NCBI RefSeq assembly: GCF_030506305.1
Contig: NZ_CP119421.1
Span: 176,354 to 240,353, forward strand
DNA: 64,000 nt
From: Porifericola rhodea
GTDB taxonomy: Bacteria; Bacteroidota; Bacteroidia; Cytophagales; Cyclobacteriaceae
Reading direction: 5' to 3'
Part shown: positions 1 through 64,000 of the stretch, piece by piece
Position numbering within the stretch: position 1 is the stretch's first letter
Layout of the letters: every line of letters starts with the position of its first letter
Program-made: the position numbers and the translations under genes
The notes under the pieces: generated by a model
Told to the model about the DNA's origin: nothing
Database searches by the model: none
The model's input: only the letters and a program-made list of their open reading frames with translations

Positions 1-1
1 G

Positions 2-3000
2 CAAAACTGGCAACTGGCTGCTACTCCTACCACAGATGATGACAGATTTATAGTTGCTGATCAGTTAGGAGAAGGCTACCGTAGAGCAAAGCTAGCCTGG
101 TACGTAGTAGATAACAGCGCTTTTTATGTCAATAGCGGTTTACTAAAACCTGACAATATTCCTGATGATGTTGAAAACCATTATGAACGTGAAGTTTATC
201 CTCAGGAAGTATTTATCAATCAGGATGAGCAGGTAGTAAACCCTCCGCTACCCGTTTTTGATATGGTGTACTTTCCCGATGAGCGAGGTCCCTATAACTT
301 CAACCCTAACCTCACACCTGAAGGTAAGCTACCGAACCCTGAAGATAACTGGGGAGGTATTACCAGAGCTATTACCTCTGAAGTAGATTTTGATAAAACA
401 AATATTGAATACATAGAATTCTGGCTAATGGACCCCTTTATTCAGGGGGAGAACGGTACCATAGCAGGCGAAAATAATACAACTGGTGGTGAACTTGTGT
501 TTAACCTGGGTAGCATTTCTGAAGATGTAATTCCAGATGACCGACATTTCTTTGAAAATGGTCTGCCAGAAGATTATGAAAGCGATGATGTTACTCCAAC
601 CGATTGGGGACGAGCTCCAGCAGATCAGTTTTTGACTGATTTTTTCAATAATAGTTCTGCTGAGGTTAGAAACAACCAGGATGTTGGTTTTGATGGAGTG
701 CGTAACGATGATGAGTCCAATTTCTACAGTGATCTCATCAGCCGAATGTCTCCACAAGCTCAGGCTGCTATTCAGGACGACCCTTCAGGAGATAACTTTC
801 AGTACTATCTGGGAGATGAGTTGGATGCCCGTAACGCACAAATTATTGAGCGCTACAAGAACTTTAACGGCCAGGATGGTAACACCCCTATTCTGTCGGG
901 TAACGAAAGGTATACTCCCTCGGGAAGCCAGAGCCCCGACAATGAAGATTTAAACCGTGACAATACTCTGAGTGATCTGGAAGAATATTATGAGTACCGA
1001 ATAAATCTCCGTCCGGGTCAGCTACAAGTTGGGCAAAACTACATTGTAGATAAAACTACCGGCCAAAATACAGGTGTAGACTGGTACCTGTTTAGAATCC
1101 CTGTGCGACAGCCAGACAAAATTGTAGGTAACATTCAGGGCTTCAAATCTATTCGCTACATCAGATCTTATTTAACAGGATGGAGACAAAACGCAGCCCT
1201 TCGTTTTGTTAAGTTTCAGTTTGTAGGTAGCCAGTGGAGAAGGTATAACGAAGAGCTCTACAAAAAAGGCTTAAACGAGTATACTGAACCTAACGACCCC
1301 AACTTTACTATTTCGGTAGTAAACATTGAAGAAAATTCCGCTAATGACGGCGAAGGCTCTCCTTACATGGTTCCTCCCGGCATCAACCGTGATCGTGATA
1401 ATACCTCTCCTATTGACCGCCTTGTCAACGAGCAATCTCTTCAGCTGTGTGTGGAAGACCTTAAAGATGGAGACGCAAGAGCTGCATATAAAAACATGAC
1501 ACTGGACCTAATCAATTATGGTAAGATCAGAATGTTTCTGCATGCTGAAAGCCAGACGGCAGAAGACAGCTCTGTACATGCTTTCTTAAGGTTAGGTACA
1601 GACTTTACCGAAAACTATTATGAGGTAGCCATTCCTCTGGTAATGTCCGAAGCTGGTATCTTGGATGAGCGAGTAGTGTGGCCAGAAGAGAACGAACTGG
1701 AAATAGACCTGAACGACCTCTATGCGATTAAGTCCAGAAGAAACAACGCTGACCTGGCTATCAACCTACCCTATACAGAAAAGATAGGCAAACACCTGAT
1801 AACGGTGGTAGGTCGCCCTGAACTAAGTACAGTACAGACGGTGATGATTGGTATACGCAATCCACAAACTCCTGACCGAGCGCCAAAAGATGTGTGTATC
1901 TGGGCTAACGAGTTAAGAGTAGGTGATTTTGACCGAACCAGCGGCTGGGCAGCCAATGCAAGAATCAATACTCAGCTAGCTGATGTAGCAAACATAACGG
2001 CTTCAGCCCGCCATATGACTTTTGGTTTTGGAGGCGTACAGTCCCGTATATCGGAGCGCTCTCGTGAAGAAGCCACCGAATATGATGTGTCTGCCAATGT
2101 AACTGTAGACAAATTTCTACCACAGAAGCTGGGCTTAAGAATTCCAATGTTTGTGAGTTATGAGAAAGGAATGATTGAGCCTCAGTTTGACCCTCGCGAT
2201 CCGGATATCCCTCTGGATGCCGCCCTGGCTGCTTTACCGGCAGATGAGCGTGCGGCCTATCGCCAGATTGTGACTGACCAGGTAACACGACGTAGCCTGA
2301 ACTTTACCAATGTACGCAAGATCAAGCTCAACGAAAATGCCAGATCGCACTTTTTTGATCTGTCAAACTTTACATTCTCATACGCTTATAGCGATGTAGA
2401 GCGCACTAATTTTAATACAGCGCTTTACTACCAAAGAATTATGAGAGGAGGTATTGGCTATAACTACAGCTTCCCTGAGCTTAATGTGCAGCCCTTTGCC
2501 AATGTAGGCATATTTAGTTCTCCCTGGCTGGCCCTGATCAGAGATTTCAACTTCTCTCCTATTCCTTCAACCATCAGTATAAGAGGAGACCTGAACCGTA
2601 GCTTTGTAAAAACGGTATACCGTGGCGAAGACCTCAATCCTTTGTCAGACCCACTGTATGAGAAAGCATTTACCTTTAACAGAATTTACGATATGCGCTG
2701 GAACCTGTCTCAGAACCTGGCGCTGGACTACGGTGCGCGTGCTTACGCTATTATAGATGAGCCTGAAGGTGACCTGGAAACTCAGGCTGAAATTGACACG
2801 GTAATCAACAACCTGAAGCGCTTTGGTCGTATGAAAAATTTTGATCAAAACCTTAGTGCTACCTATACTGTGCCTTTCGACAAACTGCCAATCACAGACT
2901 GGGTAAGTGCTGATATCAGGTACAATGCTGGCTATACCTGGACTGCCGGAGCCATTGGCTTTGCCGATACCTTGGGAAATACCATAGAAAACAGCCGTGA

Positions 3001-4570
3001 CCGCAGCCTTAATGGTAGAGTAGATTTTGTGAGCCTTTACAACAAGGTAGGTTTTCTTAAAAATATAAACACCCCATCGCGGGGTAGGGCCAGCAGAGCA
3101 CGCCCCAGCGCACCACAAAATAATGCTGACTCGCTACAGCAAGAGAAGCCAAAGGGTGAAGGCAAATTTGCCAAAGGCTTTTTACGCCTGCTTATGTCTT
3201 TGCGTTCTATTAATGCCAACTACAATATGAGCGAAGGAACTCTGCTACCAGGCTTTATGCCAGAAGCCCGCTTCTTTGGTATGGATAGTACATTTAGTGC
3301 TCCCGGCCTTCCTTTTCTACTAGGTAGTCAGGATCCTGAAATACGAAACCAAGCGGTACGAAATGGCTGGCTCACTACCAGTAGTGCCCTAAGTATGCCT
3401 TTCCAGCAGTCGCAGGTAGAGAATTTTAACATACGAGCTGATATTGAGCCTTTCAAGGATTTCCGCATTCAGCTGGACTTTAAAAAGACCAAGACTGGCA
3501 CCTATCAGGAAATTTATCGGCTAGACTCAGTGGTAGATCAGCAGACTGGCAGAGTAAGCTACCAGTATAATGCTCAGAACCCCGCAAGAATAGGGAATTA
3601 CGACCTTACGTACTTTACTATGCGAACCGCATTCTCTAAAGATGATGCAGAGAATAATTCTGAGATTTTCAGAGAGTTTGAAAACAATCGCGATATTATT
3701 AAAGCCAGGTTGGAAGGACTTAACCCAAACCCCGGAACATACGACCGAAACTCTCAGGATGTATTGATACCTGCGTTTTTGGCAGCCTACAGCGGGCAAG
3801 ATGCCAATGACGTAAAACTTAGCCCTTTCCCCAGAATACCTCTGCCCAACTGGAGAATAGACTATGCTGGCCTTCCACGCCTGATACCTGAGCTAAGCGA
3901 TGTGTTTATGTCGTTTAACATTACACATGGTTATATTTCCAACTACTCTGTAAGCAATTACACCAGTAACCTGCTGTACGGAGACGAAAATTTACTTTTG
4001 CTCAGCCGCAATGTAGAAGACTACCCTATGGCCAGTGAGCTAAGCGAAAACGGAGACAATACTTTTGCTCCTGTTTATATCATTCAGCAGGTAACTATTA
4101 CCGAAAGATTTTCTCCACTAATCGGACTCAATATCAGAACCCGTAGCAGGCTCACAGGTAGAATTTCTTATGATGTAGAAAGAAGCCTCGCTCTTAATAT
4201 GTCAAACACCCAGGTAACTGAGCTCAACAGCAAATCCATCAATGTTAATTTTGGCTTCGTAAAATCTGAGCTTAGACTTCCTTTTAAGGTAGAAGGCAGA
4301 AGTATCACTTTAGAAAACGACCTTACTTTTAATCTGGGGATGACTTTTAAAGACACCAAAACGGTACAGCGCAAACTGGATGAAGAAAGCACTGTTACTA
4401 ATGGAAATATCAACTTCCAGTTCCGTCCAACTATGGATTATAACATCAACGAAAAGCTAAATATTCAGCTGTATTTTGCCCGTACCATCAATGACCCAAG
4501 GGTAACAAGTTCGTTTAAGAGAGTAACTACAGAATTTGGGGTTCAGGCTCGCTTTAACCTTGCGCAATAA
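2..4570 (+). CDS. sprA: SprA (type IX secretion / gliding motility protein), 5'-truncated by the window edge. The frame is open from nt 2.
   Basis: The frame is open from position 2 with no stop, so the ORF-track ATG at 263 is internal. The length (over 1500 aa here, whole protein about 2400 aa), motifs such as '[10 protein letters not shown]', the Asn/Asp-rich beta-rich composition and a C-terminal beta-barrel-like segment are typical of Bacteroidetes SprA. Confidence 0.8.
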
Positions 4571-4642
4571 TTTGTGAAAACAAAAGACAAAGGAGCTACA
4601 TTAATAGTAGTATTGGGTTTTGCGCTTTGGTAAAAAAGCCCT

Positions 4643-4650
4643 TACATTTG
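4643..4650 (+). promoter_or_regulatory. Bacteroidetes sigmaA -7 element 'TAcaTTTG' upstream of gcvH
   Basis: The motif TAnnTTTG lies 18 nt upstream of the ATG at 4669. Confidence 0.3.
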
Positions 4651-4668
4651 GCCAAAAAAATAATAATT

Positions 4669-5049
4669 ATGAACCTACCTGAAAATCTTAAATACACTAA
4701 AGATCACGAATGGGTAAGAATAGAAGGTGATGTAGCTTACGTGGGCATCACAGACTTTGCTCAAAGTGAATTAGGTGATATCGTTTTTGTAGAAGTAGAA
4801 ACTGAAGGAGAAGAAATGAGTCAGGGCGAAGTATTCGGCACAGTAGAAGCTGTAAAAACCGTATCTGACCTGTTTATGCCCCTAGATGGTAAAATCCTTG
4901 AATTTAATACTGAGTTGGAATCGTCTCCTGAGGTGGTAAATGAAGACCCTTACGAGAAAGGATGGATGATTAAAATCAGTATTGCTGATACCTCTCAGCT
5001 TGACGACTTATTGGATGCACAAAGCTATCAGGAAGAAACCGGAAATTAA
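4669..5049 (+). CDS. gcvH: Glycine cleavage system H protein (lipoyl carrier)
   Basis: '[44 protein letters not shown]...EAVKTVSDL' matches the GcvH lipoyl-lysine region. The ORF-track start at 4627 is a TTG; the ATG at 4669 gives the canonical 126-aa protein. Confidence 0.9.
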
Positions 5050-5088
5050 TTTCCGGTTTTTTTTGCTAGCCTTCAGCACAGATTTTTT

Positions 5089-5460
5089 ATGTTTTTCAGA
5101 TTTAATTTCTTCACTATAGTATGGGCCATAGTTATACTTTTTTTGGTGCTAATGCCCGGGCAACAGATGCCTAAAATAAGTGGAGATTATCTACTGAGCA
5201 TAGACAAATTAGCCCACGCATTCGTTTTTTGCATATTGGTTTTACTAATGATTGTGGGCTTTATTAAACAGCACCGCTTTCCCATACTCCGAACTAAGGC
5301 CGTTACCTATTCGTTAGTAATATCAATATCATACGGACTCATTCTGGAAATAATGCAATTATTAAGCTCAGCCAGAATGGTAGAGCTTCTGGATGCAGGA
5401 GCTAACATTGCAGGTTGTATCTCCGGGTGGCTACTTTTTTTGCTGATATACAGACTATAA
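5089..5460 (+). CDS. VanZ-like family membrane protein
   Basis: Small protein with 4 TM segments carrying 'DKLAHAFVF' and 'LEIMQ' motifs typical of VanZ-like proteins. Confidence 0.6.
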   Translation: MFFRFNFFTIVWAIVILFLVLMPGQQMPKISGDYLLSIDKLAHAFVFCILVLLMIVGFIKQHRFPILRTKAVTYSLVISISYGLILEIMQLLSSARMVELLDAGANIAGCISGWLLFLLIYRL

Positions 5461-5551
5461 AAAGTTAGCATATCATTTTTCTTGTACATCCGGTTTCAAT
5501 TTTGTAATTTATGTGCTAATATTACATGGTAATTATATTAAAAACTTATTT

Positions 5552-6226
5552 ATGGAATCTAAGAAAACGCCCAGAGCCGATCTTAGCAAAAAGACCGGAC
5601 TTCACCTGAGTATAGGTTTAGTGATAAGTTTGGCTGTTGTAACTTTGGCTTTTGAATGGAAGTCTTACGACGAGCAAACCTTAGTAGACTTAGGTGTTGT
5701 GGAAGATGATTTTGAGGATGTGATGGATATACCACCAACCGAGCAACCACCTCCACCTCCCCCAAAAATTCAGCAGCCTGAAATTGTAGAGGTTCCTGAT
5801 GAAGAAGAAATTGAAGAAGAAATTGAAATTGATCTTGACGTAGAGATCACTGAAGATACCCAGATTGAAGAGATGGTGTTTGAAGAAGCACCTGAAGAAG
5901 AGGTATCTGATGAAATTTTTATGGTAGTGGAAGATCAGCCTGAACCTCAGGGAGGTATGGCCGCTTTCTACCAGTACGTTAGTAAAAACCTGAAGTATCC
6001 TTCTCAAGCACGTAGAATGGGTGTAGAAGGTAAAGTGTTTGTACAGTTTGTGGTAGACAAAGATGGTTCTATCAGCCAGGTACAAGCAATTAAAGGTATT
6101 GGAGCAGGATGTGACGAAGAAGCTGTTCGCGTACTACAAAACGCACCCAAGTGGAAACCTGGTAAGCAGCGTGGTAGACCAGTAAGAGTAAGAATGGTAC
6201 TACCTATCACATTCAAACTAGGATAA
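5552..6226 (+). CDS. TonB-family energy transducer. It has an N-terminal TM anchor, a poly-Pro/acidic linker and a C-terminal TonB domain.
   Basis: Contains 'PPPPPPKIQQP', an acidic EEIEEEIEIDLD repeat, and a C-terminal 'PEPQGGMAAFYQYVSKNLKYPSQARRMGVEGKVFVQFVVDKDGSI' TonB_C fold. The likely start is MESKK at 5552. Confidence 0.8.
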   Translation: MESKKTPRADLSKKTGLHLSIGLVISLAVVTLAFEWKSYDEQTLVDLGVVEDDFEDVMDIPPTEQPPPPPPKIQQPEIVEVPDEEEIEEEIEIDLDVEITEDTQIEEMVFEEAPEEEVSDEIFMVVEDQPEPQGGMAAFYQYVSKNLKYPSQARRMGVEGKVFVQFVVDKDGSISQVQAIKGIGAGCDEEAVRVLQNAPKWKPGKQRGRPVRVRMVLPITFKLG

Positions 6227-6266
6227 TGTGATTTTGATTTAGATGTTAATATTGATTATTAGCAAG

Positions 6267-6299
6267 AAAGCCGGTTCATTTAGTGTTCCGGCTTTTTTT
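6267..6299 (+). terminator. Rho-independent terminator: AAAGCCGG stem, 13-nt loop, CCGGCTTT stem, then a T7 run
   Basis: A perfect 8-bp stem followed by TTTTTTT lies just downstream of the TonB-like gene. Confidence 0.7.
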
Positions 6300-6573
6300 A
6301 TGTGCTTTATTCTCTTAACTATAACACCTCCTCATTTGTATTCTGTTACCTGAGAGACTCACTCGTATTAGCACAAAAGGGCTCTTCAGTATTCTCCGGT
6401 AACTTAAACATCTACCTTATCTTCTGCTCGCAGCAGCTCGTAATAGTAACGACTCATTAGCTCAGTCCCGTCCCTAATGATATACAGCAACTTAAGTATT
6501 AGCTTATCTCACACTGTATACTGGACCTTATGCAGCACCAATAGTTATAGAACATTGCTTTACTGTACAGGCA

Positions 6574-6600
6574 TAAAAAAAGCGCCCCTTCCGGAGCGCC
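6574..6600 (-). terminator. Putative intrinsic terminator for the DUF1573 gene. It is a GC stem with one mismatch followed by a U-run on the minus strand.
   Basis: On the minus strand it reads GCGCTCC-GGAA-GGGGCGC followed by TTTTTTT. Confidence 0.4.
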
Positions 6601-6630
6601 TATATATACATACCTGTTTACATCAAACTT

Positions 6631-7047
6631 TTACTGAGCACTGTCCTTTTTAGGTAGCACATTAGTAATAATTTTTACTCTTTCCTGGGCATTTACCGCA
6701 TTGGATACTACAGTAACCACTTTGTTTTGTTTACCCATTTTACCAGCACTATTGAATGATACTGCAATTTCTCCTCCTTCCCCAGGAGCAAGAGGCTCGC
6801 GAGGCCATGAAGTAGCTGTACACCCGCATGTAGTTAGCACATTTGAAAGTATTAAGGGTTCAGTACCACTATTCTCAAACTCAAATACATAGCTTACTTT
6901 ATCACCCTGCTCAATATCTCCAAAATCATGTGAGCTCTTGGCAAAAGTAATTTGCGGGCCATCTACTGCTTCGGCCTGCTGTGAGTTCTGAGCAAAAAGC
7001 TGCACAGAGAGAAGTACTACCGCTGAAAGTAAAAAGAATTTTTTCAT
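6631..7047 (-). CDS. DUF1573 domain-containing secreted protein
   Basis: Signal peptide 'MKKFFLLSAVVLLSVQLFAQ', and the Ig-like DUF1573 signature '...GTEPLILSNVLTTCGCT...'. Confidence 0.65.
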   Translation of the reverse strand: MKKFFLLSAVVLLSVQLFAQNSQQAEAVDGPQITFAKSSHDFGDIEQGDKVSYVFEFENSGTEPLILSNVLTTCGCTATSWPREPLAPGEGGEIAVSFNSAGKMGKQNKVVTVVSNAVNAQERVKIITNVLPKKDSAQ

Positions 7048-7266
7048 AACACTATTTCAAATTTATTGATGCTTGTACAAAAACCATTCCTGCATAAGAA
7101 GCACAAATATTATACATTAAGTTCGGGCTTGTAAAAAAATGCCACGAATTAGCGCTTTTTTCTTTTATCGCCACTCAAAATTATAGGTTTATTCCAACCA
7201 AAGTTTTCCTCTTAGTGTCATCAGTAATAACAAAGCAACACAACCAAATTTAAAAATTAACTATCT

Positions 7267-8226
7267 ATGAAAATGAATTTCTCAATTAAACACTACCTGT
7301 ATATGATGACTACTGTGGTGTTTCTTAGTGGATGTTTGGATACTGGAGATACTGATTTTGAGAAACAGGTAAAATTTGAGGAAAAGCTCATTACAGACCA
7401 CCTTGAATCAAACAACATTACAGCTACACGTGACAACAGCGGAATGTACTATCAGGTACTGGAAAAAAATACAGGGGGCACCCCGGTAGAAGAAGAAGAT
7501 GTAGTTTCTATACGTTATGTCATGAAAACTTTGGGGGGAAAGTTTATTGATAGCCTTAGCATGAGTACCGAAGCGGATTCTGCTGTAATTTTTCAGCATG
7601 TTACTGGCGCAATCTATCCGGAAGGAATTAACTGGGGAGTAAGACTAATGAATGAAGGAGAAAAATTCCGTTTTTATATACCTTCTTATTATGGCTTTAA
7701 AAACTACTCTTATAAGACACTGATACCTTCCGAGAGTATTCTTGTTGTAGATGTTGAAGTAGTAGATGTTTTATCAGCCTCAGATATGGCGGCCAGGGAA
7801 GATCAGGGAATTAAAGACTATATAGCGGAAAATGAACTGGAAAATGTTAAAAAACAATCTTCAGGGGTATATTATCAGGTACTTGAAGAAGGATCTGGCT
7901 CTGTACTAAAAGCCGGTCAGTCTGTAGAGGTACAGTACAAAGGCTACTTCCCTAACGGTGAAGTTTTTGATGAGTCAAAGAGCGATACCCCTCTTAGCTT
8001 CGTGGTAGGGTATAATAACCTTATAGCTGGCTTTGATGAAGGAATCAAGCTAATGAAGAAAGGTGAAAAAGGCCGAATATTTATCCCTTCCAAGCATGCC
8101 TATAATCAGGGTACTCAAGTAATCCCTGGTCTTATCAGAAAAGACTTTCTGGAGAAATATCAGATCAGGAATATGCCTCCATTTCAGACCCTCATCTTTG
8201 ATGTAGAAGTAACGAAGGTAAACTAA
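7267..8226 (+). CDS. FKBP-type peptidyl-prolyl cis-trans isomerase with a tandem FKBP fold, a lipoprotein
   Basis: Lipobox 'FLSGCLD', and two FKBP-like segments ('GMYYQVLEKNTGG...', 'SGVYYQVLEEGSG...VQYKGYFPNGEVFDES...VGYNNLIAGFDEGIKLMKKGEKGRIFIPSKHAY'). Confidence 0.8.
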   Translation: MKMNFSIKHYLYMMTTVVFLSGCLDTGDTDFEKQVKFEEKLITDHLESNNITATRDNSGMYYQVLEKNTGGTPVEEEDVVSIRYVMKTLGGKFIDSLSMSTEADSAVIFQHVTGAIYPEGINWGVRLMNEGEKFRFYIPSYYGFKNYSYKTLIPSESILVVDVEVVDVLSASDMAAREDQGIKDYIAENELENVKKQSSGVYYQVLEEGSGSVLKAGQSVEVQYKGYFPNGEVFDESKSDTPLSFVVGYNNLIAGFDEGIKLMKKGEKGRIFIPSKHAYNQGTQVIPGLIRKDFLEKYQIRNMPPFQTLIFDVEVTKVN

Positions 8227-8248
8227 TAGCTAAGCTCATTAATAAGGT

Positions 8249-8281
8249 AAAAGGCTGACAGTACTTGTCAGCCTTTTTTTA
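8249..8281. terminator. Bidirectional intrinsic terminator: GGCTGAC stem, AGTACTT loop, GTCAGCC stem, flanked by an A-run and a T-run
   Basis: A perfect 7-bp GC-rich stem. The T8 run follows on the plus strand and the A4 run precedes it. It sits between the convergent FKBP gene and the helicase gene. Confidence 0.75.
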
Positions 8282-9685
8282 TTCAAAAAAATCTGGATTA
8301 AAGTTCATCAGATACAGTTCTGATTTGGCTCTGGTGACAGCTGTGTACAACCATCGTAAGTACTCATGATTGATCATTTCATCTTTCAGATATCCCTGAC
8401 TTACAAACACAGCATCCCACTGACCACCCTGAGACTTATGGCAGGTTAAGGCATACGCAAACTTAATTTGCAAAGCATTCAAATACATATCGCTACGTAC
8501 GGCTTCTATCTGCTCCTGCCGATTGCCTACTTCTTTGTACTCTTCAAACACCTGCTCATATAACTCATGATATTTATCTTCAGCCAGAGCTGGTGTAGGC
8601 GCATGAAGGGTATCAAGAATAACTTTTGCTTCAAAAGCAGGTTGGTCAGGATAGTCCAGAAGCTGAAGCTCAAGGGTTGCAAACCTTAAGTCATACTTTT
8701 CTTCAAAATCTACCACCCTACGAATTTCTACAAAATCTCCATTAGCCAAAAAGCCCGCAGGTGAATCCTCATCCAGAAAATAGTAGTTATTTTTTACGAT
8801 CATAAGGTAGTCTCCTGCTTCTACTTCGCTTTCGTAAAAAAATATATTTCGCCGGATATACTCGTTGTAGGATACACTTTCGCGATTAGAACGACAGATG
8901 ATAGTAGTGTTCTCTTTTCCAAACTTATCATAAGCGTACCTAAGACCATCTTCTAAACGTTCGCCAGGCATTCTAAAAATATCGGTAAACTTCCTGGTCT
9001 GAAAAGCGATTTTGAATTTATCCTTTACTAACTCATTACGGATATAAGTGGCGTTATACAGTATACCTGAAACCAGCTCTTGCCGTTTTACTTCTGTAAG
9101 TTCAATCTCCTGCAACGATAAGCGATAAACTGAAGAAAGATATTCGGCATCTAAACCCCGGCTTAGGTTTTGCCCAACAGGAGGCAGCTGTGCGGCATCC
9201 CCTATGAGCATTAACTTATTTGTAGGATCTTCAAATACATAGTCTACCAGATCTGCAAGCAGGCTCCTGCCATCCATACCAGGTTCATCAGAAAGCATAG
9301 AGGCTTCATCTATGACAAAAAGCGTTTGTTTGTAATAGTTACGCCTTCTTCTGAACTGTATTTTTCCACTTTGGGGGTCGGCTGTGCGCTGATATATAAT
9401 TTTGTGAATGGTGTAGGCATTACGCTTTGTATAATTAGCCATTACTTTAGCGGCTCTACCTGTAGGAGCCAGTAATACTGAACGGAAATCAAACTCCGGC
9501 AGTGCTTTTACTAAAGCGATCAATACACTCGTTTTTCCGGTACCCGCATAACCTCTCAACATGAGCGTCATCCGTAGTTGGTCATGCCTGGTCAGGAAGT
9601 GATCAAAAAGTAAAAAAAGTTTCCTCTGCCCTTCGGTAGGGCTAAAAGGAAACTTCTTCTGAATGATTTGGGAAGGTTTAGGCAA
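8279..9685 (-). CDS. RecD/Dda-like superfamily-1 DNA helicase (AAA_30 plus UvrD_C_2)
   Basis: Walker A 'GYAGTGKTSVL', plus 'LAPTGRAAKVM', 'VIDEASML' and the C-terminal 'YALTCHKSQGGQWDAVFV' motif of RecD-like helicases. Confidence 0.8.
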   Translation of the reverse strand: MPKPSQIIQKKFPFSPTEGQRKLFLLFDHFLTRHDQLRMTLMLRGYAGTGKTSVLIALVKALPEFDFRSVLLAPTGRAAKVMANYTKRNAYTIHKIIYQRTADPQSGKIQFRRRRNYYKQTLFVIDEASMLSDEPGMDGRSLLADLVDYVFEDPTNKLMLIGDAAQLPPVGQNLSRGLDAEYLSSVYRLSLQEIELTEVKRQELVSGILYNATYIRNELVKDKFKIAFQTRKFTDIFRMPGERLEDGLRYAYDKFGKENTTIICRSNRESVSYNEYIRRNIFFYESEVEAGDYLMIVKNNYYFLDEDSPAGFLANGDFVEIRRVVDFEEKYDLRFATLELQLLDYPDQPAFEAKVILDTLHAPTPALAEDKYHELYEQVFEEYKEVGNRQEQIEAVRSDMYLNALQIKFAYALTCHKSQGGQWDAVFVSQGYLKDEMINHEYLRWLYTAVTRAKSELYLMNFNPDFFE

Positions 9686-9708
9686 AGCTGATGCTGTTAG
9701 CCTGCGTT

Positions 9709-11169
9709 TTAAAATTCAGCGTTCTCAGGTGTTCTAGGGAAAGGTATAACATCACGGATATTACCCATACCTGTTACAAATAGTAGTAGCCTTTCAAAGC
9801 CCAGACCAAAGCCACTGTGGGGCGTAGTACCGAACTTTCGGGTATCCAGATACCACCACATCTCTTCCTGAGGAATATCGGCTTCCTCCATACGTGCAAT
9901 TAGTCGGTCATGACGCTCTTCGCGTTGAGAGCCACCGATAATCTCTCCTATACCGGGGAAAAGCACATCCATAGCAGCCACTGTCTCTTTTCCGGGCTCT
10001 TCTCCGTCGTTTTGTCGCATATAAAAAGCCTTGATAGACTTAGGATAATTATACAGGATTACCGGGCGTTTAAAGTGCTTTTCTACCAGAAAACGCTCAT
10101 GTTCAGACTGGAGGTCTGCCCCCCAATCTTCTATCAGATACTGAAATTTTTTCTTTTTATTAGGCTTAGAGTTTCTTAAAACGTTAATAGCCTCCGTATA
10201 AGTGACACGCGCAAAGTCATTGCTAACTATGAAGTTTAGCCTTTCCAGCAGCGTCATCTCACTTTTTTCTTCTTTCTTTTTATTCTTTTCTTCATCCAGA
10301 GCTCTATTGTTAAGAAACTCCAGATCATCTGCACAGTGGTCAAGCGCATACTGTACCAGATACTTCAGAAAAGACTCAGCCAGATCCATATTATCTTTCA
10401 GCTCGTAGAAGGCCATCTCTGGCTCTACCATCCAGAACTCAGCCAGGTGGCGTGAGGTATTGGAATTTTCTGCACGGAATGTAGGACCAAACGTATAGAT
10501 TTCACCAAGGCCCATTGCTGCAAGTTCACCTTCCAGCTGTCCAGAAACAGTCAGGTTGGTAGGCTTAGCAAAAAAGTCCTGCTTAAAATCTATCTCTCCT
10601 TCTTCATTGCGGGGCGGTTGGTTAAGGTCTAAAGTAGTTACCTGAAACATCTCACCTGCCCCTTCAGCATCGGAAGCAGTAATGATAGGCGTATGCACAT
10701 TGTAGAATCCTCGCTCGTTAAAGAACTGATGGATCGCAAAAGTCATCGCATGGCGGATACGATAGATTGCACCGAAAGTAGAAGTACGAGGACGTAGGTG
10801 GGCGATCTCTCTAAGAAATTCAAAGGAATGTTTTTTTGGCTGCAAAGGATAGGTCTCCGGATCAGCCTCTCCTAATATTTCTATTTCGTCTGCGGGTAAT
10901 TCTATTTTTTGACCATGCCCCTGAGAGGCAGCCAGCTTACCTTTTACTGCTATGCACGCACCGCTTGTAACTTTTTTCAGAGTTTCTTCACCAATAGTAT
11001 TCGGATCTGCTACAATCTGCAAATTATGAATGGTAGAACCGTCGTTGAGCGCAATAAATGCAACATTTTTGCTGCCTCGTTTTGTTCTCACCCAACCTTT
11101 GACCAATACCTCCTGATCCAGAGGCATTTCCTTCAATAATAAACTGATTTTGGCTCTCGTTAGACGCAT
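9709..11169 (-). CDS. asnS: Asparagine--tRNA ligase
   Basis: Near-identical class II motifs to E. coli AsnS ('[10 protein letters not shown]', '[21 protein letters not shown]', 'GGSQREER', 'GFGLGFERL', C-terminal 'FPRTP'). The start is taken at 'MRLTRAK' by alignment to the E. coli N-terminus. Confidence 0.9.
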
Positions 11170-11368
11170 AGCTCGTGCCAACAATTTTTAGATTAAAAAA
11201 ATCCAAAACAAATTGCTGTGAATAACTTTTGAATTAATGAAATATTATCTTACTAGTGTACTAAAAGGTGTTTGCAAAGCAACGATATTTTGCTCTTTTT
11301 ATCAAAGATTTGATAGAATATAATAAATTTGGACACAGTTTGGTAAAGTAGATTAAAGGAGAATATAC

Positions 11369-12817
11369 ATGCAGAAGCTTGGTTTAAGCCAGACCTTAAG
11401 TCAGAAACTTTCTCCTCAGCAAATACAGTTTATTAAGCTCTTACAAATTCCTACGGCCGAGTTAGAAGCCAGGATTGAGCAGGAACTGGAAGTCAACCCT
11501 GCTTTAGAAGAAGGACGTGATGAAGACGAGGGAATTACGAGTAGCGAAGACGACTTTGATAGTGATGCTGAGAGAGACGATCTTAACGATGAGTTAAGTA
11601 TTGAAGATTATCTGTCTGAAGATGAATTTGGTGGTTATAAAATGTACGGCGACGGAAACTACTCCGACGAGGAAGACCGTGATATGCCCATACCTACCAA
11701 TACTACTTTGAGCGAGCAGCTTATCTCTCAGCTCAATTTTTTAGCGTTGGATGATAGAAGGCACCAGATTGGCCTTCAACTTATAGGAAGTATTGAAAGC
11801 GATGGCTACATACGCAGAGAGCTGGAAGCAATCATTAACGATCTAGCTTTTTCGCAGAATATAGATACTGACCTGGATGAGGTGGAAGAGATTCTTACTC
11901 AAATCCAACAGTTTGACCCTGCGGGTATTGCAGCAAGAGACCTACAGGAATGCTTAGTTTTACAACTGGAAAGAAAAGCTGACCCTGATAAATACCATAA
12001 GCTAGCTATAGATATTCTTAAAGATCACTTTAAAGAATTTACTAAAAAGCACTTTGACAAGATTTGCCGTAAGCAGGGCATAGATGAAAACTCTTTACGC
12101 GAAGCTATCAGTATTATTACTAAGCTTAATCCCAAGCCTGGTGGGTTTGTAGACAGTACTGCCCGTACACAATACATTATTCCTGACTTTATTCTTAACA
12201 ACAACAATAGCAAACTAGAGCTTTCTCTTAACTCCAGAAACGCGCCAGAGCTTAAAATCAGTCGCTCGTACTCTGATATGCTTCAGGCTTATGATAAGAA
12301 CAAAAAGGACAAGAAGTTAAAAGAAACCGTTACTTTTGTAAAGCAGAAGCTAGACTCTGCCAAATGGTTTATAGACGCCATACGTCAGCGTCAGCAAACG
12401 CTGCTAACAACAATGGAAACCATTATTAAGTATCAGTACGACTTTTTCTTAACTGGCGACGAGAGCAAACTAAAACCCATGATTCTGAAAGATATTGCTA
12501 ATGAGATAGGTATGGATATTTCAACAGTATCCAGAGTAGCTAACAGCAAATCGGTACAAACTGAGTTTGGAGTTTACCCTCTTAAATACTTTTTCTCAGA
12601 AGGTATTGCCACTGAATCGGGCGAAGATGTAAGTAGCCGCGAAGTGAAAAACTACCTTAAAGGCCTGGTAGATAATGAGGACAAAAGAAAGCCTTTGTCT
12701 GACGACAAACTTGAAAAACTGCTTAAAGAAAAAGGGTATAATATTGCCAGGCGTACTGTTGCTAAATACAGAGAGCAGTTACAAATACCTGTGGCAAGGC
12801 TAAGAAAGGAATTGTAA
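11369..12817 (+). CDS. rpoN: RNA polymerase sigma-54 factor
   Basis: Acidic region II, a core-binding region, and the C-terminal RpoN box 'ARRTVAKYREQLQIP'. Confidence 0.9.
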   Translation: MQKLGLSQTLSQKLSPQQIQFIKLLQIPTAELEARIEQELEVNPALEEGRDEDEGITSSEDDFDSDAERDDLNDELSIEDYLSEDEFGGYKMYGDGNYSDEEDRDMPIPTNTTLSEQLISQLNFLALDDRRHQIGLQLIGSIESDGYIRRELEAIINDLAFSQNIDTDLDEVEEILTQIQQFDPAGIAARDLQECLVLQLERKADPDKYHKLAIDILKDHFKEFTKKHFDKICRKQGIDENSLREAISIITKLNPKPGGFVDSTARTQYIIPDFILNNNNSKLELSLNSRNAPELKISRSYSDMLQAYDKNKKDKKLKETVTFVKQKLDSAKWFIDAIRQRQQTLLTTMETIIKYQYDFFLTGDESKLKPMILKDIANEIGMDISTVSRVANSKSVQTEFGVYPLKYFFSEGIATESGEDVSSREVKNYLKGLVDNEDKRKPLSDDKLEKLLKEKGYNIARRTVAKYREQLQIPVARLRKEL

Positions 12818-13453
12818 ATGGTAAGAAAACTGTCTATTACCATATCCGTTCTTATGCATCCGTTGCTTATGCCAACGCTTTTGTTTGCTTTACTTTTTTA
12901 TTATGCTCCGGTTATTACGCAACCTATTAATGCTAAAGCAGCAAACTATCTGTTGCTGGCAGTATTTATTACCACCTTTTTACTACCTATGGTAAGTATT
13001 ACTGCCCTCCGCTTTTCTGACTTTATGAACAAAGGTAAAATTACTGCCCTGAGCATACCTCAACGACAGGACAGGGTATTACCATTTTTCTTTACTACCA
13101 TTTTTTACATCATCACTACTTATATGTTCTTCTCTAAGTTTAAAGTAAGCCAGGTGTTGGTAGTAATTCTAGCAGCTATAACCTTAATCATTTTACTACT
13201 TAGCTTCCTTACGCTTTTTATTAAAGTAAGTGCACACAGCGCCAGTGCTTCAGCCTTTACTGGTTTTCTTATAGGGTTAGGGCAAGCTTATCCTGAAGAA
13301 AATTTGCTATGGCCTCTGCTAGCTGTTTTAGTATTGGGAGGAATGGCAATGTCGGCGCGCCTTTATCTGGACACGCACCGACCTGTAGAAATTCTGATTG
13401 GAAGTATACTGGGCCTGGGAGTTAGTATTAGCTCAGTCTTATTTTTTATGTGA
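12818..13453 (+). CDS. Polytopic membrane protein, possibly a degenerate PAP2-like phosphatase
   Basis: Six predicted TM segments. The motifs 'KVSAHSASASAF' and 'SARLYLDTHRPVE' loosely resemble PAP2 motifs 2 and 3. Its ATG overlaps the rpoN stop (TAAATG). Confidence 0.35.
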   Translation: MVRKLSITISVLMHPLLMPTLLFALLFYYAPVITQPINAKAANYLLLAVFITTFLLPMVSITALRFSDFMNKGKITALSIPQRQDRVLPFFFTTIFYIITTYMFFSKFKVSQVLVVILAAITLIILLLSFLTLFIKVSAHSASASAFTGFLIGLGQAYPEENLLWPLLAVLVLGGMAMSARLYLDTHRPVEILIGSILGLGVSISSVLFFM

Positions 13454-13463
13454 CAGAAAAAGC

Positions 13464-14429
13464 TTATTTCTTAAAGAGAGAATCTACAAACTCCATCTTA
13501 TTAAACACCTGCAAATCGTCCATCTGCTCTCCTACTCCGATATATTTAACCGGAATATTAAACTGATCTGAGATACCAATTACCACACCGCCTTTAGCCG
13601 TTCCGTCTAGTTTAGTAATGGCGAGAGCGCTCACTTCAGTAGCGCGGGTAAACTCTTTAGCTTGTAAAAAAGCATTTTGTCCAGTGCTACCATCTAGTAC
13701 CAGTAATACCTCGTGGGGAGCTTCAGGAATAAACTTTTGAACTACTCTCTTAATCTTTGAAAGCTCATTCATCAGATTTACTTTATTATGTAACCTTCCC
13801 GCAGTGTCTATAATCACTACGTCAGCTCCCATTTCTTTGCCCTGCTTGGCAGTATCAAAAGCAACGGAGGCAGGATCAGTATTCATACCATGAGAAACAA
13901 CAGGCACACCTACTCTTTCTCCCCACAGCTTAATCTGATCTACGGCTGCAGCTCTAAAAGTATCGGCAGCACCTAATAAAACGCTATGTCCGCGTTTTTT
14001 AAACTGGTAAGCCAATTTACCTATGGTAGTTGTTTTGCCTACCCCATTAACGCCTACTACCAGTATTACATGAGGTTTATGGGTGTTGGGGACATGAAAA
14101 TCATCGGCATCTACATCAGCCGCCTGATCCTCATTTTCGGCCAACAAGCCGGCAATTTCTTCGCGTAGTATTTTATCAAGCTCGGAGGTGCTGAGATATT
14201 TGTCTCTAGCAACTCTGGCTTCTATACGATCAATAATTTTGATAATCGTATCTACTCCTACATCGCTGGTAGCCAGTATACCCTCAAGTTCATCCAGGAC
14301 TTCATCGTCTACCGTAGCCTTACCGGCAATAGCCTTACCCATTTTGGAAAAGAAGCTATCTTTTGATTTTTCAAGCCCTTTGTCCAGCGATTCTTTTTTG
14401 TCTTTAGAGAAGAAACCAAACAGTGCCAT
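13464..14429 (-). CDS. ftsY: Signal recognition particle receptor FtsY
   Basis: SRP GTPase motifs 'LVVGVNGVGKTTTIGKLA', 'DTAGR' and 'TKLDGTAKGG'. Confidence 0.9.
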   Translation of the reverse strand: MALFGFFSKDKKESLDKGLEKSKDSFFSKMGKAIAGKATVDDEVLDELEGILATSDVGVDTIIKIIDRIEARVARDKYLSTSELDKILREEIAGLLAENEDQAADVDADDFHVPNTHKPHVILVVGVNGVGKTTTIGKLAYQFKKRGHSVLLGAADTFRAAAVDQIKLWGERVGVPVVSHGMNTDPASVAFDTAKQGKEMGADVVIIDTAGRLHNKVNLMNELSKIKRVVQKFIPEAPHEVLLVLDGSTGQNAFLQAKEFTRATEVSALAITKLDGTAKGGVVIGISDQFNIPVKYIGVGEQMDDLQVFNKMEFVDSLFKK

Positions 14430-14464
14430 AGACCTATTGGATAAAAAAGTAAAATGATAATATA

Positions 14465-14487
14465 CAAAAAAAGCCCATAGCGGGCTT
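14465..14487. terminator. Hairpin terminator: AAAGCCC stem, ATAGC loop, GGGCTTT stem, flanked by an A-run and a T-run
   Basis: A perfect 7-bp stem with flanking A7 and T3. It lies downstream of the minus-strand rpmB-rpmG-DUF4295 unit and upstream of the ftsY start. Confidence 0.6.
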
Positions 14488-14514
14488 TAATAAAACTTTG
14501 CGAAATAAAATTTC

Positions 14515-14670
14515 TTATTTCTTGGCCAAATAATCTTTAACCGAATCTACTGGCACCATTTCTTCTCTGAAAGTATAGGCTCCAGTTTTAGGTGACTTAA
14601 CCGCTTTGATTACCTTAGCAACGGTTTTACCACCTTCTTTACGCATTGAAGCAACTGATTTCTTTGCCAT
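14515..14670 (-). CDS. DUF4295 family small protein (51 aa). This gene is absent from the supplied ORF track.
   Basis: The reverse-strand ORF translates to 'MAKKSVASMRKEGGKTVAKVIKAVKSPKTGAYTFREEMVPVDSVKDYLAKK'. It sits 2 nt downstream of rpmG, which is the conserved Bacteroidetes rpmB-rpmG-DUF4295 arrangement. Confidence 0.75.
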   Translation of the reverse strand: MAKKSVASMRKEGGKTVAKVIKAVKSPKTGAYTFREEMVPVDSVKDYLAKK

Positions 14671-14672
14671 GG

Positions 14673-14861
14673 TTATTTAATTTCTCTGTGAACAGTATGT
14701 TTCTTTAAAATAGGATTGTACTTTTTACGCTCCAATCTTTCAGTCGTGTTTTTACGATTTTTGGTGGTAATGTAGCGAGAGGTACCAGCCTGACCACTTT
14801 CTTTGTGTTCGGTACACTCTAGAATTACCTGCACACGATTACCTTTACTTTTCTTAGCCAT
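14673..14861 (-). CDS. rpmG: 50S ribosomal protein L33
   Basis: '[19 protein letters not shown]...[37 protein letters not shown]' is the canonical L33 sequence. Confidence 0.9.
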
Positions 14862-14911
14862 TGTTCAAATAATATTTTTGATAATCAGATGTAACTGACT
14901 TTTAAATCTAT

Positions 14912-15151
14912 TTATACTAAAGCTGTACCTTTTTCTCTAGCTTCTTTTAGTACAGAGGTAATTCCTCTTTTGTTGATAGTTCTCAACACAGAAGTAGATA
15001 CTTTAAGCGTTACCCAGCGATCCTCTTCTGGAAGGTAAAAGCGCTTCTTCTGAAGATTAGGGTAAAATTTACGCTTAGTCTTATTATTTGCTTTGGAAAC
15101 GTTATTTCCTACACGTGGTCTCTTACCGGTGATCTGACAAACTTTAGCCAT
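14912..15151 (-). CDS. rpmB: 50S ribosomal protein L28
   Basis: '[39 protein letters not shown]...' is the canonical L28 sequence. Confidence 0.9.
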
Positions 15152-15475
15152 TTTATCTCAATATTTCTTCTTCCTGATATTTAAGGTTGCAAATATCTAT
15201 AAAATATTCCACATTCAAAAAACTTACTCCTCCTTTTTTACATTATCATACAGCTCATATCGGCAGAAGCATACCTCATAACCGCTTTTACAAAAATACA
15301 GTTCAGAAAACACGATACAAAGCCTGTTGTTATACTTATAATTCAGAATTTATCACTTCATTTTGGAATTCATACTAATCTGACTAGATTTTGGCATCTT
15401 AAAAGAACATAATAAGCATTGCACTACTTTAAATAGCTTATTTACACATTTTTATCAACAGAAACTCTAGAGTGA

Positions 15476-16717
15476 ATGACTGAGCACATTACTTCAAGCC
15501 AGGAGGCAATAACCCTCGAGGATAAATACGGCGCACACAATTACCACCCACTACCCGTAGTTCTTGCTAAAGGAGAAGGCATCTTTTTGTGGGATGTGGA
15601 AGGAAAAAAATATTACGACTTCCTTTCTGCCTACAGTGCTGTAAACCAGGGCCACTGCCACCCTCGCATACTTAACGCTCTGCAAGAGCAGGCACAAAAG
15701 CTAACCCTTACTTCTCGGGCATTTCATAATGATGTGCTTGGCCCTTACGAAAAGTTTATTACCGAGCTTTTTGGCTATGACAAAGTACTTCCTATGAATA
15801 CGGGAGTAGAAGGAGGAGAAACGGCAGTAAAACTATGTAGAAAGTGGGCATACACAGTTAAAGGGGTACCCGATAATCAAGCCAAAATTATATTTGTAAA
15901 TGGTAACTTCTGGGGAAGAACACTGGCAGCCATCTCATCATCTACTGACCCGCAAAGCAAAGGTGGATTTGGGCCTTACATGCCGGGTTATGAGCTTATC
16001 CCTTATAATGATTATGCTGCTTTGGAACAAGCACTGGAAGACCCTAACGTAGCGGGATTCATGGTAGAGCCTATTCAGGGAGAAGCTGGAGTAGTAGTGC
16101 CGGATGAGGGCTACCTGAAAAAAGCTTACGAGCTTTGCAAAAAGAAAAACGTGCTTTTTATCGCTGATGAAGTACAAACTGGCATTGCGCGTACCGGTAA
16201 ACTGTTTGCCTGCCAGCACGAAGGTTTTCGCCCAGACATATTAATTTTAGGTAAAGCTCTCTCTGGAGGTGTTATGCCTGTTTCCGCTATACTGGCAGAT
16301 GATGAGGTTATGCTTAGTATTAAGCCAGGCGAGCATGGTTCCACATTCGGAGGAAACCCTTTGGCATGTGCTGTTGCCATGGCAGCACTACAGGTAGTAG
16401 AAGACGAAAAGCTCTCCGAAAATGCAGAAGCGCTGGGGCAGGTATTCCGACAGCGAATGCAGCAACTTGTAGAAAAAAGCGATTTAGTAACTCTGGTAAG
16501 AGGAAAAGGCCTACTGAATGCAATCGTCATTAATGATAGCGAGGATAGTGATACGGCATGGAATATTTGTATGCAGCTTAAGGAAAACGGACTACTGGCC
16601 AAACCTACACACGGAAACATTATTAGGTTTGCTCCACCATTAGTCATTACTGAAGAACAGCTTCACGCCTGCTGCGACATTATTGACAGTACAATTATGA
16701 ATTACGCTGTTTCCTAA
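15476..16717 (+). CDS. rocD: Ornithine aminotransferase (class III PLP aminotransferase)
   Basis: '[18 protein letters not shown]', '[13 protein letters not shown]', '[21 protein letters not shown]', '[13 protein letters not shown]'. Confidence 0.85.
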
Positions 16718-16745
16718 AAGAGACATGCATAAAGATAAGCTTGTG

Positions 16746-16778
16746 AACGGTAGGTGAAACATCATCTACCGTTTTTTT
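16746..16778 (+). terminator. Rho-independent terminator: AACGGTAG stem, 12-nt loop, CTACCGTT stem, then a T6 run
   Basis: A perfect 8-bp stem followed by TTTTTT, 29 nt after the rocD stop. Confidence 0.7.
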
Positions 16779-16812
16779 ATATTGCCGCTACTGACTGCTA
16801 AACCATAGTATT

Positions 16813-18390
16813 TTGCTGAAAGACTTTTACTCCTTTGTTTTAAATCATCAGAAAGAGATATTAGAACAAACTCTTGAACACATTTGGATTACACTGGTAT
16901 CCTTAGCCCTGGCTTCTGCAGTGGGTATCTCTGTGGGTATACTAATCTCGCGTTACCAAAAAGCTTCCAGAGGAGTACTAAGTTTTGTAAACATCATTCA
17001 AACCATTCCGAGTATTGCCTTATTAGGTTTTTTACTACCTTTTTTCGGTATAGGTGTCACTCCTGCCATAATTGCCCTTTTCCTATATGCTCTTTTGCCT
17101 ATTGTCAGGAATACGTATGCAGGTATAGATGGTGTAGAACCTGCTATCATAGAAGCTGCCCGGGGTTTAGGCATGAGCAATAAACAGATTCTAATGCGCG
17201 TTGAATTGCCTCTGGCAACTCCTGTAATTTTTGCTGGTGTACGTACCGCCATGGTAATTAATATAGGGGTAGCTACGCTCTGCGCTCTGATTGCAGCAGG
17301 AGGATTAGGCGAGTATATTTTCCGAGGTATAGCTGTTAATAATGTTAATATGATACTCGCAGGTGCTATTCCTGCTTCTCTTCTCGCTATCTTCTTTGAT
17401 ACTATCCTTGGTGTACTTCAAAAGCATATACAAAAGCTCCTGCGACCACTATTGTTTGTCACTTCAGCAATCATTTCTGCCCTGTTAATATATCAGGCAG
17501 TTCTACCCTACTTCTCTTCCGAAGCAGATAAGTTTATTGCTGGTTTTAATTCTGAGTTTATGGAAAGAGAAGATGGCTACCCTGGCTTACAGGAAACCTA
17601 TGGGTTTTCTATGAACGCGATGGAGATGGAGATAGGCCTGATGTATGAAGCCTTGAGAAGTAAAAAAGTAGATGTCATCAGCGGTTTTTCTACTGATGGA
17701 AGAATTGCAGCTTATCAGTTAAGAGTACTGGAAGATGATAAAAATTACTTTCCGCCTTATTATGCAGCACCGCTTATCCGGACCGCTACACTAAAAAAGT
17801 ACCCTGGCTTAAAAGAAACCTTTGACAAGTTGGAAGGAGCAATTTCTGAGAAAGAAATGATGCAAATGAACTATGAGGTAGATCAGGAAAAGAAATCTCC
17901 GGAAATAGTTGCCCGGCAATTTCTAGAGGGCAAAGGTTTTGAGCTTAAGCCTAAGAAGAAAGGAGAAGCTGATCTGGTCATTGGGTCAAAAAACTTTACC
18001 GAAAATTTTATACTTGCGGAAATGTTCGCTGCGCTGGTAGAGAGCCAAACTGATTTAACTGTAGAGCTCAGACAGGGTTTTGGAGGCACCAAACTGTTAA
18101 TTGATGCTATAAGATCTGGCGCCGTAGATATATACCCTGAGTACACTGGCACCGCATTGCTGGTAATGATACAACCTCCTACACATGTAGTAGATAGTCT
18201 TATTAAAAGTAAGGAAAAGGTTTATCATTATGTACAGCAAAAGTCTCAGGAAGACTTTGGACTGAGTTGGCTACAGCCTTTAGGGTTTAACAATACTACA
18301 GCCTTAATGATGCGAGAAGAAAAAGCAGAAGAATTAGATATAAAAAGCATCAGCGACCTTAGGAGTTACATCAAAAGCTTAAAAGAATAA
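16813..18390 (+). CDS. Osmoprotectant (glycine betaine/choline-type) ABC transporter, a fused permease and substrate-binding protein
   Basis: The N-terminal half is a BPD_transp_1 permease ('EAARGLGMSNKQILMRVELPLA'). The C-terminal half is an OpuAC/ProX-like binding domain. No adjacent ATPase gene is present. Confidence 0.7.
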   Translation: MLKDFYSFVLNHQKEILEQTLEHIWITLVSLALASAVGISVGILISRYQKASRGVLSFVNIIQTIPSIALLGFLLPFFGIGVTPAIIALFLYALLPIVRNTYAGIDGVEPAIIEAARGLGMSNKQILMRVELPLATPVIFAGVRTAMVINIGVATLCALIAAGGLGEYIFRGIAVNNVNMILAGAIPASLLAIFFDTILGVLQKHIQKLLRPLLFVTSAIISALLIYQAVLPYFSSEADKFIAGFNSEFMEREDGYPGLQETYGFSMNAMEMEIGLMYEALRSKKVDVISGFSTDGRIAAYQLRVLEDDKNYFPPYYAAPLIRTATLKKYPGLKETFDKLEGAISEKEMMQMNYEVDQEKKSPEIVARQFLEGKGFELKPKKKGEADLVIGSKNFTENFILAEMFAALVESQTDLTVELRQGFGGTKLLIDAIRSGAVDIYPEYTGTALLVMIQPPTHVVDSLIKSKEKVYHYVQQKSQEDFGLSWLQPLGFNNTTALMMREEKAEELDIKSISDLRSYIKSLKE

Positions 18391-18392
18391 GC

Positions 18393-19028
18393 TTATTTGA
18401 GTTCACTATACTTATCAGCAATGTAGGTAACGGACTCTTTAAGTTTATTAATTTCTTTTTTGCACATGCTTCGGTAGGGCTCTTCCATTTCCGCAATTTC
18501 TATTAGACCTTCTATCCTACTGATATCGCTCAGAAAACGTTGATGGTGCAAATCGTGAATAATTCCATCATGAAGCACTTTATAATCTGAGAAGCGATTA
18601 AGATAGTTACGGTGTATATAAAAGAGATATATCGCAACACCATTGAATATGCAAAAAATAGCGGAAAGGTCTACCCAGATAGGTGAACTCTGTGTAAATG
18701 GCAGTGTATCATAAGTCATAAACACAGAGTAGAAAATAGAGGCAAGCGCGATGATCTGTAGCGCAAAGTCTTTTCGGTGAATAGTTAAAAACCAAGCTAC
18801 CGAAATCAGCACACAAATAAAGTTTATAGAAAAAGGGTATAAAAAGAGGTGTAAATAACCGTAATAAGGAAACTCAATATTCTGAGGAACCATTTCCCAA
18901 AGCTTGCCAATAAAAGGCAGCAAGACTACGATAATCAGGCTAGCTAACTTTCTTCCATCACGAAAGGTAAACTGAATTCCCTTCACCGTAAGTTCTACAA
19001 AAGGAGACTGAATTATTTTTGTATACAT
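18393..19028 (-). CDS. Hypothetical membrane protein: 4 TM segments plus a C-terminal cytoplasmic helical domain
   Basis: Hydrophobic segments and a His-rich segment 'HDGIIHDLHHQRF'. I recognise no family. Confidence 0.4.
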   Translation of the reverse strand: MYTKIIQSPFVELTVKGIQFTFRDGRKLASLIIVVLLPFIGKLWEMVPQNIEFPYYGYLHLFLYPFSINFICVLISVAWFLTIHRKDFALQIIALASIFYSVFMTYDTLPFTQSSPIWVDLSAIFCIFNGVAIYLFYIHRNYLNRFSDYKVLHDGIIHDLHHQRFLSDISRIEGLIEIAEMEEPYRSMCKKEINKLKESVTYIADKYSELK

Positions 19029-19748
19029 ACTTTGCTTAACTGCCAGTTTTCAAATATAGCAATAGTATTTATTATCCGACAATATTGACTCTTTACCAGG
19101 TGTCGGCTGTGTTTAGAAATTACAATTAAAGAGGTATAGCGTTTACTATTCAGGGGTAAAGCTTTCTAATTTAACAAATTAAAACACTTTTCACCATCAA
19201 AAAAACTTCCTTAAGCAAAAAAAATCTTACGCCATTTTGCACATGTAAGATATTTTCCAAAAAAAGACATCTAATTTTTTTGAGTAAATATACTTTATTG
19301 TATTAGTGCAATTCTATTAATGATAATTAGTAAATAATAACGACTAAATATTTTCATAATATTATTTTCATAAAAACACGCTTGTTTGCTCATTTTCAAC
19401 CTACACAATAATTAATTCTCATAGACTCGCTGTTATTTGTACATCATCTGGTTGCTATTGTTTCTTCACATTTTTTACACTAACACTCTAGCCTTATTAG
19501 AATAGTTTAATTATAGACTCATTTTACACATCGCTTTTTTTATTTGATTTTATAATAATCGCACTGGTGTAGGTGTAATTTTTACACAAGAAATATACGC
19601 TATACACCAATACATCACAAAAAATTGATATAATATACATTTTGTTATATATTGGAAAAGTATTAATTCTAGCGAATATTACATATGCACTATTCCTTGA
19701 TTAATCGTTTGTATTATTTGTTTTCTTAACTACCAAACTACCTTTACT

Positions 19749-19898
19749 ATGAGAATTTCTTTAAGAGGATTGTCGAAATTGTCTCTGGCTTTACTGATTC
19801 CAGCCTCAATCATGTTCAGCAGTTGCAGCGAAGACGTTGTAGATCCTAGCGCAATGCCTCCAAAAGACCAGATTAAAACTCCTCCTAGAAAAAATTAA
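19749..19898 (+). CDS. Small lipoprotein (49 aa), absent from the ORF track
   Basis: 'MRISLRGLSKLSLALLIPASIMFSSCSEDVVDPSAMPPKDQIKTPPRKN' has a signal peptide and a lipobox (FSSC). A strong terminator follows directly. Confidence 0.5.
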   Translation: MRISLRGLSKLSLALLIPASIMFSSCSEDVVDPSAMPPKDQIKTPPRKN

Positions 19899-19930
19899 TT
19901 TCTACAGGACTAGTTTTTCTAAGTGATTTT

Positions 19931-19962
19931 AAAAAGCCTGCTGAGAGAGCAGGCTTTTTTTT
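19931..19962 (+). terminator. Rho-independent terminator: AAAGCCTGCT stem, GAGAG loop, AGCAGGCTTT stem, then a T8 run
   Basis: A perfect 10-bp stem plus a U-run. Confidence 0.8.
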
Positions 19963-20012
19963 AAAGCTTAACATTTTTCTGAAATTTTGTAACCAACATT
20001 ACACCTAAAGCC

Positions 20013-20043
20013 AAAAAAAAGCCCTGTACAGATTGTACAAGGC
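20013..20043 (-). terminator. Putative terminator of the M16 peptidase gene, an imperfect hairpin followed by a U8 run on the minus strand
   Basis: A8 on the plus strand, followed by GCCCTGTACA...TGTACAAGGC with one bulge. It lies 29 nt downstream of the peptidase stop. Confidence 0.4.
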
Positions 20044-20071
20044 TCAATAAGAACGGTATATATATTTTAAA

Positions 20072-22945
20072 CTATTGACCAGATTCTTCAGCAGCACCTT
20101 CTTCAGGATAAAGCACTATCTTGACGTATTGATCAAAGTTGAAATATTTATTTGCAGTTTCTTTAAGGCTCTTGATGTTAAGCCCTTCTATTTTATCTTC
20201 ATACTGAACAATATTTACAGGATCTGCCCCTGTAAAATATGCCGCTTCCAGAGCACTTAACCAATAGTTGTTTTGTTTAAGGTTAACTTCCATTTCTCTT
20301 CTCTGAGTCTCTTTTACTTTCATAAGATCTGCCTGAGTAGGGCCATTGTCTTTAATTTTTTGTATTTCGTCAAAGACTGCTTTGCTCAGATCTTCTACAT
20401 TTTCTGGAGCACAGGGGAAGGAGATTGTGATTGTATAATGTTCATAAGGGTATTTTGATACACTAGCATTGGCACCGATACCATATACTCCACTTTTCTT
20501 TTCTCTAATCTCTTCTATCAATTTGATGTTAAGCGCCTGCACTAATGAGTTTACTTCGTAGGCTTCCTCTTTGCTATAAGCCATCTCTCCGGTAAAGGAT
20601 ATGCGCACCATACTTTTAGGGTCAGTGCCTTTCATGACTTTTTCTTCAACTACGCCTTCGGGAGGACGGATACCTACATCTTTCCAGCTCTCTTGTTGGT
20701 TTGTTGCAGGTAAGGCTCCTAAATAAGTAGCAAGCTGTGGCTTAATTTTATCTACATCAATATTACCAACAAAGAAAAAGGTAAAGTCAGCCGCATTTGA
20801 GAACCTCTCTTTGTACATTTTCATCGCCTCATCAAAACCTACACTATTCCAGTCTTCCTCGCTAGGAAAACCTCCTCCTCTCGGATGGTTTTGAGACATA
20901 ATACGCATCACCTTATCCTGATAAAAATACTGTGGATTTGAGAGCAGATTTTGATAGATTGCTTTGTACTTGCTTATATATGACTGAAATGAGGCCTCAT
21001 CACTACGAGGAGCAGTAAAATATAAATGTATTAACTGCAACATCGTCTCAAAATCTTTGGGAGTGGCGCTACCTGAAAAACCTTCTTTTAATGAACCAAT
21101 GTATGGACTGGCATTAGCATTTTTATCTGATAGAAATTTTTGTAATGCCACATTAGAGAAGTCTCCCACTCCACTCTGCTGCACGATACCGTCAGCATTA
21201 GCAGCAGAAAAATACACATCATCACTATACACAGAATGTCCTCCTGGGCTGTAAGCTGTCATCAGTATTTCATCATCCTTGAAGTCGGTCGGTTTTAGTA
21301 CAGCTTTTACTCCATTAGCAAAAGTTAGTTCTGTAACCCCTATCTCATCTATGTTTTTTTCATTTGTAATTTTAGCAGGTGCAGGTACATCTTCAATAAG
21401 TGAAGAGGCTATTTCTTCATCTTTGTAAGCTTCTACCTCAATCCCTTCCATGCTTTCAATAATACTTTTCACCTCATCCTGGCTAGGCACCGAAACGCCC
21501 TCTTTCTCAGGAGCCATCACTACAGCTACCATATTTTTGTCCGTCATCCACTCACCAGCTAAAGCATTTACATCTTCCAGACTGATTTTATCCAGAAACT
21601 GCTGTACGAACTGATACTCAAAAGCAATACCCGGCACCGGTTCTTGCTCTAAAAAGTTTCTTACATACTCTCCAGCATAGCTAGAAGACTCTGTCTTTTC
21701 GCGTTCTTTGTATGCTTTTTCGTAATTGCTAAGCATACGTTTTTTGTAGCGCTCCAGCTCAGTCTCGGTAAATCCGTATCGTTTAACTTTTTCGTTTTCT
21801 TCCAGCATCACTCGCAGCCCTCTTTCTATTCCATTTTCTGGAACTATAGCATATTGCTGAAAAGCATTTACAGCTCTCACCACACTACCATAATAAGCTC
21901 CCACATTCATAAAGGGAGGGTCAGCGGCCTGGGTTAGCTCATTTAGACGCTGACTCAGCATACCCGTAAAAAGGTTATGCTTTGTCATCTTCAGGTAGTC
22001 ATTATAAGTCTCTTCAGTCTTAGGCATCTGCTCTTCTTTAAAGAAAAGCTGTATCTGATTGAAAGTCGCTTCTTTATCAGTCACTACCACCACCTTACTG
22101 TCCTGATGCGCAGGCACATCATACAATTGCCTTTCTTTAGGTTTTGCAGGAGCTTTCAGGTCGCCAAATCTGGCTTTAATCTCTTTTTCCATAGCAGAAG
22201 GGTCAATGTCTCCTACTACTACTACTGCCATCAGGTCAGGACGGTACCAATCTGTATAGAAACGCTTGAGTGTCTGATAGTCAAAATTTTCAAGAATATC
22301 TTTAGTACCAATGGGCAGGCGACTTTCGTAGCGAGAATCCGCCAGTAGTACCGGTAAAAACTCATCCAGCATTCTGCGTTGTGCACCTTGCCCCAAACGC
22401 CACTCTTCTATCACTACTCCTCTTTCTTTGTCAATTTCTTCATCTTCAAATGAGATCCCGTCTGCCCAATCTTCCAATATCTGCAAAGATTTTTCTAATG
22501 TGGTATCTGCGGTAGGTACAGTAAGCATATACACAGTTTCATCAAAGCTTGTATAAGCATTTAAGTGTGCGCCAAACTTAACCCCTGCCATTTGCAGCAC
22601 ATTTATCAACTCATTCTTTTCAAAACTTTTGGTTCCGTTAAATGCCATATGCTCAGTAAAGTGGGCCAAACCAAGCTGGTCATCATCTTCCATAAGTGAA
22701 CCTGCATTTAGCGCTAGCCTAAGTTCTACCCTATTCTCGGGTCTTGAGTTTTGACGAATATAGTAAGTCAGGCCATTATCAAGTTTTCCTTTGATAATCT
22801 TGGAGTCCAGCGGTATTTCTGTACTTAGGTCAGAGGGAAGAGCCTCGCCAGTAACATTTTCGGTATCCTGAGCATGGGCATAGCCAAACAAAAGACTGAG
22901 AAGTATACACAGACTCAATAGGTTAAAGTTGATGTGTTTTTTCAT
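20072..22945 (-). CDS. Secreted M16-family zinc metallopeptidase (insulinase/pitrilysin-like, two M16 modules)
   Basis: Signal peptide, the inverted zinc motif 'HFTEHMAFNGT', and a duplicated M16/M16_C architecture across 957 aa. Confidence 0.8.
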   Translation of the reverse strand: MKKHINFNLLSLCILLSLLFGYAHAQDTENVTGEALPSDLSTEIPLDSKIIKGKLDNGLTYYIRQNSRPENRVELRLALNAGSLMEDDDQLGLAHFTEHMAFNGTKSFEKNELINVLQMAGVKFGAHLNAYTSFDETVYMLTVPTADTTLEKSLQILEDWADGISFEDEEIDKERGVVIEEWRLGQGAQRRMLDEFLPVLLADSRYESRLPIGTKDILENFDYQTLKRFYTDWYRPDLMAVVVVGDIDPSAMEKEIKARFGDLKAPAKPKERQLYDVPAHQDSKVVVVTDKEATFNQIQLFFKEEQMPKTEETYNDYLKMTKHNLFTGMLSQRLNELTQAADPPFMNVGAYYGSVVRAVNAFQQYAIVPENGIERGLRVMLEENEKVKRYGFTETELERYKKRMLSNYEKAYKEREKTESSSYAGEYVRNFLEQEPVPGIAFEYQFVQQFLDKISLEDVNALAGEWMTDKNMVAVVMAPEKEGVSVPSQDEVKSIIESMEGIEVEAYKDEEIASSLIEDVPAPAKITNEKNIDEIGVTELTFANGVKAVLKPTDFKDDEILMTAYSPGGHSVYSDDVYFSAANADGIVQQSGVGDFSNVALQKFLSDKNANASPYIGSLKEGFSGSATPKDFETMLQLIHLYFTAPRSDEASFQSYISKYKAIYQNLLSNPQYFYQDKVMRIMSQNHPRGGGFPSEEDWNSVGFDEAMKMYKERFSNAADFTFFFVGNIDVDKIKPQLATYLGALPATNQQESWKDVGIRPPEGVVEEKVMKGTDPKSMVRISFTGEMAYSKEEAYEVNSLVQALNIKLIEEIREKKSGVYGIGANASVSKYPYEHYTITISFPCAPENVEDLSKAVFDEIQKIKDNGPTQADLMKVKETQRREMEVNLKQNNYWLSALEAAYFTGADPVNIVQYEDKIEGLNIKSLKETANKYFNFDQYVKIVLYPEEGAAEESGQ

Positions 22946-23269
22946 GACTGTTTAATTAATTAAGACCAATAGCGTACAAATGGATATAATGCTAACCATT
23001 TATTAGCTGACATGAGAGAAGGGTACGTACTCCAATATTATGATTTTTTTTCCAAAAACCTTACACCCCTCCAATTTTATACACAAAATATACCAGAGGG
23101 TAAACACCTTAATATTTAAAGATCCCTAGCCAATACTAAAAGCAAAAAAATTATGTTAAAATACTTATTATCAAATATATACAAACCGAAAACATTTGTT
23201 TGAACGTATGTTGAGCGTATAAATTATTTGACTTTTAGAAATGAAATATTGGGAAGTTTATCCTGATTC

Positions 23270-23767
23270 TTACTTTTTACCGACGGGCTTGTACTCAAAG
23301 CAATCATCTTTAACGATAGCAGTAAAATAATCTGCTTCTTCTACCAATATGTCGGCGGTGGTTTGTTCCACTGCAGCTATTTCTACCCGCACTCCTTCAG
23401 ATTTTAGGTGCCTTACCAATTCTACGTAGTCAGCATCACCGGAGAGGATAATAATAGTGTCCACTTTATGGGCTAGTTGGGTAGCTTTAATGCTTAATGG
23501 TATGTCTGCTCCTTTGTAGCAGGGTACTACAGAACCATAATAATATTTGTGTAAACGATCGGCGAGTTTATGTGAAATGCTCTCTCCTTCCCTAAAATAG
23601 ATAAGACGGTTGAGCCCTCTACCATCCAGTAGTTTGGGGATAAGCGTATCAAAGTTAATCATGATATCGTCGCTATTAAAAAGGTTATGCAGGCTTATTT
23701 CTATGTTGTTGCCGTCTACAAGTATGGCCACAGATTGATGTATCTTAACTTCGGGAGAGTTGTTCAT
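23270..23767 (-). CDS. NYN (LabA-like/PIN-like) domain protein
   Basis: 'VAILVDGNN...', 'IIILSGDADYVELV' and 'GVRVEIAAV' are typical of LabA/NYN proteins. Confidence 0.65.
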   Translation of the reverse strand: MNNSPEVKIHQSVAILVDGNNIEISLHNLFNSDDIMINFDTLIPKLLDGRGLNRLIYFREGESISHKLADRLHKYYYGSVVPCYKGADIPLSIKATQLAHKVDTIIILSGDADYVELVRHLKSEGVRVEIAAVEQTTADILVEEADYFTAIVKDDCFEYKPVGKK

Positions 23768-24349
23768 TTGATTTTATTGTATAATCTGGTTAGTGAAAAA
23801 AATTAGTGACAGTCTAAATATCTGCTCAAATTCGTGCATGGTAAGCTATGCTTTGTGTTGCTCTTGGTAAGCCTTATCTGCCGCTTTGAAAAAAATGATT
23901 ACTGCCAGTTCAACTTCATATTTAAAAATTACATCCAGTTAACCCTCTGAAAAGAAAAAGTGTTTTTGAGAATTTTTTGAGCAGAAATTTTTTGGAATAG
24001 ATAAGTCTACTAAAAAGCAATGAATAGCAGAGCTTAAGTACAACACCCACTTAAAAATATTCAAAATACCAAGGCTGAAATTTCGTATTTACTATTTGGG
24101 AAGCACATTGGGTAGTTACTAATAAGCAAGTGTATTAGAGTGGTTGAGACAAACTAGCTTAGAAAAAGCATTCTTTGAGTAGCTTGCCTTACATCAGTGA
24201 GGTTATCTTTATTAGGCGATGTGAAAAGAAGAAAAACAAAGCCACATTTGTAATGTACTTAGTTCATCACTCAAATGAACAGAGTACATAGAATTGTTTC
24301 TCATAGTTTAGGTAGTTTAGGAGTAAGACCTGTTCGCTTGAACAGGTTT

Positions 24350-27300
24350 TTACTTTTTATAGCCTTCCTCATCAATATAAGCGAAGACCTGAGAAAAGGC
24401 TTCGTCTAAATCCTCTCTCAAACGCTCCTTATCAGATTCAAATCTATCTTTACTTTGCTTCAGCAAACGAATACACTCATTCTGTTTAATATGCGACAAT
24501 ACATTGACCAGATTATGAGCCTGTTCCCTAAAAGAGTTAATGTTGTTATCTTCAAGTGCAACCATAAGAGCCGTGCGATACTCTTTAATTTGCTCAGAAG
24601 AAGTTAACAACAAATCTTTATAGGCATTAGGGTTCTTTTGATGGTACTCTTCCAGCAGAGCAAACATATTCTTCTGCCCTACTTTGCTTGCTTTTGAAGT
24701 TTCTTTTTTGTGAAATGATGCTTTAGCCACGTTTTTGCAGAGTTTCTCAGCCAGTTCTTCAGAGTCTATGGGTTTTTCTACGAAGTCATTCATGCCATAC
24801 TTCAGATATTTGCGCTGCTCTTTGTTAGATACAGACGCAGTAACAGCAATAATGGGAACCTTCTTAAAGTACTCTCCCCTTATGCTTCTAATATTACTAG
24901 CCGTTTCATAGCCATCCATTACCGGCATCATAATGTCCATAAGAATGACGTCAAACTTTTGAGTACTTTGAAGGATATCTAGTGCTTCCTGCCCATTCGT
25001 AGCGATCTGGAGCTGTATTCCCCAATATTCGCAAAAACCTTTCATTAAAAATTGGTTAGGCTCCATATCTTCTACATAGAGCACATGCAATCCCCTAAGT
25101 GTGTTTTTATCAAACTGGACAAAACTATTCATACATACAGAACCTTGAACTTCCTGAAGCGGTAAATCTACGGTAAAGGTAGTTCCCTCTCCCTCTTTAC
25201 TTTCCAGCTGTAATGAACCGTTTTGCAGGGCAATCAGCTTTTTGGTAATTGTAAGCCCCAGGCCGGTTCCTCCATATTTTCTGTTGGTAGAAGAGTTAGC
25301 TTGTGTAAAGGCTTTAAAGACCTGCTGCTGCTCTTCGGCAGACATACCTATACCACTATCTTTTATAATAATACTAAACCTATCGGCTTTGTTTGGTTTA
25401 AGTATCAGCTTTACAGTACCCTTATGAGTAAATTTGACCGCATTACTCAAGAGGTTGTTCAGCACCTGGCTTACTCTGGTAGGGTCTCCCATCAGACATT
25501 GAGGGAACTGATCATCAATCTCCAGTTGTAATTTAATGCCTTTACTTTCGGCCTGGGCTTTAAACATACGAATGGTACGGCGCGAGAGCTCTACCATATC
25601 GTAGGCAATATTTTCAAGCAATATTTTTCCTGCCTGTAGCTTTGAGAAATCCAGTATGTCATTGACAAGACTTAAAAGATGCTCGGCAGAAAAACTTAAA
25701 GTGCTGATGGTTTCATCCTGAGCTGGTAGGTGCGCCTGTTGCTGCAGTAAGGTAGACAACCCAACTATCACATTTAGCGGAGTCCTAATCTCATGGCTCA
25801 TCACTGACAGAAACTCGTCTTTAGCTTTTAAAGCTTTCTCCAGTTCTATTTTGGTGGCTATCAGCTCATCTTCGTACTGCTTTCTTTCAGTAACGTCTTC
25901 AATAAGAATCAGCTCTTTGGTGCCGCCATCCTGTTGGAAGATATGCGTCTGCACATTGGCATAGATGGTAGCTCCATTTTTAGTCTTATGCCTGCTTACT
26001 TTATGAAATGAAGATGAAATGTTATCTAGCCGCTCAGAAAACTGCCAGTCGTGTTTGGTTTCTCCATCTCCTAACAAAGTAAGCGAAGGCATGCCTATAA
26101 ACTCCTCTCTGCTATAACCATATTTGTTGATAGCAGCCTCGTTGACGTCAAGTATGGCATCGGTAGCAGAATCTAGTAATATGAGCGGGTTAGGGTTGTT
26201 GGTAAAAAGATATTTGTATTTTTCTTCGCTCTCTTTCAGTTTAATGACCGACTCTTTACGATCTGTAAAGTCCTCTACAATACCTACGAAGCCGATAGCT
26301 CTCTGATCTTCTACCATCAGCGGCGTAAAGGTTACATAAAACCATTTGGTAGCGCCAGATTTAAGAAGATAGCGGCAATCTATTGTCTTGTGAAACAGCT
26401 CTCCTTTCTCTCTGGCAAGTTGCCATGATTTAAACAATCTGCTTTTGTCTTCCGGGTGTAAGTTCTGGAAAATACCTTCTCCTAGAGCTTCTTCATGAGT
26501 TATATGACCAATCTCCTGTAGCTTTTTGTTGGTCCAGGTGCAAAAGCCTTCTTTGTCTGTCAGAAAAATACCTACGGGGGCTGCCATTACCAGTGTACGG
26601 AACCTTTCTTCGCTGGTCTTGAGTTTGTTTTCAGCTATGGTTTTAGAAGTAATATCCAGACCTGCTGCCTGAAACTCTTCTAATATTCCATCCTGATTGT
26701 ATACTGGTATAATAGTCCAATGATGCCAATACCTCTGCCCTTCAAGCGTTTCCAGCATATACTTATCAGCAGATGGTTTGCCATCTTTAGCAATCTGCCT
26801 TAGCTTTTTAATAAAGCGTGGCTGATCATTAACAGGTATAATATCCAGAAAGCGCTTCCCTAAAAGTTGATCTATAGGTTTACCCAGAAACCTCACACAG
26901 GCATGATTAGCAAAGCTGATAGTACTATCAGGCTGAAAGCGGCAAATCATCTCATGCTGAGTGTTAATTACACTACGGTAAAGATTCTCAGTATAGCGAA
27001 GCTTCTCTTCCTGCAATTTGCGCTCAGATATATCTCTACCAAAAATAGTAGCACCAGCTACCTTCTGCCGGTTTAGTATTGGGTGAAAATGAAACTCATA
27101 ATAAAAGTCTTGCCCGGCAAAATGGAAAAAGTACTGTACTGTAAACTTCTCACCGGCAAGTACTCTGCTAAAATAATTACGCCAATTAGACTCTACACTA
27201 GACCTGGAGGCTCCATATGCCGGAAAAAATTGCTTGTTTAACTCAATCTGTACTCCGGCAAACTTAGTTGCCTCCCTCTGCGCCTTTGCGTTAAATTCCG

Positions 27301-27850
27301 TAACGTAATGATGTTTATCTATAGACCAAACCAGATCATCAGTATACTCTACCAACATTTTTAGCCGTGCCTTGTCAAAAGCAAGCCTACGCTCAGTCTC
27401 TTTACGAGCCGTAATATCAGTAATTCTAACAAGCTCGTAGGTTTCGCCTTCTATCTGTACCTGTCGGGCCTCCCTTAACCCCCAGAAAATTCTGTTCTTT
27501 AAGCTTACATAGGCTACTTCGGATGAGTTATCCCTAAACCTTTTCCACTTATCATGATTGGCTGAGGCTTTATGAAATTGGTACTCATGCCGGCCAACTA
27601 GCTCTGACTTATCATTTAGCTCAAACATAACCTTTGCCTCCTCATTACACATGAGAACCTGCTTACTATCCTGATGAATGAGCAGGAGGGCATCTGGTGA
27701 AGCTTCAAAGATTTGTTGATAGAAAGAATAAACCGCTTGTTCCTTATCAGCACTGTAAAAGGGTGAGCGTTGCTGAATGATGTCTATCAGCTCTTCTTTA
27801 CTTAGTTGATTTAATTGCTCGTAATTGGATTCCAGTTCCAGGTTTCTCAT
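24350..27850 (-). CDS. Hybrid sensor histidine kinase: multiple PAS/PAC domains, HisKA, HATPase_c, a receiver, and a C-terminal HPt-like domain
   Basis: PAS repeats across roughly aa 20-650, the H-box 'SVMSHEIRTPLNVIVG', the ATPase 'GGTGLGLTITKKL', the receiver 'VLYVEDMEPNQ...ILMDIMMPVMDGYE', and a C-terminal helical 'HNLVNVLSHI' HPt-like segment. Confidence 0.85.
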   Translation of the reverse strand: MRNLELESNYEQLNQLSKEELIDIIQQRSPFYSADKEQAVYSFYQQIFEASPDALLLIHQDSKQVLMCNEEAKVMFELNDKSELVGRHEYQFHKASANHDKWKRFRDNSSEVAYVSLKNRIFWGLREARQVQIEGETYELVRITDITARKETERRLAFDKARLKMLVEYTDDLVWSIDKHHYVTEFNAKAQREATKFAGVQIELNKQFFPAYGASRSSVESNWRNYFSRVLAGEKFTVQYFFHFAGQDFYYEFHFHPILNRQKVAGATIFGRDISERKLQEEKLRYTENLYRSVINTQHEMICRFQPDSTISFANHACVRFLGKPIDQLLGKRFLDIIPVNDQPRFIKKLRQIAKDGKPSADKYMLETLEGQRYWHHWTIIPVYNQDGILEEFQAAGLDITSKTIAENKLKTSEERFRTLVMAAPVGIFLTDKEGFCTWTNKKLQEIGHITHEEALGEGIFQNLHPEDKSRLFKSWQLAREKGELFHKTIDCRYLLKSGATKWFYVTFTPLMVEDQRAIGFVGIVEDFTDRKESVIKLKESEEKYKYLFTNNPNPLILLDSATDAILDVNEAAINKYGYSREEFIGMPSLTLLGDGETKHDWQFSERLDNISSSFHKVSRHKTKNGATIYANVQTHIFQQDGGTKELILIEDVTERKQYEDELIATKIELEKALKAKDEFLSVMSHEIRTPLNVIVGLSTLLQQQAHLPAQDETISTLSFSAEHLLSLVNDILDFSKLQAGKILLENIAYDMVELSRRTIRMFKAQAESKGIKLQLEIDDQFPQCLMGDPTRVSQVLNNLLSNAVKFTHKGTVKLILKPNKADRFSIIIKDSGIGMSAEEQQQVFKAFTQANSSTNRKYGGTGLGLTITKKLIALQNGSLQLESKEGEGTTFTVDLPLQEVQGSVCMNSFVQFDKNTLRGLHVLYVEDMEPNQFLMKGFCEYWGIQLQIATNGQEALDILQSTQKFDVILMDIMMPVMDGYETASNIRSIRGEYFKKVPIIAVTASVSNKEQRKYLKYGMNDFVEKPIDSEELAEKLCKNVAKASFHKKETSKASKVGQKNMFALLEEYHQKNPNAYKDLLLTSSEQIKEYRTALMVALEDNNINSFREQAHNLVNVLSHIKQNECIRLLKQSKDRFESDKERLREDLDEAFSQVFAYIDEEGYKK

Positions 27851-28259
27851 ATAATGAGATCATGTTGGTGAGACTAAGATTGATTTTGGCAGAGGAAAGT
27901 TTTAGCTATAGGCTACTTGTGGATGTTACATTCTTATAAGATAATCAAAGCGGCTATCCACCATGACAATCATTTACCATATTTACACCAATAAACATAC
28001 CCATTAAGAAATTGACATTCAATACTTTACAAACCCAAATTCTTGCTAGGTAAGTAGTACGGATAGTTTGCCTGCAATGGTAATATTATTTCATAAATCA
28101 TCAAAAATATTGTTACCTATATAACAAAGCTCATGTATGATTTATTCTGCTCCGCTTAATATCTTATTGTAATAGAACAAAAAGTACAGTTAAAATCAAA
28201 CACTTCTTATTTCAGTGCTAATATTCAGTAAAAAAGTAAAAATTTAAAAAAGCGGTGAA

Positions 28260-29039
28260 TTAGCGTTCGGTCAGTCTCTTTTCAATTTCAGCCATTTTTT
28301 GTTCTAGCTTGGATACTCTCTCTTCAATTAATAGTGGTGGGTTGAGATAAGTACTATAGAAACCTTCTACTTTCCACAACTCTGATACCTCTGTACTGTC
28401 TACTACTATAGGGGGGTGCTGCGAATTATCTGCTACAAAATATAACTGTTCTTTCGTGTGTTTGTATCGGCGAACATAAATTCCTTCCTGTACCACCAGC
28501 ACATACACTTGCCCTTCTTTCAGCTTATCTTTAAAATCTACTTCTAGGGGGCAGCATGAGAGCACATCGCCAACATGCAGGCCTGTATCCAGCCATCGCA
28601 TGCTATCGTCCTGTACCTCAAAAGCCCGAGACTTTTTTTGAGTAGTGTCCGGCAAACGAACAAAAGGCAGACGGTTGATAAAATCCTTATTCTGATGGTT
28701 TACGACATACTCAATATACTGCGAACTTCTTACTAAAGGTGTGGCATCTTCCCGACTATCTTTATCTACATCTGCCTCAGCAGGCTTGGCACTCTTCTCA
28801 TGTTTGAAGAGATCAAATTTGAACAGCTCATTTACCGTCAGTTCTTTAGTTAACAATATGTCTATAGATAAGCCAAACTTTTGAGCAATCTGTATGATAG
28901 TTTCAATCTTGGGTTCGGCCCGCTCTTCTTCATAAGAACCTACTGTTCCTCTGGATAGATTAAACATTTCTGCAAAAGCAGCCTGACTAATCTTCTTCAC
29001 TGCTCTTATTTTCTTAATGTTTTTTCCGATTGTAGACAT
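28260..29039 (-). CDS. XRE-family HTH transcriptional repressor with a C-terminal LexA/CI-like S24 peptidase domain
   Basis: N-terminal HTH 'IKKIRAVKKISQAAFAEMFNLSRGTVGSYE'. The C-terminal region has the S24 catalytic Ser motif 'VQDDSMRW' and a downstream 'VYVRRYK' lysine. The ATG is at 29037-29039. The gene is divergent from the PspA module. Confidence 0.7.
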   Translation of the reverse strand: MSTIGKNIKKIRAVKKISQAAFAEMFNLSRGTVGSYEEERAEPKIETIIQIAQKFGLSIDILLTKELTVNELFKFDLFKHEKSAKPAEADVDKDSREDATPLVRSSQYIEYVVNHQNKDFINRLPFVRLPDTTQKKSRAFEVQDDSMRWLDTGLHVGDVLSCCPLEVDFKDKLKEGQVYVLVVQEGIYVRRYKHTKEQLYFVADNSQHPPIVVDSTEVSELWKVEGFYSTYLNPPLLIEERVSKLEQKMAEIEKRLTER

Positions 29040-29103
29040 ATTTATTTGCAAATTTTATTAGATATGCTAACTTTATTAGCAATTATACGTAAACTATGTA
29101 TAA

Positions 29104-29514
29104 ATGACAAATACAATGAACACCTACTACACTAAAGTTAAAAACTACCTTACCGAACTCAATTACGAAATAGTTGAGGAAAACGAAGCTGAGGGCATAC
29201 TCATCATAGATAATGAAGAGACCGGCGTAAGCCATATGGTACTATGCTGTGCCGAGCCCATATTAATTATTGAGCAGTATCTCTGCGAAATTAAGCAGGT
29301 AAGCCTGGAGACTTATCGCTTACTACTACAAAAAAACCGGGATATTATTCATGGGGCCTTTGCCCTGGATCAGTCTGGTACTAAGCTCATCTTTAGAGAT
29401 ACCCTGGTACTAGACACACTGGACCTTGATGAACTGGAATCAACTTTCAATTCCTTAGGGCTGCTATTGAGTGAGTTTACTCAACAAATTATTGAAATAT
29501 CTAGTGAAAATTAA
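29104..29514 (+). CDS. Small acidic cytoplasmic protein, YbjN/DUF2170-like (putative chaperone or regulator fold)
   Basis: 136 aa. The size, charge and order resemble the E. coli yjfI-yjfJ arrangement, where a YbjN-like protein precedes a PspA paralog. I could not compute this similarity, so it is an inference. Confidence 0.35.
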   Translation: MTNTMNTYYTKVKNYLTELNYEIVEENEAEGILIIDNEETGVSHMVLCCAEPILIIEQYLCEIKQVSLETYRLLLQKNRDIIHGAFALDQSGTKLIFRDTLVLDTLDLDELESTFNSLGLLLSEFTQQIIEISSEN

Positions 29515-29546
29515 CTCAAAATTATACACATTAATAAATCATTGAC

Positions 29547-30260
29547 ATGAACATTTTCAGAAGAATACTCAAAGTAGGACAAGCAGAAGCACATTCTGCC
29601 ATCAACCACCTGGAAGACCCTATTAAACTTACTGAACAGGGAATTCGCGATATGCGAGGCGATCTTGATAAAGCCTTACACGCTCTGGCTGAAGTGAAAG
29701 CACTAGCTATACGCACACAACGTGAACTTAACCAACAGCAAGATGTAAGCAAACAATATGAGCAGAAGGCAATATTGCTGCTTCAGAAAGCTCAGAAAAA
29801 TGAGTTAGATGCCACGGAGGCTGATCGTCTAGCAGCAGAAGCTTTAAATAAAAAAGAGCATGCTGATCAACAAGTAAGGAATCTGGCTACAGAAAAGAAA
29901 AAATATGATGAATCCGTGTTAAAATTGGAACATAATATTAATACGCTAAAATCAAATATTAGCCAGTGGGAAAATGAACTTCGCACACTCAAAGCTCGCA
30001 TGAAGGTAAGTACTGCCACTAAAACAATGAATAAGCAGTTGGCTAAAATTGATACTTCCAGTACCGTTTCTATGCTGGAGCGCATGAAAAATAAAGTAGA
30101 GCAGGAAGAAGCTTTAGCACAGTCATACGGAGAAATAGCTGCTGAACCTAAGTCACTGGACGATGAAATTGACCAGGCATTGGAGAGCGAGCAGGCTTCC
30201 TCCTCTCAAAAGCTACAGGACCTTAAACAAAAACTAGGTATTAACCCTAACACTCCATAG
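29547..30260 (+). CDS. pspA: PspA/IM30 (Vipp1) family protein, bacterial ESCRT-III superfamily
   Basis: 'MNIFRRILKVGQAEAHSAINHLEDPIKLTEQGIRDMRGDLDKALHALAEV...' aligns in register with the E. coli PspA N-terminus ('[37 protein letters not shown]'). It is 237 aa and predicted all-alpha coiled coil. Confidence 0.8.
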   Translation: MNIFRRILKVGQAEAHSAINHLEDPIKLTEQGIRDMRGDLDKALHALAEVKALAIRTQRELNQQQDVSKQYEQKAILLLQKAQKNELDATEADRLAAEALNKKEHADQQVRNLATEKKKYDESVLKLEHNINTLKSNISQWENELRTLKARMKVSTATKTMNKQLAKIDTSSTVSMLERMKNKVEQEEALAQSYGEIAAEPKSLDDEIDQALESEQASSSQKLQDLKQKLGINPNTP

Positions 30261-30262
30261 TC

Positions 30263-30886
30263 ATGAATGATCTTTTCAACGCCGCCATTGCCGCACCTAA
30301 CTTATTACCTACTGCCTTACTTATTTTTGTAATGGTATACTGGATAATTGTAATCATTGGTGCTGTTGATGTAGATGCCATAGACATAGATGTGGATATG
30401 GACACGGACGTTGATGGAGAGATTTCGGTATCCTGGCTTAATAATTTATTGTCGTTTTTTAATTTAGGCCAGGTACCTTTCATGATTTTCATGACCTTTC
30501 TGGTAGTCCCCTTATGGTCAGGCTCGGTCATGACCAATTATTATCTGAACAATCAATCTCTGCTACTTGGATTACTAATCCTTGTTCCTCTTCTTATATT
30601 AAGTGCATTTATAGCTAAGGTTGCTACTCAGCCTTTTACGAAGCTTTTCAACCATCTGGAAAACAGCATTGATGGTGGAGAAAGACAAATCGGTAAAATA
30701 TGCACGCTTATTACCTCAGCAGATGATGCCAGAGCCGGGCAAGCTAAAGTTGATACCGGTGGGGCTCCGCTCCTACTCAACGTAATTACTGACGAAGGCA
30801 CCAGCATGTTCAGTGGCGACACCGCCATAGTACTGGAGTATTTGGCAGATAGAAATGTCTACCTCATAGAGCCTTACATTGCATAA
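30263..30886 (+). CDS. YqiJ/NfeD-like inner-membrane protein: TM helices, an acidic DxD repeat, and a C-terminal OB-fold
   Basis: N-terminal TM segments, the segment 'DVDAIDIDVDMDTDVDGE', and a C-terminal beta-rich segment 'GKICTLITSADDARAGQAKVDTGGAPLLLNVITDEG...AIVLEY'. It sits immediately upstream of the flotillin gene, as in E. coli yqiJK. Confidence 0.6.
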   Translation: MNDLFNAAIAAPNLLPTALLIFVMVYWIIVIIGAVDVDAIDIDVDMDTDVDGEISVSWLNNLLSFFNLGQVPFMIFMTFLVVPLWSGSVMTNYYLNNQSLLLGLLILVPLLILSAFIAKVATQPFTKLFNHLENSIDGGERQIGKICTLITSADDARAGQAKVDTGGAPLLLNVITDEGTSMFSGDTAIVLEYLADRNVYLIEPYIA

Positions 30887-30916
30887 CGCATTCTTAACAC
30901 CCTAAAATAAATCATC

Positions 30917-33085
30917 ATGGAAAAACAGATGCTCATTGCGCTGCTAGTGATCGGCGCAGTATTTTTCGTGGGCTTAATAGCCTTCGTTATCAAAATGTAC
31001 AACAAGGCTGTGCAGGGAGAAGCACTGGTTCGTACCGGACTAGGCGATGTAAAGGTTTCTTTTTCAGGAATTTTCGTAGTCCCAGTCTTGCATAAGCTGG
31101 AAGTCATGGACATCACTTTAAAGTCCATGGAAATTAACCGTATGGGTAAGGATGGCCTTATCTGTCGTGACAACTTAAGGGCAGATATCAAAGTGTCATT
31201 CTTTATCAGGGTAAATAAAACTACCGAAGATGTGGTGCATGTGGCACAATCAATAGGCTGTGCTCGTGCCTCTGATAAGGAGCAGCTACAAATGCTATTT
31301 GATGCTAAATTTTCTGAAGCGCTTAAGACTGTAGGAAAGCATTTTGAGTTTGTAGAATTGTACAACTCAAGAGCTAAATTTAAAGAAAAAATTCTAGAAG
31401 AAATAGGTACCGACCTTAATGGTTATATCCTGGATGACTGTGCCATAGACTATCTGGAACAAACGCCTATTGAGCACCTCAACACAGAAAACATACTGGA
31501 CTCAGAGGGTATCAAAAAAATTATTGATCTTACTGCCCAGCAAAAAATTCAATCTAACCTGATTGAAAATGAAAAGAAAAAGACCTTAAAAAAGCAGGAT
31601 GTAGAAGCTGAAGAAACCATACTTGAGCTAGAGCGCCAACTTATAGAAAAGCAGGAGCGTCAGCAACGTGAGGTATCTAACATACGTTCTCGTGAGGCTG
31701 CTGAGAGAGAAAAGGTACGACAGGAAGAACACAAAAAAGCGGAACAGGCACGTATTCTTACCGAAGAAGAAATTGGTATTGCCGAACAGAACAAAGATCG
31801 TCAGGTACTGGTAGCTCAGCGTAATAAGGAGCGTGCAGACGCCATAGAAGTAGAAAGAGTAGAGCAAGCTCGTATGCTGGAAGCTACCGAGAGGGAGCGC
31901 GTAGTTGAGCTGGCCAGAATAGAGAAGGAAAAATCACTGGAAGAGGAACGTAGAAATATACAGGAAGTGATACGTGAGCGAGTAGTGGTAGAGAAATCTA
32001 CGGTAGAGGAAGAAGAGAAAATTAAAGACACCAGGGCAATGGCTGAAGCTGAACGAAACAAGCAGGTGGCCATTAAAAATGCTGAACGTGATGCTCAGGA
32101 AGCTTTGGTTAAAGAAATTAAGTCTGCCGAAGCCGCCAAACAGGCTTCTGAACATAGAGCGAAACAGCTGATGATAGATGCCCAGGCAGAAGAGGATTCT
32201 GCAGCACATCGCGCCAATGCTATCAAAACTATGGCCGAAGCTGAAGCTGCTCAAAAAGCTGCTATTGGTCTGTCAGAAGCACAGGTTATGGAGGCTAAAG
32301 CAGCTGCCCGCGAAAAAGAAGGCGAAGCCGAAGCAGGTGTCATTGAAGCACAGGCAGAAGCGGATGCTAAAGGAATTAGCATGCGTGCCGAAGCTCAGGC
32401 TCAGGCTGACGAAAAGCTGGGGCTGGTAGCGGCAAAAGTAAACAGAGAGAAAGGTAAAGCAGAAGCTGAAGTAATTCAGGACAGAGCTACTGCCGAAGAA
32501 AAGCAAGGTATGGCACAGGCACGCGTACTGGAAGAGAAGATGACTGCTGAAGCTAAAGGTATACGCGAAAAAGCTCAGGCAATGCAGGCACTGGATGGTG
32601 CAGGTAAAGATCATGAAGAGTTCAGACTCAGACTAGAAACCGAGAAAGTGCTGGAAATGGCAAAAATCAACATTCAGAAAGATATAGCCGATGCGCAGGC
32701 TCAGGTAATAGGTGATGCACTGAAATCTGCCAGAATAGACATTATTGGCGGTGAAACCATGCTGTTTGATCAGATTATGGGCTCAATTGCCAAAGGTAAA
32801 GCAATAGATGGTATGATCGGAAACAGCCAGGCACTTACTGGTCTGAAAAACAATCTGCTGGGCAACGGAAATGGTAGTGCCTCTTTTGGAGATAACCTTA
32901 AGAAGTTTATAGGCCAATTTGGAATGAACTCAGAAGACCTGAAGAACCTTACGGTCTCTGCACTACTCATGAAAATGATGGGCAAAACTGAGCAACCTTC
33001 GCTTAAAGATGAGCTAAACAAACTTTTGGCAGTAGCACGTACCGCCGGAATGGCAGACGAACCTGTCCAGAATATCAAACTTTAA
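30917..33085 (+). CDS. Flotillin-like SPFH/Band-7 protein (YqiK/FloT type) with a long EA-rich coiled coil
   Basis: N-terminal TM plus an SPFH domain ('ALVRTGLGDVKVSFSGIFVVPVLHKLEVMDITLKSMEINRMGKDGLICRDNLRADIKVSFFIRV'), then an Ala/Glu/Lys-rich coiled coil of roughly 370 aa. Confidence 0.8.
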   Translation: MEKQMLIALLVIGAVFFVGLIAFVIKMYNKAVQGEALVRTGLGDVKVSFSGIFVVPVLHKLEVMDITLKSMEINRMGKDGLICRDNLRADIKVSFFIRVNKTTEDVVHVAQSIGCARASDKEQLQMLFDAKFSEALKTVGKHFEFVELYNSRAKFKEKILEEIGTDLNGYILDDCAIDYLEQTPIEHLNTENILDSEGIKKIIDLTAQQKIQSNLIENEKKKTLKKQDVEAEETILELERQLIEKQERQQREVSNIRSREAAEREKVRQEEHKKAEQARILTEEEIGIAEQNKDRQVLVAQRNKERADAIEVERVEQARMLEATERERVVELARIEKEKSLEEERRNIQEVIRERVVVEKSTVEEEEKIKDTRAMAEAERNKQVAIKNAERDAQEALVKEIKSAEAAKQASEHRAKQLMIDAQAEEDSAAHRANAIKTMAEAEAAQKAAIGLSEAQVMEAKAAAREKEGEAEAGVIEAQAEADAKGISMRAEAQAQADEKLGLVAAKVNREKGKAEAEVIQDRATAEEKQGMAQARVLEEKMTAEAKGIREKAQAMQALDGAGKDHEEFRLRLETEKVLEMAKINIQKDIADAQAQVIGDALKSARIDIIGGETMLFDQIMGSIAKGKAIDGMIGNSQALTGLKNNLLGNGNGSASFGDNLKKFIGQFGMNSEDLKNLTVSALLMKMMGKTEQPSLKDELNKLLAVARTAGMADEPVQNIKL

Positions 33086-33190
33086 GCATGATTACCATGA
33101 TGATGAACTGAGAGGCATAAGGGCGGAGTTTTCCGCTCTCTTGCTTTCTCCTACTGACCCTTCCATTGTATAGCTCCTTAATTTCAGACC

Positions 33191-36100
33191 ATGCAAAACC
33201 CTATAGTACAGCCTGAAAACATCAATATAGAAAGCGGCACCTATGAAGTGCTTCAAAAGAGATTAGCCCAAAGCCGGCAGCTACTTACCGAAAAGCTTAA
33301 CTCTCTAAACGAAGCTCGCAAATCGGTTTTTGGTTCATTGGAAACCAATTTACTTACCACCGAGAGGATACACACAGCAAATAACTGTATCCCATATGAC
33401 ATGGTCTCGCTCGGAGGACAGTTTATTTTTGGCTATAATGTGCACCTCGGACTCAAAAATCAGATAGAACTCTCCGATGTTTTTAGCATCTACACATATC
33501 ATGAGCACAGCTTTCATGAGCAAAGCCTGGCGTTAGTTGAAGATGAAACTTTTGTCAATGATTTTCAGAAGCTATACAAATATTATAAAGACACCATTTT
33601 TACCCGCTTTGTCAGCTCGGGGCCTTACCTCTACATGGTTTTCAGAATCAGCAAAGGTTTGGATGACATTAAAGCATTTAAGTGGCAGGTTCAGGGGGAT
33701 AAATTAGTCTACCTGGATGACCGAAGCGAGCTGGAAATAAAACAGGCTATTCAGCATGAGTTTCGCTGGCAAAGAGTCTCCAGAGACGCACACCGCAAAG
33801 GAAAACATCCACACATTTCAGTTGAAGATAAAGTCTTCGTTGAGACACTAAACGGAAAGCTCACCATAAAAATAGAAGACAATACTGATTCTGGTCATGG
33901 TATATATGAGGAGCCTGTAGATGATCCAGATCAAACCCTGGACGACGTTGAAATCTACTACAGTGTGTTAGAAAACCTGGTACTCCTAAAAATTCGTCCG
34001 TATCAGGAGAAGCAGTTCCGCTACCTCATCTTCAATACAAGACTACAGGAGGCCCGACGAATAGATGCAATAGAAGAAGCCTGCCTGCTCCTACCCGACG
34101 ACCAGGGAGTATTGTTTCCAAACGGCTATTATCTTCAGACCGGAGCCACCAAACTGTTTGAAAATGAACTACCTGACCTGAAGTTTGAAAAGAAGGTGCT
34201 CTCTCCAAATGGAGAAGATTTTCTATATGTATTTTACAATCGTGAGCAAGGTGTATATCAGCTACTTTTTTATAACCTGATCACTCAGCAGATGGGTACT
34301 CCTATCGTATGTCATGGTTACGCTATTTTTGATAATGGCGAACTCTGCTATTTTAATGCGGACCAGGAACCTAAAAAACACCACGCCATTCGTATCTGGC
34401 AAACTCCTTTTGTAGGACCTAATTATACCCTTGCACAGCAAAGTGACTCTTATCTGTATAAAGTTGGTAATAAGGATATTGTACGTCTTATGGCCGAAAG
34501 CCAGTTACTTATTAAGCTTATTGATAAGGGAGAAAACTACGAAAACCTCTACCTGGAATTAAAAAAACAATCTTCTACCATACTGGAAGCGTATTACTGG
34601 CTGGATAGAGCTGATGCTTTTCACATTAACGAACCAATACAGCAAATTTGTGATACTGCGGCTTCCGCGATAGATGAGTATGAGAAGGTTGTAAGTATTC
34701 GTAAGCAGACACACGAGCAATTATCCAATGTTAGCAAAAGTAGTGAGGTACTCCTCAAAAGTATACGCACCGCTCGTTACGCTCACATTCAGGAGTTTGT
34801 AGACCACCTTTCTGAACTTAGAAAACTTAGAGGTGAGATTGTATCGCTTCATGAGCTACGTTATATCAACAAACAGAAAGTAGAAGATTTAGAGCAGCAG
34901 GTAGAGGAAAGAAACGAAAAGCTGGCCCATCATTGTATTCGCTTTTTGTCACAAGAAGCGTCTCTGGATCCTTACCAAAATAAAATTGAAAAAATACAGG
35001 CAGAAATAGACCAGCTGAAGAAAGTGGTAGATGCAGAAAAGGTGGAAGCAGATATTAAACAAAGCTCGGCTGACCTGGAAATGCTGGTTGAAATAGTAAG
35101 TAACCTTAAAATTGAGGATGCCACACTCACTACTCAAATTATTGATCGTATTTCGGTGCTGTTTGCGGAATTCAATAAGATTAAAGCCGCACATAAGCGA
35201 AAACGCAAAGAATTATTAGGCAAAGAGGGAAAAGCAGAGTTTGAAGCACAAAAAAAGCTGGTCAATCAGGCCATGCTCAACTATCTGGATGTTGCAGATA
35301 CCCCCGACAGATGTGATGAATACCTGAACAAGCTGATGGTACAGCTGGAAGAACTGGAAGCTAGATTTGCTGAATTTGATGAGTTTGTTAGTCAGATCAA
35401 TGACCTGCGGGAGGACTTGTACAATGCCTTTGAAGCCAGAAAAGTACAGCTGGTAGAAGCTAGAAATAAACGGTCAAACACTCTGGCACAGTCAGCTGAA
35501 CGAATACTCAAGGCCATACAAAACCGTGTTAAAAGCATCAGTGAGATAAGTGAACTGAACGGCTACTTTGCCAGTGACCTCATGGTTGAAAAGGTCAATC
35601 GTATAGTAGCTGAGCTCAAAACACTACAGGATACTACCAAAGCAGATGATGTATTGAGCCAACTCAAAAGCCTGAAAGAAGATACTGTTCGCCAGATCCG
35701 CGACCGTTCGGAGATTTATGCTGAAGGAGGTAATACTATCCGCCTTGGCAACCATAGTTTTCTAGTAACTACCTCTAGCTTGGCTCTTACTATCCTCGTC
35801 AAAAACGGACAGCTGTATTATCACCTTAGTGGCACCAACTTTTATGAGCCAATCTTAAATAGTGAGCTTTCTGCTTATAAGCCCTACTGGGAACAGGCCA
35901 TACTATCTGAAAACGAGGAGGTATATCGCGCTGAATATTTGGCTTACTTACTTTTTAAAGCTTCTGAGCGCAGAGAAACTGCCCCCCTACACCAACTGGC
36001 CGATCTAGACGAAAAATCACTCCTTACAGTAGTGCAGGAGTTTATGGCTGGCCGATACGAAGAGGCTTATGTAAAAGGTGTGCATGACCATGATGCTATG

Positions 36101-38074
36101 CATATTCTAAAAAACCTATTGCAAATATACCAGTCGGCTGGCCTTTTAAGGTTTCATTCGGCTGCCAGAGTATGTGCCGCACTCTGTTGGAAATATTTCC
36201 TGAAAAAAGAACAAAAGGACTTTATCAACCATCAGCTTAAGGGTGCCGGCGCTATTCTCAAAGTTTTTCCAAACAGCGCTGTTTTTTCTGAGCTACTTGA
36301 GTTATTGCAATCAGAAATATCTCAATTTCTTAAAGCCTACCCCCTATTTACAGAATCTCTTTCAAAAGAAGCGGCTCTGTACCTCTTTGAGGAATTAAGT
36401 AGTGATGATGACTTCATATTCTCTCAACAGGCAAAGACAAAACAAGAAGCATTTGAGAAATACCTGGACAACAACAAAAATCGCAAAGCATATGAACAAT
36501 CAGTACAGAGCCTGAAGGCACATCCTTTTACTCAGTTTGAGCTAATCAAAAAGTGGGTATCATCCTGGACACAGGAGTATGGCCATGAGGGTGTAGCAGT
36601 AGATGAAGTAGCCTTCCTACTGTTTAGCGATCATGACACTTATCAGACACATAACACAGAACTTAGCATAGCACTTAGCGGCTTACAAGGCAATCACTCC
36701 TTACTCAATGAAGGCAACTATCAGCTTGACTACGTCGCGTTTATGCAGAAACTAAGGGTTTTTGCAGAAGAAGCCGTACCTGACTTTAAAGCTTTTCAGC
36801 AGTTGAAAAAGGAGTTGACGCAGCAGTTTGAAGCAGAACTGAAGCTAGATAGCTTTAAACCTAAAGTCATGAGCGCTTTTGTCCGCAACCGACTAATTGA
36901 CAAAGTCTACTTTCCTCTCATCGGGGCTAACTTAGCCAAACAAATTGGCGCAGCTGGTGCTGATAAACGCACTGACCGTATGGGCATGCTACTTCTGATT
37001 TCGCCCCCTGGCTATGGTAAAACGACATTGATGGAATACGTAGCCAACCGCCTGGGTATCATTTTCATGAAAATCAACGGGCCCGCTATCGGACATACCG
37101 TCACTTCAGTAGACCCGGAAGCAGCGCCTAATGCAGCAGCCAGAGAAGAGCTACATAAGCTCAACCTGGCCTTTGAAATGGGCGATAACGTTATGATTTA
37201 CCTGGATGACATTCAACATTGCCACACAGAATTTTTGCAAAAATTTATCTCCCTTTGTGATGCTCAGCGAAAAATTGAAGGGGTATACAAAGGTAAAAGC
37301 AAAACCTACGACTTCCGTGGAAAGAAGGTGTGTGTAGTTATGGCCGGAAACCCCTATACTGAAAGTGGAGAAAAATTTCAGATACCCGACATGCTTTCTA
37401 ATCGTGCAGATATTTATAATCTGGGTGATATTATTGGAGACTCTGCCGATGATTTTAAGCTGAGCTATATTGAGAACAGTCTTACCTCAAACCCTGTCCT
37501 TCATAAGCTCTCCAGCAAAAGTCAAAAAGATATTTATGCTATGATCCGTATCGCTGAAAGTGGAAGTCGCGAGGGAATAAGCTTTGAAGCTTCACATGCA
37601 GTTGAAGAAGTTAACGAATATGTAGAGGTGCTGAAAAAAATGATAACTGTCAGAGATGCTGTGCTTCGTGTAAATACGGAATATATACGCTCCGCAGCTC
37701 AGTCAGATGAGTACAGAACCGAACCTGCCTTTAAGCTACAGGGCTCTTACCGTGATATGAACAAAATGGCAGAAAAAGTACAGCCTATTATGAATGAGAA
37801 AGAGCTGCAAACCTTAATTATGTCGCATTACGAAAATGAGGCCCAGACCTTAACAAATGGCGCAGAAGCCAATCTTCTCAAATTTAAAAAGATGAGCAAT
37901 CAACTTAGTGATGCAGAAGCCAAACGCTGGGAGGAGATTAAAAGTATTTTCGCAAAAGCGCAGCAAACCAAGGCTTATGGTAATGGTGTAGGCCCGGCGG
38001 TAGAAAAAATGAATGATATTTCTAACAGTCTTAAGCTCATTGCCCAACATTTAACAAAAAACGGACAGGCATAA
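33191..38074 (+). CDS. Giant (1627 aa) multidomain protein with no recognisable N-terminal family, a long coiled coil, and a C-terminal AAA+ (MoxR/AAA_5-like) ATPase
   Basis: Walker A 'ISPPGYGKTT' at about aa 1272 (nt 37004-37027). Walker B 'MIYLDDIQH' at about aa 1335, followed by 'EFLQKFISLCDAQRKIE' and 'VCVVMAGNP'. A heptad-rich coiled coil runs across about aa 550-850. Public annotations of this protein type often read 'DNA repair ATPase'. Confidence 0.7.
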   Translation: MQNPIVQPENINIESGTYEVLQKRLAQSRQLLTEKLNSLNEARKSVFGSLETNLLTTERIHTANNCIPYDMVSLGGQFIFGYNVHLGLKNQIELSDVFSIYTYHEHSFHEQSLALVEDETFVNDFQKLYKYYKDTIFTRFVSSGPYLYMVFRISKGLDDIKAFKWQVQGDKLVYLDDRSELEIKQAIQHEFRWQRVSRDAHRKGKHPHISVEDKVFVETLNGKLTIKIEDNTDSGHGIYEEPVDDPDQTLDDVEIYYSVLENLVLLKIRPYQEKQFRYLIFNTRLQEARRIDAIEEACLLLPDDQGVLFPNGYYLQTGATKLFENELPDLKFEKKVLSPNGEDFLYVFYNREQGVYQLLFYNLITQQMGTPIVCHGYAIFDNGELCYFNADQEPKKHHAIRIWQTPFVGPNYTLAQQSDSYLYKVGNKDIVRLMAESQLLIKLIDKGENYENLYLELKKQSSTILEAYYWLDRADAFHINEPIQQICDTAASAIDEYEKVVSIRKQTHEQLSNVSKSSEVLLKSIRTARYAHIQEFVDHLSELRKLRGEIVSLHELRYINKQKVEDLEQQVEERNEKLAHHCIRFLSQEASLDPYQNKIEKIQAEIDQLKKVVDAEKVEADIKQSSADLEMLVEIVSNLKIEDATLTTQIIDRISVLFAEFNKIKAAHKRKRKELLGKEGKAEFEAQKKLVNQAMLNYLDVADTPDRCDEYLNKLMVQLEELEARFAEFDEFVSQINDLREDLYNAFEARKVQLVEARNKRSNTLAQSAERILKAIQNRVKSISEISELNGYFASDLMVEKVNRIVAELKTLQDTTKADDVLSQLKSLKEDTVRQIRDRSEIYAEGGNTIRLGNHSFLVTTSSLALTILVKNGQLYYHLSGTNFYEPILNSELSAYKPYWEQAILSENEEVYRAEYLAYLLFKASERRETAPLHQLADLDEKSLLTVVQEFMAGRYEEAYVKGVHDHDAMHILKNLLQIYQSAGLLRFHSAARVCAALCWKYFLKKEQKDFINHQLKGAGAILKVFPNSAVFSELLELLQSEISQFLKAYPLFTESLSKEAALYLFEELSSDDDFIFSQQAKTKQEAFEKYLDNNKNRKAYEQSVQSLKAHPFTQFELIKKWVSSWTQEYGHEGVAVDEVAFLLFSDHDTYQTHNTELSIALSGLQGNHSLLNEGNYQLDYVAFMQKLRVFAEEAVPDFKAFQQLKKELTQQFEAELKLDSFKPKVMSAFVRNRLIDKVYFPLIGANLAKQIGAAGADKRTDRMGMLLLISPPGYGKTTLMEYVANRLGIIFMKINGPAIGHTVTSVDPEAAPNAAAREELHKLNLAFEMGDNVMIYLDDIQHCHTEFLQKFISLCDAQRKIEGVYKGKSKTYDFRGKKVCVVMAGNPYTESGEKFQIPDMLSNRADIYNLGDIIGDSADDFKLSYIENSLTSNPVLHKLSSKSQKDIYAMIRIAESGSREGISFEASHAVEEVNEYVEVLKKMITVRDAVLRVNTEYIRSAAQSDEYRTEPAFKLQGSYRDMNKMAEKVQPIMNEKELQTLIMSHYENEAQTLTNGAEANLLKFKKMSNQLSDAEAKRWEEIKSIFAKAQQTKAYGNGVGPAVEKMNDISNSLKLIAQHLTKNGQA

Positions 38075-38138
38075 TATGAAAAGTATAACTATAGTTTATG
38101 CTTACTCCTTAAGCTTTTTTTTACTTGATTGCTCGTAG

Positions 38139-38867
38139 TTGAATTATTTCATATATATGAAGGTGAATACTACGAGCAATCATTCCGAAGCAATATTTTT
38201 AAGTCGCTGGCCACGCTTTTTTGCGGTAGCCTCCTGTATCTTTATCGGAATATTTCTGCTTTTGCCTTCCAGCTTACTTTTAAGCACTTTATTTACTCTT
38301 TTTTTTTCTGCTTTTATTTATACCGGGAGGTGCTTATGGAAACCATTAGGCACTTGGGGTGGTGCGGCTAATGCAATTACTGCACTCAGAACTTTAGGCA
38401 TACTGCTGTTGCTGTTTTTTCAGGCAGAGTTGCCTCCGGCAGCATTTTTTGTTGTAGGAATACTGATACTAATCGCCGACGGACTAGACGGTTATTATGC
38501 CCGCAAATATAATACAGTATCTGCCTTCGGAGATTTATTTGATAAAGAAACTGACGCTTTCTTTGTACTGGCTTTTTGTATTATCCTGATCAAAAAAGAG
38601 CTGATAGGTATGTGGGTAGTTTGGCCTGCCCTACTACGCTACATCTTTGTATTGGTACTTCACACCTTCCGTATACAACATATAGTTTTGTCCTACTCTT
38701 TTCGCAGGCAGTTTATAGGCATGTGGTTTATGGGTACTATCATGGCCTGTTTTGTGCTGCCCAGACCTGTTTATACCGCAGGGATGATTTTCGCTACAGC
38801 TATGCTAGCTTATTCTTTTATGAAAGATACTTTTCTGATGTTAAAACTTAAATCAGATCAGGGGTAA
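38139..38867 (+). CDS. CDP-alcohol phosphatidyltransferase family membrane protein
   Basis: Signature 'DGLDGYYARKYNTVSAFGDLFDKETD' (D-G-x2-A-R-x8-G-x3-D-x3-D) in a polytopic membrane protein. The start is uncertain; there is an alternative ATG at 38157. Confidence 0.7.
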   Translation: MNYFIYMKVNTTSNHSEAIFLSRWPRFFAVASCIFIGIFLLLPSSLLLSTLFTLFFSAFIYTGRCLWKPLGTWGGAANAITALRTLGILLLLFFQAELPPAAFFVVGILILIADGLDGYYARKYNTVSAFGDLFDKETDAFFVLAFCIILIKKELIGMWVVWPALLRYIFVLVLHTFRIQHIVLSYSFRRQFIGMWFMGTIMACFVLPRPVYTAGMIFATAMLAYSFMKDTFLMLKLKSDQG

Positions 38868-39733
38868 GCAAAAATATCGCTATGGTCTACAATGATCTCC
38901 AGTTTATGGTCATGCGACATTTTCTTCTTGGCCTCCAGCCATTCTTCCAGATCTATAATCTCTGCCGGACTCAAATTTAGATCGCGAAGCGCGTGTTCAA
39001 AAAAGTGCAGCAGATAATGATGCATAGTAGTATCATATCGTTTTAGATGCCACTGACTCCCCTCCTGCTCTACTAACATTTGGTGCTCAGTAAGAAGATC
39101 AAGCATTTCTTCGGTGCAGTTAGGCCCCATAGCCGAACCAAAATCCTGTGGTCTTGTCATATGGGTATGGAAGTACCTTACAAAACGGCCATCTTCCTCA
39201 TCATAAGGCAGAAATGAAGTTTCGTAATAATTTAGTGTGGCCATCAGGCACACATTATAGGCAGAAAGCTTGCAGGCAAAGCTATCAAACTGATCGTAGC
39301 TTAGTAAGTCAAACAATGCATTGGCCGTCACCACATCAGTTTGTTTAAGGTCGGTAAGGTGTTCTACGTTTTCTAACTTACCCTGGCTCATCTTTACCAG
39401 GGCCTGCTTTGCTCCATCTTTTATGCATACCGAACCATTCTGTTCTATAAACTCGTAGTTTTTCTTTTTAGCGAAACGATATAGCTTTTCCCGGCAGGCA
39501 TTCAGTAGCGGTCCTTCACAGTCTATAAATGTCCACTCCTGCTGATTAGGAAATTTTTCAAAGTAATACTGAAAGTTAGATCCGGTACCAGAACCTGCAT
39601 CTACCACTGTCAAAGAATCTCTATCCTCAAAAAACTCAAGGAATTTCTTTTCAATATTGGCATTTCTTGCTTCGGCATCGCAGTTGAAGCGATGATCTAA
39701 CCACATGATAGGATCGTCGTAATTGATATGCAT
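38858..39733 (-). CDS. Class I SAM-dependent methyltransferase
   Basis: Motif I 'VVDAGSGTGSN', a Rossmann-type fold, 291 aa. Confidence 0.7.
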   Translation of the reverse strand: MHINYDDPIMWLDHRFNCDAEARNANIEKKFLEFFEDRDSLTVVDAGSGTGSNFQYYFEKFPNQQEWTFIDCEGPLLNACREKLYRFAKKKNYEFIEQNGSVCIKDGAKQALVKMSQGKLENVEHLTDLKQTDVVTANALFDLLSYDQFDSFACKLSAYNVCLMATLNYYETSFLPYDEEDGRFVRYFHTHMTRPQDFGSAMGPNCTEEMLDLLTEHQMLVEQEGSQWHLKRYDTTMHHYLLHFFEHALRDLNLSPAEIIDLEEWLEAKKKMSHDHKLEIIVDHSDIFAYP

Positions 39734-39737
39734 AACT

Positions 39738-40799
39738 TTAGATATAAAAATCCCTAAACAAGTTTAAAAAAAAAGCAGCTGCCTGCTCCCACTGGTAGGG
39801 CTGGGAAGAGGTACGTGCCACTTTTGCTGATTGCCAATATTCACGCATCAGCCTGTCATTCCTACATAATTCTATGAAATTTCCCGCTAATTTGAAAATA
39901 TTTGGGCTTATCAGACCTTTTCCTTTCAGTAAATGCCTTTCCGTGAAGCCCCCTTTGCACAACAAAAGCGGCAGACCACAGCTTTTTGCCTCTTGAATAG
40001 CCATACCAAAAGTCTCCATTTGTGCAGCAGACACAAACAGATGATGCAGACTATATTGCTGTAATACTTCATGGTGCTCCATCTCTCCGCTAAAGTGCAC
40101 CTTACTTTTTAAACTACTGCTTTGTACCAGCTTTTGGCAAGATTGGTAATAAGCCGGTTCCATATCGGTACGACCGATAATATTGATCATAAAATCATCT
40201 TCTGCCTTACTTAAATAGGCTAGCTGCTCAAGGAAGCTGAGTATACCTTTACGCTCAACTACATTGGCTACCATTATAGCTTTCAGGGGTTTACTCAAAC
40301 TTGAAGAAGGTACATCCACCACGCTATAGGCAGGCTCTACTACCATCATATGGCCTTCCATCTTCTTTTCCAGAAGGTAAGCTTTTGAAAACTCGCTGGT
40401 CAGGAGGAATACATCAAAAAAACGCAGTACCGGAGCCTCAGCTTGCAAAAAGTATTGCTCTGCATCTATCCCCTTTGGTGGAAACAGGCTTTGCAGATGA
40501 TGCATAATAAAAAACGAAAAAGCCTTTTTAGGGCTGTATTTCAACAGCTTATGCATCTCTTCTACAAAAAGGCTATCTACACCATAGATGCCCGCCTTAT
40601 CTGCCTGAATTACCTTATGGTACTCAGGAAAACTCATAATTTCTACGGACTGACCTAACTGAAGTAGCGCCTGTATCAGCTTTTCATTATACAGATTACC
40701 CCCTGAGGGCAAATGCCTGTCGTCTGGCAGTACAAAATTAATGGTTTGCGGAAGTACCTGAACCTGGCCACTCATGGCATTAGGCCACTTTGCCTTCAT
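39738..40799 (-). CDS. Glycosyltransferase family 1 (GT4-like)
   Basis: C-terminal GT1 motif region 'LFVSAAQMETFGMAIQEAKSCGLPLLLCKGG'. Confidence 0.7.
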   Translation of the reverse strand: MKAKWPNAMSGQVQVLPQTINFVLPDDRHLPSGGNLYNEKLIQALLQLGQSVEIMSFPEYHKVIQADKAGIYGVDSLFVEEMHKLLKYSPKKAFSFFIMHHLQSLFPPKGIDAEQYFLQAEAPVLRFFDVFLLTSEFSKAYLLEKKMEGHMMVVEPAYSVVDVPSSSLSKPLKAIMVANVVERKGILSFLEQLAYLSKAEDDFMINIIGRTDMEPAYYQSCQKLVQSSSLKSKVHFSGEMEHHEVLQQYSLHHLFVSAAQMETFGMAIQEAKSCGLPLLLCKGGFTERHLLKGKGLISPNIFKLAGNFIELCRNDRLMREYWQSAKVARTSSQPYQWEQAAAFFLNLFRDFYI

Positions 40800-41160
40800 A
40801 AGACGCCCAGGCTACATGCGACTCACCCAGCGTAATTTTGAGGCTTCCTGTAAAGCTGTCTTTTATCTCATCGCTTATCTGCTGATGGATGTAGTGGGCC
40901 AGAAATTCTGTAGTGGTAAGTTTACCTTTGAACTGCGCTAACTCATCCAAATTCTGGTACTTGAGAGGAGCCAAGGCCTGTTGTAGTTTTTTGGTAGCAA
41001 TATCAATATCTATGACAATATTATTTTCATCCAGTTGCTCAGATTTAAACTCAGCATCCACAACATATGTAGCACCATGCATATGCTGCGCAGGGCCAAA
41101 AGCTTTGGCAGGTAGTGAATGCGCGATCATCATATGATCGCGAATGGTGACTGTGTACAT
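40780..41160 (-). CDS. 6-pyruvoyl-tetrahydropterin synthase / QueD-like family enzyme
   Basis: 126 aa with 'TIRDHMMIAHSL' and 'HMHGATYVV' (an HGH-N-Y-like zinc motif). It overlaps the upstream and downstream genes, suggesting translational coupling. Confidence 0.6.
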   Translation of the reverse strand: MYTVTIRDHMMIAHSLPAKAFGPAQHMHGATYVVDAEFKSEQLDENNIVIDIDIATKKLQQALAPLKYQNLDELAQFKGKLTTTEFLAHYIHQQISDEIKDSFTGSLKITLGESHVAWASYEGKVA

Positions 41161-41175
41161 AATAAACGGTTTAGC

Positions 41176-42132
41176 TTAGGTATAATCAATCGCCCAGCTC
41201 AACTGGCTGAGGTTTCCATTCCTTATTTTATCAAAAAGTGAGGGTACTTCCTTAAAATCAATTGTCTGCCCTATATGTTGGTCAAATGCGGCATCTTTCA
41301 ACAGCTCCATTATAGTAGATTTTCGCCTTTGGTAGTTCCAGCGAGCACTCTTGTTGGCAGGAATCTGTGATACCTGCGAACTTAGAATTTGCTTGCGCTG
41401 ATAATGAAAGCTCCCTCCTAAAGAAATGTTAACAGCTTGCTCTCCATACCAGCTTAGCTCTACCACTTTGCCTTCCATACCTGTATGCTCTATGCAATGT
41501 TGTAGTCCGGCACTGCTGCCGCTACAATGAAAAGCTATATCGTATTCTTTAAAACGGTCTACCAGAGAAAAGCCCATAGCTTCTGCTACGCCACAACGCA
41601 CTTCATCAGTATCAAATACTGAAACTTTTACACCCGCTATTGCCTGAAGCAGACGAGCAGTAAGTGAGCCAATTATGCCAAAGCCTATCAGAAGCACTTC
41701 ATCTCCAATACTTACTCCTGAGTCCCAGACCGCATTGAGAGCAGTTTCCAGATTGGAAGCTAAAACGGCACGCAAAGGAGGTATATCTGAGGGAATAAGC
41801 GTTAAGTCACTGGCATGTACCAGGCAAACATTTTGATGAGGATGAAGCAGATGAACCATCTCTCCTACCCATTCGTCAGGCCCTTCTATAACTTCGCCTA
41901 CCAGGGAGTAACCATATTTGATAGGCAATTCAAAATTACCCTCCATATAGGGTACTGCCATTTGCTGCTGTAGGCTTGCAGGCACTTTACCAGAAGCAAC
42001 CAGGCGTTCGGTTCCCGTACTGATCAGGCTGTAATGAGCTTTAATCATACAGTCAGCGCCGGCAGGACTTAAGACCGGGGCAATTTCGGTTTTTCGCGCT
42101 GAGCTATGCCATACCGCTTCAGCTTCGTTCAT
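41176..42132 (-). CDS. Zinc-dependent medium-chain dehydrogenase/reductase (MDR, threonine/sorbitol dehydrogenase-like)
   Basis: Cofactor-binding 'VLLIGFGIIGSLTARLLQAIAG' and the N-terminal 'SLISTGTERLV' catalytic region. Confidence 0.65.
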   Translation of the reverse strand: MNEAEAVWHSSARKTEIAPVLSPAGADCMIKAHYSLISTGTERLVASGKVPASLQQQMAVPYMEGNFELPIKYGYSLVGEVIEGPDEWVGEMVHLLHPHQNVCLVHASDLTLIPSDIPPLRAVLASNLETALNAVWDSGVSIGDEVLLIGFGIIGSLTARLLQAIAGVKVSVFDTDEVRCGVAEAMGFSLVDRFKEYDIAFHCSGSSAGLQHCIEHTGMEGKVVELSWYGEQAVNISLGGSFHYQRKQILSSQVSQIPANKSARWNYQRRKSTIMELLKDAAFDQHIGQTIDFKEVPSLFDKIRNGNLSQLSWAIDYT

Positions 42133-43090
42133 AGCTTTGAGTATTCATGGTACCTACAAACATATAAGTATTACCCATGGGATAAAAAGTAAAATGGTCA
42201 AAGTGAACTGCCTGATCTACCTGCCCGATTTCCGGTAGCTTAAAGCTGCTGATGCCTGAGCCAAAAATCATAGGTGAGATGTGTAACTGCACAATATCAG
42301 TGGCTTGCTCTTCGATAAAGGCGGATGTAGTAGTGGCCCCACCTTCTATGTATACCGAATGTATACCTCTCTGATACAAAAATTTCATCAACTCCTGGCA
42401 GTCTATTCGGTCGTTGGCATTTGCCTGAAAAGCTACATATTCTGTTTGAGGAATTTGTGGGTCTTTACAAGTACCCACAATCAGCACATGATCTTTGCAG
42501 TGCTTCTTCAGGCTGCTGTAATCCGCATCGCTGGAGCATATTACAATTCGCTGTGGATTTCTACCTTCTACCAAGCGTACTGTAAGGGCCGGATGATCAT
42601 AATTGAGTGTATTAGCACCAATCAGTATGCTATCGCATAGTGCACGCATACGGTGAGCATGTATCAGGTTCTCCTGATTGCCTATCCATTTAGAGTCGCC
42701 ACTTTGAGTAGCAATTTTTCCGTCTAGCGATTGGGCAAAGTGGGTTACACCTACTGCCCTACCCATTTGCCGGGCATGCAGGCTCAGGAAACAGTAGGGC
42801 AAGTATGCTTTAAGAAAACTGAGCTTATCTTCTGTCAGGTTTATATTTTGCACTACCTCCAGCTGATAAGTATTGAGCTTAAAAATATTGGCCTGCTTAT
42901 GCTCTGTAATGTGCTCGGGATTGAGCACTACCATAAGCAGTAGGCTATCTTTTGAGGGTACAGGTAAGTGATTAATTCTGACTTCGGGTGATGCTCCTAA
43001 CTGCAAAAAGCAATAATCTACTTTGTCTTCAGATTTTTTAATATTATCTGCAAGAAGTAATAATCCTGACCAGTAGTCTTCTATCTCCAT
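42119..43090 (-). CDS. RibD C-terminal-domain-type reductase (diaminohydroxyphosphoribosylaminopyrimidine reductase-like) with an N-terminal extension of about 100 aa
   Basis: 'SLDGKIATQSGDSKWIGNQENLIHAHRMRALCDSILIGANTL...YIEGGATTTSAFIEE' matches the RibD_C/DHFR-like fold. No deaminase domain is present. Confidence 0.7.
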   Translation of the reverse strand: MEIEDYWSGLLLLADNIKKSEDKVDYCFLQLGASPEVRINHLPVPSKDSLLLMVVLNPEHITEHKQANIFKLNTYQLEVVQNINLTEDKLSFLKAYLPYCFLSLHARQMGRAVGVTHFAQSLDGKIATQSGDSKWIGNQENLIHAHRMRALCDSILIGANTLNYDHPALTVRLVEGRNPQRIVICSSDADYSSLKKHCKDHVLIVGTCKDPQIPQTEYVAFQANANDRIDCQELMKFLYQRGIHSVYIEGGATTTSAFIEEQATDIVQLHISPMIFGSGISSFKLPEIGQVDQAVHFDHFTFYPMGNTYMFVGTMNTQSYERS

Positions 43091-43127
43091 ATATCTACAA
43101 TAAGCCCTTTTATGTAAATGTTTAGCC

Positions 43128-43730
43128 TTATTTACTGATATCTAAGAGGTGGCCCATCAGGTTTTGTTTGGTTTGCAGATAATCTAAATTTTCTTCGTGA
43201 GGCTTTATCTCTATCGGTACTCTGCCCAGTACTTCTACACCTGACTCTTTTAAGCTTTCCAGCTTATCCGGATTGTTAGTCATTAGCAGTACAGAGCTTA
43301 CTTCAAGGTCTCTGAGTATATCAATTGCAATGCTGTAGTCTCTTTCGTCTATTTCAAAACCCAGGTGCACATTGGCTTCGGCGGTATTCAGCCCTTTGTC
43401 CTGTAGGTTATACGCTTTCATCTTGTTAATCAGGCCTATACCTCTTCCTTCCTGTCGCAGGTAAATTACTACTCCGCCATCTTTTCCGGTCATTTTCATA
43501 GATTGATCCAGTTGCTCGCCACAGTCGCAACGCAGAGAGCCAAACACATCGCCGGTCATACACTCAGAATGTATACGTACCAATACCGGTTTGCTAAAAT
43601 CTGTCTTATCGCTCACCATAGCCAGGTGGGGCATGGGGTTATCCGCCTCTCCGGAATATCCGATCATTTTAAAAGAACCAAAGCGAGTAGGTAATTTCGT
43701 TTCTGCTTGTCTTACTAATTTATGTGTCAT
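43128..43730 (-). CDS. ribA: GTP cyclohydrolase II, a stand-alone RibA-type enzyme
   Basis: 'LVRIHSECMTGDVFGSLRCDCGEQL' (the zinc-binding Cys triad), 'GRGIGLINKMKAYNLQDKGLNTAEAN', 200 aa. Confidence 0.85.
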   Translation of the reverse strand: MTHKLVRQAETKLPTRFGSFKMIGYSGEADNPMPHLAMVSDKTDFSKPVLVRIHSECMTGDVFGSLRCDCGEQLDQSMKMTGKDGGVVIYLRQEGRGIGLINKMKAYNLQDKGLNTAEANVHLGFEIDERDYSIAIDILRDLEVSSVLLMTNNPDKLESLKESGVEVLGRVPIEIKPHEENLDYLQTKQNLMGHLLDISK

Positions 43731-43835
43731 ATGAGTTTTCAGCTCTTCAGTACAGATACTTCTACGGAGGAAGTATGAGCGGTGTTAGGTTTACAAATAT
43801 AGAACAGAAAGTTCACCAAGTTACATTATTTCCGA

Positions 43836-45191
43836 TTAGCGAGAAACTTCCACCTCTACCATCTTTACTTCGCTTACCTTACTAATCAGCAAATAGGAGA
43901 TTACAGCAGCTAACAGATGCGATAACGGGTAGGCGGCAAGTATACCATCATAGCTGTCTAAAAGGACTGCACCGTAGGCAAATGGAAGGTAAAATAAAAA
44001 CAGGTGGCACAAGCCTAATGCTGTAGCCCACCAGGGTCGGAGGTATACATTAAGCACAGTCAGGCTAATCATTACAAAACCATTTACAGCATAGCCCCAG
44101 GGCACGATGCTTAAATAGTTGTTCAACGCTTTAAAGGTGGCAGCATCGGTAGCAAATATGGCACTGATATCTTCTCGGAAAAAACTGATAACGAAAGCTG
44201 CGACTACCCCTAATGCAAAAGCATATGAAATACCATATTGTAGCCCCTTCTGAGCACGCTCATGTTTCAGAGCACCCAGGTTTTGCCCAATAAATGGAGC
44301 CATTACAGAAGTAAGAGAAGTAAAAGAAAGTATGACCAGCATATCTATACGAGACCCTGCCCCGTAGGCAGAAACAGCCGCATTACCAAAATGGCTCAGC
44401 AGTTTGACAAAGAGGGTATTGCCCAGAGGTACCATCACATTGGTAAGAGCTATAGGAAAAGCCATAACTACAATAGGACGCCATCGGAAGGCGTTTACCG
44501 ACGCCCAACTGATAGAAGTGTTTTGCTTAAGCTCTTTCCATAGGTATGGTACGGGTATCCACATACTTACAAAGATGGCTAAAGTAGTAGCCCATGCTGC
44601 TCCGGCAATGCCTAGTTTGGGAAAGCCAGCATAACCGAAAATAAGCAAAGGATCTAGCACCGCGTTTATAGCTACAAGTACCAACATGGTATAAGTTAGC
44701 AGTTTATGGTTGCCCAGTGCTCGTGCCAGACTCGTTACCGCCACCAGCAGGCAGAGAAAGAACAATCCGGGTACTAGTATGTCAAAATAGGCCATCAGCT
44801 CGCTGAGCACATCTTTTCTGGCGCCCAACTGCACAAAAAGGGCTCTGCTTCCCAATGATAACACTCCCCACATTAATAAGCCAAACCCTAAAGCAAAGCT
44901 AAAACAGCTAACGATAAGCGAATGCAGTTTTTTTATTTTGTTTCTCCCTGCTGCATTGGCTACCACCACTACCATTCCTGCCCCTATCCCTAGCAGCATG
45001 CTCACCAGCAGCGTCATTACCGGAGTAGCATAACTGATAGCGGTAAGGGCATGGCTACCCAACTGGCTGATAAAGTACACATCTATCAACATAAAAGAAG
45101 CCATCATCAGTACTCCCAGCAGCAGCACACCCGATTGTTTCAGTATATATTTGGCAATATTTCCATGCAAAACCTGTGACATAGGCTGCAA
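43836..45191 (-). CDS. MATE-family efflux transporter
   Basis: 451 aa, 12 TM segments, the MatE repeat pattern. Same strand and upstream of the ribA-like operon. Confidence 0.8.
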   Translation of the reverse strand: MQPMSQVLHGNIAKYILKQSGVLLLGVLMMASFMLIDVYFISQLGSHALTAISYATPVMTLLVSMLLGIGAGMVVVVANAAGRNKIKKLHSLIVSCFSFALGFGLLMWGVLSLGSRALFVQLGARKDVLSELMAYFDILVPGLFFLCLLVAVTSLARALGNHKLLTYTMLVLVAINAVLDPLLIFGYAGFPKLGIAGAAWATTLAIFVSMWIPVPYLWKELKQNTSISWASVNAFRWRPIVVMAFPIALTNVMVPLGNTLFVKLLSHFGNAAVSAYGAGSRIDMLVILSFTSLTSVMAPFIGQNLGALKHERAQKGLQYGISYAFALGVVAAFVISFFREDISAIFATDAATFKALNNYLSIVPWGYAVNGFVMISLTVLNVYLRPWWATALGLCHLFLFYLPFAYGAVLLDSYDGILAAYPLSHLLAAVISYLLISKVSEVKMVEVEVSR

Positions 45192-45277
45192 TTAAGCAAT
45201 AAACTCACGAACGGACTAAATGATTAATATGATTTTCTTAATTTACCCCCCTCTTTAACTATAAAATTACAATTCAA

Positions 45278-46204
45278 ATGCACAATCAGGTCGTTGTCAT
45301 AGGGAGCTCCAACATAGATTTGATTGCCCGGCTTAGTCACCTTCCCAAGCCCGGCGAAACTGTAGGTAATGCCGAATCCAGTCAGGCTCACGGAGGCAAG
45401 GGAGCCAATCAGGCAGTAGCTGCCGCACGTGCCGGGGCTGCTGTCAGTTTTATCACTTCTCTGGGAGACGATGCCTTCGCTGATAGTATGCTCCAGGACT
45501 TTAAGAGAAGCGGTATCAATACAGACTATGTTGTACAGCATAAGAATACGCCTACCGGTACAGCCTATATTTGGGTAGATGCTCAGGGAGAAAATAGTAT
45601 AGCGGTAGCTCCGGGCGCCAATTATAAGTTAAGCCCAGACTATATAGATGAATGTAGAATACTTATCTCTGGGGCAGAGCTAATTTTGCTTCAGCTGGAA
45701 ATACCCTTTGAAACGGTAGAATATGTAATAGACCTGGCTGCCAGCCTGGGAAAAAAGGTTATGCTTAATCCTGCGCCTGCTCAAAAACTGGAACGCAAAC
45801 ATCTGAAAGCACTCTATAACCTTACTGTTAACGAAACAGAAGCCGCCATGATCAGTGGGCTGCCCGTTGACAGTCCGGAACAGGTAATGGAAGCAGGTAA
45901 AAAGTTACTAAGCATGGGCCCGGAAATGGTAGTGATTACCCTAGGCTCTAGAGGTGTTTTTTATCTGACTAAAAGAGAGCAAAAGATGGTAGAAGCTTAT
46001 CCGGTAAAACCGGTAGATACCACTGCTGCCGGGGATGTATTTTGTGGAGTGCTGGCTTCGCAGATTGTACAAAACAAAAAAATGATGGAGGCTATCAAAT
46101 ACGCGAATGCAGCTGCTGCTCTATCTACTACCCGATTAGGAGCTCAGCCTTCTGCGCCCAATCAGCAGGAGATTAAGGCTTTTCTGGACCAGCATGAATT
46201 TTAA
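45278..46204 (+). CDS. rbsK: Ribokinase (PfkB family)
   Basis: 'VVVIGSSNIDL', 'GGKGANQAVAAAR' and the C-terminal 'DTTAAGDVFCG' anion hole. Confidence 0.85.
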   Translation: MHNQVVVIGSSNIDLIARLSHLPKPGETVGNAESSQAHGGKGANQAVAAARAGAAVSFITSLGDDAFADSMLQDFKRSGINTDYVVQHKNTPTGTAYIWVDAQGENSIAVAPGANYKLSPDYIDECRILISGAELILLQLEIPFETVEYVIDLAASLGKKVMLNPAPAQKLERKHLKALYNLTVNETEAAMISGLPVDSPEQVMEAGKKLLSMGPEMVVITLGSRGVFYLTKREQKMVEAYPVKPVDTTAAGDVFCGVLASQIVQNKKMMEAIKYANAAAALSTTRLGAQPSAPNQQEIKAFLDQHEF

Positions 46205-46212
46205 CAAAAAAT

Positions 46213-46250
46213 GCATATCAGAAATTAGTAAAATCTAGCTTCTGATATGC
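46213..46250. terminator. Bidirectional hairpin terminator with a perfect 11-bp stem, GCATATCAGAA then a 16-nt loop then TTCTGATATGC
   Basis: It lies between the convergent rbsK and DUF2892 genes. Confidence 0.6.
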
Positions 46251-46265
46251 AATACCTTTATAGTA

Positions 46266-46742
46266 TTATGCTTTAAATGCTCTTAGCGCACCAGACAGTC
46301 GGTCTTTAGGTTCGGCATCCTTAGCTTCGCAGAGCGTGTCGTAGTCGCCGCGAATAGCTTTTAGTATATTTTTCTCCCGGTTGATTTCATCTTTGGTACG
46401 AATACCCTTTTTCCGGAAGAATATTAGTGGAGGGCACCAGCCCTGCAAACCATGTTGTAGTAGAAACGCAGCTACAAGGGCAGGTAAAATAATAAACCTA
46501 CGGTTCACTAATACACTCAAAGCTATACCTAACAGACTTAGGGTAGATGCATTCGTTTCTAGCGTTCTTTCTATATCCCATTCTTTATTCAGCATTCGCA
46601 GCCTGCGGTCTATAAACTCAGGGTGTTTGGCATAAAACTTTATCGTGTCATTTGTATCTCTTAGTATCCGGAGATTGTCTTCTTCTTTAGTGTTGTCAGC
46701 TACTCTGTCAGTTAATGTTTCCGTATCTTCCATAATGATCAC
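46266..46742 (-). CDS. DUF2892 (YgaP-like) membrane protein
   Basis: 2 TM segments and the conserved 'GWCP' motif. Confidence 0.55.
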   Translation of the reverse strand: MIIMEDTETLTDRVADNTKEEDNLRILRDTNDTIKFYAKHPEFIDRRLRMLNKEWDIERTLETNASTLSLLGIALSVLVNRRFIILPALVAAFLLQHGLQGWCPPLIFFRKKGIRTKDEINREKNILKAIRGDYDTLCEAKDAEPKDRLSGALRAFKA

Positions 46743-46999
46743 TATTTAGGCAAAAAATTATATTTAGGTTCAAAAAGTATACATTTAACGTTAGTGCATG
46801 AATAATTAGTATTCATGCTTTATTGCATATACCCAAACATCGCTATTTTGTTCAGCATTGCTTACGCTTAATTTGATTTTTATCAGGTTGTCAGGTATGC
46901 AGATGGCAAATAATGACTTCAGGCACTGCCTGTTTATTTATTAAACTCGCAAATATATATTTATTTTAAGATATACGCCTCTCAATCCAATACACTAAA

Positions 47000-47926
47000 A
47001 TGATAATACATCAACTACAAATCTACCAACAAACCATGCCTGCCATGTTCAAGACAATTTTCTTCTCCATACTCTTTGTATTATGCTGCCATTTTAGTTT
47101 CGCACAGACCGATTCTGGCATATTACGTATAGTAGTTATTGGCGGCCATCCCGATGATGCTGACATAAAAGCGGGAGGCAGCGCTATACTTTGGGCCAAG
47201 ATGGGGCATGAAGTTAAATTTGTATCGGTAACCAATGGAGATGCCGGACATCAGACAGAAGGAGGAGGCGCATTGGCACGCCGTCGTATGGAAGAAGCGC
47301 GTGAGTCTGCCAAGCGCATGGGCATTGCAGCCTATGTTGTGCTGGACAACCATGACGCGGAACTGGTTCCCAGCCTGGATGTTCGCAAACAGATTATTCG
47401 TGAAATAAGAAAGTGGGATGCTGACCTGGTGATCACTCACCGTACAAACGACTATCATCCTGACCACAGATATACCGGCGTACTGGTGCAGGATGCTGCC
47501 TTCCTGGTAGCGGTGCCCAATGTAACGCCCGATACTCCTCCACTAGAGAAAAACCCTGTCTTTATGTACCTGAAAGATAACTTTTTGAAGCCCTACCCCT
47601 TTCAGCCTGATATAGTAGTAGCAATAGATGATGTGTTTGAACAGAAAATTAATGCTTTAGATGCGCACGAATCTCAGTTTTATGAGTGGCTACCGTGGAT
47701 CTATGGCAAGCAAGAAGTACCAGAAAGCCCCGAAGATCGTAAAGCCATGCTTCGCCAGAGCCGCACTACCGAAATTACACCTTCTATGCGCGCCTCTCTG
47801 GTTCGCTGGTACGGAAAAGAGAAGGCTGCACAGGTAAAGCATGCTGAAGCTTTTGAGATTTGTGAGTACGGTACTCAACCCACCGAGGCCATGATCAAAA
47901 AGCTCTTTCCTATGCTGGGCAAGTAG
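47000..47926 (+). CDS. PIG-L/LmbE family N-acetylglucosaminyl deacetylase, secreted
   Basis: 'VVIGGHPDDADIKAGGSAI', 'VSVTNGDAGH' and 'HRTNDYHPDHR', with a signal peptide. The likely start is MPAMFK at 47036. Confidence 0.75.
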   Translation: MIIHQLQIYQQTMPAMFKTIFFSILFVLCCHFSFAQTDSGILRIVVIGGHPDDADIKAGGSAILWAKMGHEVKFVSVTNGDAGHQTEGGGALARRRMEEARESAKRMGIAAYVVLDNHDAELVPSLDVRKQIIREIRKWDADLVITHRTNDYHPDHRYTGVLVQDAAFLVAVPNVTPDTPPLEKNPVFMYLKDNFLKPYPFQPDIVVAIDDVFEQKINALDAHESQFYEWLPWIYGKQEVPESPEDRKAMLRQSRTTEITPSMRASLVRWYGKEKAAQVKHAEAFEICEYGTQPTEAMIKKLFPMLGK

Positions 47927-48326
47927 ATACCCTTGCCAGACGAACAAGCGAAATGTTTAAACTCAGCATTTGAAAGATAAAGCAAGAGATGGTTGCTTCG
48001 CAAAGCTTCGATGCTCTAATATTTTTCATCAAAGTTTACCATTGCTATTTTAAGACGAGCTCATACAAGCTTCATTACAATGAGCAGTAAACTTTGGACT
48101 TTACCACAGGCATGTACGGATGAAACAAATCCGTCGGTGTATAACAAAGTGCCATTGTAGCTTACCACCATGTATTTACGGTTCTCTCATGCTTTGGGTA
48201 GAACAATTATGCTACCACTGTCTATGAAGAACCTACAGTTTCTATAAAAGCTTTATCTTTGTGTGAAATTATCACAGCACACTGGGGGTTGGTGAGGCTG
48301 GAATCTAACCATAAAGAGAAGCAAAT

Positions 48327-48911
48327 ATGAGTATAGAACAAGAATTAATAGATCGTAGCGAAGCAAAATGTGAACTCTGTAGTGCTACCGAAGACCTGCG
48401 GGTATTTACCGTTCCGCCTTATACCTCCGAAGAAGCTACTGCCGACCAAAGTATACTATTATGCTCTACCTGCCGGAAGCAGGTGAGTAATCCAGATAAA
48501 GTAGATGCTAACCACTGGCGCTGCCTCAATGAGAGTATGTGGAGCCTAGTACCTTCTGTACAGGTAATGTCATGGCGCATGTTAAACAGGTTACGAACCG
48601 AAGGCTGGCCTCTGGACCTACTGAATATGCTAATGCTGGATGACGATACCCTGGCATGGGCAAAATCTACCGAAGTAAAAGATGTGAAGGAGGAAGAGCC
48701 CAGGCATGTAGACAGCCATGGAGCAGTTCTGGAAAGTGGAGACTCCGTAGTTTTAACTAAAGATTTAAACGTAAAAGGAGCAAGCTTCACCGCTAAAAGA
48801 GGTACAGCAGTTCGCAATATCAATCTGGTTCAGAATAACCCAGAGCAGATAGAGGGGCGTGTAAACGGTCAGCAGATTGTAATCCTGACAAAATTTGTCA
48901 AGAAAGCCTGA
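48327..48911 (+). CDS. phnA: PhnA family protein (zinc-ribbon plus PhnA C-terminal domain)
   Basis: N-terminal CxxC...CxxC, and the C-terminal 'GDSVVLTKDLNVKGASFTAKRGTAVRNI...GQQIVILTKFVKK'. Confidence 0.8.
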   Translation: MSIEQELIDRSEAKCELCSATEDLRVFTVPPYTSEEATADQSILLCSTCRKQVSNPDKVDANHWRCLNESMWSLVPSVQVMSWRMLNRLRTEGWPLDLLNMLMLDDDTLAWAKSTEVKDVKEEEPRHVDSHGAVLESGDSVVLTKDLNVKGASFTAKRGTAVRNINLVQNNPEQIEGRVNGQQIVILTKFVKKA

Positions 48912-48956
48912 TACGGAAGGAGATATCAGCTCTTTATCTACTAAGCTTACCAGACT

Positions 48957-49763
48957 ATGCCAGATATAGAATCATACCGCCCAGAGAGGTACAAAGATCT
49001 GATTGAGCATATTTGGCTAATAAAGAATGGGGCTCAAAGCATAGATGTGATAGTTCCGCCCAGCCCATATCTCAATCTAATCTTTCCCCTAAACGATACA
49101 CATTACTATTTTAACCAGACTTTAGTTAGCGACCCACAGCTTGAAGGTCTATCGTTACAAACCCATCAGCTTCGTTACCCGGCTCATACCAGTATTTTAG
49201 GCATACGCTTTTACCCATATGGGTTGTATCCTTTTGTACCGCTACATCCAAAATTACTCATTAATAGCAGCAGCCTGGCGGAGCTCTTTATAAAAGAGGC
49301 TAATCTTACACGAATTAAATCAATCACTGATACATCCAAAGCTATCCATGAGGTTTATCAACTGCTAGACAAATTGCATAACGCTAAGCGAGATGCTTCT
49401 ATCGCCCTCCTCAAAAACTTCTACAAGTTTTACCGTACAGGCGAAGAAGAACTGAGCATAGAAGACTATTGCACACAAATAGGCTCCAACTACTGTACCC
49501 TCAACAGAAAACTAAGCAAAGTCACAGGCATATCTCCCAAAAAATTAGAACGCTTGCTCCGATTCAGAAAATCGCTTTGCAGCCTCACTGATTCTACAGA
49601 AAAACTGACTCAGATTAGTACAGAAGCGGGATATTTTGACCAGGCTCACTTTATCAGAGAGTTTAAATGGTTTGTGTCTCAAACACCATCATCCTACCAA
49701 AATAGAATTAAGTCATCACCTAACGATAGCGTACTTATCAACTACAATTTCAGGCTATTCTAG
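48957..49763 (+). CDS. AraC-family transcriptional regulator
   Basis: C-terminal HTH_18 region 'YCTQIGSNYCTLNRKLSKVTGISPKKL...GYFDQAHFIREFKWFVSQTPSSY'. Confidence 0.75.
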   Translation: MPDIESYRPERYKDLIEHIWLIKNGAQSIDVIVPPSPYLNLIFPLNDTHYYFNQTLVSDPQLEGLSLQTHQLRYPAHTSILGIRFYPYGLYPFVPLHPKLLINSSSLAELFIKEANLTRIKSITDTSKAIHEVYQLLDKLHNAKRDASIALLKNFYKFYRTGEEELSIEDYCTQIGSNYCTLNRKLSKVTGISPKKLERLLRFRKSLCSLTDSTEKLTQISTEAGYFDQAHFIREFKWFVSQTPSSYQNRIKSSPNDSVLINYNFRLF

Positions 49764-49894
49764 TTTTTTGTTTCTATTCAAATAGCAGACTTAGCTAGTT
49801 CAATAAGGGGCAAAACAGCTGAACTGCACAAAATATACAATTTTGCGGCTCACTTTCTTATCAACTTTGGCATATCAACAAACTTATATAGCTG

Positions 49895-50278
49895 ATGAGA
49901 ATAGAACATATTGCGATGTGGGTTCGCGATTTAGAAAAGGCAAAAGAATTTTATCAAAAGTACTTCCACATGAAATCTGGCCCCCGATACGAAAACCCCG
50001 ATAAAAATTTCACTTCCTATTTTCTGTACTTTGACAGTGGCAGCAGACTGGAACTTATGCACAGACCCGATATTCAAGATGCCGGAGACCAGTCCAGATG
50101 TTTTGGGTTTACCCATATGGCATTTTCGGTAGGCAATAAAGAGGAGGTAGACCACCTTACCGAACGTTTGCGTACCGATGGATATATTATTTACGGAGAG
50201 CCACGTACTACGGGAGATGGCTACTATGAGAGTGTGGTACTGGATACAGAGGGCAACTCTATAGAGATTACAGAATAA
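49895..50278 (+). CDS. VOC (glyoxalase/bleomycin-resistance) family protein
   Basis: 'MRIEHIAMWVRDLEKAKEFY' and 'HMAFSV' beta-alpha-beta-beta-beta modules. Confidence 0.7.
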   Translation: MRIEHIAMWVRDLEKAKEFYQKYFHMKSGPRYENPDKNFTSYFLYFDSGSRLELMHRPDIQDAGDQSRCFGFTHMAFSVGNKEEVDHLTERLRTDGYIIYGEPRTTGDGYYESVVLDTEGNSIEITE

Positions 50279-50448
50279 AAACACCCTTTTACAGCCCATA
50301 TACTTAAACTTTTTAGAGGAGCATGTTGGATGGAAAGTAAGCCCGGGCAAATATGTACTGCCTACTGTTCAGTGTTTATGTGAAGCTACAGTTGTGTACA
50401 TTTTTATTTATCTTATGAAAGATCATTTACTCACACAACCTAAACTAC

Positions 50449-51807
50449 ATGAACCGAAGAACCTTGCTCCAACGTATGGGCATGGGGCTATCTGCCGGGC
50501 TAATTAGCCCAGCCCTCCCCCTTGCTCAGGCCCAGGCAGAAGCTCCTTACAAAAATGGGATGCCTCCTGTCAAAATTACCAATGTAAAAGCCATACCAAC
50601 CTGCCCACATGGACTTGAGCTGATTGTGGTTAAAGTAGAAACCTCTGAACCAGGACTCTACGGGCTGGGTTGTGCTACCTTCCGGCAAAGAGCACATGCC
50701 GTAGTATCAGCCGTTAATGACTATCTCAATGATTTTTGCCAGGGCAAAGATGTAGATAATATTGAAGACATTTGGCAGACCGCCTACGTTAGCTCGTACT
50801 GGCGTAACGGACCGGTGCTCAACAATGCGCTCAGCGGACTGGATCAGGCACTCTGGGATATTAAAGGAAAAAGAGCTGGCATGCCGGTCTACCAGATGCT
50901 GGGAGGTAAAGTTCGCTTTGCCGTAGACTGCTATGCTCATGCCAGCGGCAATAGTCCGCAAGAGGTGGCCGAAAGTGTCCAGAAATTTGTAGACCAGGGC
51001 TTCAGGCATGTACGAATTCAGATGGGAGGCTATGGTGCAGCGCAGCTGTTAGGTGGATATGGCGAGGGGGCGGCACAACAGCAACCTCACTTTAAAGATG
51101 CAGGCTTTGGTAGCCCGGAAGATAATGTCATGGATTCTGTAGCCTACACCAGAAGTGTGGTAGATATGTTTGCTGAAGTTCGTAAAAGATGTGGTGAAAG
51201 AGTAGAGTTGCTACACGATATACACGAGCGCATACAACCTATGGAAGCCATACGCCTGATAGAGCAACTGGAAGCTTTCCGTCCTTTCTTTATAGAAGAT
51301 CCTTTTTCACCGGAAAACAACGCTTACTTCAAATTATTACGACAGCATACCACAGTACCCATCGCTATGGGTGAGTTGTATAACAACCCTCACGAATGGC
51401 TGGATCTGATTAAAGATCGGCTGATAGACTACATCAGAATACATATCTCCCAGATTGGGGGTATTACACCTGCCCTAAAAGTAGCACGCCTTGCAGAGTG
51501 GTTTAATGTAAAGACTGCCTGGCATGGCCCCGGTGATGTATCTCCGGTAGGGCATGCTGCCAATGCCCACATAGACCTGGCCGTATGGAACTTCGGAATA
51601 CAGGAGTCTGTACATTTCTCTGACCTATTAAGAGAAATATTTCCGGGCAGCCCAGAAATGAAAAATGGTTATATGCACATTAATGAAGCTCCCGGCCTTG
51701 GCGTAGAGGTTAACGAAAAGCTAGCTCTTAAATATCCATTGCCAGAAAAAAACGATTATAACTGGACACAACTGAGAAAGCCTGATGGTACTCCGGTACG
51801 CCCCTAG
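50449..51807 (+). CDS. Enolase-superfamily dehydratase (D-mannonate/D-galactonate dehydratase RspA-like) with an N-terminal Tat signal peptide
   Basis: Twin-arginine motif 'MNRRTLLQRMGMGLSAGLISPALPLAQAQA', and the MR/MLE fold ('VYQMLGGKVR', 'HDIHERIQPMEAIRLIEQLEAFRPFFIEDP'). Confidence 0.7.
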   Translation: MNRRTLLQRMGMGLSAGLISPALPLAQAQAEAPYKNGMPPVKITNVKAIPTCPHGLELIVVKVETSEPGLYGLGCATFRQRAHAVVSAVNDYLNDFCQGKDVDNIEDIWQTAYVSSYWRNGPVLNNALSGLDQALWDIKGKRAGMPVYQMLGGKVRFAVDCYAHASGNSPQEVAESVQKFVDQGFRHVRIQMGGYGAAQLLGGYGEGAAQQQPHFKDAGFGSPEDNVMDSVAYTRSVVDMFAEVRKRCGERVELLHDIHERIQPMEAIRLIEQLEAFRPFFIEDPFSPENNAYFKLLRQHTTVPIAMGELYNNPHEWLDLIKDRLIDYIRIHISQIGGITPALKVARLAEWFNVKTAWHGPGDVSPVGHAANAHIDLAVWNFGIQESVHFSDLLREIFPGSPEMKNGYMHINEAPGLGVEVNEKLALKYPLPEKNDYNWTQLRKPDGTPVRP

Positions 51808-51969
51808 TGCAATCCATAGCTGTGGCCAGGGCTGGCTTTTATTGCCGTGATAGCACTTTCTTATACAACTAGCGTTAAAGCAATAGCATAGTTTAAACAT
51901 TCACTATGCTTTATTGCTTTTTCTATTGCGTACCTTCATTTTTTTAATATTATCAAAGCGCTATAATTC

Positions 51970-53070
51970 ATGCGTATTTTTAGAGTCGCTCTGGTTGTGA
52001 TGAGCGTATTTTTTATTGTTAGCACTTTACTGCCAATTATACCTCTCAACAGCTGGTGGGTACAGATTTTTGTATTTCCTCGTTTGCAGATTGTATGTAT
52101 ACTTTTGTTTCTGGCTTTGCTCTGGCTAATATTTTTTGGCCTCAGGCAGAAGCTTAACCTAATCATTATTTCACTGATAGGTGTATCCATACTTTATCAG
52201 TTTTATCGTATTTATCCGTACACTTACTTTTCGCCTACACAGACTAAAATAGCTGATGCTTCAGACTCATTGTCTAGCATAAGTGCCGTTTCTGCCAATG
52301 TGTTTATGAAGAACCGGGAGTATCGTGAGCTGATTGAAGTAATCAGGAAAAAGAAGCCCGATTTAGTGCTTTTACTTGAAACGGATGAATGGTGGGCAAA
52401 ACATACCGATACGCTACTCAATTGGTACCCTTACTCCTTGAGCGAACCCTTGGATAACACTTATGGGATGATGCTCTACTCAAAACTAAAACTGGAAGAT
52501 GCAAAAGTTAAGTACCTGATTGAGGATAGTATTCCATCTATGCATGCTTACGTACGCTTGCGCTCAGGCGATCGTATTAAATTATACTGTTTGCATCCTA
52601 AGCCTCCGGTTCCTCCTGAGAGTGAGAGTAGTGTAAAAAGAGATGCGGAACTGCTACTAGCCGGTAAAATGGTACAGCAAAATAAAGAGCCAGCCATCGT
52701 TATGGGAGATTTAAATGATGTGGCCTGGTCTAAAACTACCCGACTGTTCTTAAAGACCAGCCAGATGCTTGACCCGCGTATAGGCAGGGGGTTTTACAAT
52801 ACCTTTAACGCACATATTCCGCTTATGCGCTGGTCTCTGGACCATGTTTTCCATTCAGAAAGTTTTCAGTTGAATACTCTGGAAGTGCTGCCTCACGTAG
52901 GTTCTGACCACTTTCCTATTTACTTTTCACTTAGCTATCTCCCACAGGAAAAAGAAGAACAGGAGCCTCTGGAATCTAATACTGCTAAAGAGGAAGATAC
53001 TGTAGATAAGACAATTAAAAAAGGTATTCAGAAAGAGCAGAAAGAAGAAAGGGAAGAACAGAAAGACTAG
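51970..53070 (+). CDS. Endonuclease/exonuclease/phosphatase (EEP) family protein with an N-terminal membrane domain
   Basis: 3 TM segments, then 'LLLETDEWW', 'MGDLNDVAWS', 'DHVFHS' and 'GSDHFPIY'. Confidence 0.7.
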   Translation: MRIFRVALVVMSVFFIVSTLLPIIPLNSWWVQIFVFPRLQIVCILLFLALLWLIFFGLRQKLNLIIISLIGVSILYQFYRIYPYTYFSPTQTKIADASDSLSSISAVSANVFMKNREYRELIEVIRKKKPDLVLLLETDEWWAKHTDTLLNWYPYSLSEPLDNTYGMMLYSKLKLEDAKVKYLIEDSIPSMHAYVRLRSGDRIKLYCLHPKPPVPPESESSVKRDAELLLAGKMVQQNKEPAIVMGDLNDVAWSKTTRLFLKTSQMLDPRIGRGFYNTFNAHIPLMRWSLDHVFHSESFQLNTLEVLPHVGSDHFPIYFSLSYLPQEKEEQEPLESNTAKEEDTVDKTIKKGIQKEQKEEREEQKD

Positions 53071-53080
53071 AAAAAGCAAA

Positions 53081-53099
53081 AGGGCTGCAAAACAGCCCT
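53081..53099 (+). terminator. Hairpin AGGGCTG stem, CAAAA loop, CAGCCCT stem, with no U-tract
   Basis: A perfect 7-bp stem 11 nt after the EEP stop. There is an A-rich lead-in but no T-run. Confidence 0.35.
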
Positions 53100-53263
53100 C
53101 ACGCTTATGTAACCCCACGTATAGTTAAAAAAATCTAATATCAATCTTAGTTTAAAAAGTAATCGAATGTGCTAAGCATAGTGTCAATATCGTGCCAGTA
53201 TTAAACAATTACCATATTTGACTAGTTGTGTAAAAAAATGTCTAACATATTCCCCGTGTCACG

Positions 53264-53273
53264 GGGAATTCCC
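53264..53273. promoter_or_regulatory. Perfect 10-bp palindrome GGGAATTCCC, a candidate MarR operator. It overlaps a 6-bp-stem hairpin at 53252-53266.
   Basis: It lies 55 nt upstream of the marR-family gene ATG at 53328. Confidence 0.4.
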
Positions 53274-53327
53274 TCCCCAAATTTTCCACATTTTAATTAA
53301 TCCACACAATATTCTAATTTAGCCGCT

Positions 53328-53771
53328 ATGGCTATACCCTCAGATGATACCTTCAGTAACTATTCTTTTTTACTGGAGAAAACTAACAAGAAGATTAAGC
53401 ACTATGCTAAACAGCAGTTTAGAGCGCTGGGTTTTGAAGTAACTGTAGACCAATGGGCAGTACTAAAAATTCTGGCTGAGCATAAAACTTTAAATCAGGT
53501 TACTCTAGCTCAGCTTATTCATAAAGACACGCCTACCGTTACTCGCATACTGGATTTGCTAAGCCAAAAAAACATGATTGAGCGACAACATGACGTTGAA
53601 GACCGCCGTAGAATATGTGTCTGCCTTACCAAGACTGGTGAGCAAACTGTGGAAAAAATGCTGCCTGAGGTAAGAAAGATACGAATGCACGCCTGGAAGC
53701 ATTTAAGTGAAGAAGATTTTAAGCACTTCGTCCGTATACTGAATACCATCTACGATAACCTTAAGCCCTAA
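53328..53771 (+). CDS. MarR-family transcriptional regulator
   Basis: Winged HTH 'LNQVTLAQLIHKDTPTVTRILDLLSQKNMIERQHDVEDRR', 147 aa. Confidence 0.8.
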   Translation: MAIPSDDTFSNYSFLLEKTNKKIKHYAKQQFRALGFEVTVDQWAVLKILAEHKTLNQVTLAQLIHKDTPTVTRILDLLSQKNMIERQHDVEDRRRICVCLTKTGEQTVEKMLPEVRKIRMHAWKHLSEEDFKHFVRILNTIYDNLKP

Positions 53772-53860
53772 AATTTTTTCCTAAATTAAAACGCATACAA
53801 ATAATTAGCATAACAACTATTTTATGCTTTACTTCGTTACTCAGTAAAAAAAATAGAGCT

Positions 53861-54865
53861 ATGATACACACAGACCTTTGCATTATTGGTGCCGGCCCGG
53901 TGGGCTTATTCGCAGTCTTTGAAGCTGGATTACTTAAAATGCGATGTCATGTGATGGACGTTCTTCCACAAATTGGTGGTCAGTTATCTGAAATCTATCC
54001 CAAGAAGCCGATATATGACATACCAGGTTACCCGGTGGTGCTGGCTCAGGAGTTAGTAGATAACCTGGCCAAACAAATTGAGCCATTTAATCCAAGCTTT
54101 ACGCTGGGTGAACGCGTAGAAAAAATTGAACGTCAGGAAGACGAATCCTTCATTCTAGAAACCAACGAGGGTACTCAGTGCCATGCAAAAGCGGTTGTAA
54201 TTGCCGGAGGATTAGGTTGTTTTGAACCTCGTAAGCCTGCCCTGGATAGGCTGGAAAGCTTTGAAGGTAAAGGAGTAGACTACATGGTTCGCAATCCAGA
54301 AAAGTATATTAACCGAAAAGTAGTAATTGCCGGAGGTGGAGACTCCGCGCTAGACTGGACAATCTACCTGGCAGAACATGTTGAAGAACTTACGCTGGTA
54401 CACCGCGGCAGCAGCTTTAGAGGAGCCCCAGACTCTGCAGAAAAAGTTCTAAAACTGGCAGAAGAAGGAAAGCTAAAGCTTATGCTCAATAGCCAGGTAA
54501 GCGAACTCAAGGGTGAGCAACTTCTGAATGAGTGTACCATTACCAACAAGGCCGGTGAGACCGAGACTGTAAGTACAGACTTTTTCATTCCACTCTTTGG
54601 CCTTAGCCCCAAACTTGGGCCGATAGCTAACTGGAACCTTAATCTGGACAAAAACGCTATTGAGGTTAATGTTGAAGATTATTCTACCAACGTGCCTGGC
54701 GTTTATGCTATTGGAGATATTAACCAGTACCCTGGCAAACTTAAGCTTATCCTTAGCGGCTTTCATGAAGCAGCTCTAATGGCCCAGAGTGCATACCGTG
54801 TCGTGAGCGGTGGAAAAAAAGCCAGTTTAAAATATACAACAGTTAATGGAATTCAAACCTTTTAA
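53861..54865 (+). CDS. Ferredoxin--NADP+ reductase, thioredoxin-reductase-like type (YumC/FNR2)
   Basis: 'DLCIIGAGPVGLFAV', 'KVVIAGGGDSALDW' and the C-terminal 'YAIGDI'. Confidence 0.8.
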   Translation: MIHTDLCIIGAGPVGLFAVFEAGLLKMRCHVMDVLPQIGGQLSEIYPKKPIYDIPGYPVVLAQELVDNLAKQIEPFNPSFTLGERVEKIERQEDESFILETNEGTQCHAKAVVIAGGLGCFEPRKPALDRLESFEGKGVDYMVRNPEKYINRKVVIAGGGDSALDWTIYLAEHVEELTLVHRGSSFRGAPDSAEKVLKLAEEGKLKLMLNSQVSELKGEQLLNECTITNKAGETETVSTDFFIPLFGLSPKLGPIANWNLNLDKNAIEVNVEDYSTNVPGVYAIGDINQYPGKLKLILSGFHEAALMAQSAYRVVSGGKKASLKYTTVNGIQTF

Positions 54866-54868
54866 TTG

Positions 54869-55195
54869 ATGGACATAAAAATTCACGTTGAGGAAGCAGA
54901 CGGTCAGTTTAATACGATAGAAGCTCCTACTGATATGGGCCTTAGCTTGATGGAAATTTTGAAAGCTTCTGAATATCCGGTAGCGGCAACCTGCGGAGGT
55001 ATGGCACTTTGTGCATCTTGCCACGTAGAAATTCTGGATAATACTTATGATGAAGAAGCCAATGATGCTGAAATGGACATGTTGGATACACTACCTGTAG
55101 TAAGCGATAGTAGCCGGCTTGCTTGCCAGATGCCTCTAACTGATGACATGGACGGCATACGCGTACGCCTGATGGCGGAGGCTTCTATGGAATAA
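54869..55195 (+). CDS. [2Fe-2S] ferredoxin (adrenodoxin/putidaredoxin-like)
   Basis: 'ATCGGMALCASCHV' and 'RLACQ'. The ATG is at 54869, 4 nt after the FNR stop. Confidence 0.8.
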   Translation: MDIKIHVEEADGQFNTIEAPTDMGLSLMEILKASEYPVAATCGGMALCASCHVEILDNTYDEEANDAEMDMLDTLPVVSDSSRLACQMPLTDDMDGIRVRLMAEASME

Positions 55196-55218
55196 AATCC
55201 TGTCCTTAAAAATAAACA

Positions 55219-55256
55219 AAGCCACTACCCTCTCGGATAGTGGCTTTATTATTTTA
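55219..55256. terminator. Bidirectional terminator: AAGCCACTA stem, 10-nt loop, TAGTGGCTT stem, then a T-rich tail
   Basis: A perfect 9-bp stem between the convergent ferredoxin and msrA genes. Confidence 0.65.
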
Positions 55257-55267
55257 TACACTTAAAA

Positions 55268-55963
55268 TTAATTGTTTACTTTCTTAAGCTTGTCTTTAAA
55301 TACCTGCTCAAACTTTTCTACTTTCGGACGAATTACAAAAGAGCAGTAAGGCTGACTACCGTTCAGGTTAAAGTAATTCTGATGGTAATCTTCCGCAGGA
55401 TAAAATTTTTCAAAAGCTGTAATTTCTGTTACGATGGGAGCATCATAAGCACCCGCTGCATTAAGCTCCTGCTTATACTTTTCTGCTTTTTCCTTTTGCT
55501 CCTCGTTATGATAAAATACAGCCGAACGGTACTGAGGACCTACGTCATTCCCCTGTCGGTTAGGGGTGGTAGGGTCGTGTGTTTTCCAGAATACTTCTAA
55601 TAGTTCATCGTAACTTATAACAGCAGGATCATACTTAATATGAATCACTTCTGCATGCCCGGTAGTACCCGTGCAAACCTGCTTGTAAGTTGGGTTATCT
55701 ACATGACCACCCGAATATCCGGAGGTTACTTCTTCTACACCATTCAAATTCTGAAATATAGCTTCTGTACACCAAAAGCATCCATTACCAAATGTCGCTA
55801 TTTCCATGTCATTATTTTTATTATGTAACTGTTCGGCGGAGTACTTGTTCTCTCTCGCCTCGGCACATGCATTAAGCGTAAAAACAAACGCTATCCCATA
55901 AATGAATAATTTAACCATATGCGTATGTGTTCTGTACGGTTTACAAATAAAGGAGTTTTGCAT
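55268..55963 (-). CDS. msrA: Peptide methionine sulfoxide reductase MsrA, secreted/lipoprotein form
   Basis: 'GNGCFWCTEAIF' active site. The real start is probably 'MVKLFIYGIAFVFTLNAC' at 55918. Confidence 0.85.
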   Translation of the reverse strand: MQNSFICKPYRTHTHMVKLFIYGIAFVFTLNACAEARENKYSAEQLHNKNNDMEIATFGNGCFWCTEAIFQNLNGVEEVTSGYSGGHVDNPTYKQVCTGTTGHAEVIHIKYDPAVISYDELLEVFWKTHDPTTPNRQGNDVGPQYRSAVFYHNEEQKEKAEKYKQELNAAGAYDAPIVTEITAFEKFYPAEDYHQNYFNLNGSQPYCSFVIRPKVEKFEQVFKDKLKKVNN

Positions 55964-56254
55964 ATTCTAACTAACAGCGGACTTTGAAAAAAATTACTCC
56001 TACACATTCTTATACACAAAAAAAATTTAATGAACTCTGATTTGCATTCACACAATATTTATGTATTATACACACAAATTAAGTGTATATACTTTATTCT
56101 GACATAATTAGTTATAGATATACAGAGCTTAATAAGGTGAATAGATAGGTGTAAAACGAAACACCGGAATGCATTTGCATATCCAGTGTTTTTCATTTGG
56201 CAATGGCAGTTAAAAGTAAAAAAATTACCAATTATCTAAGTGGGGTACCATGGT

Positions 56255-56587
56255 CTAGAGCATCAGGCCTCCAGACATTAACTCATAACGTTCGGAGCTA
56301 CTCTGGTTAAAATTCATTTTATAGAGTGCCGAAACGAAATCATCATAGGATTGCTCTTTAAGGGCTATCACCTCATGAGCGCAATGCACATCATCAGAGA
56401 TGTACAAATTGGGTTTACGGTCGTTTTCGTTGACGTAATAAGAAGCTCTATAAAAGGTTAATGCTTCATAATGATGCTGCCTTGGGTCTAACTTAATCAG
56501 TATAGCCTTGTGCTGTTCAATCCTTTCAAAAAAGCTGTTTTCCACTGTTTTACTCTTTCTGTGCTTATGTTGTTTACTTGATGACAC
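56255..56587 (-). CDS. Hypothetical protein (110 aa)
   Basis: ORF only, with a basic N-terminus. I recognise no family. Confidence 0.3.
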   Translation of the reverse strand: MSSSKQHKHRKSKTVENSFFERIEQHKAILIKLDPRQHHYEALTFYRASYYVNENDRKPNLYISDDVHCAHEVIALKEQSYDDFVSALYKMNFNQSSSERYELMSGGLML

Positions 56588-56671
56588 AAAAGTAACAGGC
56601 CAAAGCTTAGAGTCAGTTAAAGAATAGTTACCAAAGTATTAAGTATTCTTCATTGAATTCTTTTGTACCCT

Positions 56672-58237
56672 TTAGTTCTCTTTTAGGATAAGCATGGTAT
56701 GCGGTTCAAAAAGCTCACTTTTTTCATACCAAATATCCTCTAGTTCAGCCCAGCCTTCAAACTCCTCGTAATAATCCTTGCGACTGACTACATAGTAGTT
56801 ATCTTTCTCAAACCACTGGCGCAATGTGTCTACATTATCCGTAAGCATAATCTTTTTCTGGTAGTAAAAAGACAGAGCAGGGTTAAATCGTTTATAGCTT
56901 GCTAAAGTAACTTCTTCAGGGAGCTTTTGCATCACAATTTTAGAGGGGTTAAGACGGTCTACTTTTGGTAGCATCAGGTAGAACAGGCAAAGCATAAACA
57001 ACATCCATGATGCACTAATACTGTAAATAAAATATTGCATACGCTCATGGTACAGCCAAACCATAGCAAGCACTGCTCCTAATGGTAGCAAAACAAAAAA
57101 CCAGGAGAGGTAGCTTAAGTCTGTCAATGCGGGATGCTGCTCCATCACCAGATATACAGCAATAGGCAGACATATCATAATTATCAGATACAGGTATGCC
57201 GAAACTTTTACTGTACTTAGCTTTGCCGATGCCAGTTGATAGGCCCTGTTTAGCCAATAACCTATTATAATAGCAAAAAAGGGATAAGAGGGTGCCGGAT
57301 AATTAGGAAGTTTGGTCTGAGAAAAACTAAAGAAAAGTACAAACATAAAAGCGGTGATAGTAGAAATCCAGAGCAAAGGGTTAGTTCTACGCTCTTTAAA
57401 AGCGCTGATTAGAGCTTGAGGAAGAAACATTGAGAAAGGAAGAAGCCCAATGAATACAATTAGAGGAATTATGAAGGGAGAACCACCATGACCTTCCATT
57501 TCTGAAGTAAAACGCCCTACATTGTGCTTAAGAAAAAAACCTTCTGTCCAGGCGCCATCTGTTTGAAAATGTACTGCCATATACCAGGGTAAGGCGATAG
57601 CCAGCACAATCAATGTTCCTAGGTGAGGTCTCATGCGCCATACATTAGCCCAGCTAAGTCTGACAGTAGTCATCAGATAAATCAGAAAAACAAGTCCTGG
57701 TAAAGCAATGGCTACCGGGCCTTTGGCTAAAACTCCCAACCCCATAGCCGCATACATAAGATACAGCCATTTATTTTTTTGAGTATGCCAGAAATAAAGG
57801 AACGCAAAAATACTAACCGTAATACATAAAATCAGGTAAGGATCGGGTACTGCCAGATGGAACTGTAGCGGCCATTGTAATGAAGAAAGCAATACCAGAC
57901 CTGTAAAAAAAGCTACGTTTTCTCCCACAAAGCGGCGGGCAAAAAAGTAGCTGAGCATGACCGTAAGTATGCCGGAAATAGCTGAAAAAAAACGTGCGGA
58001 AAACTCATTGACCCCGAAGCTGCTGTAGGCAGCCATCATGGCAAAATAATGCAGTGGAGGCTTATCCGTACGCAATTCATAATTGAATGTAGGAACGACC
58101 AGGCTACCTCTTTCAAACATCTCTCGGGCACAGCTGCTGTTTTTAGCTTCGTCTACGATAGAAATAGAGATACCCCACAAATTGGCAAAAAAAATCAGTA
58201 CACTTAAACTTAAAAGTATGCAGGCTCTTGTTCGCAT
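56672..58237 (-). CDS. Glycosyltransferase family 39/83 (ArnT/PMT-like 4-amino-arabinose or mannosyl transferase)
   Basis: Polytopic protein with 'DKPPLHYFAMM', and 521 aa with the GT-C topology. Confidence 0.7.
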   Translation of the reverse strand: MRTRACILLSLSVLIFFANLWGISISIVDEAKNSSCAREMFERGSLVVPTFNYELRTDKPPLHYFAMMAAYSSFGVNEFSARFFSAISGILTVMLSYFFARRFVGENVAFFTGLVLLSSLQWPLQFHLAVPDPYLILCITVSIFAFLYFWHTQKNKWLYLMYAAMGLGVLAKGPVAIALPGLVFLIYLMTTVRLSWANVWRMRPHLGTLIVLAIALPWYMAVHFQTDGAWTEGFFLKHNVGRFTSEMEGHGGSPFIIPLIVFIGLLPFSMFLPQALISAFKERRTNPLLWISTITAFMFVLFFSFSQTKLPNYPAPSYPFFAIIIGYWLNRAYQLASAKLSTVKVSAYLYLIIMICLPIAVYLVMEQHPALTDLSYLSWFFVLLPLGAVLAMVWLYHERMQYFIYSISASWMLFMLCLFYLMLPKVDRLNPSKIVMQKLPEEVTLASYKRFNPALSFYYQKKIMLTDNVDTLRQWFEKDNYYVVSRKDYYEEFEGWAELEDIWYEKSELFEPHTMLILKEN

Positions 58238-58378
58238 GATAATCAGGTTAAAAAAATGGCTAGCACTCGTTAAGCTTATACTAAAGACTCCCCTCTCCAG
58301 GTTGTGTTTTCATTAAAATTTCTTAAAATAATATTCAAAAAAGTATCAAAGGTTGCTCACAGAAAGCCTCACACTTCT

Positions 58379-59485
58379 ATGAGACTGAAACTACTATTTC
58401 TACTAGCTATAGTCTTAGGCACTAGCACTACTATGTGGGCACAGGCTCCGCTGTCGGCAAAAAAATTATATGCGGGCAGCCTGCTGGAGTTCTCCTTCTA
58501 TCATGGAATGATACTGATGCACGATGAAAAAATCAGACACCTGGTACAGAGCCATCCAAGCGCAGCTAAGCTGAACTACCTTCTCCGCACCAGTGGGCTA
58601 AAAACCTGGCATCAGTTGTATGGTTTTCCGGAGTTTGGCGTAGCTCTTGAGTACCAACACTATCGCCACCCTAGCTTAGGCAAATCCATTTCGCTAATTC
58701 CGAACCTGAACTTATATGTTTATCGGGGGCGCTACTCCTCTGTTCTTGGCAATATGGGAGTAGGAATAGCTTACCACACCAATCCTTACCATCGTACATA
58801 CAATACCAAAAACCTGGCGTTAGGCAGCACCTTGTCTTTCGCGCTAAACATTGCGCTAAAATATCAGCGTCGTTTGTCTACCGACTTGGCAGCCGGGGCC
58901 TTTGTTCACCTGAATCATTACTCTAACGGAGGACTTAAAAAGCCTAACTCCGGCCTAAACCTGGTGCAGGGGGGCTTTTACCTGAGACAAGAGTTTCAAA
59001 GATGTGAAATTTATAAGCCTCAGAACGAACGCGCCGCTTTTCAGCCCAAAAAAACCTATCTGACTGTATTACCAAGTATCAGCTTTAAAGAGCTGGGACG
59101 AGGAGGTGGAGTTTTACACTCCTCATACAATCTGAGTTTGCATCTGAACAAACAGGTATCTCACCTTAGTGTGCTCAACTTCGGGCTAGATGCTTACTGG
59201 GACATTGCCCGAAAAAAATGGATCGCTCAAATGCATGATGGCGATGAAGTAGATTACAAAACTATAGCCCTTAGCGGTGGGCATGAGCTTATGATTAATA
59301 AAGTAGCTTTTCTTACCCAGCTAGGCTGCCACATCTACCAGCCTTACAAAGGATTGTATGGAGAGTTATTTCAAAAATATGGGCTACGAGTTTATGTACA
59401 CCCTCAGTTAGCCGTAAGTGGCAGCTTAAAATCCTACTTGGGTAAAGCAGAGCACATAGAGTGGGGACTGCTACTTAAGCTGTAG
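58379..59485 (+). CDS. Hypothetical secreted/outer-membrane protein
   Basis: Signal peptide 'MRLKLLFLLAIVLGTSTTMWAQA' and a beta-rich, aromatic-rich composition. The family is unknown. Confidence 0.4.
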   Translation: MRLKLLFLLAIVLGTSTTMWAQAPLSAKKLYAGSLLEFSFYHGMILMHDEKIRHLVQSHPSAAKLNYLLRTSGLKTWHQLYGFPEFGVALEYQHYRHPSLGKSISLIPNLNLYVYRGRYSSVLGNMGVGIAYHTNPYHRTYNTKNLALGSTLSFALNIALKYQRRLSTDLAAGAFVHLNHYSNGGLKKPNSGLNLVQGGFYLRQEFQRCEIYKPQNERAAFQPKKTYLTVLPSISFKELGRGGGVLHSSYNLSLHLNKQVSHLSVLNFGLDAYWDIARKKWIAQMHDGDEVDYKTIALSGGHELMINKVAFLTQLGCHIYQPYKGLYGELFQKYGLRVYVHPQLAVSGSLKSYLGKAEHIEWGLLLKL

Positions 59486-60719
59486 CAGGCCTCCACCTTC
59501 TGGCTCTTCTTAATAAAAGCAAACGCTCCAACTGAGGACGATACAGTAGGTAAAAAACGATAAGGTTAAACATAACAATACCTATCCGCCAGATAAAAGT
59601 CTTCCATATCTGCATCTTGGCTTCCATATCATTGACTGGAGGCAATTGGCCATCGTGCCGCACGATTGGGTTTAGCAGATAAAGTAACTCTCCGCTTTCT
59701 AATTCCGCTCTTACGTAAGTGTCATCAGGCTGCATCAGGTATGCCACCTGATCTGTTTCGTCAAACTCAGCTAAGGTTTTACCTCCCTGCCCAATCAGTC
59801 GCACATGATCTACAGGGCGGTTCAACTGCAACAAAAATGTATCTGCTTTTATGTTTACCGTCTGCAAAATAGGTTTATGGCGAGTGATCCAGAACGTTTT
59901 CAGCAACTCTTCTCTACTGTTTTTATCTGTCACCCTTTTTACCCCATAGCTGCGCCCACTGCCCAGAGCATTCAGTATATCTTCTCTTTTGCGGCTAGGT
60001 GCATGCACCATCGTCCAGGCCTTCGCAATTTTGTTATGCCTTTCTACATCATGGCAATCGTCATTTGCTAATAGCCATACCGGATGGCCCGAAGAGAGGG
60101 CTGCATCCCAGTGTTCGGTCGCCAGTCTGAAGCTATTGATCACTTCTAACAGATCGTAGCCACTAAGGTAGGGCATCATCTCAACTGGATGGCTGTTTTT
60201 CATGGTAGGATGGTTGATGGCAAGCAGCGGTGCCGTTTGCTTTACCCTCTCTATCAGGTACTGACGAATGTCCTGATTTTGAAAAAGCATCACATCAAAA
60301 AAACACACTTTCTCGCTTCCGATAGCCTGCCGGTGTGACTTATGTATGTTAATGCCGTGCTCATACACAGGAATAAAACTTTCGTCTTTTCTATCCAGGT
60401 GGCTGTTGATAGAAAAATAGTCGGAGATGCAGGGGATGTCATAGCCTAACTCATAGTAAGCCTCTAATACTTCATTTCCGGGTTGGTGGCCATTGGTCAT
60501 TCCATTCCAAGCATGGGCGTGGGTATGAAAATTTGATTTATACCAATACTGCCCCAGGTCTTCGTATGGGTTATACCAGCCTGCTCCACTGAAAGGTTCG
60601 GGCTCAGGATAGTCGTAGAATTTGATTTGAAAATATTGAAAGCTGACAAATAAGATAAGAAGAAATAAGAAGCTCTTGGCAAAGAGAAGAAAGTTAGGTT
60701 TTAGTCTTTTGGTGGTCAT
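59475..60719 (-). CDS. Membrane-anchored PHP-domain (CehA/McbA-like) metal-dependent phosphoesterase
   Basis: N-terminal TM, and the 'NFHTHAHAWNG' PHP-type His cluster. Confidence 0.5.
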   Translation of the reverse strand: MTTKRLKPNFLLFAKSFLFLLILFVSFQYFQIKFYDYPEPEPFSGAGWYNPYEDLGQYWYKSNFHTHAHAWNGMTNGHQPGNEVLEAYYELGYDIPCISDYFSINSHLDRKDESFIPVYEHGINIHKSHRQAIGSEKVCFFDVMLFQNQDIRQYLIERVKQTAPLLAINHPTMKNSHPVEMMPYLSGYDLLEVINSFRLATEHWDAALSSGHPVWLLANDDCHDVERHNKIAKAWTMVHAPSRKREDILNALGSGRSYGVKRVTDKNSREELLKTFWITRHKPILQTVNIKADTFLLQLNRPVDHVRLIGQGGKTLAEFDETDQVAYLMQPDDTYVRAELESGELLYLLNPIVRHDGQLPPVNDMEAKMQIWKTFIWRIGIVMFNLIVFYLLYRPQLERLLLLRRARRWRPATA

Positions 60720-60952
60720 AGGTATGCATAGTTTCCTATAACCAAACTTAGGCGTTCAGAAGGGGGAACACCTCATCCTTCTGTTTATGGATTTGTTAAA
60801 AAAGTACGATAATTATTAAAGTATCATTATGAATTTTAATTCAATATTAAAGATTATTTATAAAACACTGTGTTTCTGCCATTTATAGCATTAAAAAAAC
60901 TCCCTCTCATCTGAACGACAAAAGGGAGTTTTGGCAATATTTAGTAGCGGGT

Positions 60953-61504
60953 TTAGTTGCTGATGGGTAGCTCCTCTTCTACTCTACCGCATTTAAGCAT
61001 ACGGTCTCCAAAGTACGGATTACGAATTTCTTCCTGGGCACTCAGCCAGAAAGCACCTTTATCGTCAAACGCCATAGGGCAGTACTGCTTGTATAGTGTC
61101 TGCTCAACTTCTCCAGACGCCTTCAAATCATTATACAAGTGTACAGATACCTCTTCAAAAGCCACACGTTGTGCTTCTATATCTTCAGCGGCAGCAATTT
61201 CTTTGATTGCCTGCTGTACTTCCGGCTGCTCCACAGCATTAACTACCTCCATCATACCGGTAGCATATTTTTTTGCATCTTCAGCATTTGAGGCTACCAG
61301 CGCATCTTTAAGCTTAAGGTAACCATCAACTACACTGCCTACCCGAATGGTATTGCTTCCGCTCTCAGTAGTCTGGCTGCTCTCTTCAGTAGTAGTTCCT
61401 TCAGTATTGCTTGTTTTGGAATCAGAACAGGCTACTGCAAATAAGAACACCAAACAGAGACTAAGTAATTTTAGGGGTGAATGCATGTATTTCATGATAA
61501 ACAA
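60953..61504 (-). CDS. DUF3347 domain protein, secreted
   Basis: Lipoprotein signal, and the C-terminal 'YKQYCPMAFDDKGAFWLS...NPYFGDRMLKCG' motif shared with the C-terminus of the upstream adaptor. Confidence 0.6.
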   Translation of the reverse strand: MFIMKYMHSPLKLLSLCLVFLFAVACSDSKTSNTEGTTTEESSQTTESGSNTIRVGSVVDGYLKLKDALVASNAEDAKKYATGMMEVVNAVEQPEVQQAIKEIAAAEDIEAQRVAFEEVSVHLYNDLKASGEVEQTLYKQYCPMAFDDKGAFWLSAQEEIRNPYFGDRMLKCGRVEEELPISN

Positions 61505-61511
61505 TTTGAAT

Positions 61512-63299
61512 TTATGGGTTAATAATAGTTTTTACATTTCCGCAGTTCAGCATCATATCTCCGTAGTACGGGTTGATCACTTCTTCTGATACGCTCAGCC
61601 AGTTGGCTCCTTCATCATTATCTGCCATAGGACAGTATTGTACATATAGTTTCTCGGAAGTACCGAAAGCCTGTGTAGCTTTGATCATTTCCAGAGATAA
61701 CTGCTTAAAGTGTTTACGCTGCATATCTATGTTTTTGGATTGGAGCAAAAGCTGAACATGATCTTTTATACCTTCCTCTCTTTCCATCCAGTATATATGT
61801 GGTTCATCTTCCAGCAGGTTCATGTCTACCTCAGCTACCGACTTCATCATAGCCTGCGCGTATTTGTTCGCTGCCTCTTTTTCAGAACTTACCAGAGCAT
61901 CCTTCAGTTCAAGGTACTGATTTATAGTTTTCTGGAATTGATTTTTAAAGGTTTCCGAAGTCTGGCTTACATAATCAGGAACGCTCAACTGCATCTGTTC
62001 CGCCTTAGTGGCACTACCTTTTATCTGCACATTACGGTTCATCATGCTGGCTTTGTTGTTAAGCTGCGCGGCAGCATCCACAGTAAAGGTACCCTGGCTT
62101 ACTACCTCTTCTCCAGATCGGAGTCCGCTTTCTACCAGATAGGCATTGCCTACCGATGCTCCAAGAGTAACCTCTCTCATTTCGTAGGTAGGTATATTCG
62201 TATTTTGTACCACCACATATACTACTGAGCGGGTACCTGTCCACATCACCGCTGATTTGGGTACCAGCAATTCCGCGTCAGAGCTTACTACCGAAGTCTG
62301 TTCTCTACTGCTTAACCTACCCTGAGCAAACATAGCAGGTTTTAGTAAACCATCTTCATTACTTACTTCTGTTCGCACTTTTGCTACACGACTCTGAGGA
62401 TCAATAAAAGGATCAATAAAGCTCACCTTTGCATCAAACTGTTTACCAGGATAAGCCGCTACCTCAAAGCTGATCATATCTCCTTTCTTTATCCAGCTCA
62501 GATTGTTCTCATAAGCATCAAAAACTGCCCAAAGCTGCGAGAGGTCGGCTGCTTCGTAGATTACCGCACCTTCCATCACATGCTCTCCGCTCTCTACATT
62601 GATATTGGTAACAATGCCCGAAGCATGAGCTTTTAGGGGCCAATAAGTAATCGGTTCGTCTCTTTCTAATATCTGCATGATCTGGCTGTCGGTTAGCTTC
62701 CAGTTTTTCAGTTTTCGGGTGGCAGAGGCCAGCAGATTAGGGTTGCTTGCTTTAAACTTCTGCGCCTGCAACAACTCCTGCTGCGCAGTGACCAGTTCGG
62801 GAGAGTAAATAGTAGCGATGGTTTGCCCACGCCTTACCTGAGCACCTTCATAAGTAAGGAACATCTTCTCTACCCTTCCAGAAAAATGAGCTGTCTGAGT
62901 AATGATTCTGGTCTCATCAATCTCCAGCTTACCATTAAGTAGCAGCGCTTTAGATTCTTCCTCATATGTGCCGGGGCTACCTACTTTGGTGGTCTGTACA
63001 TTAGCGAGCCTTACTGCTTCGGCACTCATGGTAAGCTGGTAAGGGTTAGCTTCACCTTCTTCCTCTTCTAAAGGAATAAGGTCCATACCGCAAATGGGGC
63101 AGTCACCTGCTTCGCTCTGGCGCACCTGTGGGTGCATAGAACAGGTCCAAACGGTACCTTCGGCCGTTTCGGTAGGCACAAACTCATGCTCATGTTCCTC
63201 CGGATCTTCGGTCGCTGGCATCCACACCAGCCAGCCCAGCAACATCCCTAAGCCCAACATTAACAGATAGCGTAATGCCGTTTTCGTTTTTATCGTCAT
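61512..63299 (-). CDS. CusB/CzcB-like RND efflux membrane-fusion (adaptor) protein, with an N-terminal heavy-metal-binding domain and a fused C-terminal DUF3347
   Basis: 'TCSMHPQVRQSEAGDCPICGMDL' (heavy-metal-binding domain), HlyD_D23-like beta-barrel segments, and the C-terminal 'YVQYCPMADNDEGANWLS...NPYYGDMMLNCG'. Confidence 0.75.
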   Translation of the reverse strand: MTIKTKTALRYLLMLGLGMLLGWLVWMPATEDPEEHEHEFVPTETAEGTVWTCSMHPQVRQSEAGDCPICGMDLIPLEEEEGEANPYQLTMSAEAVRLANVQTTKVGSPGTYEEESKALLLNGKLEIDETRIITQTAHFSGRVEKMFLTYEGAQVRRGQTIATIYSPELVTAQQELLQAQKFKASNPNLLASATRKLKNWKLTDSQIMQILERDEPITYWPLKAHASGIVTNINVESGEHVMEGAVIYEAADLSQLWAVFDAYENNLSWIKKGDMISFEVAAYPGKQFDAKVSFIDPFIDPQSRVAKVRTEVSNEDGLLKPAMFAQGRLSSREQTSVVSSDAELLVPKSAVMWTGTRSVVYVVVQNTNIPTYEMREVTLGASVGNAYLVESGLRSGEEVVSQGTFTVDAAAQLNNKASMMNRNVQIKGSATKAEQMQLSVPDYVSQTSETFKNQFQKTINQYLELKDALVSSEKEAANKYAQAMMKSVAEVDMNLLEDEPHIYWMEREEGIKDHVQLLLQSKNIDMQRKHFKQLSLEMIKATQAFGTSEKLYVQYCPMADNDEGANWLSVSEEVINPYYGDMMLNCGNVKTIINP

Positions 63300-63967
63300 T
63301 TTATTACTTCTTCTATATCTAACATCGCTGTTTTTACCTGGGTTTTATCTTCGGAAGCTTGTGTCCAGGTAAAAAATATTTTCTCATCGTCCATTTCCAT
63401 GATAGGAAAACCATTTGCCCGGGCATAGCCGGTATAAGCTATACGTTTGTCGGCCACCAGTTGATGCTGTTTATCAAAAACAGCTAGCCGAATTTCGGCC
63501 CCGTTATCGGTTCGTTCCATCCAGCTCAACACAAGATGTTCAGTGTTTAGCATTAGCACATCTACACGACCCAAGGGATTTCCATGATCTACCCGAATGG
63601 GCTTAATAAAGCTATCTGCCTCATCTGTAGAGATGGCAAGCTGAACTTTTGAAGTATCTCGCGCAGCGGTAAACCAGGCCACAGCTATATTGCTGCCCCT
63701 TCCACAAATTGCCGGGCCATTGACCGGGCAGCCCTTTATCTGCCATTGGTCTTGATGTACTGGCCGGGGCTGACTCCACCTGCCCTGATGATAGCGAGTA
63801 ATGTAGATATCGCGAATTTCCTGCTGAGAACGATCGCGGTATACTACATAAATATCTTCTCCTATGCTTATGGCATCGGTCTGGCAGCAGTCACAAATAC
63901 GGCCGTCCAGTTCTTCCCGCTTCTCTACTTTACCCTCCGAATCAAATATTGCAGTACGCAGGCTCAT
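63296..63967 (-). CDS. Hypothetical protein, possibly a beta-propeller. It may extend 5' beyond the window end.
   Basis: The frame is open upstream of the ATG through position 64000, encoding the His-rich 'QGHEHHHEEGA'. The listed start may therefore be internal. It overlaps the CusB-like gene by 4 nt. Confidence 0.4.
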   Translation of the reverse strand: MSLRTAIFDSEGKVEKREELDGRICDCCQTDAISIGEDIYVVYRDRSQQEIRDIYITRYHQGRWSQPRPVHQDQWQIKGCPVNGPAICGRGSNIAVAWFTAARDTSKVQLAISTDEADSFIKPIRVDHGNPLGRVDVLMLNTEHLVLSWMERTDNGAEIRLAVFDKQHQLVADKRIAYTGYARANGFPIMEMDDEKIFFTWTQASEDKTQVKTAMLDIEEVIK

Positions 63968-64000
63968 AGCTCCTTCCTCATGGTGGTGCTCATGCCCTTG

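Follow-up and report, generated by a model that had tools for sequence, protein, structure and literature searches.

An operon combining CesT/Tir-PspA, YqiJ/YuaF, Band-7/flotillin and a β-propeller-coiled-coil-AAA+ protein has been described by comparative genomics (Ravi et al., bioRxiv 2020; mSystems 2024, PMC11237479). A divergent '<-CHTH+Protease' gene was also listed in Table S3 of that report, with Dokdonia donghaensis ANH61663.1 as the exemplar, and an ATP-dependent, ESCRT-like membrane remodelling was proposed and compared with Snf7/Vps4. In the window (the whole 64,000-nucleotide stretch of DNA analysed), we found a locus that agreed with this operon in all six gene types, their order, their orientation and the phylum. 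Because nothing structural differed, the locus was regarded as another member of the operon, and the novelty claimed in the original prediction could not be maintained. The abbreviated flotillin-YqiJ-ATPase form was widespread in both analyses.

The locus consists of a minus-strand regulator gene (REG) opposite five plus-strand genes encoding CesT/YbjN-like, PspA, YqiJ-like, flotillin and AAA+ proteins (Table 1). The gene order, strands, coordinates and domains originally given for all six genes agreed with the ORF list, Pfam and BLASTP. The gaps among the five plus-strand genes were 32, 2, 30 and 105 bp, and the divergent promoter region between REG and the CesT-like gene was 64 bp. From their spacing, the five genes are predicted to form one transcription unit, in which a hairpin precedes the ATPase gene. 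This hairpin lies in the 105-bp flotillin-ATPase spacer, has a weak T-tail and may serve for partial termination or for RNA processing. REG was listed as an ORF at 28260-29051(-) with a TTG start at 29051; translation probably begins at the ATG at 29039 instead, because this gives the 'MS.IGKNIKK' N-terminus common to all orthologues.

Table 1. Features of the locus, in positions of the window.
Feature	Position	Strand	Description
REG	28260..29039	-	259 aa; HTH_3 + Peptidase_S24 (Pfam)
Operator-like O1	29049..29061	.	CAAATTTTATTAG; one mismatch to CTAA-N5-TTAG
Operator-like O2	29067..29079	.	CTAACTTTATTAG; exact CTAA-N5-TTAG
CesT/Tir-like (YbjN-like) small chaperone-fold protein	29104..29514	+	136 aa; PF22550
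PspA/IM30 (bacterial ESCRT-III) homologue	29547..30260	+	237 aa; PF04012
YqiJ/YuaF (NfeD-like) membrane protein	30263..30886	+	207 aa; weak similarity + synteny
Flotillin	30917..33085	+	722 aa; Band_7, BLASTP to YqiK
GC-rich hairpin	33120..33139	+	consensus scan only
Giant soluble AAA+ protein	33191..38074	+	1627 aa; Pfam DUF3686, DUF7902, AAA

The six-gene arrangement recurred in 23 Bacteroidota loci of other genera, so it is more than a chance association; all six genes are genuine and have been conserved. The description of a non-canonical PspA locus with a flotillin, an NfeD/YqiJ-like protein, a giant AAA+ protein and a divergent HTH-S24-fold regulator was thereby upheld. As also predicted, PspB, PspC and PspF gave no Pfam match in the six region ORFs and the 12 flanking ORFs scanned; LiaI and Toastrack had no Pfam match in the six region ORFs or the scanned flanking ORFs.

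The CesT-like protein matched PF22550 CesT_Tir_1 (E=1.3e-48) and YbjN (E=8.8e-10), and in the loci compared its gene was always accompanied by those of PspA and REG. PspA matched PF04012 PspA_IM30 (E=3e-47) over 217 of the 220 profile positions. Its scores against the NCBIfam models of canonical PspA and LiaH were far under their cut-offs, and it was therefore assigned to a divergent subfamily. The YqiJ-like protein showed three hydrophobic segments followed by a soluble C-terminal domain. Its match to YqiJ_N was only E=1e-3, under the Pfam cut-off, and BLASTP against E. coli YqiJ gave E=0.019 and 24% identity, collinear over the full length. The gene was always immediately upstream of the flotillin gene in the loci compared; the YqiJ assignment is a weak one, made from low sequence similarity together with synteny. 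The flotillin has one N-terminal TM, an SPFH/Band-7 domain, a long Ala/Glu-rich coiled coil and a C-terminal region. It matched Band_7 with E=2.7e-9 when the scan was restricted to aa 1-300, and E. coli YqiK by BLASTP with E=1e-46 and 28% identity over 475 aa.

Inspection of the giant protein gave Pfam matches to DUF3686 (E=4.6e-181), DUF7902 (E=2.9e-26) and AAA (E=3e-6). A helix at aa 15-47 and a β-propeller at aa 53-404 (DUF3686) were followed by a long helical/coiled-coil region at aa 421-720, which includes DUF7902. Beyond it came another helical domain in the middle of the protein, then one AAA+ module, with its Walker A at aa 1274-1279 and its Walker B, 'IYLDDIQH', at aa 1336-1343, and finally a C-terminal part that is again helical. 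No hydrophobic segment was found, and the protein was taken as soluble; MIT and protease domains were not detected with Pfam. The AF2 models had pLDDT values of 83.9 (aa 1-720) and 76.9 (aa 1200-1627). In Foldseek searches the N-terminal model matched generic propellers, and the best matches of the AAA+ part were RuvB, MCM, MoxR, NorQ/CbbQ and p97, with Vps4 at rank 30 (E=5.6e-3); as modelled, the AAA+ fold is generic, with no specific likeness to Vps4 or FtsH. In the loci that matched the anchor pattern (58-79 of 80, depending on the motif), no forms other than GYGKTT, DDIQH, MAGNP(Y/F)T and NR(A/S)D were seen. Because these motifs take a single form in all phyla sampled, the predicted ATPase looks functional, and the DD instead of DE in Walker B might make ATP turnover slow or purely regulatory.

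The conservation of the linkage in Bacteroidota expected from the original prediction was recovered by gene-neighbourhood search, and it resolved into two modules. The 80 ATPase loci were taken as the top-scoring tblastn matches and do not form a random sample. Of the 62 with 3.5 kb or more of DNA upstream, 59 had a flotillin gene upstream of that for the ATPase, in six or more phyla (Bacteroidota, Planctomycetota, Verrucomicrobiota/Kiritimatiellota, Clostridia, Desulfobacterota and others). A PspA gene accompanied that of the ATPase in 25 of the 31 Bacteroidota loci but in none of the 30 from other phyla, a count that covers ~10 kb around the ATPase, so that PspA may occur elsewhere in those genomes. 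The corresponding values for REG were 23/31 and 0/30, whereas YqiJ as well as flotillin was nearly always present in the 30 non-Bacteroidota loci. The YqiJ-flotillin-ATPase triad had 45-63% identity across phyla and was chromosomal in many of them. The REG-CesT-PspA genes were followed by a polyamine module in loci L082 and L084, by the flotillin/ATPase triad in L083 and by DUF3784 only in L085. YqiJ-flotillin-ATPase is thus a pan-bacterial triad and REG-CesT-PspA a Bacteroidota-only cassette. Because this cassette also fronts polyamine operons, and flotillin stays with the ATPase almost throughout, the constant partner of the ATPase is flotillin rather than PspA.

REG matched HTH_3 (E=8e-11) and Peptidase_S24 (E=1.6e-10). 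Its XRE/Cro-type HTH, LexA/CI-fold pseudo-S24 domain and C-terminal helix, and its length of ~259 aa, resemble those of the Bacteroidota non-canonical LexA (Sánchez-Osuna et al., NAR 2021, PMC8565304). The full-length non-canonical LexA of Belliella, of the same length, was 30% identical over 238 aa (E=1e-27). The catalytic sites were read from an alignment of 24 orthologues with LexA, CI, UmuD and non-canonical LexA. Unlike non-canonical LexA, REG of the window has Ile-Glu at the position of the Ala-Gly scissile bond and Arg in place of the catalytic Lys. Over 119 homologues, the Gly of the A-G bond was found in none, Lys was replaced by Arg in 112 and Ser by Glu/Ala in 110. The 'DDSM' Ser of the window was retained only in close relatives; most members of the family have another residue there. 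Of the S24 autopeptidase domain originally proposed, the fold was therefore supported but the autopeptidase was not, and control by an autocleavable repressor is not borne out. Judged from these residues, REG does not cleave itself and is 'LexA-like' only in fold. The Arg of the window protein could in principle serve as a base, although there is no Ala-Gly bond.

The neighbours of REG are CesT-PspA, whereas those of non-canonical LexA are error-prone polymerases, and the true non-canonical LexA locus examined lacked CesT/PspA. The two paralogues coexist in the same genera: true non-canonical LexA is on record in Dokdonia, Rufibacter, Pontibacter and Hymenobacter (PMC8565304), and REG or the ATPase occurs in these genera as well. 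The alignment and these neighbourhoods argue that REG is a catalytically degenerate paralogue of Bacteroidota non-canonical LexA, not the SOS regulator itself.

The two operator-like boxes, O1 and O2, are 18 bp apart, in or at the REG-CesT divergent promoter region, and the same two-site, 18-bp layout was observed in L074, L008, L009, L082, L084 and L085. Of the 23 loci, 14 carried exact CTAA-N5-TTAG in the 150 bp preceding REG (shuffle mean 0.13, maximum 3), and the density of such sites was 120 times that of the remaining locus DNA. In the Hymenobacter loci, the co-varied variant CTCA-N5-TGAG was found. CTAA-N5-TTAG is the motif of non-canonical LexA, whose SOS regulon was experimentally validated and whose own promoter carries such boxes, often in tandem; the SOS regulon motif of Flavobacteriaceae is GGA-N5-TCC (PMC8565304). 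Flavobacteriaceae REG promoters nevertheless retain CTAA-N5-TTAG, which argues that the boxes are putative operators of REG itself. From motif position and homology, REG most likely binds them. In Cytophagales, including the closest named relatives of the window, the true non-canonical LexA rather than REG could bind CTAA-N5-TTAG.

It was originally suggested that the locus is an SOS- or prophage-responsive system of the defence-island or abortive-infection type under an autocleavable LexA/CI-type repressor. The HTH and S24 fold of REG, the Ser of its 'DDSM', the identity of the operator motif with the Bacteroidota SOS box and the PADLOC HTH models that matched its HTH are all in keeping with this. 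Against it, the PADLOC matches were all of a generic kind (HTH regulators, coiled coils and weak AAA hits). None was to a defence system or a defence effector, and the five effector genes gave no more than weak noise from coiled coils and P-loops. The flanking genes are of housekeeping character (M16 peptidase, NYN protein, histidine kinase, lipid synthase, riboflavin/pterin genes and MatE), and the conservation of the chromosomal triad is unlike that of fast-evolving, patchy defence genes; the prophage or defence-island character thus found no support. With the catalytic residues of REG lost, this explanation is largely refuted at the sequence level, and we consider it very unlikely. S24 domains mediate dimerisation in LexA and CI. 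A non-canonical LexA that is itself cleavable and encoded in the same genome might therefore heterodimerise with uncleaved REG, or bind the shared boxes, and so wire the locus to SOS indirectly. The coexistence of the paralogues and the shared box consensus fit such wiring, but the predicted regulons in PMC8565304 had no reported PspA, flotillin or ATPase genes, and both the motif difference in Flavobacteriaceae and the co-varied Hymenobacter variant point to a specificity of REG's own, which makes the wiring improbable. Because REG has lost its self-cutting residues and the ATPase goes with flotillin, not with PspA, the locus is predicted to be a membrane-stress system, not an SOS- or phage-defence module.

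As regards the giant protein, the original prediction paired PspA with a dedicated AAA+ protein by analogy with Vps4. The pairing was confirmed in Bacteroidota, where the two genes are co-operonic in most of the loci, and a remodelling akin to Snf7/Vps4 was also suggested by Ravi et al. (PMC11237479). The PspA polymer would then be the main substrate, disassembled or recycled by the ATPase, with flotillin/NfeD just a membrane platform. The analogy itself was weakened by the difference between the PspA and flotillin counts across phyla, by the presence of REG-CesT-PspA without the ATPase, by the lack of a MIT domain and by the low Foldseek rank of Vps4. A 2025 review notes that bacteria seem to have no Vps4-like ATPase, so that such a role would be vacant; that this protein fills it is rather unlikely on balance. 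The Pfam description of DUF3686 and the NCBI product name call the protein a DNA repair ATPase, so that its membrane-gene neighbourhood would be incidental, and RuvB and MCM were among its weak best matches. These matches were confined to the generic P-loop region, Pfam showed no domain for nuclease or helicase activity or for DNA binding, no mention of DUF3686 was found in the literature and the linkage to flotillin/YqiJ is near-universal; a role in DNA repair is hardly credible.

We therefore favour, as the likely reading, that the locus is a chromosomal operon for membrane/envelope stress, belongs to the class of Ravi et al. and is fused from the two modules. In the Bacteroidota module, REG, encoded opposite CesT-like-PspA, would be a dimeric HTH repressor descended from non-canonical LexA that sits on the tandem CTAA-N5-TTAG boxes and represses both its own gene and the operon. 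Because its S24 domain has neither the scissile bond nor the catalytic Lys, induction cannot proceed by RecA-stimulated self-cleavage. The trigger is most likely a protein partner switch, in which the CesT-like chaperone holds PspA; when a damaged membrane draws PspA away, the freed chaperone, or PspA itself, may engage the pseudo-protease domain of REG and cause derepression. This switch is suggested by synteny and by the precedents of PspA-PspF and ExsC-type T3SS chaperone cascades. In the pan-bacterial module, flotillin and its NfeD-like partner would form an SPFH scaffold at the cytoplasmic membrane face, on which the soluble AAA+ protein may dock through its β-propeller and coiled-coil arms. 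From its strict co-occurrence with flotillin, we infer that it might spend ATP on remodelling or disassembling the scaffold or on extracting clients. As the modules form one predicted transcription unit here, sealing by PspA and remodelling by flotillin/AAA+ would be co-induced.

Parts of this arrangement have counterparts elsewhere. As in E. coli YqiJ-YqiK and B. subtilis YuaF(NfeD2)-FloT, an NfeD-like multi-TM gene lies directly upstream of a TM-SPFH-coiled-coil flotillin; those pairs have no AAA+ gene, and the flotillin of the window has 722 aa, compared with 553 aa in the model-organism pairs, and lies with its partner inside a PspA operon. The placing of a PspA effector under a divergently encoded regulator is shared with canonical Psp (PspF-PspABC), although the regulator here is a repressor of the HTH/pseudo-S24 type and not a σ54 activator, and PspA is also coupled to an SPFH protein in B. 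subtilis PspA-YdjGHI / LiaIH (YdjI there). SPFH-AAA+ pairings are recurrent, as in HflK/C-FtsH and prohibitin-m-AAA. Together with Vps4-ESCRT-III, these provide an analogy only for the genetic coupling of an AAA+ protein to an ESCRT-III homologue and an SPFH scaffold, since the AAA+ protein of the window is soluble and generic in fold, without MIT or protease domain. Compared with the operon of Ravi et al., the present analysis adds that its 'protease' is a degenerate, non-canonical LexA paralogue with SOS-type boxes, that this regulator travels with CesT-PspA and not with the ATPase, and how frequent these linkages are.

Agreement among the ORF map, the Pfam/NCBIfam domain matches, the E. coli comparisons and a hydropathy scan showed that the gene list of the original prediction was correct; the feature is real and was correctly delineated. 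The five plus-strand genes were separated by 32 bp (CesT–PspA), 2, 30 and 105 bp. By direct comparison, the flotillin matched E. coli K-12 YqiK with E=1e-46. The similarity of the YqiJ-like protein to E. coli K-12 YqiJ was weak but collinear (BLASTP E=0.019), and the placement of its gene 5' of the flotillin gene was conserved across loci. The hydropathy scan gave three hydrophobic segments for the YqiJ-like protein, one N-terminal segment for the flotillin and none for the giant protein. No Pfam match was obtained when the flotillin was scanned at full length, probably because of its low-complexity coiled coil, and residues 1-300 had to be scanned alone. For REG, the divergent regulator with an XRE-HTH and an S24-fold domain, translation most likely begins at the ATG at 29039, since starting there restores the N-terminus common to all orthologues. 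A scan for σ70-type promoters, from which Bacteroidota promoters differ, stayed at background (19 found, 23.6 expected). A GC-rich hairpin of 8 pairs with a weak T-tail was observed within the flotillin–ATPase spacer; through transcript attenuation or processing, it could fix the ATPase:flotillin ratio.

Positions of the operon genes, putative operators and neighbouring features within the window
Feature	Position	Strand	Evidence or remark
REG ORF	28260-29051	minus	ORF map; HTH_3 + Peptidase_S24 (Pfam)
CesT/Tir-like gene	29104-29514	plus	CesT_Tir_1 PF22550 E=1.3e-48, also YbjN
PspA gene	29547-30260	plus	PspA_IM30 PF04012 E=3e-47
YqiJ-like gene	30263-30886	plus	sub-threshold YqiJ_N E=1e-3; three hydrophobic segments
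Flotillin gene	30917-33085	plus	Band_7 E=2.7e-9 (aa 1-300 scanned alone); one N-terminal TM
Giant 1627-aa AAA+ gene	33191-38074	plus	DUF3686 E=4.6e-181 + DUF7902 + AAA E=3e-6
O2, CTAACTTTATTAG	29067-29079		exact CTAA-N5-TTAG; in 64-bp divergent region
O1, CAAATTTTATTAG	29049-29061		one mismatch to CTAA-N5-TTAG; 18 bp from O2
Hairpin	33120-33139	plus	in 105-bp flotillin–ATPase spacer
CDP-alcohol phosphatidyltransferase gene	38139-38867	plus	PgsA/cardiolipin-synthase-like; Pfam E=1.3e-15
Hybrid histidine kinase gene	24350-27850	minus	1166 aa; multiple PAS + HisKA + HATPase_c + receiver
Pterin/riboflavin cluster and MatE transporter	40780-43730	minus	PTPS, RibD_C, GTP cyclohydrolase II

The module had been proposed as a novel candidate. 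It was found, though, that its class had already been described, divergent regulator included, by Ravi et al. (mSystems 2024; bioRxiv 2020; PMC11237479), who reported an operon group in which three more genes accompany a CesT/Tir–PspA dyad. Their class includes a 3-TM YqiJ/YuaF protein and an AAA+ ATPase that carries a coiled coil and β-propeller repeats at its N-terminus, and an abbreviated flotillin–YqiJ–ATPase form had a wider distribution than the full operon (PMC11237479). Under Dokdonia donghaensis ANH61663.1, their Table S3 includes a divergent '<-CHTH+Protease' gene, and ATP-dependent, ESCRT-like membrane remodelling was proposed (PMC11237479). Each of these features was recognized in the window: a CesT/Tir gene directly 5' of the PspA gene, a flotillin with Band_7 and YqiK matches and an N-terminal TM, a protein of the 3-TM YqiJ/YuaF type (three hydrophobic segments, with weak sequence similarity), an AAA+ protein with propeller and coiled coil (AF2 model, Foldseek propellers, AAA match), and a minus-strand regulator with HTH_3 and Peptidase_S24 matches. 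The operon is thus a further member of a published class defined in silico. A PLD-family hydrolase accompanies some (proteobacterial) versions (Ravi et al., PMC11237479), and in an Adhaeribacter locus (L083:10796-11275) a PLDc_2 (phospholipase D/HKD) gene came next after REG on the same strand; none was found among the window ORFs scanned. The literature search found no experimental work on the class, and no paper was found with 'DUF3686' or with 'DNA repair ATPase' plus flotillin. The P. aeruginosa bac cluster (PMC10948618) was rejected as a relative, since it belongs to the DUF2170/YjfI class, and a transcriptome paper on F. psychrophilum, which mentions only Band-7 genes under an ECF promoter, was uninformative for the operon.

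At E≤1e-10, at least 3724 homologues of the giant protein were found, with the NCBI product name 'DNA repair ATPase'; among the matches listed, the closest named species was Catalinimonas (Cytophagales), at 74-75% identity. Scanning at one genome per species gave 80 ATPase loci, a non-random sample of the best tblastn matches, and the window proteins were searched against all their ORFs. These loci spanned Bacteroidota, Planctomycetota, Verrucomicrobiota/Kiritimatiellota, Desulfobacterota, Clostridia and Omnitrophota, with ATPase identities of 45-63% over ~1600 residues. Upstream sequence of at least 3.5 kb was available for 62 loci; a flotillin gene preceded the ATPase in 59 of these, and a YqiJ-like gene in 58. 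PspA was present in 25/31 Bacteroidota loci and REG in 23/31, whereas both were found in 0/30 loci of other phyla. Conserved co-occurrence with the ATPase was thus seen for flotillin generally and for PspA within Bacteroidota. REG was always divergent from the CesT-like gene, except in locus L074, where it was divergent from pspA. All four loci seeded with REG homologues had REG divergent from CesT–PspA, and the downstream genes varied. The flotillin/ATPase triad followed in the Adhaeribacter locus, only a DUF3784 gene followed in L085, and in Fulvivirga ulvae (L082:4666-10795) and another member of Bacteroidota (L084:4748-10789) the cassette headed a DUF4178–unknown–DUF350–spermine synthase operon. 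The last two cases tie REG to CesT–PspA and not to the flotillin/ATPase genes. From the linkage counts and the varied genes behind REG|CesT–PspA, it was concluded that the locus is a fusion of a Bacteroidota REG|CesT–PspA cassette with a pan-bacterial YqiJ–flotillin–AAA+ triad. In three loci (L016:5659-6183, L065:6718-7248, L021:9287-9916), transposase-like ORFs and a single putative endonuclease-like ORF lay between flotillin and ATPase. Such gap ORFs, lipoproteins among them, were judged from their translations to be unrelated insertions and rejected as extra components; the spacer tolerates insertions while both genes are retained.

The AF2 model of residues 1-720 of the giant protein (pLDDT 83.9) exhibited an N-terminal helix (15-47), a β-propeller (53-404) and long helices (421-720), and Foldseek matched it to generic propellers only. 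Residues 1200-1627 (pLDDT 76.9) were modelled as an AAA+ α/β core with helical domains. Foldseek matches of this part in the PDB were weak and mixed, with RuvB best (E=9e-4), followed by MCM, NorQ/CbbQ and p97; MoxR was among the top folds, and Vps4 appeared at rank 30 (E=5.6e-3). In a PDB sequence search, only the Walker A region aligned (p97, Rix7, RuvB; E≥8.5e-5). Structure prediction thus confirmed the propeller and AAA+ folds but yielded no specific relative. For each of Walker A (GYGKTT), Walker B (hhhDDIQH), MAGNP(Y/F)T and NR(A/S)D, no other form was seen at the loci matching the anchor pattern, which numbered 58-79 of the 80 according to motif. Sensor 1 and an arginine are present along with both Walker motifs; Walker B reads Asp-Asp rather than Asp-Glu, and the protein is probably a functional but atypical ATPase. 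ATPase ORFs outside Bacteroidota (L010, L022, L025, L045 and others) were ~200-400 codons longer (1847-2021 aa from stop to stop, compared with 1627 aa), with the added stretch lying past the C-terminal end of the window protein. The 'DNA repair ATPase' label on thousands of homologues derives from the Pfam description of DUF3686, 'ATPase involved in DNA repair'. Nothing in the analysis supported this label. Because the literature search yielded no support for it and the genes are linked to membrane proteins, it is probably a systematic mis-annotation that affects a very large family.

The pairing of PspA with a large AAA+ protein had suggested a counterpart of Vps4. The presence of PspA in most of the Bacteroidota loci is in line with this idea, and Vps4-like action on PspA is possible there. 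However, PspA is missing from the locus in other phyla, and such action therefore cannot be the general role of the ATPase. The protein also differs from Vps4-type disassemblases, which combine an N-terminal MIT domain with a meiotic-clade AAA module and are obligately coupled in the genome to an ESCRT-III gene: Pfam gave no MIT match, and the N-terminus is a propeller. Flotillin and the NfeD-like protein are the universal partners of the ATPase, and flotillin is the prime candidate substrate, ahead of PspA.

Control by an autocleavable repressor had also been predicted. The SOS response of Bacteroidota is run by a 'non-canonical LexA' with XRE-HTH and S24 domains (Sánchez-Osuna et al., NAR 2021, PMC8565304), and REG was 30% identical to a full-length protein of this type and of identical length (238/259 residues, E=1e-27). 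Twenty-four operon-linked regulators were aligned with the alignment of PMC8565304 and with LexA, CI and UmuD, and further counts were made from 119 homologues. Self-cleaving S24 proteins of the LexA/CI/UmuD type have an Ala-Gly (or Cys-Gly) linker bond, a Lys general base ('V-K-R') and a Ser nucleophile. In REG, the cleavage site 'KASAGY' is replaced by 'SQYIEY', so that A-G becomes I-E, and the scissile-bond positions of the homologues held Gly in 0/119 and Ala in 2/119. The lysine of 'VYKR' is Arg in all operon-linked regulators aligned ('YVRRY' in the window; Arg 112, Lys 5 and His 2 among the 119). The predicted autopeptidase serine ('DDSM') is indeed present in the window protein, but it is retained only in the Catalinimonas-like clade; this position ('GDSM') was Glu in 85, Ala in 25 and Ser in 6 of the homologues. 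Dokdonia, Rufibacter, Pontibacter and Hymenobacter, in which REG or the ATPase also occurs, are listed with a true non-canonical LexA, and CesT/PspA neighbours were absent at a true non-canonical LexA locus. The lost catalytic residues, the true LexA in the same genera and its different neighbours together argue that REG is, as judged from its sequence, a catalytically degenerate paralogue of non-canonical LexA and not the SOS repressor. Autocleavage as the mode of control could thus not be upheld, and REG is not expected to react to mitomycin C via self-cleavage.

REG resembles LexA-type proteins in having a palindrome of the Bacteroidota group, CTAA-N5-TTAG, at its own promoter. The motif was not enriched within the window (3 sites, 2.7 expected), and its significance derives from positional conservation across loci. 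An exact copy lay within 150 bp upstream of REG in 14/23 loci (mean of shuffles 0.13, maximum 3), a density 120x that of the remainder of the same loci. When one mismatch was allowed, a site was found no more than 100 bp from the REG ATG in 24/28 loci, and 19 of the 28 had at least two. The box spacing followed lineage, at 18 bp in Cytophagales and with three sites at ~6, 48 and 80 bp in Flavobacteriaceae. In the REG–CesT spacers of the Hymenobacter loci L018, L021 and L028, CTCA-N5-TGAG palindromes (e.g. GCTCAAAGCTTGAGC) replaced the usual box, which looks like an operator variant that co-varied with the REG clade. Cross-talk with true non-canonical LexA may occur at the boxes in Cytophagales. 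The SOS regulon motif of Flavobacteriaceae, however, is GGA-N5-TCC (PMC8565304), yet REG promoters of this family retain CTAA-N5-TTAG, and the boxes are therefore most simply read as putative operators of REG itself.

The surroundings of the locus are neither a prophage nor a defence island. PADLOC-DB 2.0 gave no defence-system match for the operon, only generic HTH, coiled-coil and P-loop matches. One flank encodes a PAS-rich hybrid histidine kinase, an NYN protein and an M16 peptidase, and the other a CDP-alcohol phosphatidyltransferase, a glycosyltransferase, PTPS, RibD_C, GTP cyclohydrolase II and MatE. With these housekeeping neighbours, no effector match and a regulator lacking the Ala-Gly bond and the Lys, the suggested SOS-, prophage- or defence-type character was not substantiated. 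The kinase gene lies directly beyond REG; matches near the operon in other loci were sporadic, and so this linkage is not conserved. The phosphatidyltransferase gene begins 64 bp past the ATPase stop on the same strand. It was rejected as a component, since none of the 80 related loci had a homologue beside the ATPase, and its position next to a membrane-remodelling operon is probably a coincidence. The pterin/riboflavin cluster with its MatE transporter consists of ordinary metabolism genes.

In the scheme that the evidence favours most, dimers of REG on O1 and O2 would repress both divergent promoters. Because self-cleavage is excluded by the sequence, induction would most likely proceed via a protein partner of REG. 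REG invariably accompanies CesT–PspA, which argues for a partner switch: binding of PspA to damaged membrane would free the CesT-like chaperone, after which the chaperone, or PspA in its place, would bind the pseudo-protease domain. PspA would seal or remodel the membrane, YqiJ/NfeD and flotillin would form an SPFH scaffold at the cytoplasmic membrane face, and the soluble propeller–coiled-coil–AAA+ protein may work on this scaffold or on clients inside it. We consider it unlikely, as a joint proposal, that REG founds an undescribed 'pseudo-LexA' class and that the propeller AAA+ protein is a dedicated remodeller of flotillin and, in Bacteroidota, also of PspA. If the former were true, SOS-box specificity would have been retained while RecA-triggered self-cleavage was exchanged for a CesT–PspA protein signal; REG would clearly exemplify the descent of a pseudo-enzyme from an SOS repressor, and could couple membrane repair to the DNA-damage network or deliberately insulate the one from the other. 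If the latter were true, it would supply an activity that bacteria lack according to reviews; in the words of one from 2025, a Vps4-like ATPase 'appears absent in bacteria'. The operon bears on the disassembly of bacterial ESCRT-III (PspA/Vipp1) and flotillin assemblies, and its class is the best genomic candidate for their ATP-driven remodeller. The residual interest thus lies in the ATPase with flotillin as candidate substrate, in the pseudo-LexA with SOS-type operators and in the probable mis-annotation of the family; REG|CesT–PspA is a compact sensor-regulator unit that also heads polyamine operons.

The operon differs from the canonical Psp system (PspF-PspABC), in which the membrane sensors PspB and PspC and the σ54 activator PspF accompany pspA: none of the three was found in the six genes or in the 12 flanking ORFs scanned. 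The proposed partner switch has precedents in PspA–PspF and in ExsC-type chaperone cascades, and the pairing of flotillin with an AAA+ protein may be likened to HflK/C–FtsH and prohibitin–m-AAA, where SPFH and AAA+ proteins recurrently pair.

Follow-up and report, generated by a model that had tools for sequence, protein, structure and literature searches.

Bacterial flotillins are widespread and their working is poorly understood; to our knowledge, no energy-consuming factor has been described that assembles, disassembles or services them. Known pairings of an SPFH membrane scaffold with an AAA+ ATPase include HflK/C-FtsH and QmcA/YbbK-FtsH; the AAA+ partner in both, FtsH, is a protease of the classical clade, anchored in the membrane and encoded apart from the SPFH genes. 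In Vps4/ESCRT-III (Snf7) and the PspA-associated AAA+ systems, an AAA+ protein is encoded with a member of the PspA/ESCRT-III superfamily, Vps4 being a classical-clade protein with an MIT domain. The pspA-ydjGHI operon of Bacillus subtilis combines genes for PspA and an SPFH protein (YdjI) and has a link to membrane stress, the SPFH protein linking PspA to the membrane (PMC8581546), and SPFH-NfeD operons have also been described (PMC2636767). The closest description is a computational one, in which Ravi et al. 2024 (PMC11237479) recorded a 'Betapropeller+Coiled-coil+AAA-ATPase' architecture together with an operon of CesT/Tir, PspA, YqiJ/YuaF, Band-7/flotillin, ATPase and divergent cHTH+protease genes, exemplified by Dokdonia donghaensis, and drew from this context an inference of ATP-driven membrane-polymer remodelling.

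The same gene set as in the Dokdonia donghaensis operon was found in Porifericola rhodea, within the window (the whole stretch of 64,000 nucleotides that was analysed, positions 176,354 to 240,353 of contig NZ_CP119421.1), where the ATPase has the same domain order, length and motifs. The features of the locus are as follows.

28260-29051, minus strand: divergent LexA/CI-like repressor with HTH_3 and Peptidase_S24 domains (Pfam)
29067-29079, no strand assigned: CTAACTTTATTAG, an exact CTAA-N5-TTAG in the divergent promoter region, predicted operator of the Bacteroidetes LexA type
29104-29514, plus strand: first operon gene, encoding a CesT/Tir-like (YbjN-type) protein with a chaperone fold (CesT_Tir_1, E 1.3e-48; Ravi et al. 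2024)
29547-30260, plus strand: PspA/IM30 family protein (Pfam PF04012, E 3e-47)
30263-30886, plus strand: YqiJ/YuaF (NfeD2)-like membrane protein with three TM-like segments (Pfam YqiJ_N, E 0.001)
30917-33085, plus strand: YqiK-type (SPFH2) flotillin, 722 residues (BLASTP against E. coli YqiK, 1e-46)
33120-33139, plus strand: core of a hairpin in the flotillin-ATPase gap, flagged by a terminator-like scan, with a poor T tail
33191-38074, plus strand: DUF3686-DUF7902-AAA+ protein, 1627 residues, single open reading frame with an ATG start (PGAP name 'DNA repair ATPase')

The single reading frame of the ATPase stood as given in the preliminary description, and the possibility of a gene fusion or frameshift artefact was ruled out by full-length collinear homologues everywhere (more than 3600), thousands of proteins typically 1600-1900 residues long. 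In a set of 120 matches, coverage was 99-100% and identity 53-75%; the Catalinimonas niigatensis protein is 75% identical, and members from other phyla are 40-56% identical. A first set of homologues came from Bacteroidota, Planctomycetota, Verrucomicrobiota, Desulfobacterota, Clostridia, Omnitrophota and Kiritimatiellota, and further ones from Pseudomonadota, Actinomycetota and Deinococcus, giving at least ten phyla with collinear full-length homologues. The counterpart on the Pseudomonas plasmid pQBR103 is 40% identical over the aligned length, the alignment extending to residue ~1480.

Although the first 540 residues had been regarded as unrecognisable, DUF3686 (PF12458) was matched essentially end to end at residues 32-469 (602.6 bits, cut-off 25; E 4.6e-181; profile positions 2-448 of 448), and DUF7902 (PF25472) was matched within the helical region at residues 591-674 (91.9 bits against a cut-off of 26; E 2.9e-26). 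Both are domains of unknown function. With these two domains, a single C-terminal AAA+ module and collinear similarity throughout, the protein is an orthologue in the DUF3686-DUF7902-AAA+ family, from which it differs in nothing essential. No characterised family matched the full length of the ATPase in Pfam, profile-model and PDB sequence searches, and the relatives of known structure found by sequence were confined to ~35-75 residues at the P-loop. Searches of the literature on DUF3686/PF12458, on 'DNA repair ATPase' with flotillin and on MoxR with SPFH returned no experimental work on the family. In kind, the findings bring nothing new: Pfam and Ravi et al. 2024 (PMC11237479) already contain the family and its context, and the novelty implied earlier falls away, since the N-terminal half lies in two Pfam DUFs and that study published both the architecture and the operon. 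What is new is the MoxR-type assignment, the spectrin-like nature of the 'coiled coil', the quantified linkage and the LexA-type operator.

The domains of the ATPase, all on the plus strand, were delimited as follows.

33284-34597, plus strand: DUF3686, residues 32-469 (Pfam)
residues 15-47, plus strand: N-terminal helix, grouped with the next domain under DUF3686
33347-34402, plus strand: beta-rich, propeller-like domain, residues 53-404, part of DUF3686
34451-35716, plus strand: spectrin-repeat-like helical rod, residues 421-842, which includes DUF7902
34961-35212, plus strand: DUF7902, residues 591-674 (Pfam)
35846-36640, plus strand: all-alpha middle domain, residues ~886-1150 (predicted structure, pLDDT ~90)
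36878-37699, plus strand: MoxR/AAA_5-type AAA+ module, residues ~1230-1503 (Walker motifs seen; type from the predicted structure)
37706-38071, plus strand: C-terminal helical domain, residues 1506-1627 (predicted structure)

A canonical beta-propeller is only weakly suggested for the N-terminal domain, and a profile of this domain found no relative among solved structures. Residues ~845-1235 matched no Pfam family or PDB sequence, profile search included, in agreement with the earlier statement that residues of about 850-1250 resemble nothing recognisable; a Pfam scan of the middle domain in 12 phylum-diverse members returned scattered single-member noise only. This domain is the least conserved region of the ATPase (31% identity) and carries an invariant patch, Y960-x-K-G-V-H-D-x-D968. 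The C-terminal domain is longer in other phyla, where homologues reach 1750-1980 residues, some of them with ankyrin repeats (for example P0272). Matches to clathrin and IFT-A had raised a protocoatomer-like reading (propeller plus solenoid), which was not adopted, as global TM scores were 0.09-0.16 and the helical part looks spectrin-like rather than solenoid.

The nucleotide-binding module contains the following motifs.

36998-37027, plus strand: Walker A, ISPPGYGKTT, residues 1270-1279
37196-37219, plus strand: Walker B, IYLDDIQH, residues 1336-1343
residues 1349-1357: LQKFISLCD segment
37328-37354, plus strand: sensor 1, VCVVMAGNP, residues 1380-1388
37400-37423, plus strand: candidate arginine finger, NRADIYNL

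All of the motifs named in the preliminary description were located, the Walker A requiring a correction of its coordinates only, as the interval 37004-37027 covers just PPGYGKTT. By profile the module is scored about equally by AAA_5 (PF07728; 26.3 bits, cut-off 22) and PF00004 (28.1 bits, cut-off 21.2), both passing. The predicted structure is closest to members of the MoxR/AAA_5 clade and has, as they do, a pre-sensor-1 beta-hairpin between Walker B and sensor 1. On the structural model, the module is of the MoxR type (CbbQ-NorQ-dynein-midasin clade), as had been proposed. GYGKTT and DDIQH are intact here and invariant in the family, and K1277, D1339, D1340, N1387 and R1405 are invariant across homologues. 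Identity across phyla is 78% in the AAA core and 31-54% in the remainder of the ATPase. As the catalytic residues are invariant and the core is the best-conserved part, the active site appears to be under selection, and the intact motifs predict a catalytically competent ATPase.

The same conservation bears on whether the protein might be principally a structural tether, with the spectrin-like rod and propeller forming a skeleton beneath the membrane, by which flotillin assemblies are connected or kept apart, and the AAA+ module acting as no more than a nucleotide-regulated oligomerisation hub. Invariant catalytic residues in an ATPase core that is by far the best conserved region suggest instead that hydrolysis is central to function, and the low global TM scores to coat proteins likewise lend a skeletal role no support; we consider it quite improbable.

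CbbQ and NorQ are the closest structural relatives of the AAA+ module. CbbQ acts on Rubisco and NorQ on nitric oxide reductase, as activases or maturases, and the canonical arrangement for MoxR ATPases includes a partner protein with a VWA domain. These stand-alone proteins of ~260-300 residues differ from the ATPase described here, which shares only 14-15% identity with them, adds ~1230 N-terminal residues and reads DD in Walker B where they have DE; a domain scan of the ATPase, the operon genes and the scanned flanking genes contained no VWA domain. The kinship with activases and maturases would fit a MoxR-style maturation chaperone, which would leave flotillin itself untouched and for which a flotillin microdomain would be the platform for inserting a cofactor into a membrane client or activating it. 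Flotillins are commonly seen as scaffolds for client proteins, and the propeller and the alpha domain with its invariant KGVHDxD patch could bind such a client. Against this, scans of the loci and the window revealed neither a conserved client gene nor a VWA adaptor in the module, and the only universally linked genes are those for flotillin and NfeD2, so that a maturation role seems possible and on the whole unlikely.

This linkage was quantified among the 65 related loci that have enough upstream DNA. In 62 of them the ATPase gene is closely preceded, on the same strand, by a gene for a YqiK-type flotillin (the exceptions are L012, L024 and L026), and 58 have a YqiJ/NfeD gene upstream as well. 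In about half, the gap between the flotillin and ATPase genes is below 100 nt or the genes overlap. The association was expected from the preliminary description to be worth following outside Bacteroidota, and both homologues and linkage were found to hold far beyond that phylum: the YqiJ-flotillin-ATPase triad recurs on pQBR103, where the YqiJ-like protein has a counterpart matching at 1e-18, and a Streptomyces plasmid carries the flotillin-ATPase pair preceded by a small ORF. In P. rhodea, the ATPase gene is likewise directly downstream of the YqiJ/YuaF-like and flotillin genes on the same strand, as in an NfeD2-SPFH2-AAA+ module. The 722-residue flotillin gave no Pfam match; a TM scan placed one N-terminal TM segment in it, which would leave its large body in the cytoplasm, and no TM-like segment was seen in the ATPase, a soluble protein. 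Unlike FtsH, the ATPase is thus soluble, MoxR-type, without a protease domain and operon-linked to an SPFH2 flotillin. Compared with Vps4, it has flotillin as its universal partner, PspA being linked in 21 of the 65 loci, in Bacteroidota only, plus pQBR103. The B. subtilis pspA-ydjGHI operon differs in having no AAA+ ATPase, no NfeD/YqiJ gene and an SPFH protein of another subfamily.

A giant ATPase so highly conserved and, across ten phyla or more, so firmly tied to flotillin and NfeD is an obvious candidate for the factor that services flotillins. We propose, with about even confidence, that it uses ATP to remodel membrane assemblies of flotillin/PspA and forms the third, cytoplasmic component of a conserved three-gene YqiJ/NfeD2-flotillin-ATPase module. 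The AAA+ modules would assemble as a ring, as in MoxR proteins, while the propeller and rod would attach it to the flotillin (SPFH) oligomer in the cytoplasm or to the NfeD partner; ATP hydrolysis could then remodel the membrane scaffold or the clients held by it, through assembly, disassembly or turnover. The topology fits this model, given an ATPase without TM segments and a flotillin with a single one and a presumably cytoplasmic body. Which of the partners serves as substrate cannot be read from gene order, and the lack of a VWA-domain gene in the scanned neighbourhood and the three loci with no flotillin gene beside the ATPase gene speak against the proposal.

In Bacteroidota, P. rhodea included, the module is joined with the CesT-like chaperone and PspA in one operon and may act in a PspA-type membrane-stress or repair response, a role suggested by the presence of those two genes. 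The intergenic gaps involving them are 2-32 nt in P. rhodea. Among related loci, the CesT-like/PspA pair and the divergent LexA-like S24 repressor are confined to Bacteroidota (PspA is also on pQBR103), and the divergent orientation of the repressor is kept in about 20 Bacteroidota loci. Its true start is probably the ATG at 29039, and its translation contains a DDSM serine motif and a downstream lysine. The CTAA-N5-TTAG box, a motif defined for the non-canonical LexA of Bacteroidetes (Sanchez-Osuna et al. 2021, PMC8565304), lies 25 nt ahead of the operon's first gene. Of 20 Bacteroidota loci, 11 had an exact copy in the equivalent intergenic interval (+/-150 nt), which amounts to 37-fold enrichment (Poisson P ~5e-20). 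These sequences suggest that a self-cleaving repressor of the LexA (S24) type represses the operon and would do so from the box in the shared promoter region. Such an operator suggests an unexpected regulatory bridge in Bacteroidota between an S24-repressor (SOS-like) circuit and the PspA/flotillin membrane system. It was also noted that a LexA-type box would fit a DNA-damage role.

A more specific version of the remodelling proposal can be offered tentatively, as something we would not expect to hold in full: the ATPase would be a dedicated assembly/disassembly machine for flotillin (SPFH2) cages, as Vps4 is for ESCRT-III, and in Bacteroidota the whole CesT-PspA-NfeD-flotillin-ATPase operon would form a regulon reserved to a LexA-type S24 paralogue, through which DNA damage or prophage induction pre-emptively switches on membrane protection.

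As the preliminary description had remarked, homologues are automatically named 'DNA repair ATPase', and the name has spread over thousands of genomes without support. Read literally, together with the Pfam description of DUF3686, it would make the protein a SOS-induced repair ATPase acting on damaged DNA, and the promoter region shared with the LexA-type S24 gene and carrying the box in the Bacteroidota operon could be cited in its favour. However, a domain scan of the ATPase found no DNA-binding, nuclease, helicase, ABC-head or SMC/Rad50-type domain, and RuvB models reached just 22-26 bits (cut-offs 282-299) over ~50 residues round the P-loop. Furthermore, the conserved neighbours are all membrane proteins, and loci of phyla other than Bacteroidota have no LexA-like gene beside them. 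The main text of the SOS-regulon study (PMC8565304) has no PspA, flotillin or ATPase, and none of this kind is listed as a regulated gene in the supplements. The 'DNA repair' product name is unsupported, and a repair function is highly implausible.

The junction between the flotillin and ATPase genes is an insertion hot spot, with unrelated genes inserted in many loci, which indicates that strict co-translation is not required. A conserved extra gene at this position was considered and rejected, the inserts elsewhere being unrelated small lipoproteins, DUF559-like genes and IS200-like transposases; the downstream CDP-alcohol phosphatidyltransferase was likewise dismissed as a part of the module, being kept in 0 of 80 loci. 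The hot spot, the copies on megaplasmids and the CI/LexA-like repressor beside the operon, which could couple it to prophage induction, might be taken to indicate an anti-phage or conflict system in which the NTPase senses infection or membrane attack (by holins, for example) and responds through flotillin and PspA, and the combination of NTPase, repeat domain and long helices loosely recalls conflict-system NTPases. This is nevertheless a doubtful interpretation to which we attach little probability: PADLOC gave no significant match (the best for the ATPase was mad8, E 0.0092, 13.5 bits), PspA matches in PADLOC-DB were coiled-coil noise, and no effector domain (nuclease, protease, TIR or pore-former) was present. 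The surroundings in the window are ordinary chromosomal genes, and cross-phylum conservation at the level of the AAA core is unlike that of fast-evolving defence genes.

In P. rhodea, the flotillin gene directly precedes the ATPase gene with exactly the 105-nt gap first described (33086-33190), and the weak hairpin reported there is present. Across the whole window, Rfam contained no matching RNA family. The gap folds at -26.1 kcal/mol, a value equalled by 9 of 200 shuffles (z -1.76), and the hairpin was accordingly rejected as a significant structure; it may act as a weak attenuator or terminator.

Analysis of the window confirmed that positions 33191-38074 (+) hold a real gene, the sole long frame at that place, encoding the 1627-aa ATPase. 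The Walker A motif ISPPGYGKTT was present as first described, at aa 1270-1279 (nt 36998-37027, its start having been placed 6 nt late), and the other motifs named, IYLDDIQH (aa 1336-1343), LQKFISLCD (aa 1349-1357) and VCVVMAGNP (aa 1380-1388), were all found. The N-terminal half, which had been called unrecognisable, was recognised by Pfam as DUF3686, matched end to end (aa 32-469, E 4.6e-181), and DUF7902 (aa 591-674, E 2.9e-26). In the ATPase region, PF00004 (28.1 bits) and AAA_5 (26.3 bits) scored about equally, while NCBIfam and PDB sequence searches returned only the P-loop surroundings of RuvB, Cdc48 and Rix7, far under family cut-offs, and no TM-like segment was seen in the protein. Two AlphaFold models, built from 60-sequence alignments drawn from several phyla, covered aa 1-880 (pLDDT 85.5) and aa 840-1627 (pLDDT 86.4).

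Predicted structural units of the ATPase (AlphaFold models)
aa 15-47, N-terminal helix
aa 53-404, beta-rich domain of about 28 strands
aa 421-842, helical region of 13 helices
aa ~849-887, small beta unit
aa ~891-1145, all-alpha domain
aa 1151-1180, second small beta unit
aa 1181-1217, long helix
aa ~1230-1503, AAA+ module
up to aa 1627, helical C-terminal domain

It was from this predicted structure that the proposed MoxR/AAA_5-like type drew its support. For the middle domain (residues ~845-1235), a 12-sequence profile gave no PDB sequence match and Pfam, run on each of the 12, yielded unrelated single matches only, in agreement with the earlier remark that residues of about 850-1250 match nothing recognisable. 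This otherwise weakly conserved alpha-helical domain carries an invariant Y960-x-K-G-V-H-D-x-D968 patch (aa 960-968, window 36068-36094), which may serve in binding or catalysis. When 12 phylum-diverse sequences were compared with the window protein as reference, conservation differed sharply among the domains, identity being 78% in the AAA core, 54% in the beta domain, 44% in the helical rod and 31% in the alpha middle domain, and K1277, D1339, D1340, N1387 and R1405 showed no variation among homologues. By its sequence and models, the ATPase is shown to be a soluble, catalytically intact MoxR-type AAA+ protein with large domains of protein-interaction type. A chiefly structural role as a spectrin-like tether, suggested by the spectrin-like rod and by matches to scaffold proteins, was considered improbable.

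Over 3600 relatives came from a search of 5.8 billion proteins; all of the top 120 had 98-100% query coverage and 53-99% identity, the closest named one being from Catalinimonas niigatensis (75%). Named entries were usually labelled 'DNA repair ATPase', the rest being called 'AAA family ATPase' or 'MoxR-like ATPase'. Searched by themselves, the first 560 residues retrieved 775 clusters at 50% identity. Genome scans located the ATPase in Bacteroidota, Planctomycetota, Verrucomicrobiota, Desulfobacterota, Clostridia, Omnitrophota and Kiritimatiellota, and also in Pseudomonas, Proteus, Vibrio, Halomonas, Streptomyces, Nonomuraea and Deinococcus. Relatives from other phyla were likewise full length in a profile search, many reaching 1750-1980 aa through C-terminal extensions, some of which bear ankyrin repeats. 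The conservation pattern marks a single gene that is strongly selected for an active ATPase; a fusion artefact was ruled out, since relatives are collinear and full length in several phyla. Extensions of 120-350 aa were seen on homologues outside Bacteroidota and Clostridia (P0272 and P0364 from Desulfobacterales, P0290, P0298 and other Planctomycetota/Verrucomicrobiota proteins), two of them with ankyrin repeats (in P0272 at aa ~1790-1880), and point to a C-terminus that binds different partners in different lineages. One homologue from a eukaryotic proteome set (P0355, 1711 aa, source 'eukprot') shared its domains and 51% of its residues with the window protein, and is probably bacterial contamination, possibly transfer.

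The ATPase gene is the last of five consecutive plus-strand genes separated by 32, 2, 30 and 105 nt.

Genes and sites around the ATPase gene
28260-29051 (-), HTH_3 + Peptidase_S24 repressor, divergent from the operon across a common short intergenic region
29067-29079, CTAACTTTATTAG, exact CTAA-N5-TTAG box between the S24 repressor and the first operon gene (29040-29103)
29104-29514 (+), CesT/Tir-like (YbjN-type) protein, E 1.3e-48
29547-30260 (+), PspA/IM30, E 3e-47
30263-30886 (+), YqiJ/YuaF-like protein, 3-TM
30917-33085 (+), flotillin, YqiK-type, 722 aa
33120-33139, hairpin core in the flotillin-ATPase gap, terminator-like with a poor T tail by consensus scan
33191-38074 (+), ATPase

The upstream neighbour had been called a flotillin, and its alignment to E. 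coli YqiK (1e-46 across 475 residues) established it as YqiK-type. This protein had zero Pfam matches even at E 10, no match among PDB sequences and only FloT at 15.8 bits in NCBIfam; standard domain annotation would miss this flotillin subfamily. The 105 nt between the flotillin gene and the ATPase start codon were as described and do contain a weak hairpin, the folding energy of the gap being ordinary (z -1.76, equalled in 9/200 shuffles). A CDP-alcohol phosphatidyltransferase gene (phospholipid synthesis; 38139-38867, same strand) lies 64 nt past the ATPase gene with no terminator-like site between them, and was conserved in 0/80 related loci.

The window's neighbour genes were compared against all ORFs of 80 related loci, and linkage was counted in those that had 3 kb or more of upstream DNA, 65 in all. 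A flotillin gene lay within 3 kb upstream of the ATPase gene, in the same orientation, in 62 of these 65, a YqiJ-like gene was present in 58/65 and PspA in 21/65, the PspA loci (with the CesT-like gene and divergent S24 repressor) being confined to Bacteroidota among the 65. No flotillin or YqiJ-like gene adjoined the ATPase gene in loci L012, L024 and L026, with 7-10 kb of upstream DNA. The linkage is kept outside Bacteroidota, including on Pseudomonas and Streptomyces plasmids; in the latter a small unidentified ORF precedes the flotillin and ATPase genes, and in plasmid pQBR103 the triad of YqiJ-like, flotillin and ATPase genes comes after a YjfI-PspA-polyamine gene set. On this Pseudomonas fluorescens SBW25 megaplasmid (L082, 84437-97641) a single long same-strand array runs YjfI, PspA, rhomboid, DUF2491, DUF350, DUF1190, glutathionylspermidine synthase, YqiJ-like, SPFH, ATPase, and is a polyamine-type PspA operon joined with the triad on a mobile replicon. 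Where flotillin-ATPase gaps were long, the inserted genes were mutually unrelated; this junction is an insertion hot spot (L002, L010, L013, L015, L018, L030, L031, L035, L062), with inserts of 0.6-2.3 kb differing by lineage (small lipoprotein, DUF559-like and IS200/REP-type transposase-like genes). A conflict or defence role, to which the architecture, the neighbouring repressor and the plasmid copies might point, appeared improbable, as the window context gave no significant defence-system match and consists of ordinary chromosomal genes; Rfam matches in the window were also absent.

Exactly this operon class has been described by Ravi et al. 2024 (PMC11237479), who found shortened flotillin-YqiJ-ATPase operons to be more widespread and proposed a chaperone-like role in assembling membrane-associated complexes; in their table, Dokdonia donghaensis too has a divergent 'cHTH+Protease' gene. 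An earlier paper (PMC2636767) had defined SPFH2-NfeD2 (YqiK-YqiJ) operons, and in B. subtilis PspA is linked to the membrane through an SPFH protein (PMC8581546). The literature searched contained no laboratory study of any protein in this ATPase family. The preliminary description was largely correct, and its interpretation right on the type of ATPase and on the tie to flotillin, but the protein is typical of a family that Pfam already lists, and its architecture and operon context have been published.

The link of the ATPase gene to a flotillin, which has a single N-terminal TM segment, and to its NfeD partner is nearly invariable. In the reading favoured here, the AAA+ modules would assemble as a ring, the propeller-like domain and rod would dock on the flotillin/NfeD assembly, and ATP hydrolysis would drive remodelling of this scaffold or its clients, with the ATPase in Bacteroidota acting jointly with PspA in membrane protection; taken whole, this was judged to have an even chance of being right. 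A MoxR-like maturase acting on a client, with flotillin as platform, would fit the nearest structural relatives, which are activases, and was thought unlikely.

CTAA-N5-TTAG is the experimentally shown operator of non-canonical Bacteroidetes LexA (PMC8565304). The 64 kb held three matches, the number expected by chance, so that the count by itself is meaningless. Across 20 Bacteroidota loci, 16 exact boxes fell in the 9.9 kb surrounding the corresponding intergenic stretch, with 11 of the 20 having a box there (L006, L031, L032, L040, L043, L058, L061, L065, L070, L071, L077), against only 21 in the remaining 480 kb, a 37-fold enrichment (Poisson P ~5e-20); the exact box was absent from Hymenobacter-type loci. 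Many Flavobacteriaceae have GGA-type and CTAA-type paralogues, of which the GGA-type governs the SOS regulon (PMC8565304 and supplements). This raises the possibility, as a lead only, that the CTAA-type repressor beside the operon is a dedicated regulator. The conserved box suggests that a LexA-type repressor capable of self-cleavage, possibly such a dedicated paralogue, governs the membrane-stress operon; PMC8565304 mentions neither PspA nor flotillin. A DNA repair role as annotated, for which the name and the LexA-type box alone speak, was held to be very improbable. A second exact box, absent from the window, occurs about 170-215 nt away within the LexA-like coding region of many Flavobacteriia loci (L032 4746, L040 4899, L043 5462, L058 5567, L065 5571, L077 4781, and others), and could be an auxiliary operator or a mere conserved codon pattern.

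Follow-up and report, generated by a model that had tools for sequence, protein, structure and literature searches.

The window analysed here (64,000 nt of Porifericola rhodea, GCF_030506305.1, contig NZ_CP119421.1, positions 176,354-240,353 of the forward strand) carries what is, by gene content and neighbourhood, the Bacteroidota version of a cluster spanning at least eight bacterial phyla. The balance tips modestly towards a reading in which this cluster, anchored by a PTPS-IV protein and including the Streptomyces coelicolor SCO6650 locus, converts GTP into a methylated glycoside, probably attached to a lipid through a phosphate linkage. Characterised relatives underpin just the first two steps, those of GTP cyclohydrolase II (GCHII) and a RibD_C reductase; core remodelling, methylation and glycosylation, and phospho-linkage we infer from the families to which the proteins belong and from their co-occurrence. 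That the product is GTP-derived, glycosylated and methylated, as proposed in the preliminary description of this DNA, is the natural reading of the gene set, and a literature search found no paper naming a product of the cluster.

Six close-set genes on the minus strand encode, in order of transcription, GCHII, the RibD_C reductase, an MDR oxidoreductase, a PTPS-like protein, a GT4-type glycosyltransferase and a SAM-dependent methyltransferase. Their spacings, taken from ORF coordinates, are +37 nt (GCHII to RibD_C), a 14 nt overlap (RibD_C to MDR), +15 nt (MDR to PTPS-like), a 20 nt overlap (PTPS-like to glycosyltransferase) and +4 nt (glycosyltransferase to methyltransferase), which confirms the tight architecture of -20 to +37 nt described previously. 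A convergent CDP-alcohol phosphotransferase gene meets the operon at its methyltransferase end, the two ORFs overlapping by 10 nt, and a MATE gene lies upstream, its stop 105 nt from the GCHII start. All eight ORFs were recovered at their original coordinates, and Pfam backed every domain call, the ADH_zinc_N and methyltransferase families being weak matches below Pfam cut-offs. Layout and conserved linkage together predict that the six minus-strand genes are a real operon. Overall, the gene calls, the operon and the rejection of the riboflavin pathway survive from the preliminary description, while the orphan status, QueD-like enzyme, Zn-dehydrogenase, MATE exporter and toxoflavin analogy do not.

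At least 581 species genomes contain confirmed relatives of the PTPS-IV protein, and 548 clusters at 50% identity matched it at E ≤ 1e-10. Neighbourhoods were counted at 53 loci with complete flanks, drawn from eight phyla, where PTPS-IV is accompanied by the MDR protein in 52, the glycosyltransferase in 49, the methyltransferase in 44, the CDP-alcohol transferase in 39, RibD_C in 37, GCHII in 29, an LPG_synthase_TM protein in 23, a creatininase-family protein in 20 and MATE in none. As these loci are phylogenetically non-independent, such counts exaggerate how many events were independent; the same gene set occurs together in dozens of genomes, across eight phyla and several orders, so the linkage is far beyond chance. 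Gene order is variable in the comparative neighbourhood check, whereas the linkage itself is conserved. The cluster is thus neither an orphan nor without precedent in its composition, as had been supposed: it is widespread, and linkage of PTPS-IV with GCHII and RibD_C is already in print (PMC5445326; PMC5041015). It also reaches streamlined genomes (several uncultured alphaproteobacterial single-cell genomes and one Pelagibacterales SAG), and a minimal Paracoccus-type form consists of GCHII, RibD_C, MDR, PTPS-IV and methyltransferase only. RibD_C and GCHII are missing from roughly a third to half of loci, so the precursor could there be derived from housekeeping metabolism, in which the intermediate is already deaminated.

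The first gene of the operon (43128..43730, minus strand; GTP_cyclohydro2, 2e-63) encodes a stand-alone GCHII of 200 aa, an assignment upheld by Pfam and by the NCBIfam RibA subfamily, whose cut-off of 148 bits the protein clears with 260. Its translation contains the zinc-Cys motif HSECMTGDVFGSLRCDCG and the key Tyr, in KAYNLQD aligned with RAYALQD of E. coli RibA; this Tyr is also kept in all eight other aligned Bacteroidota copies. In 15 actinomycete cluster copies the alignment shows Met or His in its place, and in 14 of these 15 the cluster also encodes a creatininase-family protein. Among the members of that family are proven formamidases, which turn the formylated intermediate into the diaminopyrimidine nucleotide (PMC9478397). 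Ring-opening of GTP is established for the GCHII family, and the P. rhodea enzyme, in which the canonical residues can be read, would yield 2,5-diamino-6-ribosylamino-4(3H)-pyrimidinone 5'-phosphate.

The second gene (42119..43090, minus strand; Pfam RibD_C, 9e-37) encodes a pyrimidine reductase in which the RibD_C domain covers residues 117-290 only. Neither Pfam nor motif inspection found a deaminase domain or its motifs in the protein, and the N-terminus forms a folded extra domain of about 110 aa, bearing out the earlier account of a deaminase-less reductase with an additional domain. With the diaminopyrimidine-nucleotide reductase of M. jannaschii as its best solved sequence relative, it would reduce the ribosyl to a ribityl chain as archaeal and fungal reductases do, giving 2,5-diamino-6-ribitylaminopyrimidinone phosphate as an early intermediate; since no deaminase is present, the 2-amino group would be kept. 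The arrangement recalls archaeal and fungal riboflavin synthesis (ArfA/ArfB/ArfC; yeast Rib7), where reduction precedes deamination and a deaminase-less reductase follows the GTP ring-opening enzyme, and clusters from other phyla share the two-enzyme logic of cyclohydrolase plus creatininase-family formamidase (PMC9478397). The P. rhodea reductase differs in its extra N-terminal domain, and MDR, PTPS-IV, glycosyltransferase, methyltransferase and a membrane phosphotransferase stand in place of the later riboflavin enzymes. Because deaminase, RibB, RibH, RibE and FMN riboswitch are all lacking (Pfam, NCBIfam, Rfam), the cluster is not the riboflavin pathway, as had been argued; the Rfam search found no riboswitch or any other family within the window.

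The next two proteins would remodel this intermediate. The third gene (41176..42132, minus strand) encodes a BchC-like MDR-family NAD(P) oxidoreductase (best NCBIfam match BchC, 57 bits, far under the cut-off; only weak matches in the PDB). GxGxxG, Ser38 (SxGTE) and Tyr75 (GY) are invariant among 22 aligned orthologues, and by motif reading Ser38 and Tyr75 stand where zinc-ADHs carry CGTD and GHE; without these catalytic zinc ligands the label Zn-dehydrogenase has to be withdrawn. The MDR protein adjoins PTPS-IV in all 52 loci that have it, and one fusion of the two exists (P0234), as does one PTPS-IV-glycosyltransferase fusion (P0297). The PTPS-IV protein itself (COG0720 T-fold; 40780..41160, minus strand; Pfam PTPS, 1e-23) carries the FGPAQ signature typical of that subfamily (PMC5445326) and is a close homologue of SCO6650 (PDB 3D7J, 'Uncharacterized protein SCO6650'; E 4e-35), whose S. 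coelicolor cluster also includes the GCHII homologue SCO6655. Aligned to C. elegans PTPS (2G64), it has Ala24 for the catalytic Cys, HGA for HGH and Lys-Tyr for the Asp-His dyad, and so can no longer be called a PTPS/QueD-like enzyme. The TTE and ES glutamates are retained, T-T-E and the distal Glu are conserved across PTPS-IV, and S15, F21, G22, A24, H28, L71 and E113 are invariant; the retained glutamate would, in our reading, be the one that anchors the 2-amino-4-oxopyrimidine ring in PTPS. A zinc-less MDR protein and a PTPS-IV protein lacking the Cys and one His would convert the diaminopyrimidine intermediate into a core of pterin-like or pyrimidine type bearing a polyol(-phosphate) side chain, one option being C2' oxidation and then cyclisation to a compound resembling dihydroneopterin phosphate.

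This core would then be methylated and glycosylated. The methyltransferase, last in the operon (38858..39733, minus strand), is a class I SAM-dependent enzyme by sub-threshold Pfam matches and a DAGSGTG motif in which D45, G49 and G51 are invariant among orthologues and G47 nearly so. Its family has no characterised member, the single protein had no PDB sequence match, and a Foldseek search with an AF2 model (pLDDT 91.6) returned generic small-molecule and lipid methyltransferases (TM 0.4-0.6); other methyltransferase types also occur in some of the 53 loci. The glycosyltransferase (39738..40799, minus strand; Pfam Glycos_transf_1, 1e-17), with a readable E-x7-E motif (ETFGMAIQE), was previously termed a GT1. 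The Pfam domain stands, but by orthologue profile the nearest solved relatives are sucrose-phosphate synthase 6KIH (2e-43), MshA (2e-30) and PimB' (1e-25), which we take to be retaining enzymes of CAZy GT4. The profile thus lies nearest enzymes that use phosphorylated sugar or polyol, or phosphatidylinositol, acceptors.

Inclusion of the convergent CDP-alcohol phosphotransferase (38139..38867, plus strand; CDP-OH_P_transf, 1e-15) as a pathway member is now strongly supported: it accompanies 39 of the 53 loci in three arrangements and never without the glycosyltransferase (both in 39, glycosyltransferase alone in 10, transferase alone in none, neither in 4), and the flippase-like LPG_synthase_TM co-occurs with it in 22 of 23 cases. 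Its start is probably ATG 38157, giving 236 aa as in orthologues, rather than TTG 38139. The motif D-x2-D-G-x2-A-R-x8-G-x3-D-x3-D is complete and invariant in 20 orthologues; by profile PgsA 7DRJ (1e-11) comes first among solved relatives and choline/ethanolamine phosphotransferases next, and no NCBIfam equivalog cut-off is reached. Such an enzyme would attach the glycoside through a phosphodiester, most economically from CDP-diacylglycerol, in which case the product would be membrane-anchored; in other phyla the MprF-type flippase-like protein would carry it across the membrane, and in the P. rhodea lineage the MATE (MOP-superfamily) protein might take that role. One must consider that 14 of the 53 loci have no transferase nearby, SAR11-type and Paracoccus-type clusters among them, so a lipid link cannot be universal.

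The MATE-family gene (43836..45191, minus strand; MatE, 2.5e-41) occupies the same position in Catalinimonas niigatensis (L084) and a Cyclobacteriaceae MAG (L085), and lies inside the cluster at a further Bacteroidota locus (L009); none was found at two other Cytophagales loci (L003, L005) or in the 53 fully flanked loci. Conserved in one Cytophagales sub-lineage only, it fits poorly with the pathway exporter originally envisaged and may be a lineage-specific accessory, its link to the pathway being putative.

Fetched Streptomyces loci run from the CDP-alcohol transferase through MDR, PTPS-IV, glycosyltransferase, methyltransferase and LPG_synthase_TM to a creatininase-like gene and GCHII, an order that presumably corresponds to the S. 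coelicolor SCO6648-6655 numbering. Against these, P. rhodea has RibD_C, which the sampled Streptomyces loci lack within 8 kb, and a MATE gene instead of LPG_synthase_TM; against the aligned actinomycete copies, with their Met/His-type GCHII, the Bacteroidota copy has a Tyr-type enzyme and no creatininase-family gene. Pairing of a CDP-alcohol phosphotransferase with a GT4 enzyme is shared with phosphatidylinositol-mannoside and mycothiol synthesis (PgsA/PIP synthase, PimA/PimB', MshA), and the nearest solved relatives of both P. rhodea proteins act on polyol phosphates or phosphatidyl-polyols. Both proteins fall far under every NCBIfam equivalog cut-off, however, and the presumed polyol would belong to a heterocycle made from GTP rather than being inositol; the resemblance may concern a mode of working, not membership. 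Toxoflavin operons likewise combine GCHII, a RibD-family protein and a SAM methyltransferase. Their RibD-family protein retains the deaminase, which P. rhodea lacks, and the tox cluster has ToxC and ToxD, whereas the MDR, PTPS-IV, glycosyltransferase and CDP-alcohol transferase of P. rhodea have no tox counterparts; the suggested analogy finds nothing in its support beyond GCHII and methyltransferase.

Cyanobacterial and green sulfur bacterial pterin glycosides (UDP-glucose:tetrahydrobiopterin glucosyltransferase) offer a further parallel in their GTP-derived heterocycle, PTPS-family protein and glycosyltransferase of the same superfamily. Those pathways begin with GTP cyclohydrolase I and with a PTPS whose catalytic residues are complete; P. 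rhodea differs in entering through GCHII and a reductase, in a PTPS-like protein lacking the catalytic residues and in the conserved membrane phosphotransferase. A soluble, secreted and methylated glycoside of pterin or diaminopyrimidine type, with MATE as its exporter and the CDP-alcohol transferase either unrelated or adding a polar phospho-alcohol, is a possible though rather doubtful alternative. The MATE gene directly upstream in P. rhodea and two related genomes is consistent with it, as are the 10 glycosyltransferase-only and 4 core-only clusters and a weak glycosyltransferase match to tetrahydrobiopterin glucosyltransferase (profile 2e-16; single sequence 1.5e-4), and some CDP-alcohol transferases form soluble phosphodiesters from CDP-inositol or CDP-glycerol. 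Making a polar CDP-alcohol would call for a cytidylyltransferase, yet none is among the families recurring in the cluster; MATE is neither a partner in the flanked loci nor present in the Cytophagales relatives L003 and L005, the conserved partners being the transferase and the flippase-like membrane protein; and the glycosyltransferase lies far nearer to sucrose-phosphate synthase, MshA and PimB' than to the pterin glucosyltransferase.

It is unlikely that the cluster serves as a GCHI-independent way of making a pterin cofactor of primary metabolism, tailored for a pterin-dependent enzyme or signalling system, in which reduction and then C2' re-oxidation would mimic the Amadori step to give dihydroneopterin phosphate. 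The retained PTPS-IV glutamate, read as a pterin/2-aminopyrimidinone anchor, the occurrence in streamlined genomes and the minimal Paracoccus-type cluster point that way, and a GCHII-based shunt to dihydroneopterin phosphate has reportedly been described in Chlamydia. The distribution is patchy, however, no pterin-dependent enzyme is among the conserved neighbours, and most copies come with a glycosyltransferase, membrane phosphotransferase and flippase-like protein, which would be unusual for a soluble cofactor. Least probable of all, and very improbable in our estimation, is a housekeeping role as an alternative or supplementary source of precursors for riboflavin or deazaflavin (F420/FO). 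GCHII and RibD-type reductases are riboflavin-pathway families, but the constant partners are MDR, glycosyltransferase, methyltransferase and membrane transferase; the riboflavin enzymes listed above, FO synthase and the FMN riboswitch are lacking in and near the cluster, which is found also in phyla not known for F420. In its favour, a connection with riboflavin genes has been remarked upon (PMC5445326), and a 2016 review tied PTPS-IV to archaeal F420 synthesis on the strength of unpublished work (PMC5041015), a statement that counts against the phospho-linked glycoside we favour.

As to expression of the operon, the 105-nt gap between MATE and GCHII contains TATATTTG (43794..43801, minus strand), a putative -7 promoter element that matches TAnnTTTG, the Bacteroidota -7 consensus. 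The window holds 100 such matches against 68 expected, the minus-strand gap upstream of MATE holds none, and a gap of this size would contain one by chance in about 8% of cases, so that TATATTTG is an only suggestive candidate for the promoter of the GCHII operon.

The eight open reading frames (ORFs) of the preliminary description were recovered at exactly its coordinates in an ORF table of the window, and its domain calls were backed by Pfam and NCBIfam. Six genes run along the minus strand, encoding a GTP cyclohydrolase II (GCHII; 43128-43730; Pfam, NCBIfam), a RibD_C protein (42119-43090; Pfam), a BchC-like NAD(P) oxidoreductase (MDR; 41176-42132; ADH_zinc_N below the Pfam cut-off), a PTPS-like protein (40780-41160; Pfam), a GT4-type glycosyltransferase (39738-40799; Pfam) and a class I SAM methyltransferase (38858-39733), with successive junctions of +37, -14, +15, -20 and +4 nt. 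A convergent CDP-alcohol transferase ORF on the plus strand (38139-38867; Pfam) overlaps the methyltransferase by 10 nt, and a MATE protein (43836-45191, minus strand; Pfam) lies upstream of GCHII at a distance of 105 nt. Among the cluster proteins, GCHII alone passed a curated NCBIfam cut-off, and NCBIfam gave no curated name except RibA for either the window cluster or a SAR11-type orthologous locus. A scan for sigma-70 promoters and terminators stayed at background level. As the GC content of the cluster (0.40-0.45) resembles that of the remaining window, a horizontally acquired island was rejected; a chance juxtaposition of the cluster genes was rejected too. The PTPS-like and RibD_C proteins are 100% identical to Porifericola rhodea proteins, and the closest named relatives are Catalinimonas species.

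The locus belongs to the PTPS-IV cluster. The translation of the PTPS-like protein contains AFGPAQHMHGATY, the FGPAQ signature of PTPS-IV (PMC5445326), in place of the Cys-containing motifs of PTPS-I, II and III; F21, G22 and A24 do not vary among 42 representatives, and P23 hardly does. Its best solved relative is 3D7J, 'Uncharacterized protein SCO6650' of Streptomyces coelicolor (E 4.4e-35, residues 1-123). PTPS-IV genes have been described as falling into two network nodes, of which the larger holds 561 sequences, and as neighboured by GCHII (PF00925) and RibD_C (PF01872) (PMC5445326), and both families are found within the window operon. PTPS and QueD proteins carry CxxxHGH, CxxxxxHGH or ExxHGH motifs (PMC5041015). 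Aligned to the PTPS of C. elegans, the window protein has Ala24 for the catalytic Cys, His28-Gly29-Ala30 for HGH and Lys-Tyr for the Asp-His dyad, a loss of catalytic residues that is family-wide in PTPS-IV, and retains the T-T-E motif and a distal Glu; by our reading, the two retained glutamates would include the pterin-ring anchor of PTPS. NCBIfam scores fall below the cut-offs for both QueD (40 against 89 bits) and 6PTHBS (37 against 125). With these residues replaced throughout the family and FGPAQ kept, the protein is a PTPS-IV member and not the PTPS/QueD-like enzyme first proposed, which would carry a catalytic Cys/Glu and three zinc-binding His.

Nor is the cluster an orphan, as it had been called: linkage conserved across phyla, fusion proteins and the gene order in Streptomyces all argue otherwise. 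An exhaustive HMMER search with PTPS-IV (E<=1e-10) returned 548 clusters at 50% identity, and a scan of one genome per species found relatives in at least 581 stretches; the cluster occurs in at least 581 species-level genomes, streamlined marine genomes among them. Eighty loci were fetched, and their six-frame ORFs were searched with the window proteins and then with per-family jackhmmer profiles; genes within 8 kb were counted in the 53 loci in which PTPS-IV is flanked by 7 kb or more on either side. The surveyed loci are interrelated, and the following counts are therefore not independent events: MDR in 52/53, glycosyltransferase in 49, the cluster-type methyltransferase family in 44, CDP-alcohol transferase in 39, RibD_C in 37, GCHII in 29, LPG_synthase_TM (PF03706) in 23, a creatininase-family protein in 20, an FkbM-type methyltransferase in 10 and a second class I methyltransferase in five. 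Hosts span Bacteroidota, Planctomycetota, Alpha-, Beta- and Gammaproteobacteria, Actinomycetota, Gemmatimonadota and Myxococcota, with uncultured marine single-cell genomes and a Pelagibacterales SAG among the proteobacterial loci. Streptomyces loci read transferase / MDR, PTPS-IV, glycosyltransferase, methyltransferase, LPG_synthase_TM / creatininase-like / GCHII, an order that presumably corresponds to SCO6648-6655. Fusions join PTPS-IV to MDR (P0234) and to the glycosyltransferase (P0297), both from metagenomes, and to RNase_T (P0196); four metagenome representatives (P0169, P0171, P0172, P0174; 375-855 aa) consist of three or four tandem PTPS-IV-like stretches and no other Pfam domain. Some of these tandem and fusion proteins could be gene-calling artefacts. 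The cluster can also be split, since two metagenome contigs (L001 and L002, 9200-10879) encode a methyltransferase 51% identical to that of the window adjoining a 199-aa GCHII only, and PTPS-IV, MDR, glycosyltransferase and transferase are all absent within 10 kb.

What the survey contributes, besides a fixed core of MDR and PTPS-IV, is a nested series of additions: a glycosyltransferase, then the CDP-alcohol transferase, then a flippase-like protein. Transferase and glycosyltransferase occur together in 39 of the 53 loci, glycosyltransferase only in 10, transferase only in none and neither in four, and LPG_synthase_TM co-occurs with the transferase in 22 of its 23 cases. Paracoccus-type loci hold GCHII, MDR, PTPS-IV, methyltransferase and RibD_C only; SAR11-type loci add the glycosyltransferase, a creatininase-family gene and a histidine-phosphatase gene, and lack the transferase. 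This nesting, together with the minimal loci, suggests that the core makes a methylated heterocycle and is followed by a glycosylation module and then a membrane module. The linkage of the transferase is kept in three arrangements, divergent from MDR (Beta- and Gammaproteobacteria, Actinomycetota), convergent on the methyltransferase (Cytophagales) and co-directional within the operon (L017 and L018). In four single-cell genomes of uncultured marine Alphaproteobacteria (L031, at 7671-9025; also L027, L032 and L034), the spot that the transferase occupies in many other proteobacterial loci, divergent from MDR, holds creatininase-family (ArfB/MftE-like) and histidine-phosphatase-family (CobC-like) genes; their GCHII is 385 aa long and matches full-length RibA/RibBA-type NCBIfam models.

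Entry to the pathway is from GTP via a diaminopyrimidine nucleotide, and the survey reveals a split by lineage in how it is reached. Both the zinc-Cys motif and the key Tyr (KAYNLQD) are found in the GCHII of the window, and this Tyr, with no creatininase-family gene nearby, is shared by every Bacteroidota copy in the alignment, eight besides that of the window. In 15 actinomycete copies the Tyr is replaced by Met or His, and 14 of these 15 are accompanied by a creatininase-family gene in the cluster. A biochemically characterised homologue with Met, SCO6655, reportedly stops at the formylated product. Experiments have shown that creatininase-family enzymes can remove the formyl group of the ring-opened GTP product and so yield the diaminopyrimidine nucleotide (PMC9478397). 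The Tyr-type GCHII and the Met/His-type GCHII with its formamidase would thus converge on 2,5-diamino-6-ribosylamino-pyrimidinone 5'-phosphate. The reductase has as nearest solved relatives the archaeal diaminopyrimidine-nucleotide reductase and bacterial RibD; its RibD_C Pfam span covers residues 117-290 and the deaminase domain is absent. The N-terminal 110 residues, a candidate deaminase remnant, are confidently predicted to form a domain of a helix, five strands and a helix, which is common to Bacteroidota homologues and contains neither an H-x-E nor a PCxxC motif; homologues from different phyla share a Trp close to the start and a YLPY stretch.

The remaining enzymes can be placed to differing degrees. 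MDR keeps the Rossmann GxGxxG, and all 22 aligned orthologues have Ser38 (SxGTE) and Tyr75 (GY); by our reading of this alignment, which contains no zinc-ADH, the two residues would sit at the zinc-ligand positions (GxCGTD, GHE). Its ADH_zinc_N score is 21 bits against a cut-off of 31.8, and its best NCBIfam match, BchC, is far under cut-off. The 'Zn-dehydrogenase' of the preliminary description is not supported, as the catalytic zinc ligands appear to be absent. Searches of PDB sequences with MDR and the methyltransferase were uninformative; the latter, a SAM enzyme of class I, lacks any close relative of solved structure, and the matches of its structure model are confined to generic class I methyltransferases for small molecules and lipids. 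The glycosyltransferase orthologue profile comes closest to sucrose-phosphate synthase (2e-43), MshA (2e-30) and PimB' (1e-25), with the pterin glucosyltransferase at 2e-16. The first three are retaining enzymes whose substrates are phosphorylated sugars or polyols, or phosphatidylinositol. The transferase is a polytopic membrane protein of the CDP-alcohol phosphatidyltransferase family (Pfam score 58.6 bits, cut-off 22), carrying DGLDGYYARKYNTVSAFGDLFDKETD, of the form D-x2-D-G-x2-A-R-x8-G-x3-D-x3-D, with D114, D117, G118, A121, R122, G131, D135 and D139 invariant in the orthologue alignment. PgsA is its nearest solved relative, and it reaches no NCBIfam equivalog cut-off (pgsA 49 against 109 bits, ClsA 38 against 240, PIP synthase 19 against 170); judged from its sequence, it is a distinct subfamily and not a PgsA, PssA, PIP synthase or cardiolipin synthase.

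Taken as a pathway, the diaminopyrimidine nucleotide derived from GTP would be reduced to a ribityl compound, which MDR and PTPS-IV might remodel into a pterin-like core; the core would then be methylated and glycosylated, linked by a phosphodiester, probably to diacylglycerol phosphate, and translocated. On a bolder and less likely reading, the cluster would make a new class of membrane lipid, with a methylated, glycosylated, GTP-derived pterin-like or 2-aminopyrimidinone polyol head joined to diacylglycerol phosphate by the dedicated CDP-alcohol phosphotransferase. A flippase-like protein of the MprF type, replaced here by a MATE/MOP protein, would carry it across the membrane, and the lipid would occur in at least eight phyla, Streptomyces and SAR11-type marine cells included. 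The main rival to the pathway proposed is a soluble glycoside, with which the loci that have a glycosyltransferase and no transferase are compatible. A primary-metabolic pterin cofactor is a lesser rival, with which the presence of the cluster in streamlined genomes and the retained glutamates of PTPS-IV are compatible; the membrane transferase of most copies would be unusual for a soluble cofactor.

A further lesser rival is that the cluster supplies precursors for riboflavin or F420. PTPS-IV is one of the COG0720 subfamilies, and a role in F420 synthesis in archaea has been cited as unpublished work (PMC5041015). Riboflavin-specific steps are absent from the cluster, and the earlier judgement that this is not the riboflavin pathway stands: Pfam and NCBIfam find no RibD deaminase, RibB, RibH or RibE in the eight proteins and no Rfam family, FMN riboswitch included, occurs across the 64-kb window, so a riboflavin operon was rejected. 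The locus is a further copy of a known cluster whose product could still be new, and a full-text literature search found no publication naming that product. The PTPS-IV/SCO6650 cluster has stood as a recognised puzzle for more than ten years, with one structure solved (3D7J). A product that proved to be a component of the membrane, or a pterin cofactor of a new kind, would represent a new branch of GTP metabolism and a possible source of riboflavin-pathway-like compounds that microbes present to hosts.

Two suggested kinships fell away on comparison. Toxoflavin clusters combine a RibD-family protein with an active deaminase, ToxC and ToxD; here the RibD-family protein has no deaminase domain or motifs and the ORF table holds no further ORFs in the operon, and a toxoflavin-type cluster was rejected. 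Pterin glycoside pathways use GTP cyclohydrolase I, a complete PTPS and a dedicated pterin glycosyltransferase, whereas entry in the window is by GCHII, the PTPS-like protein is missing the catalytic residues and the pterin glucosyltransferase is only a distant match (2e-16, against 2e-43 for sucrose-phosphate synthase).

The MATE protein had been proposed as the exporter of the pathway, a role that its distribution does not bear out. In Catalinimonas niigatensis and a Cyclobacteriaceae MAG, as in the window, it separates PfkB from GCHII. It is absent from two other Cytophagales loci (L003 and L005), where PfkB abuts GCHII, and occurs in 0/53 loci, which marks it as a lineage-specific addition. 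The MATE-GCHII gap contains, at 43794-43801, a match to TAnnTTTG, the Bacteroidota -7 promoter consensus, which has 100 matches in the whole window against 68 expected (0/100 shuffles reached 100). Given this motif and the patchy MATE, the six genes may have their own putative promoter.

Several neighbouring genes deserve mention. A PfkB-family sugar kinase (45278-46204, plus strand), divergent from MATE, adjoins the cluster in each of the five Cytophagales loci examined (the window, L003, L005, C. niigatensis L084 and the Cyclobacteriaceae MAG L085) and in 3/53 overall; its proximity is probably lineage synteny, not pathway membership. Directly upstream of the transferase gene, a four-gene block (29547-38074, plus strand) encodes PspA/IM30 (237 aa), two proteins of 207 and 722 aa that match no Pfam family, and one of 1627 aa that carries DUF3686 ('ATPase involved in DNA repair'), DUF7902 and an AAA domain; it adjoins the cluster in L084 also, and not in L085. 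Three genes from the operon lies a PIG-L/LmbE-family de-N-acetylase (47000-47926, plus strand; Pfam 1e-24) with a signal-peptide-like hydrophobic N-terminus, which is near the cluster in L084 too, and not in L085 or L003. Pairing of a GT4 enzyme with a PIG-L-family deacetylase is known from mycothiol, bacillithiol and GPI synthesis; a tie of this gene to the cluster would be speculative. In L003, an IS200/IS605-type Y1 transposase and an OrfB/Cas12f-like TnpB gene (1666-3214) sit among fragments of a GFO/IDH/MocA oxidoreductase gene some 1.5-3 kb from the cluster start, and a rhomboid gene on the opposite strand is inserted between MDR and PTPS-IV.
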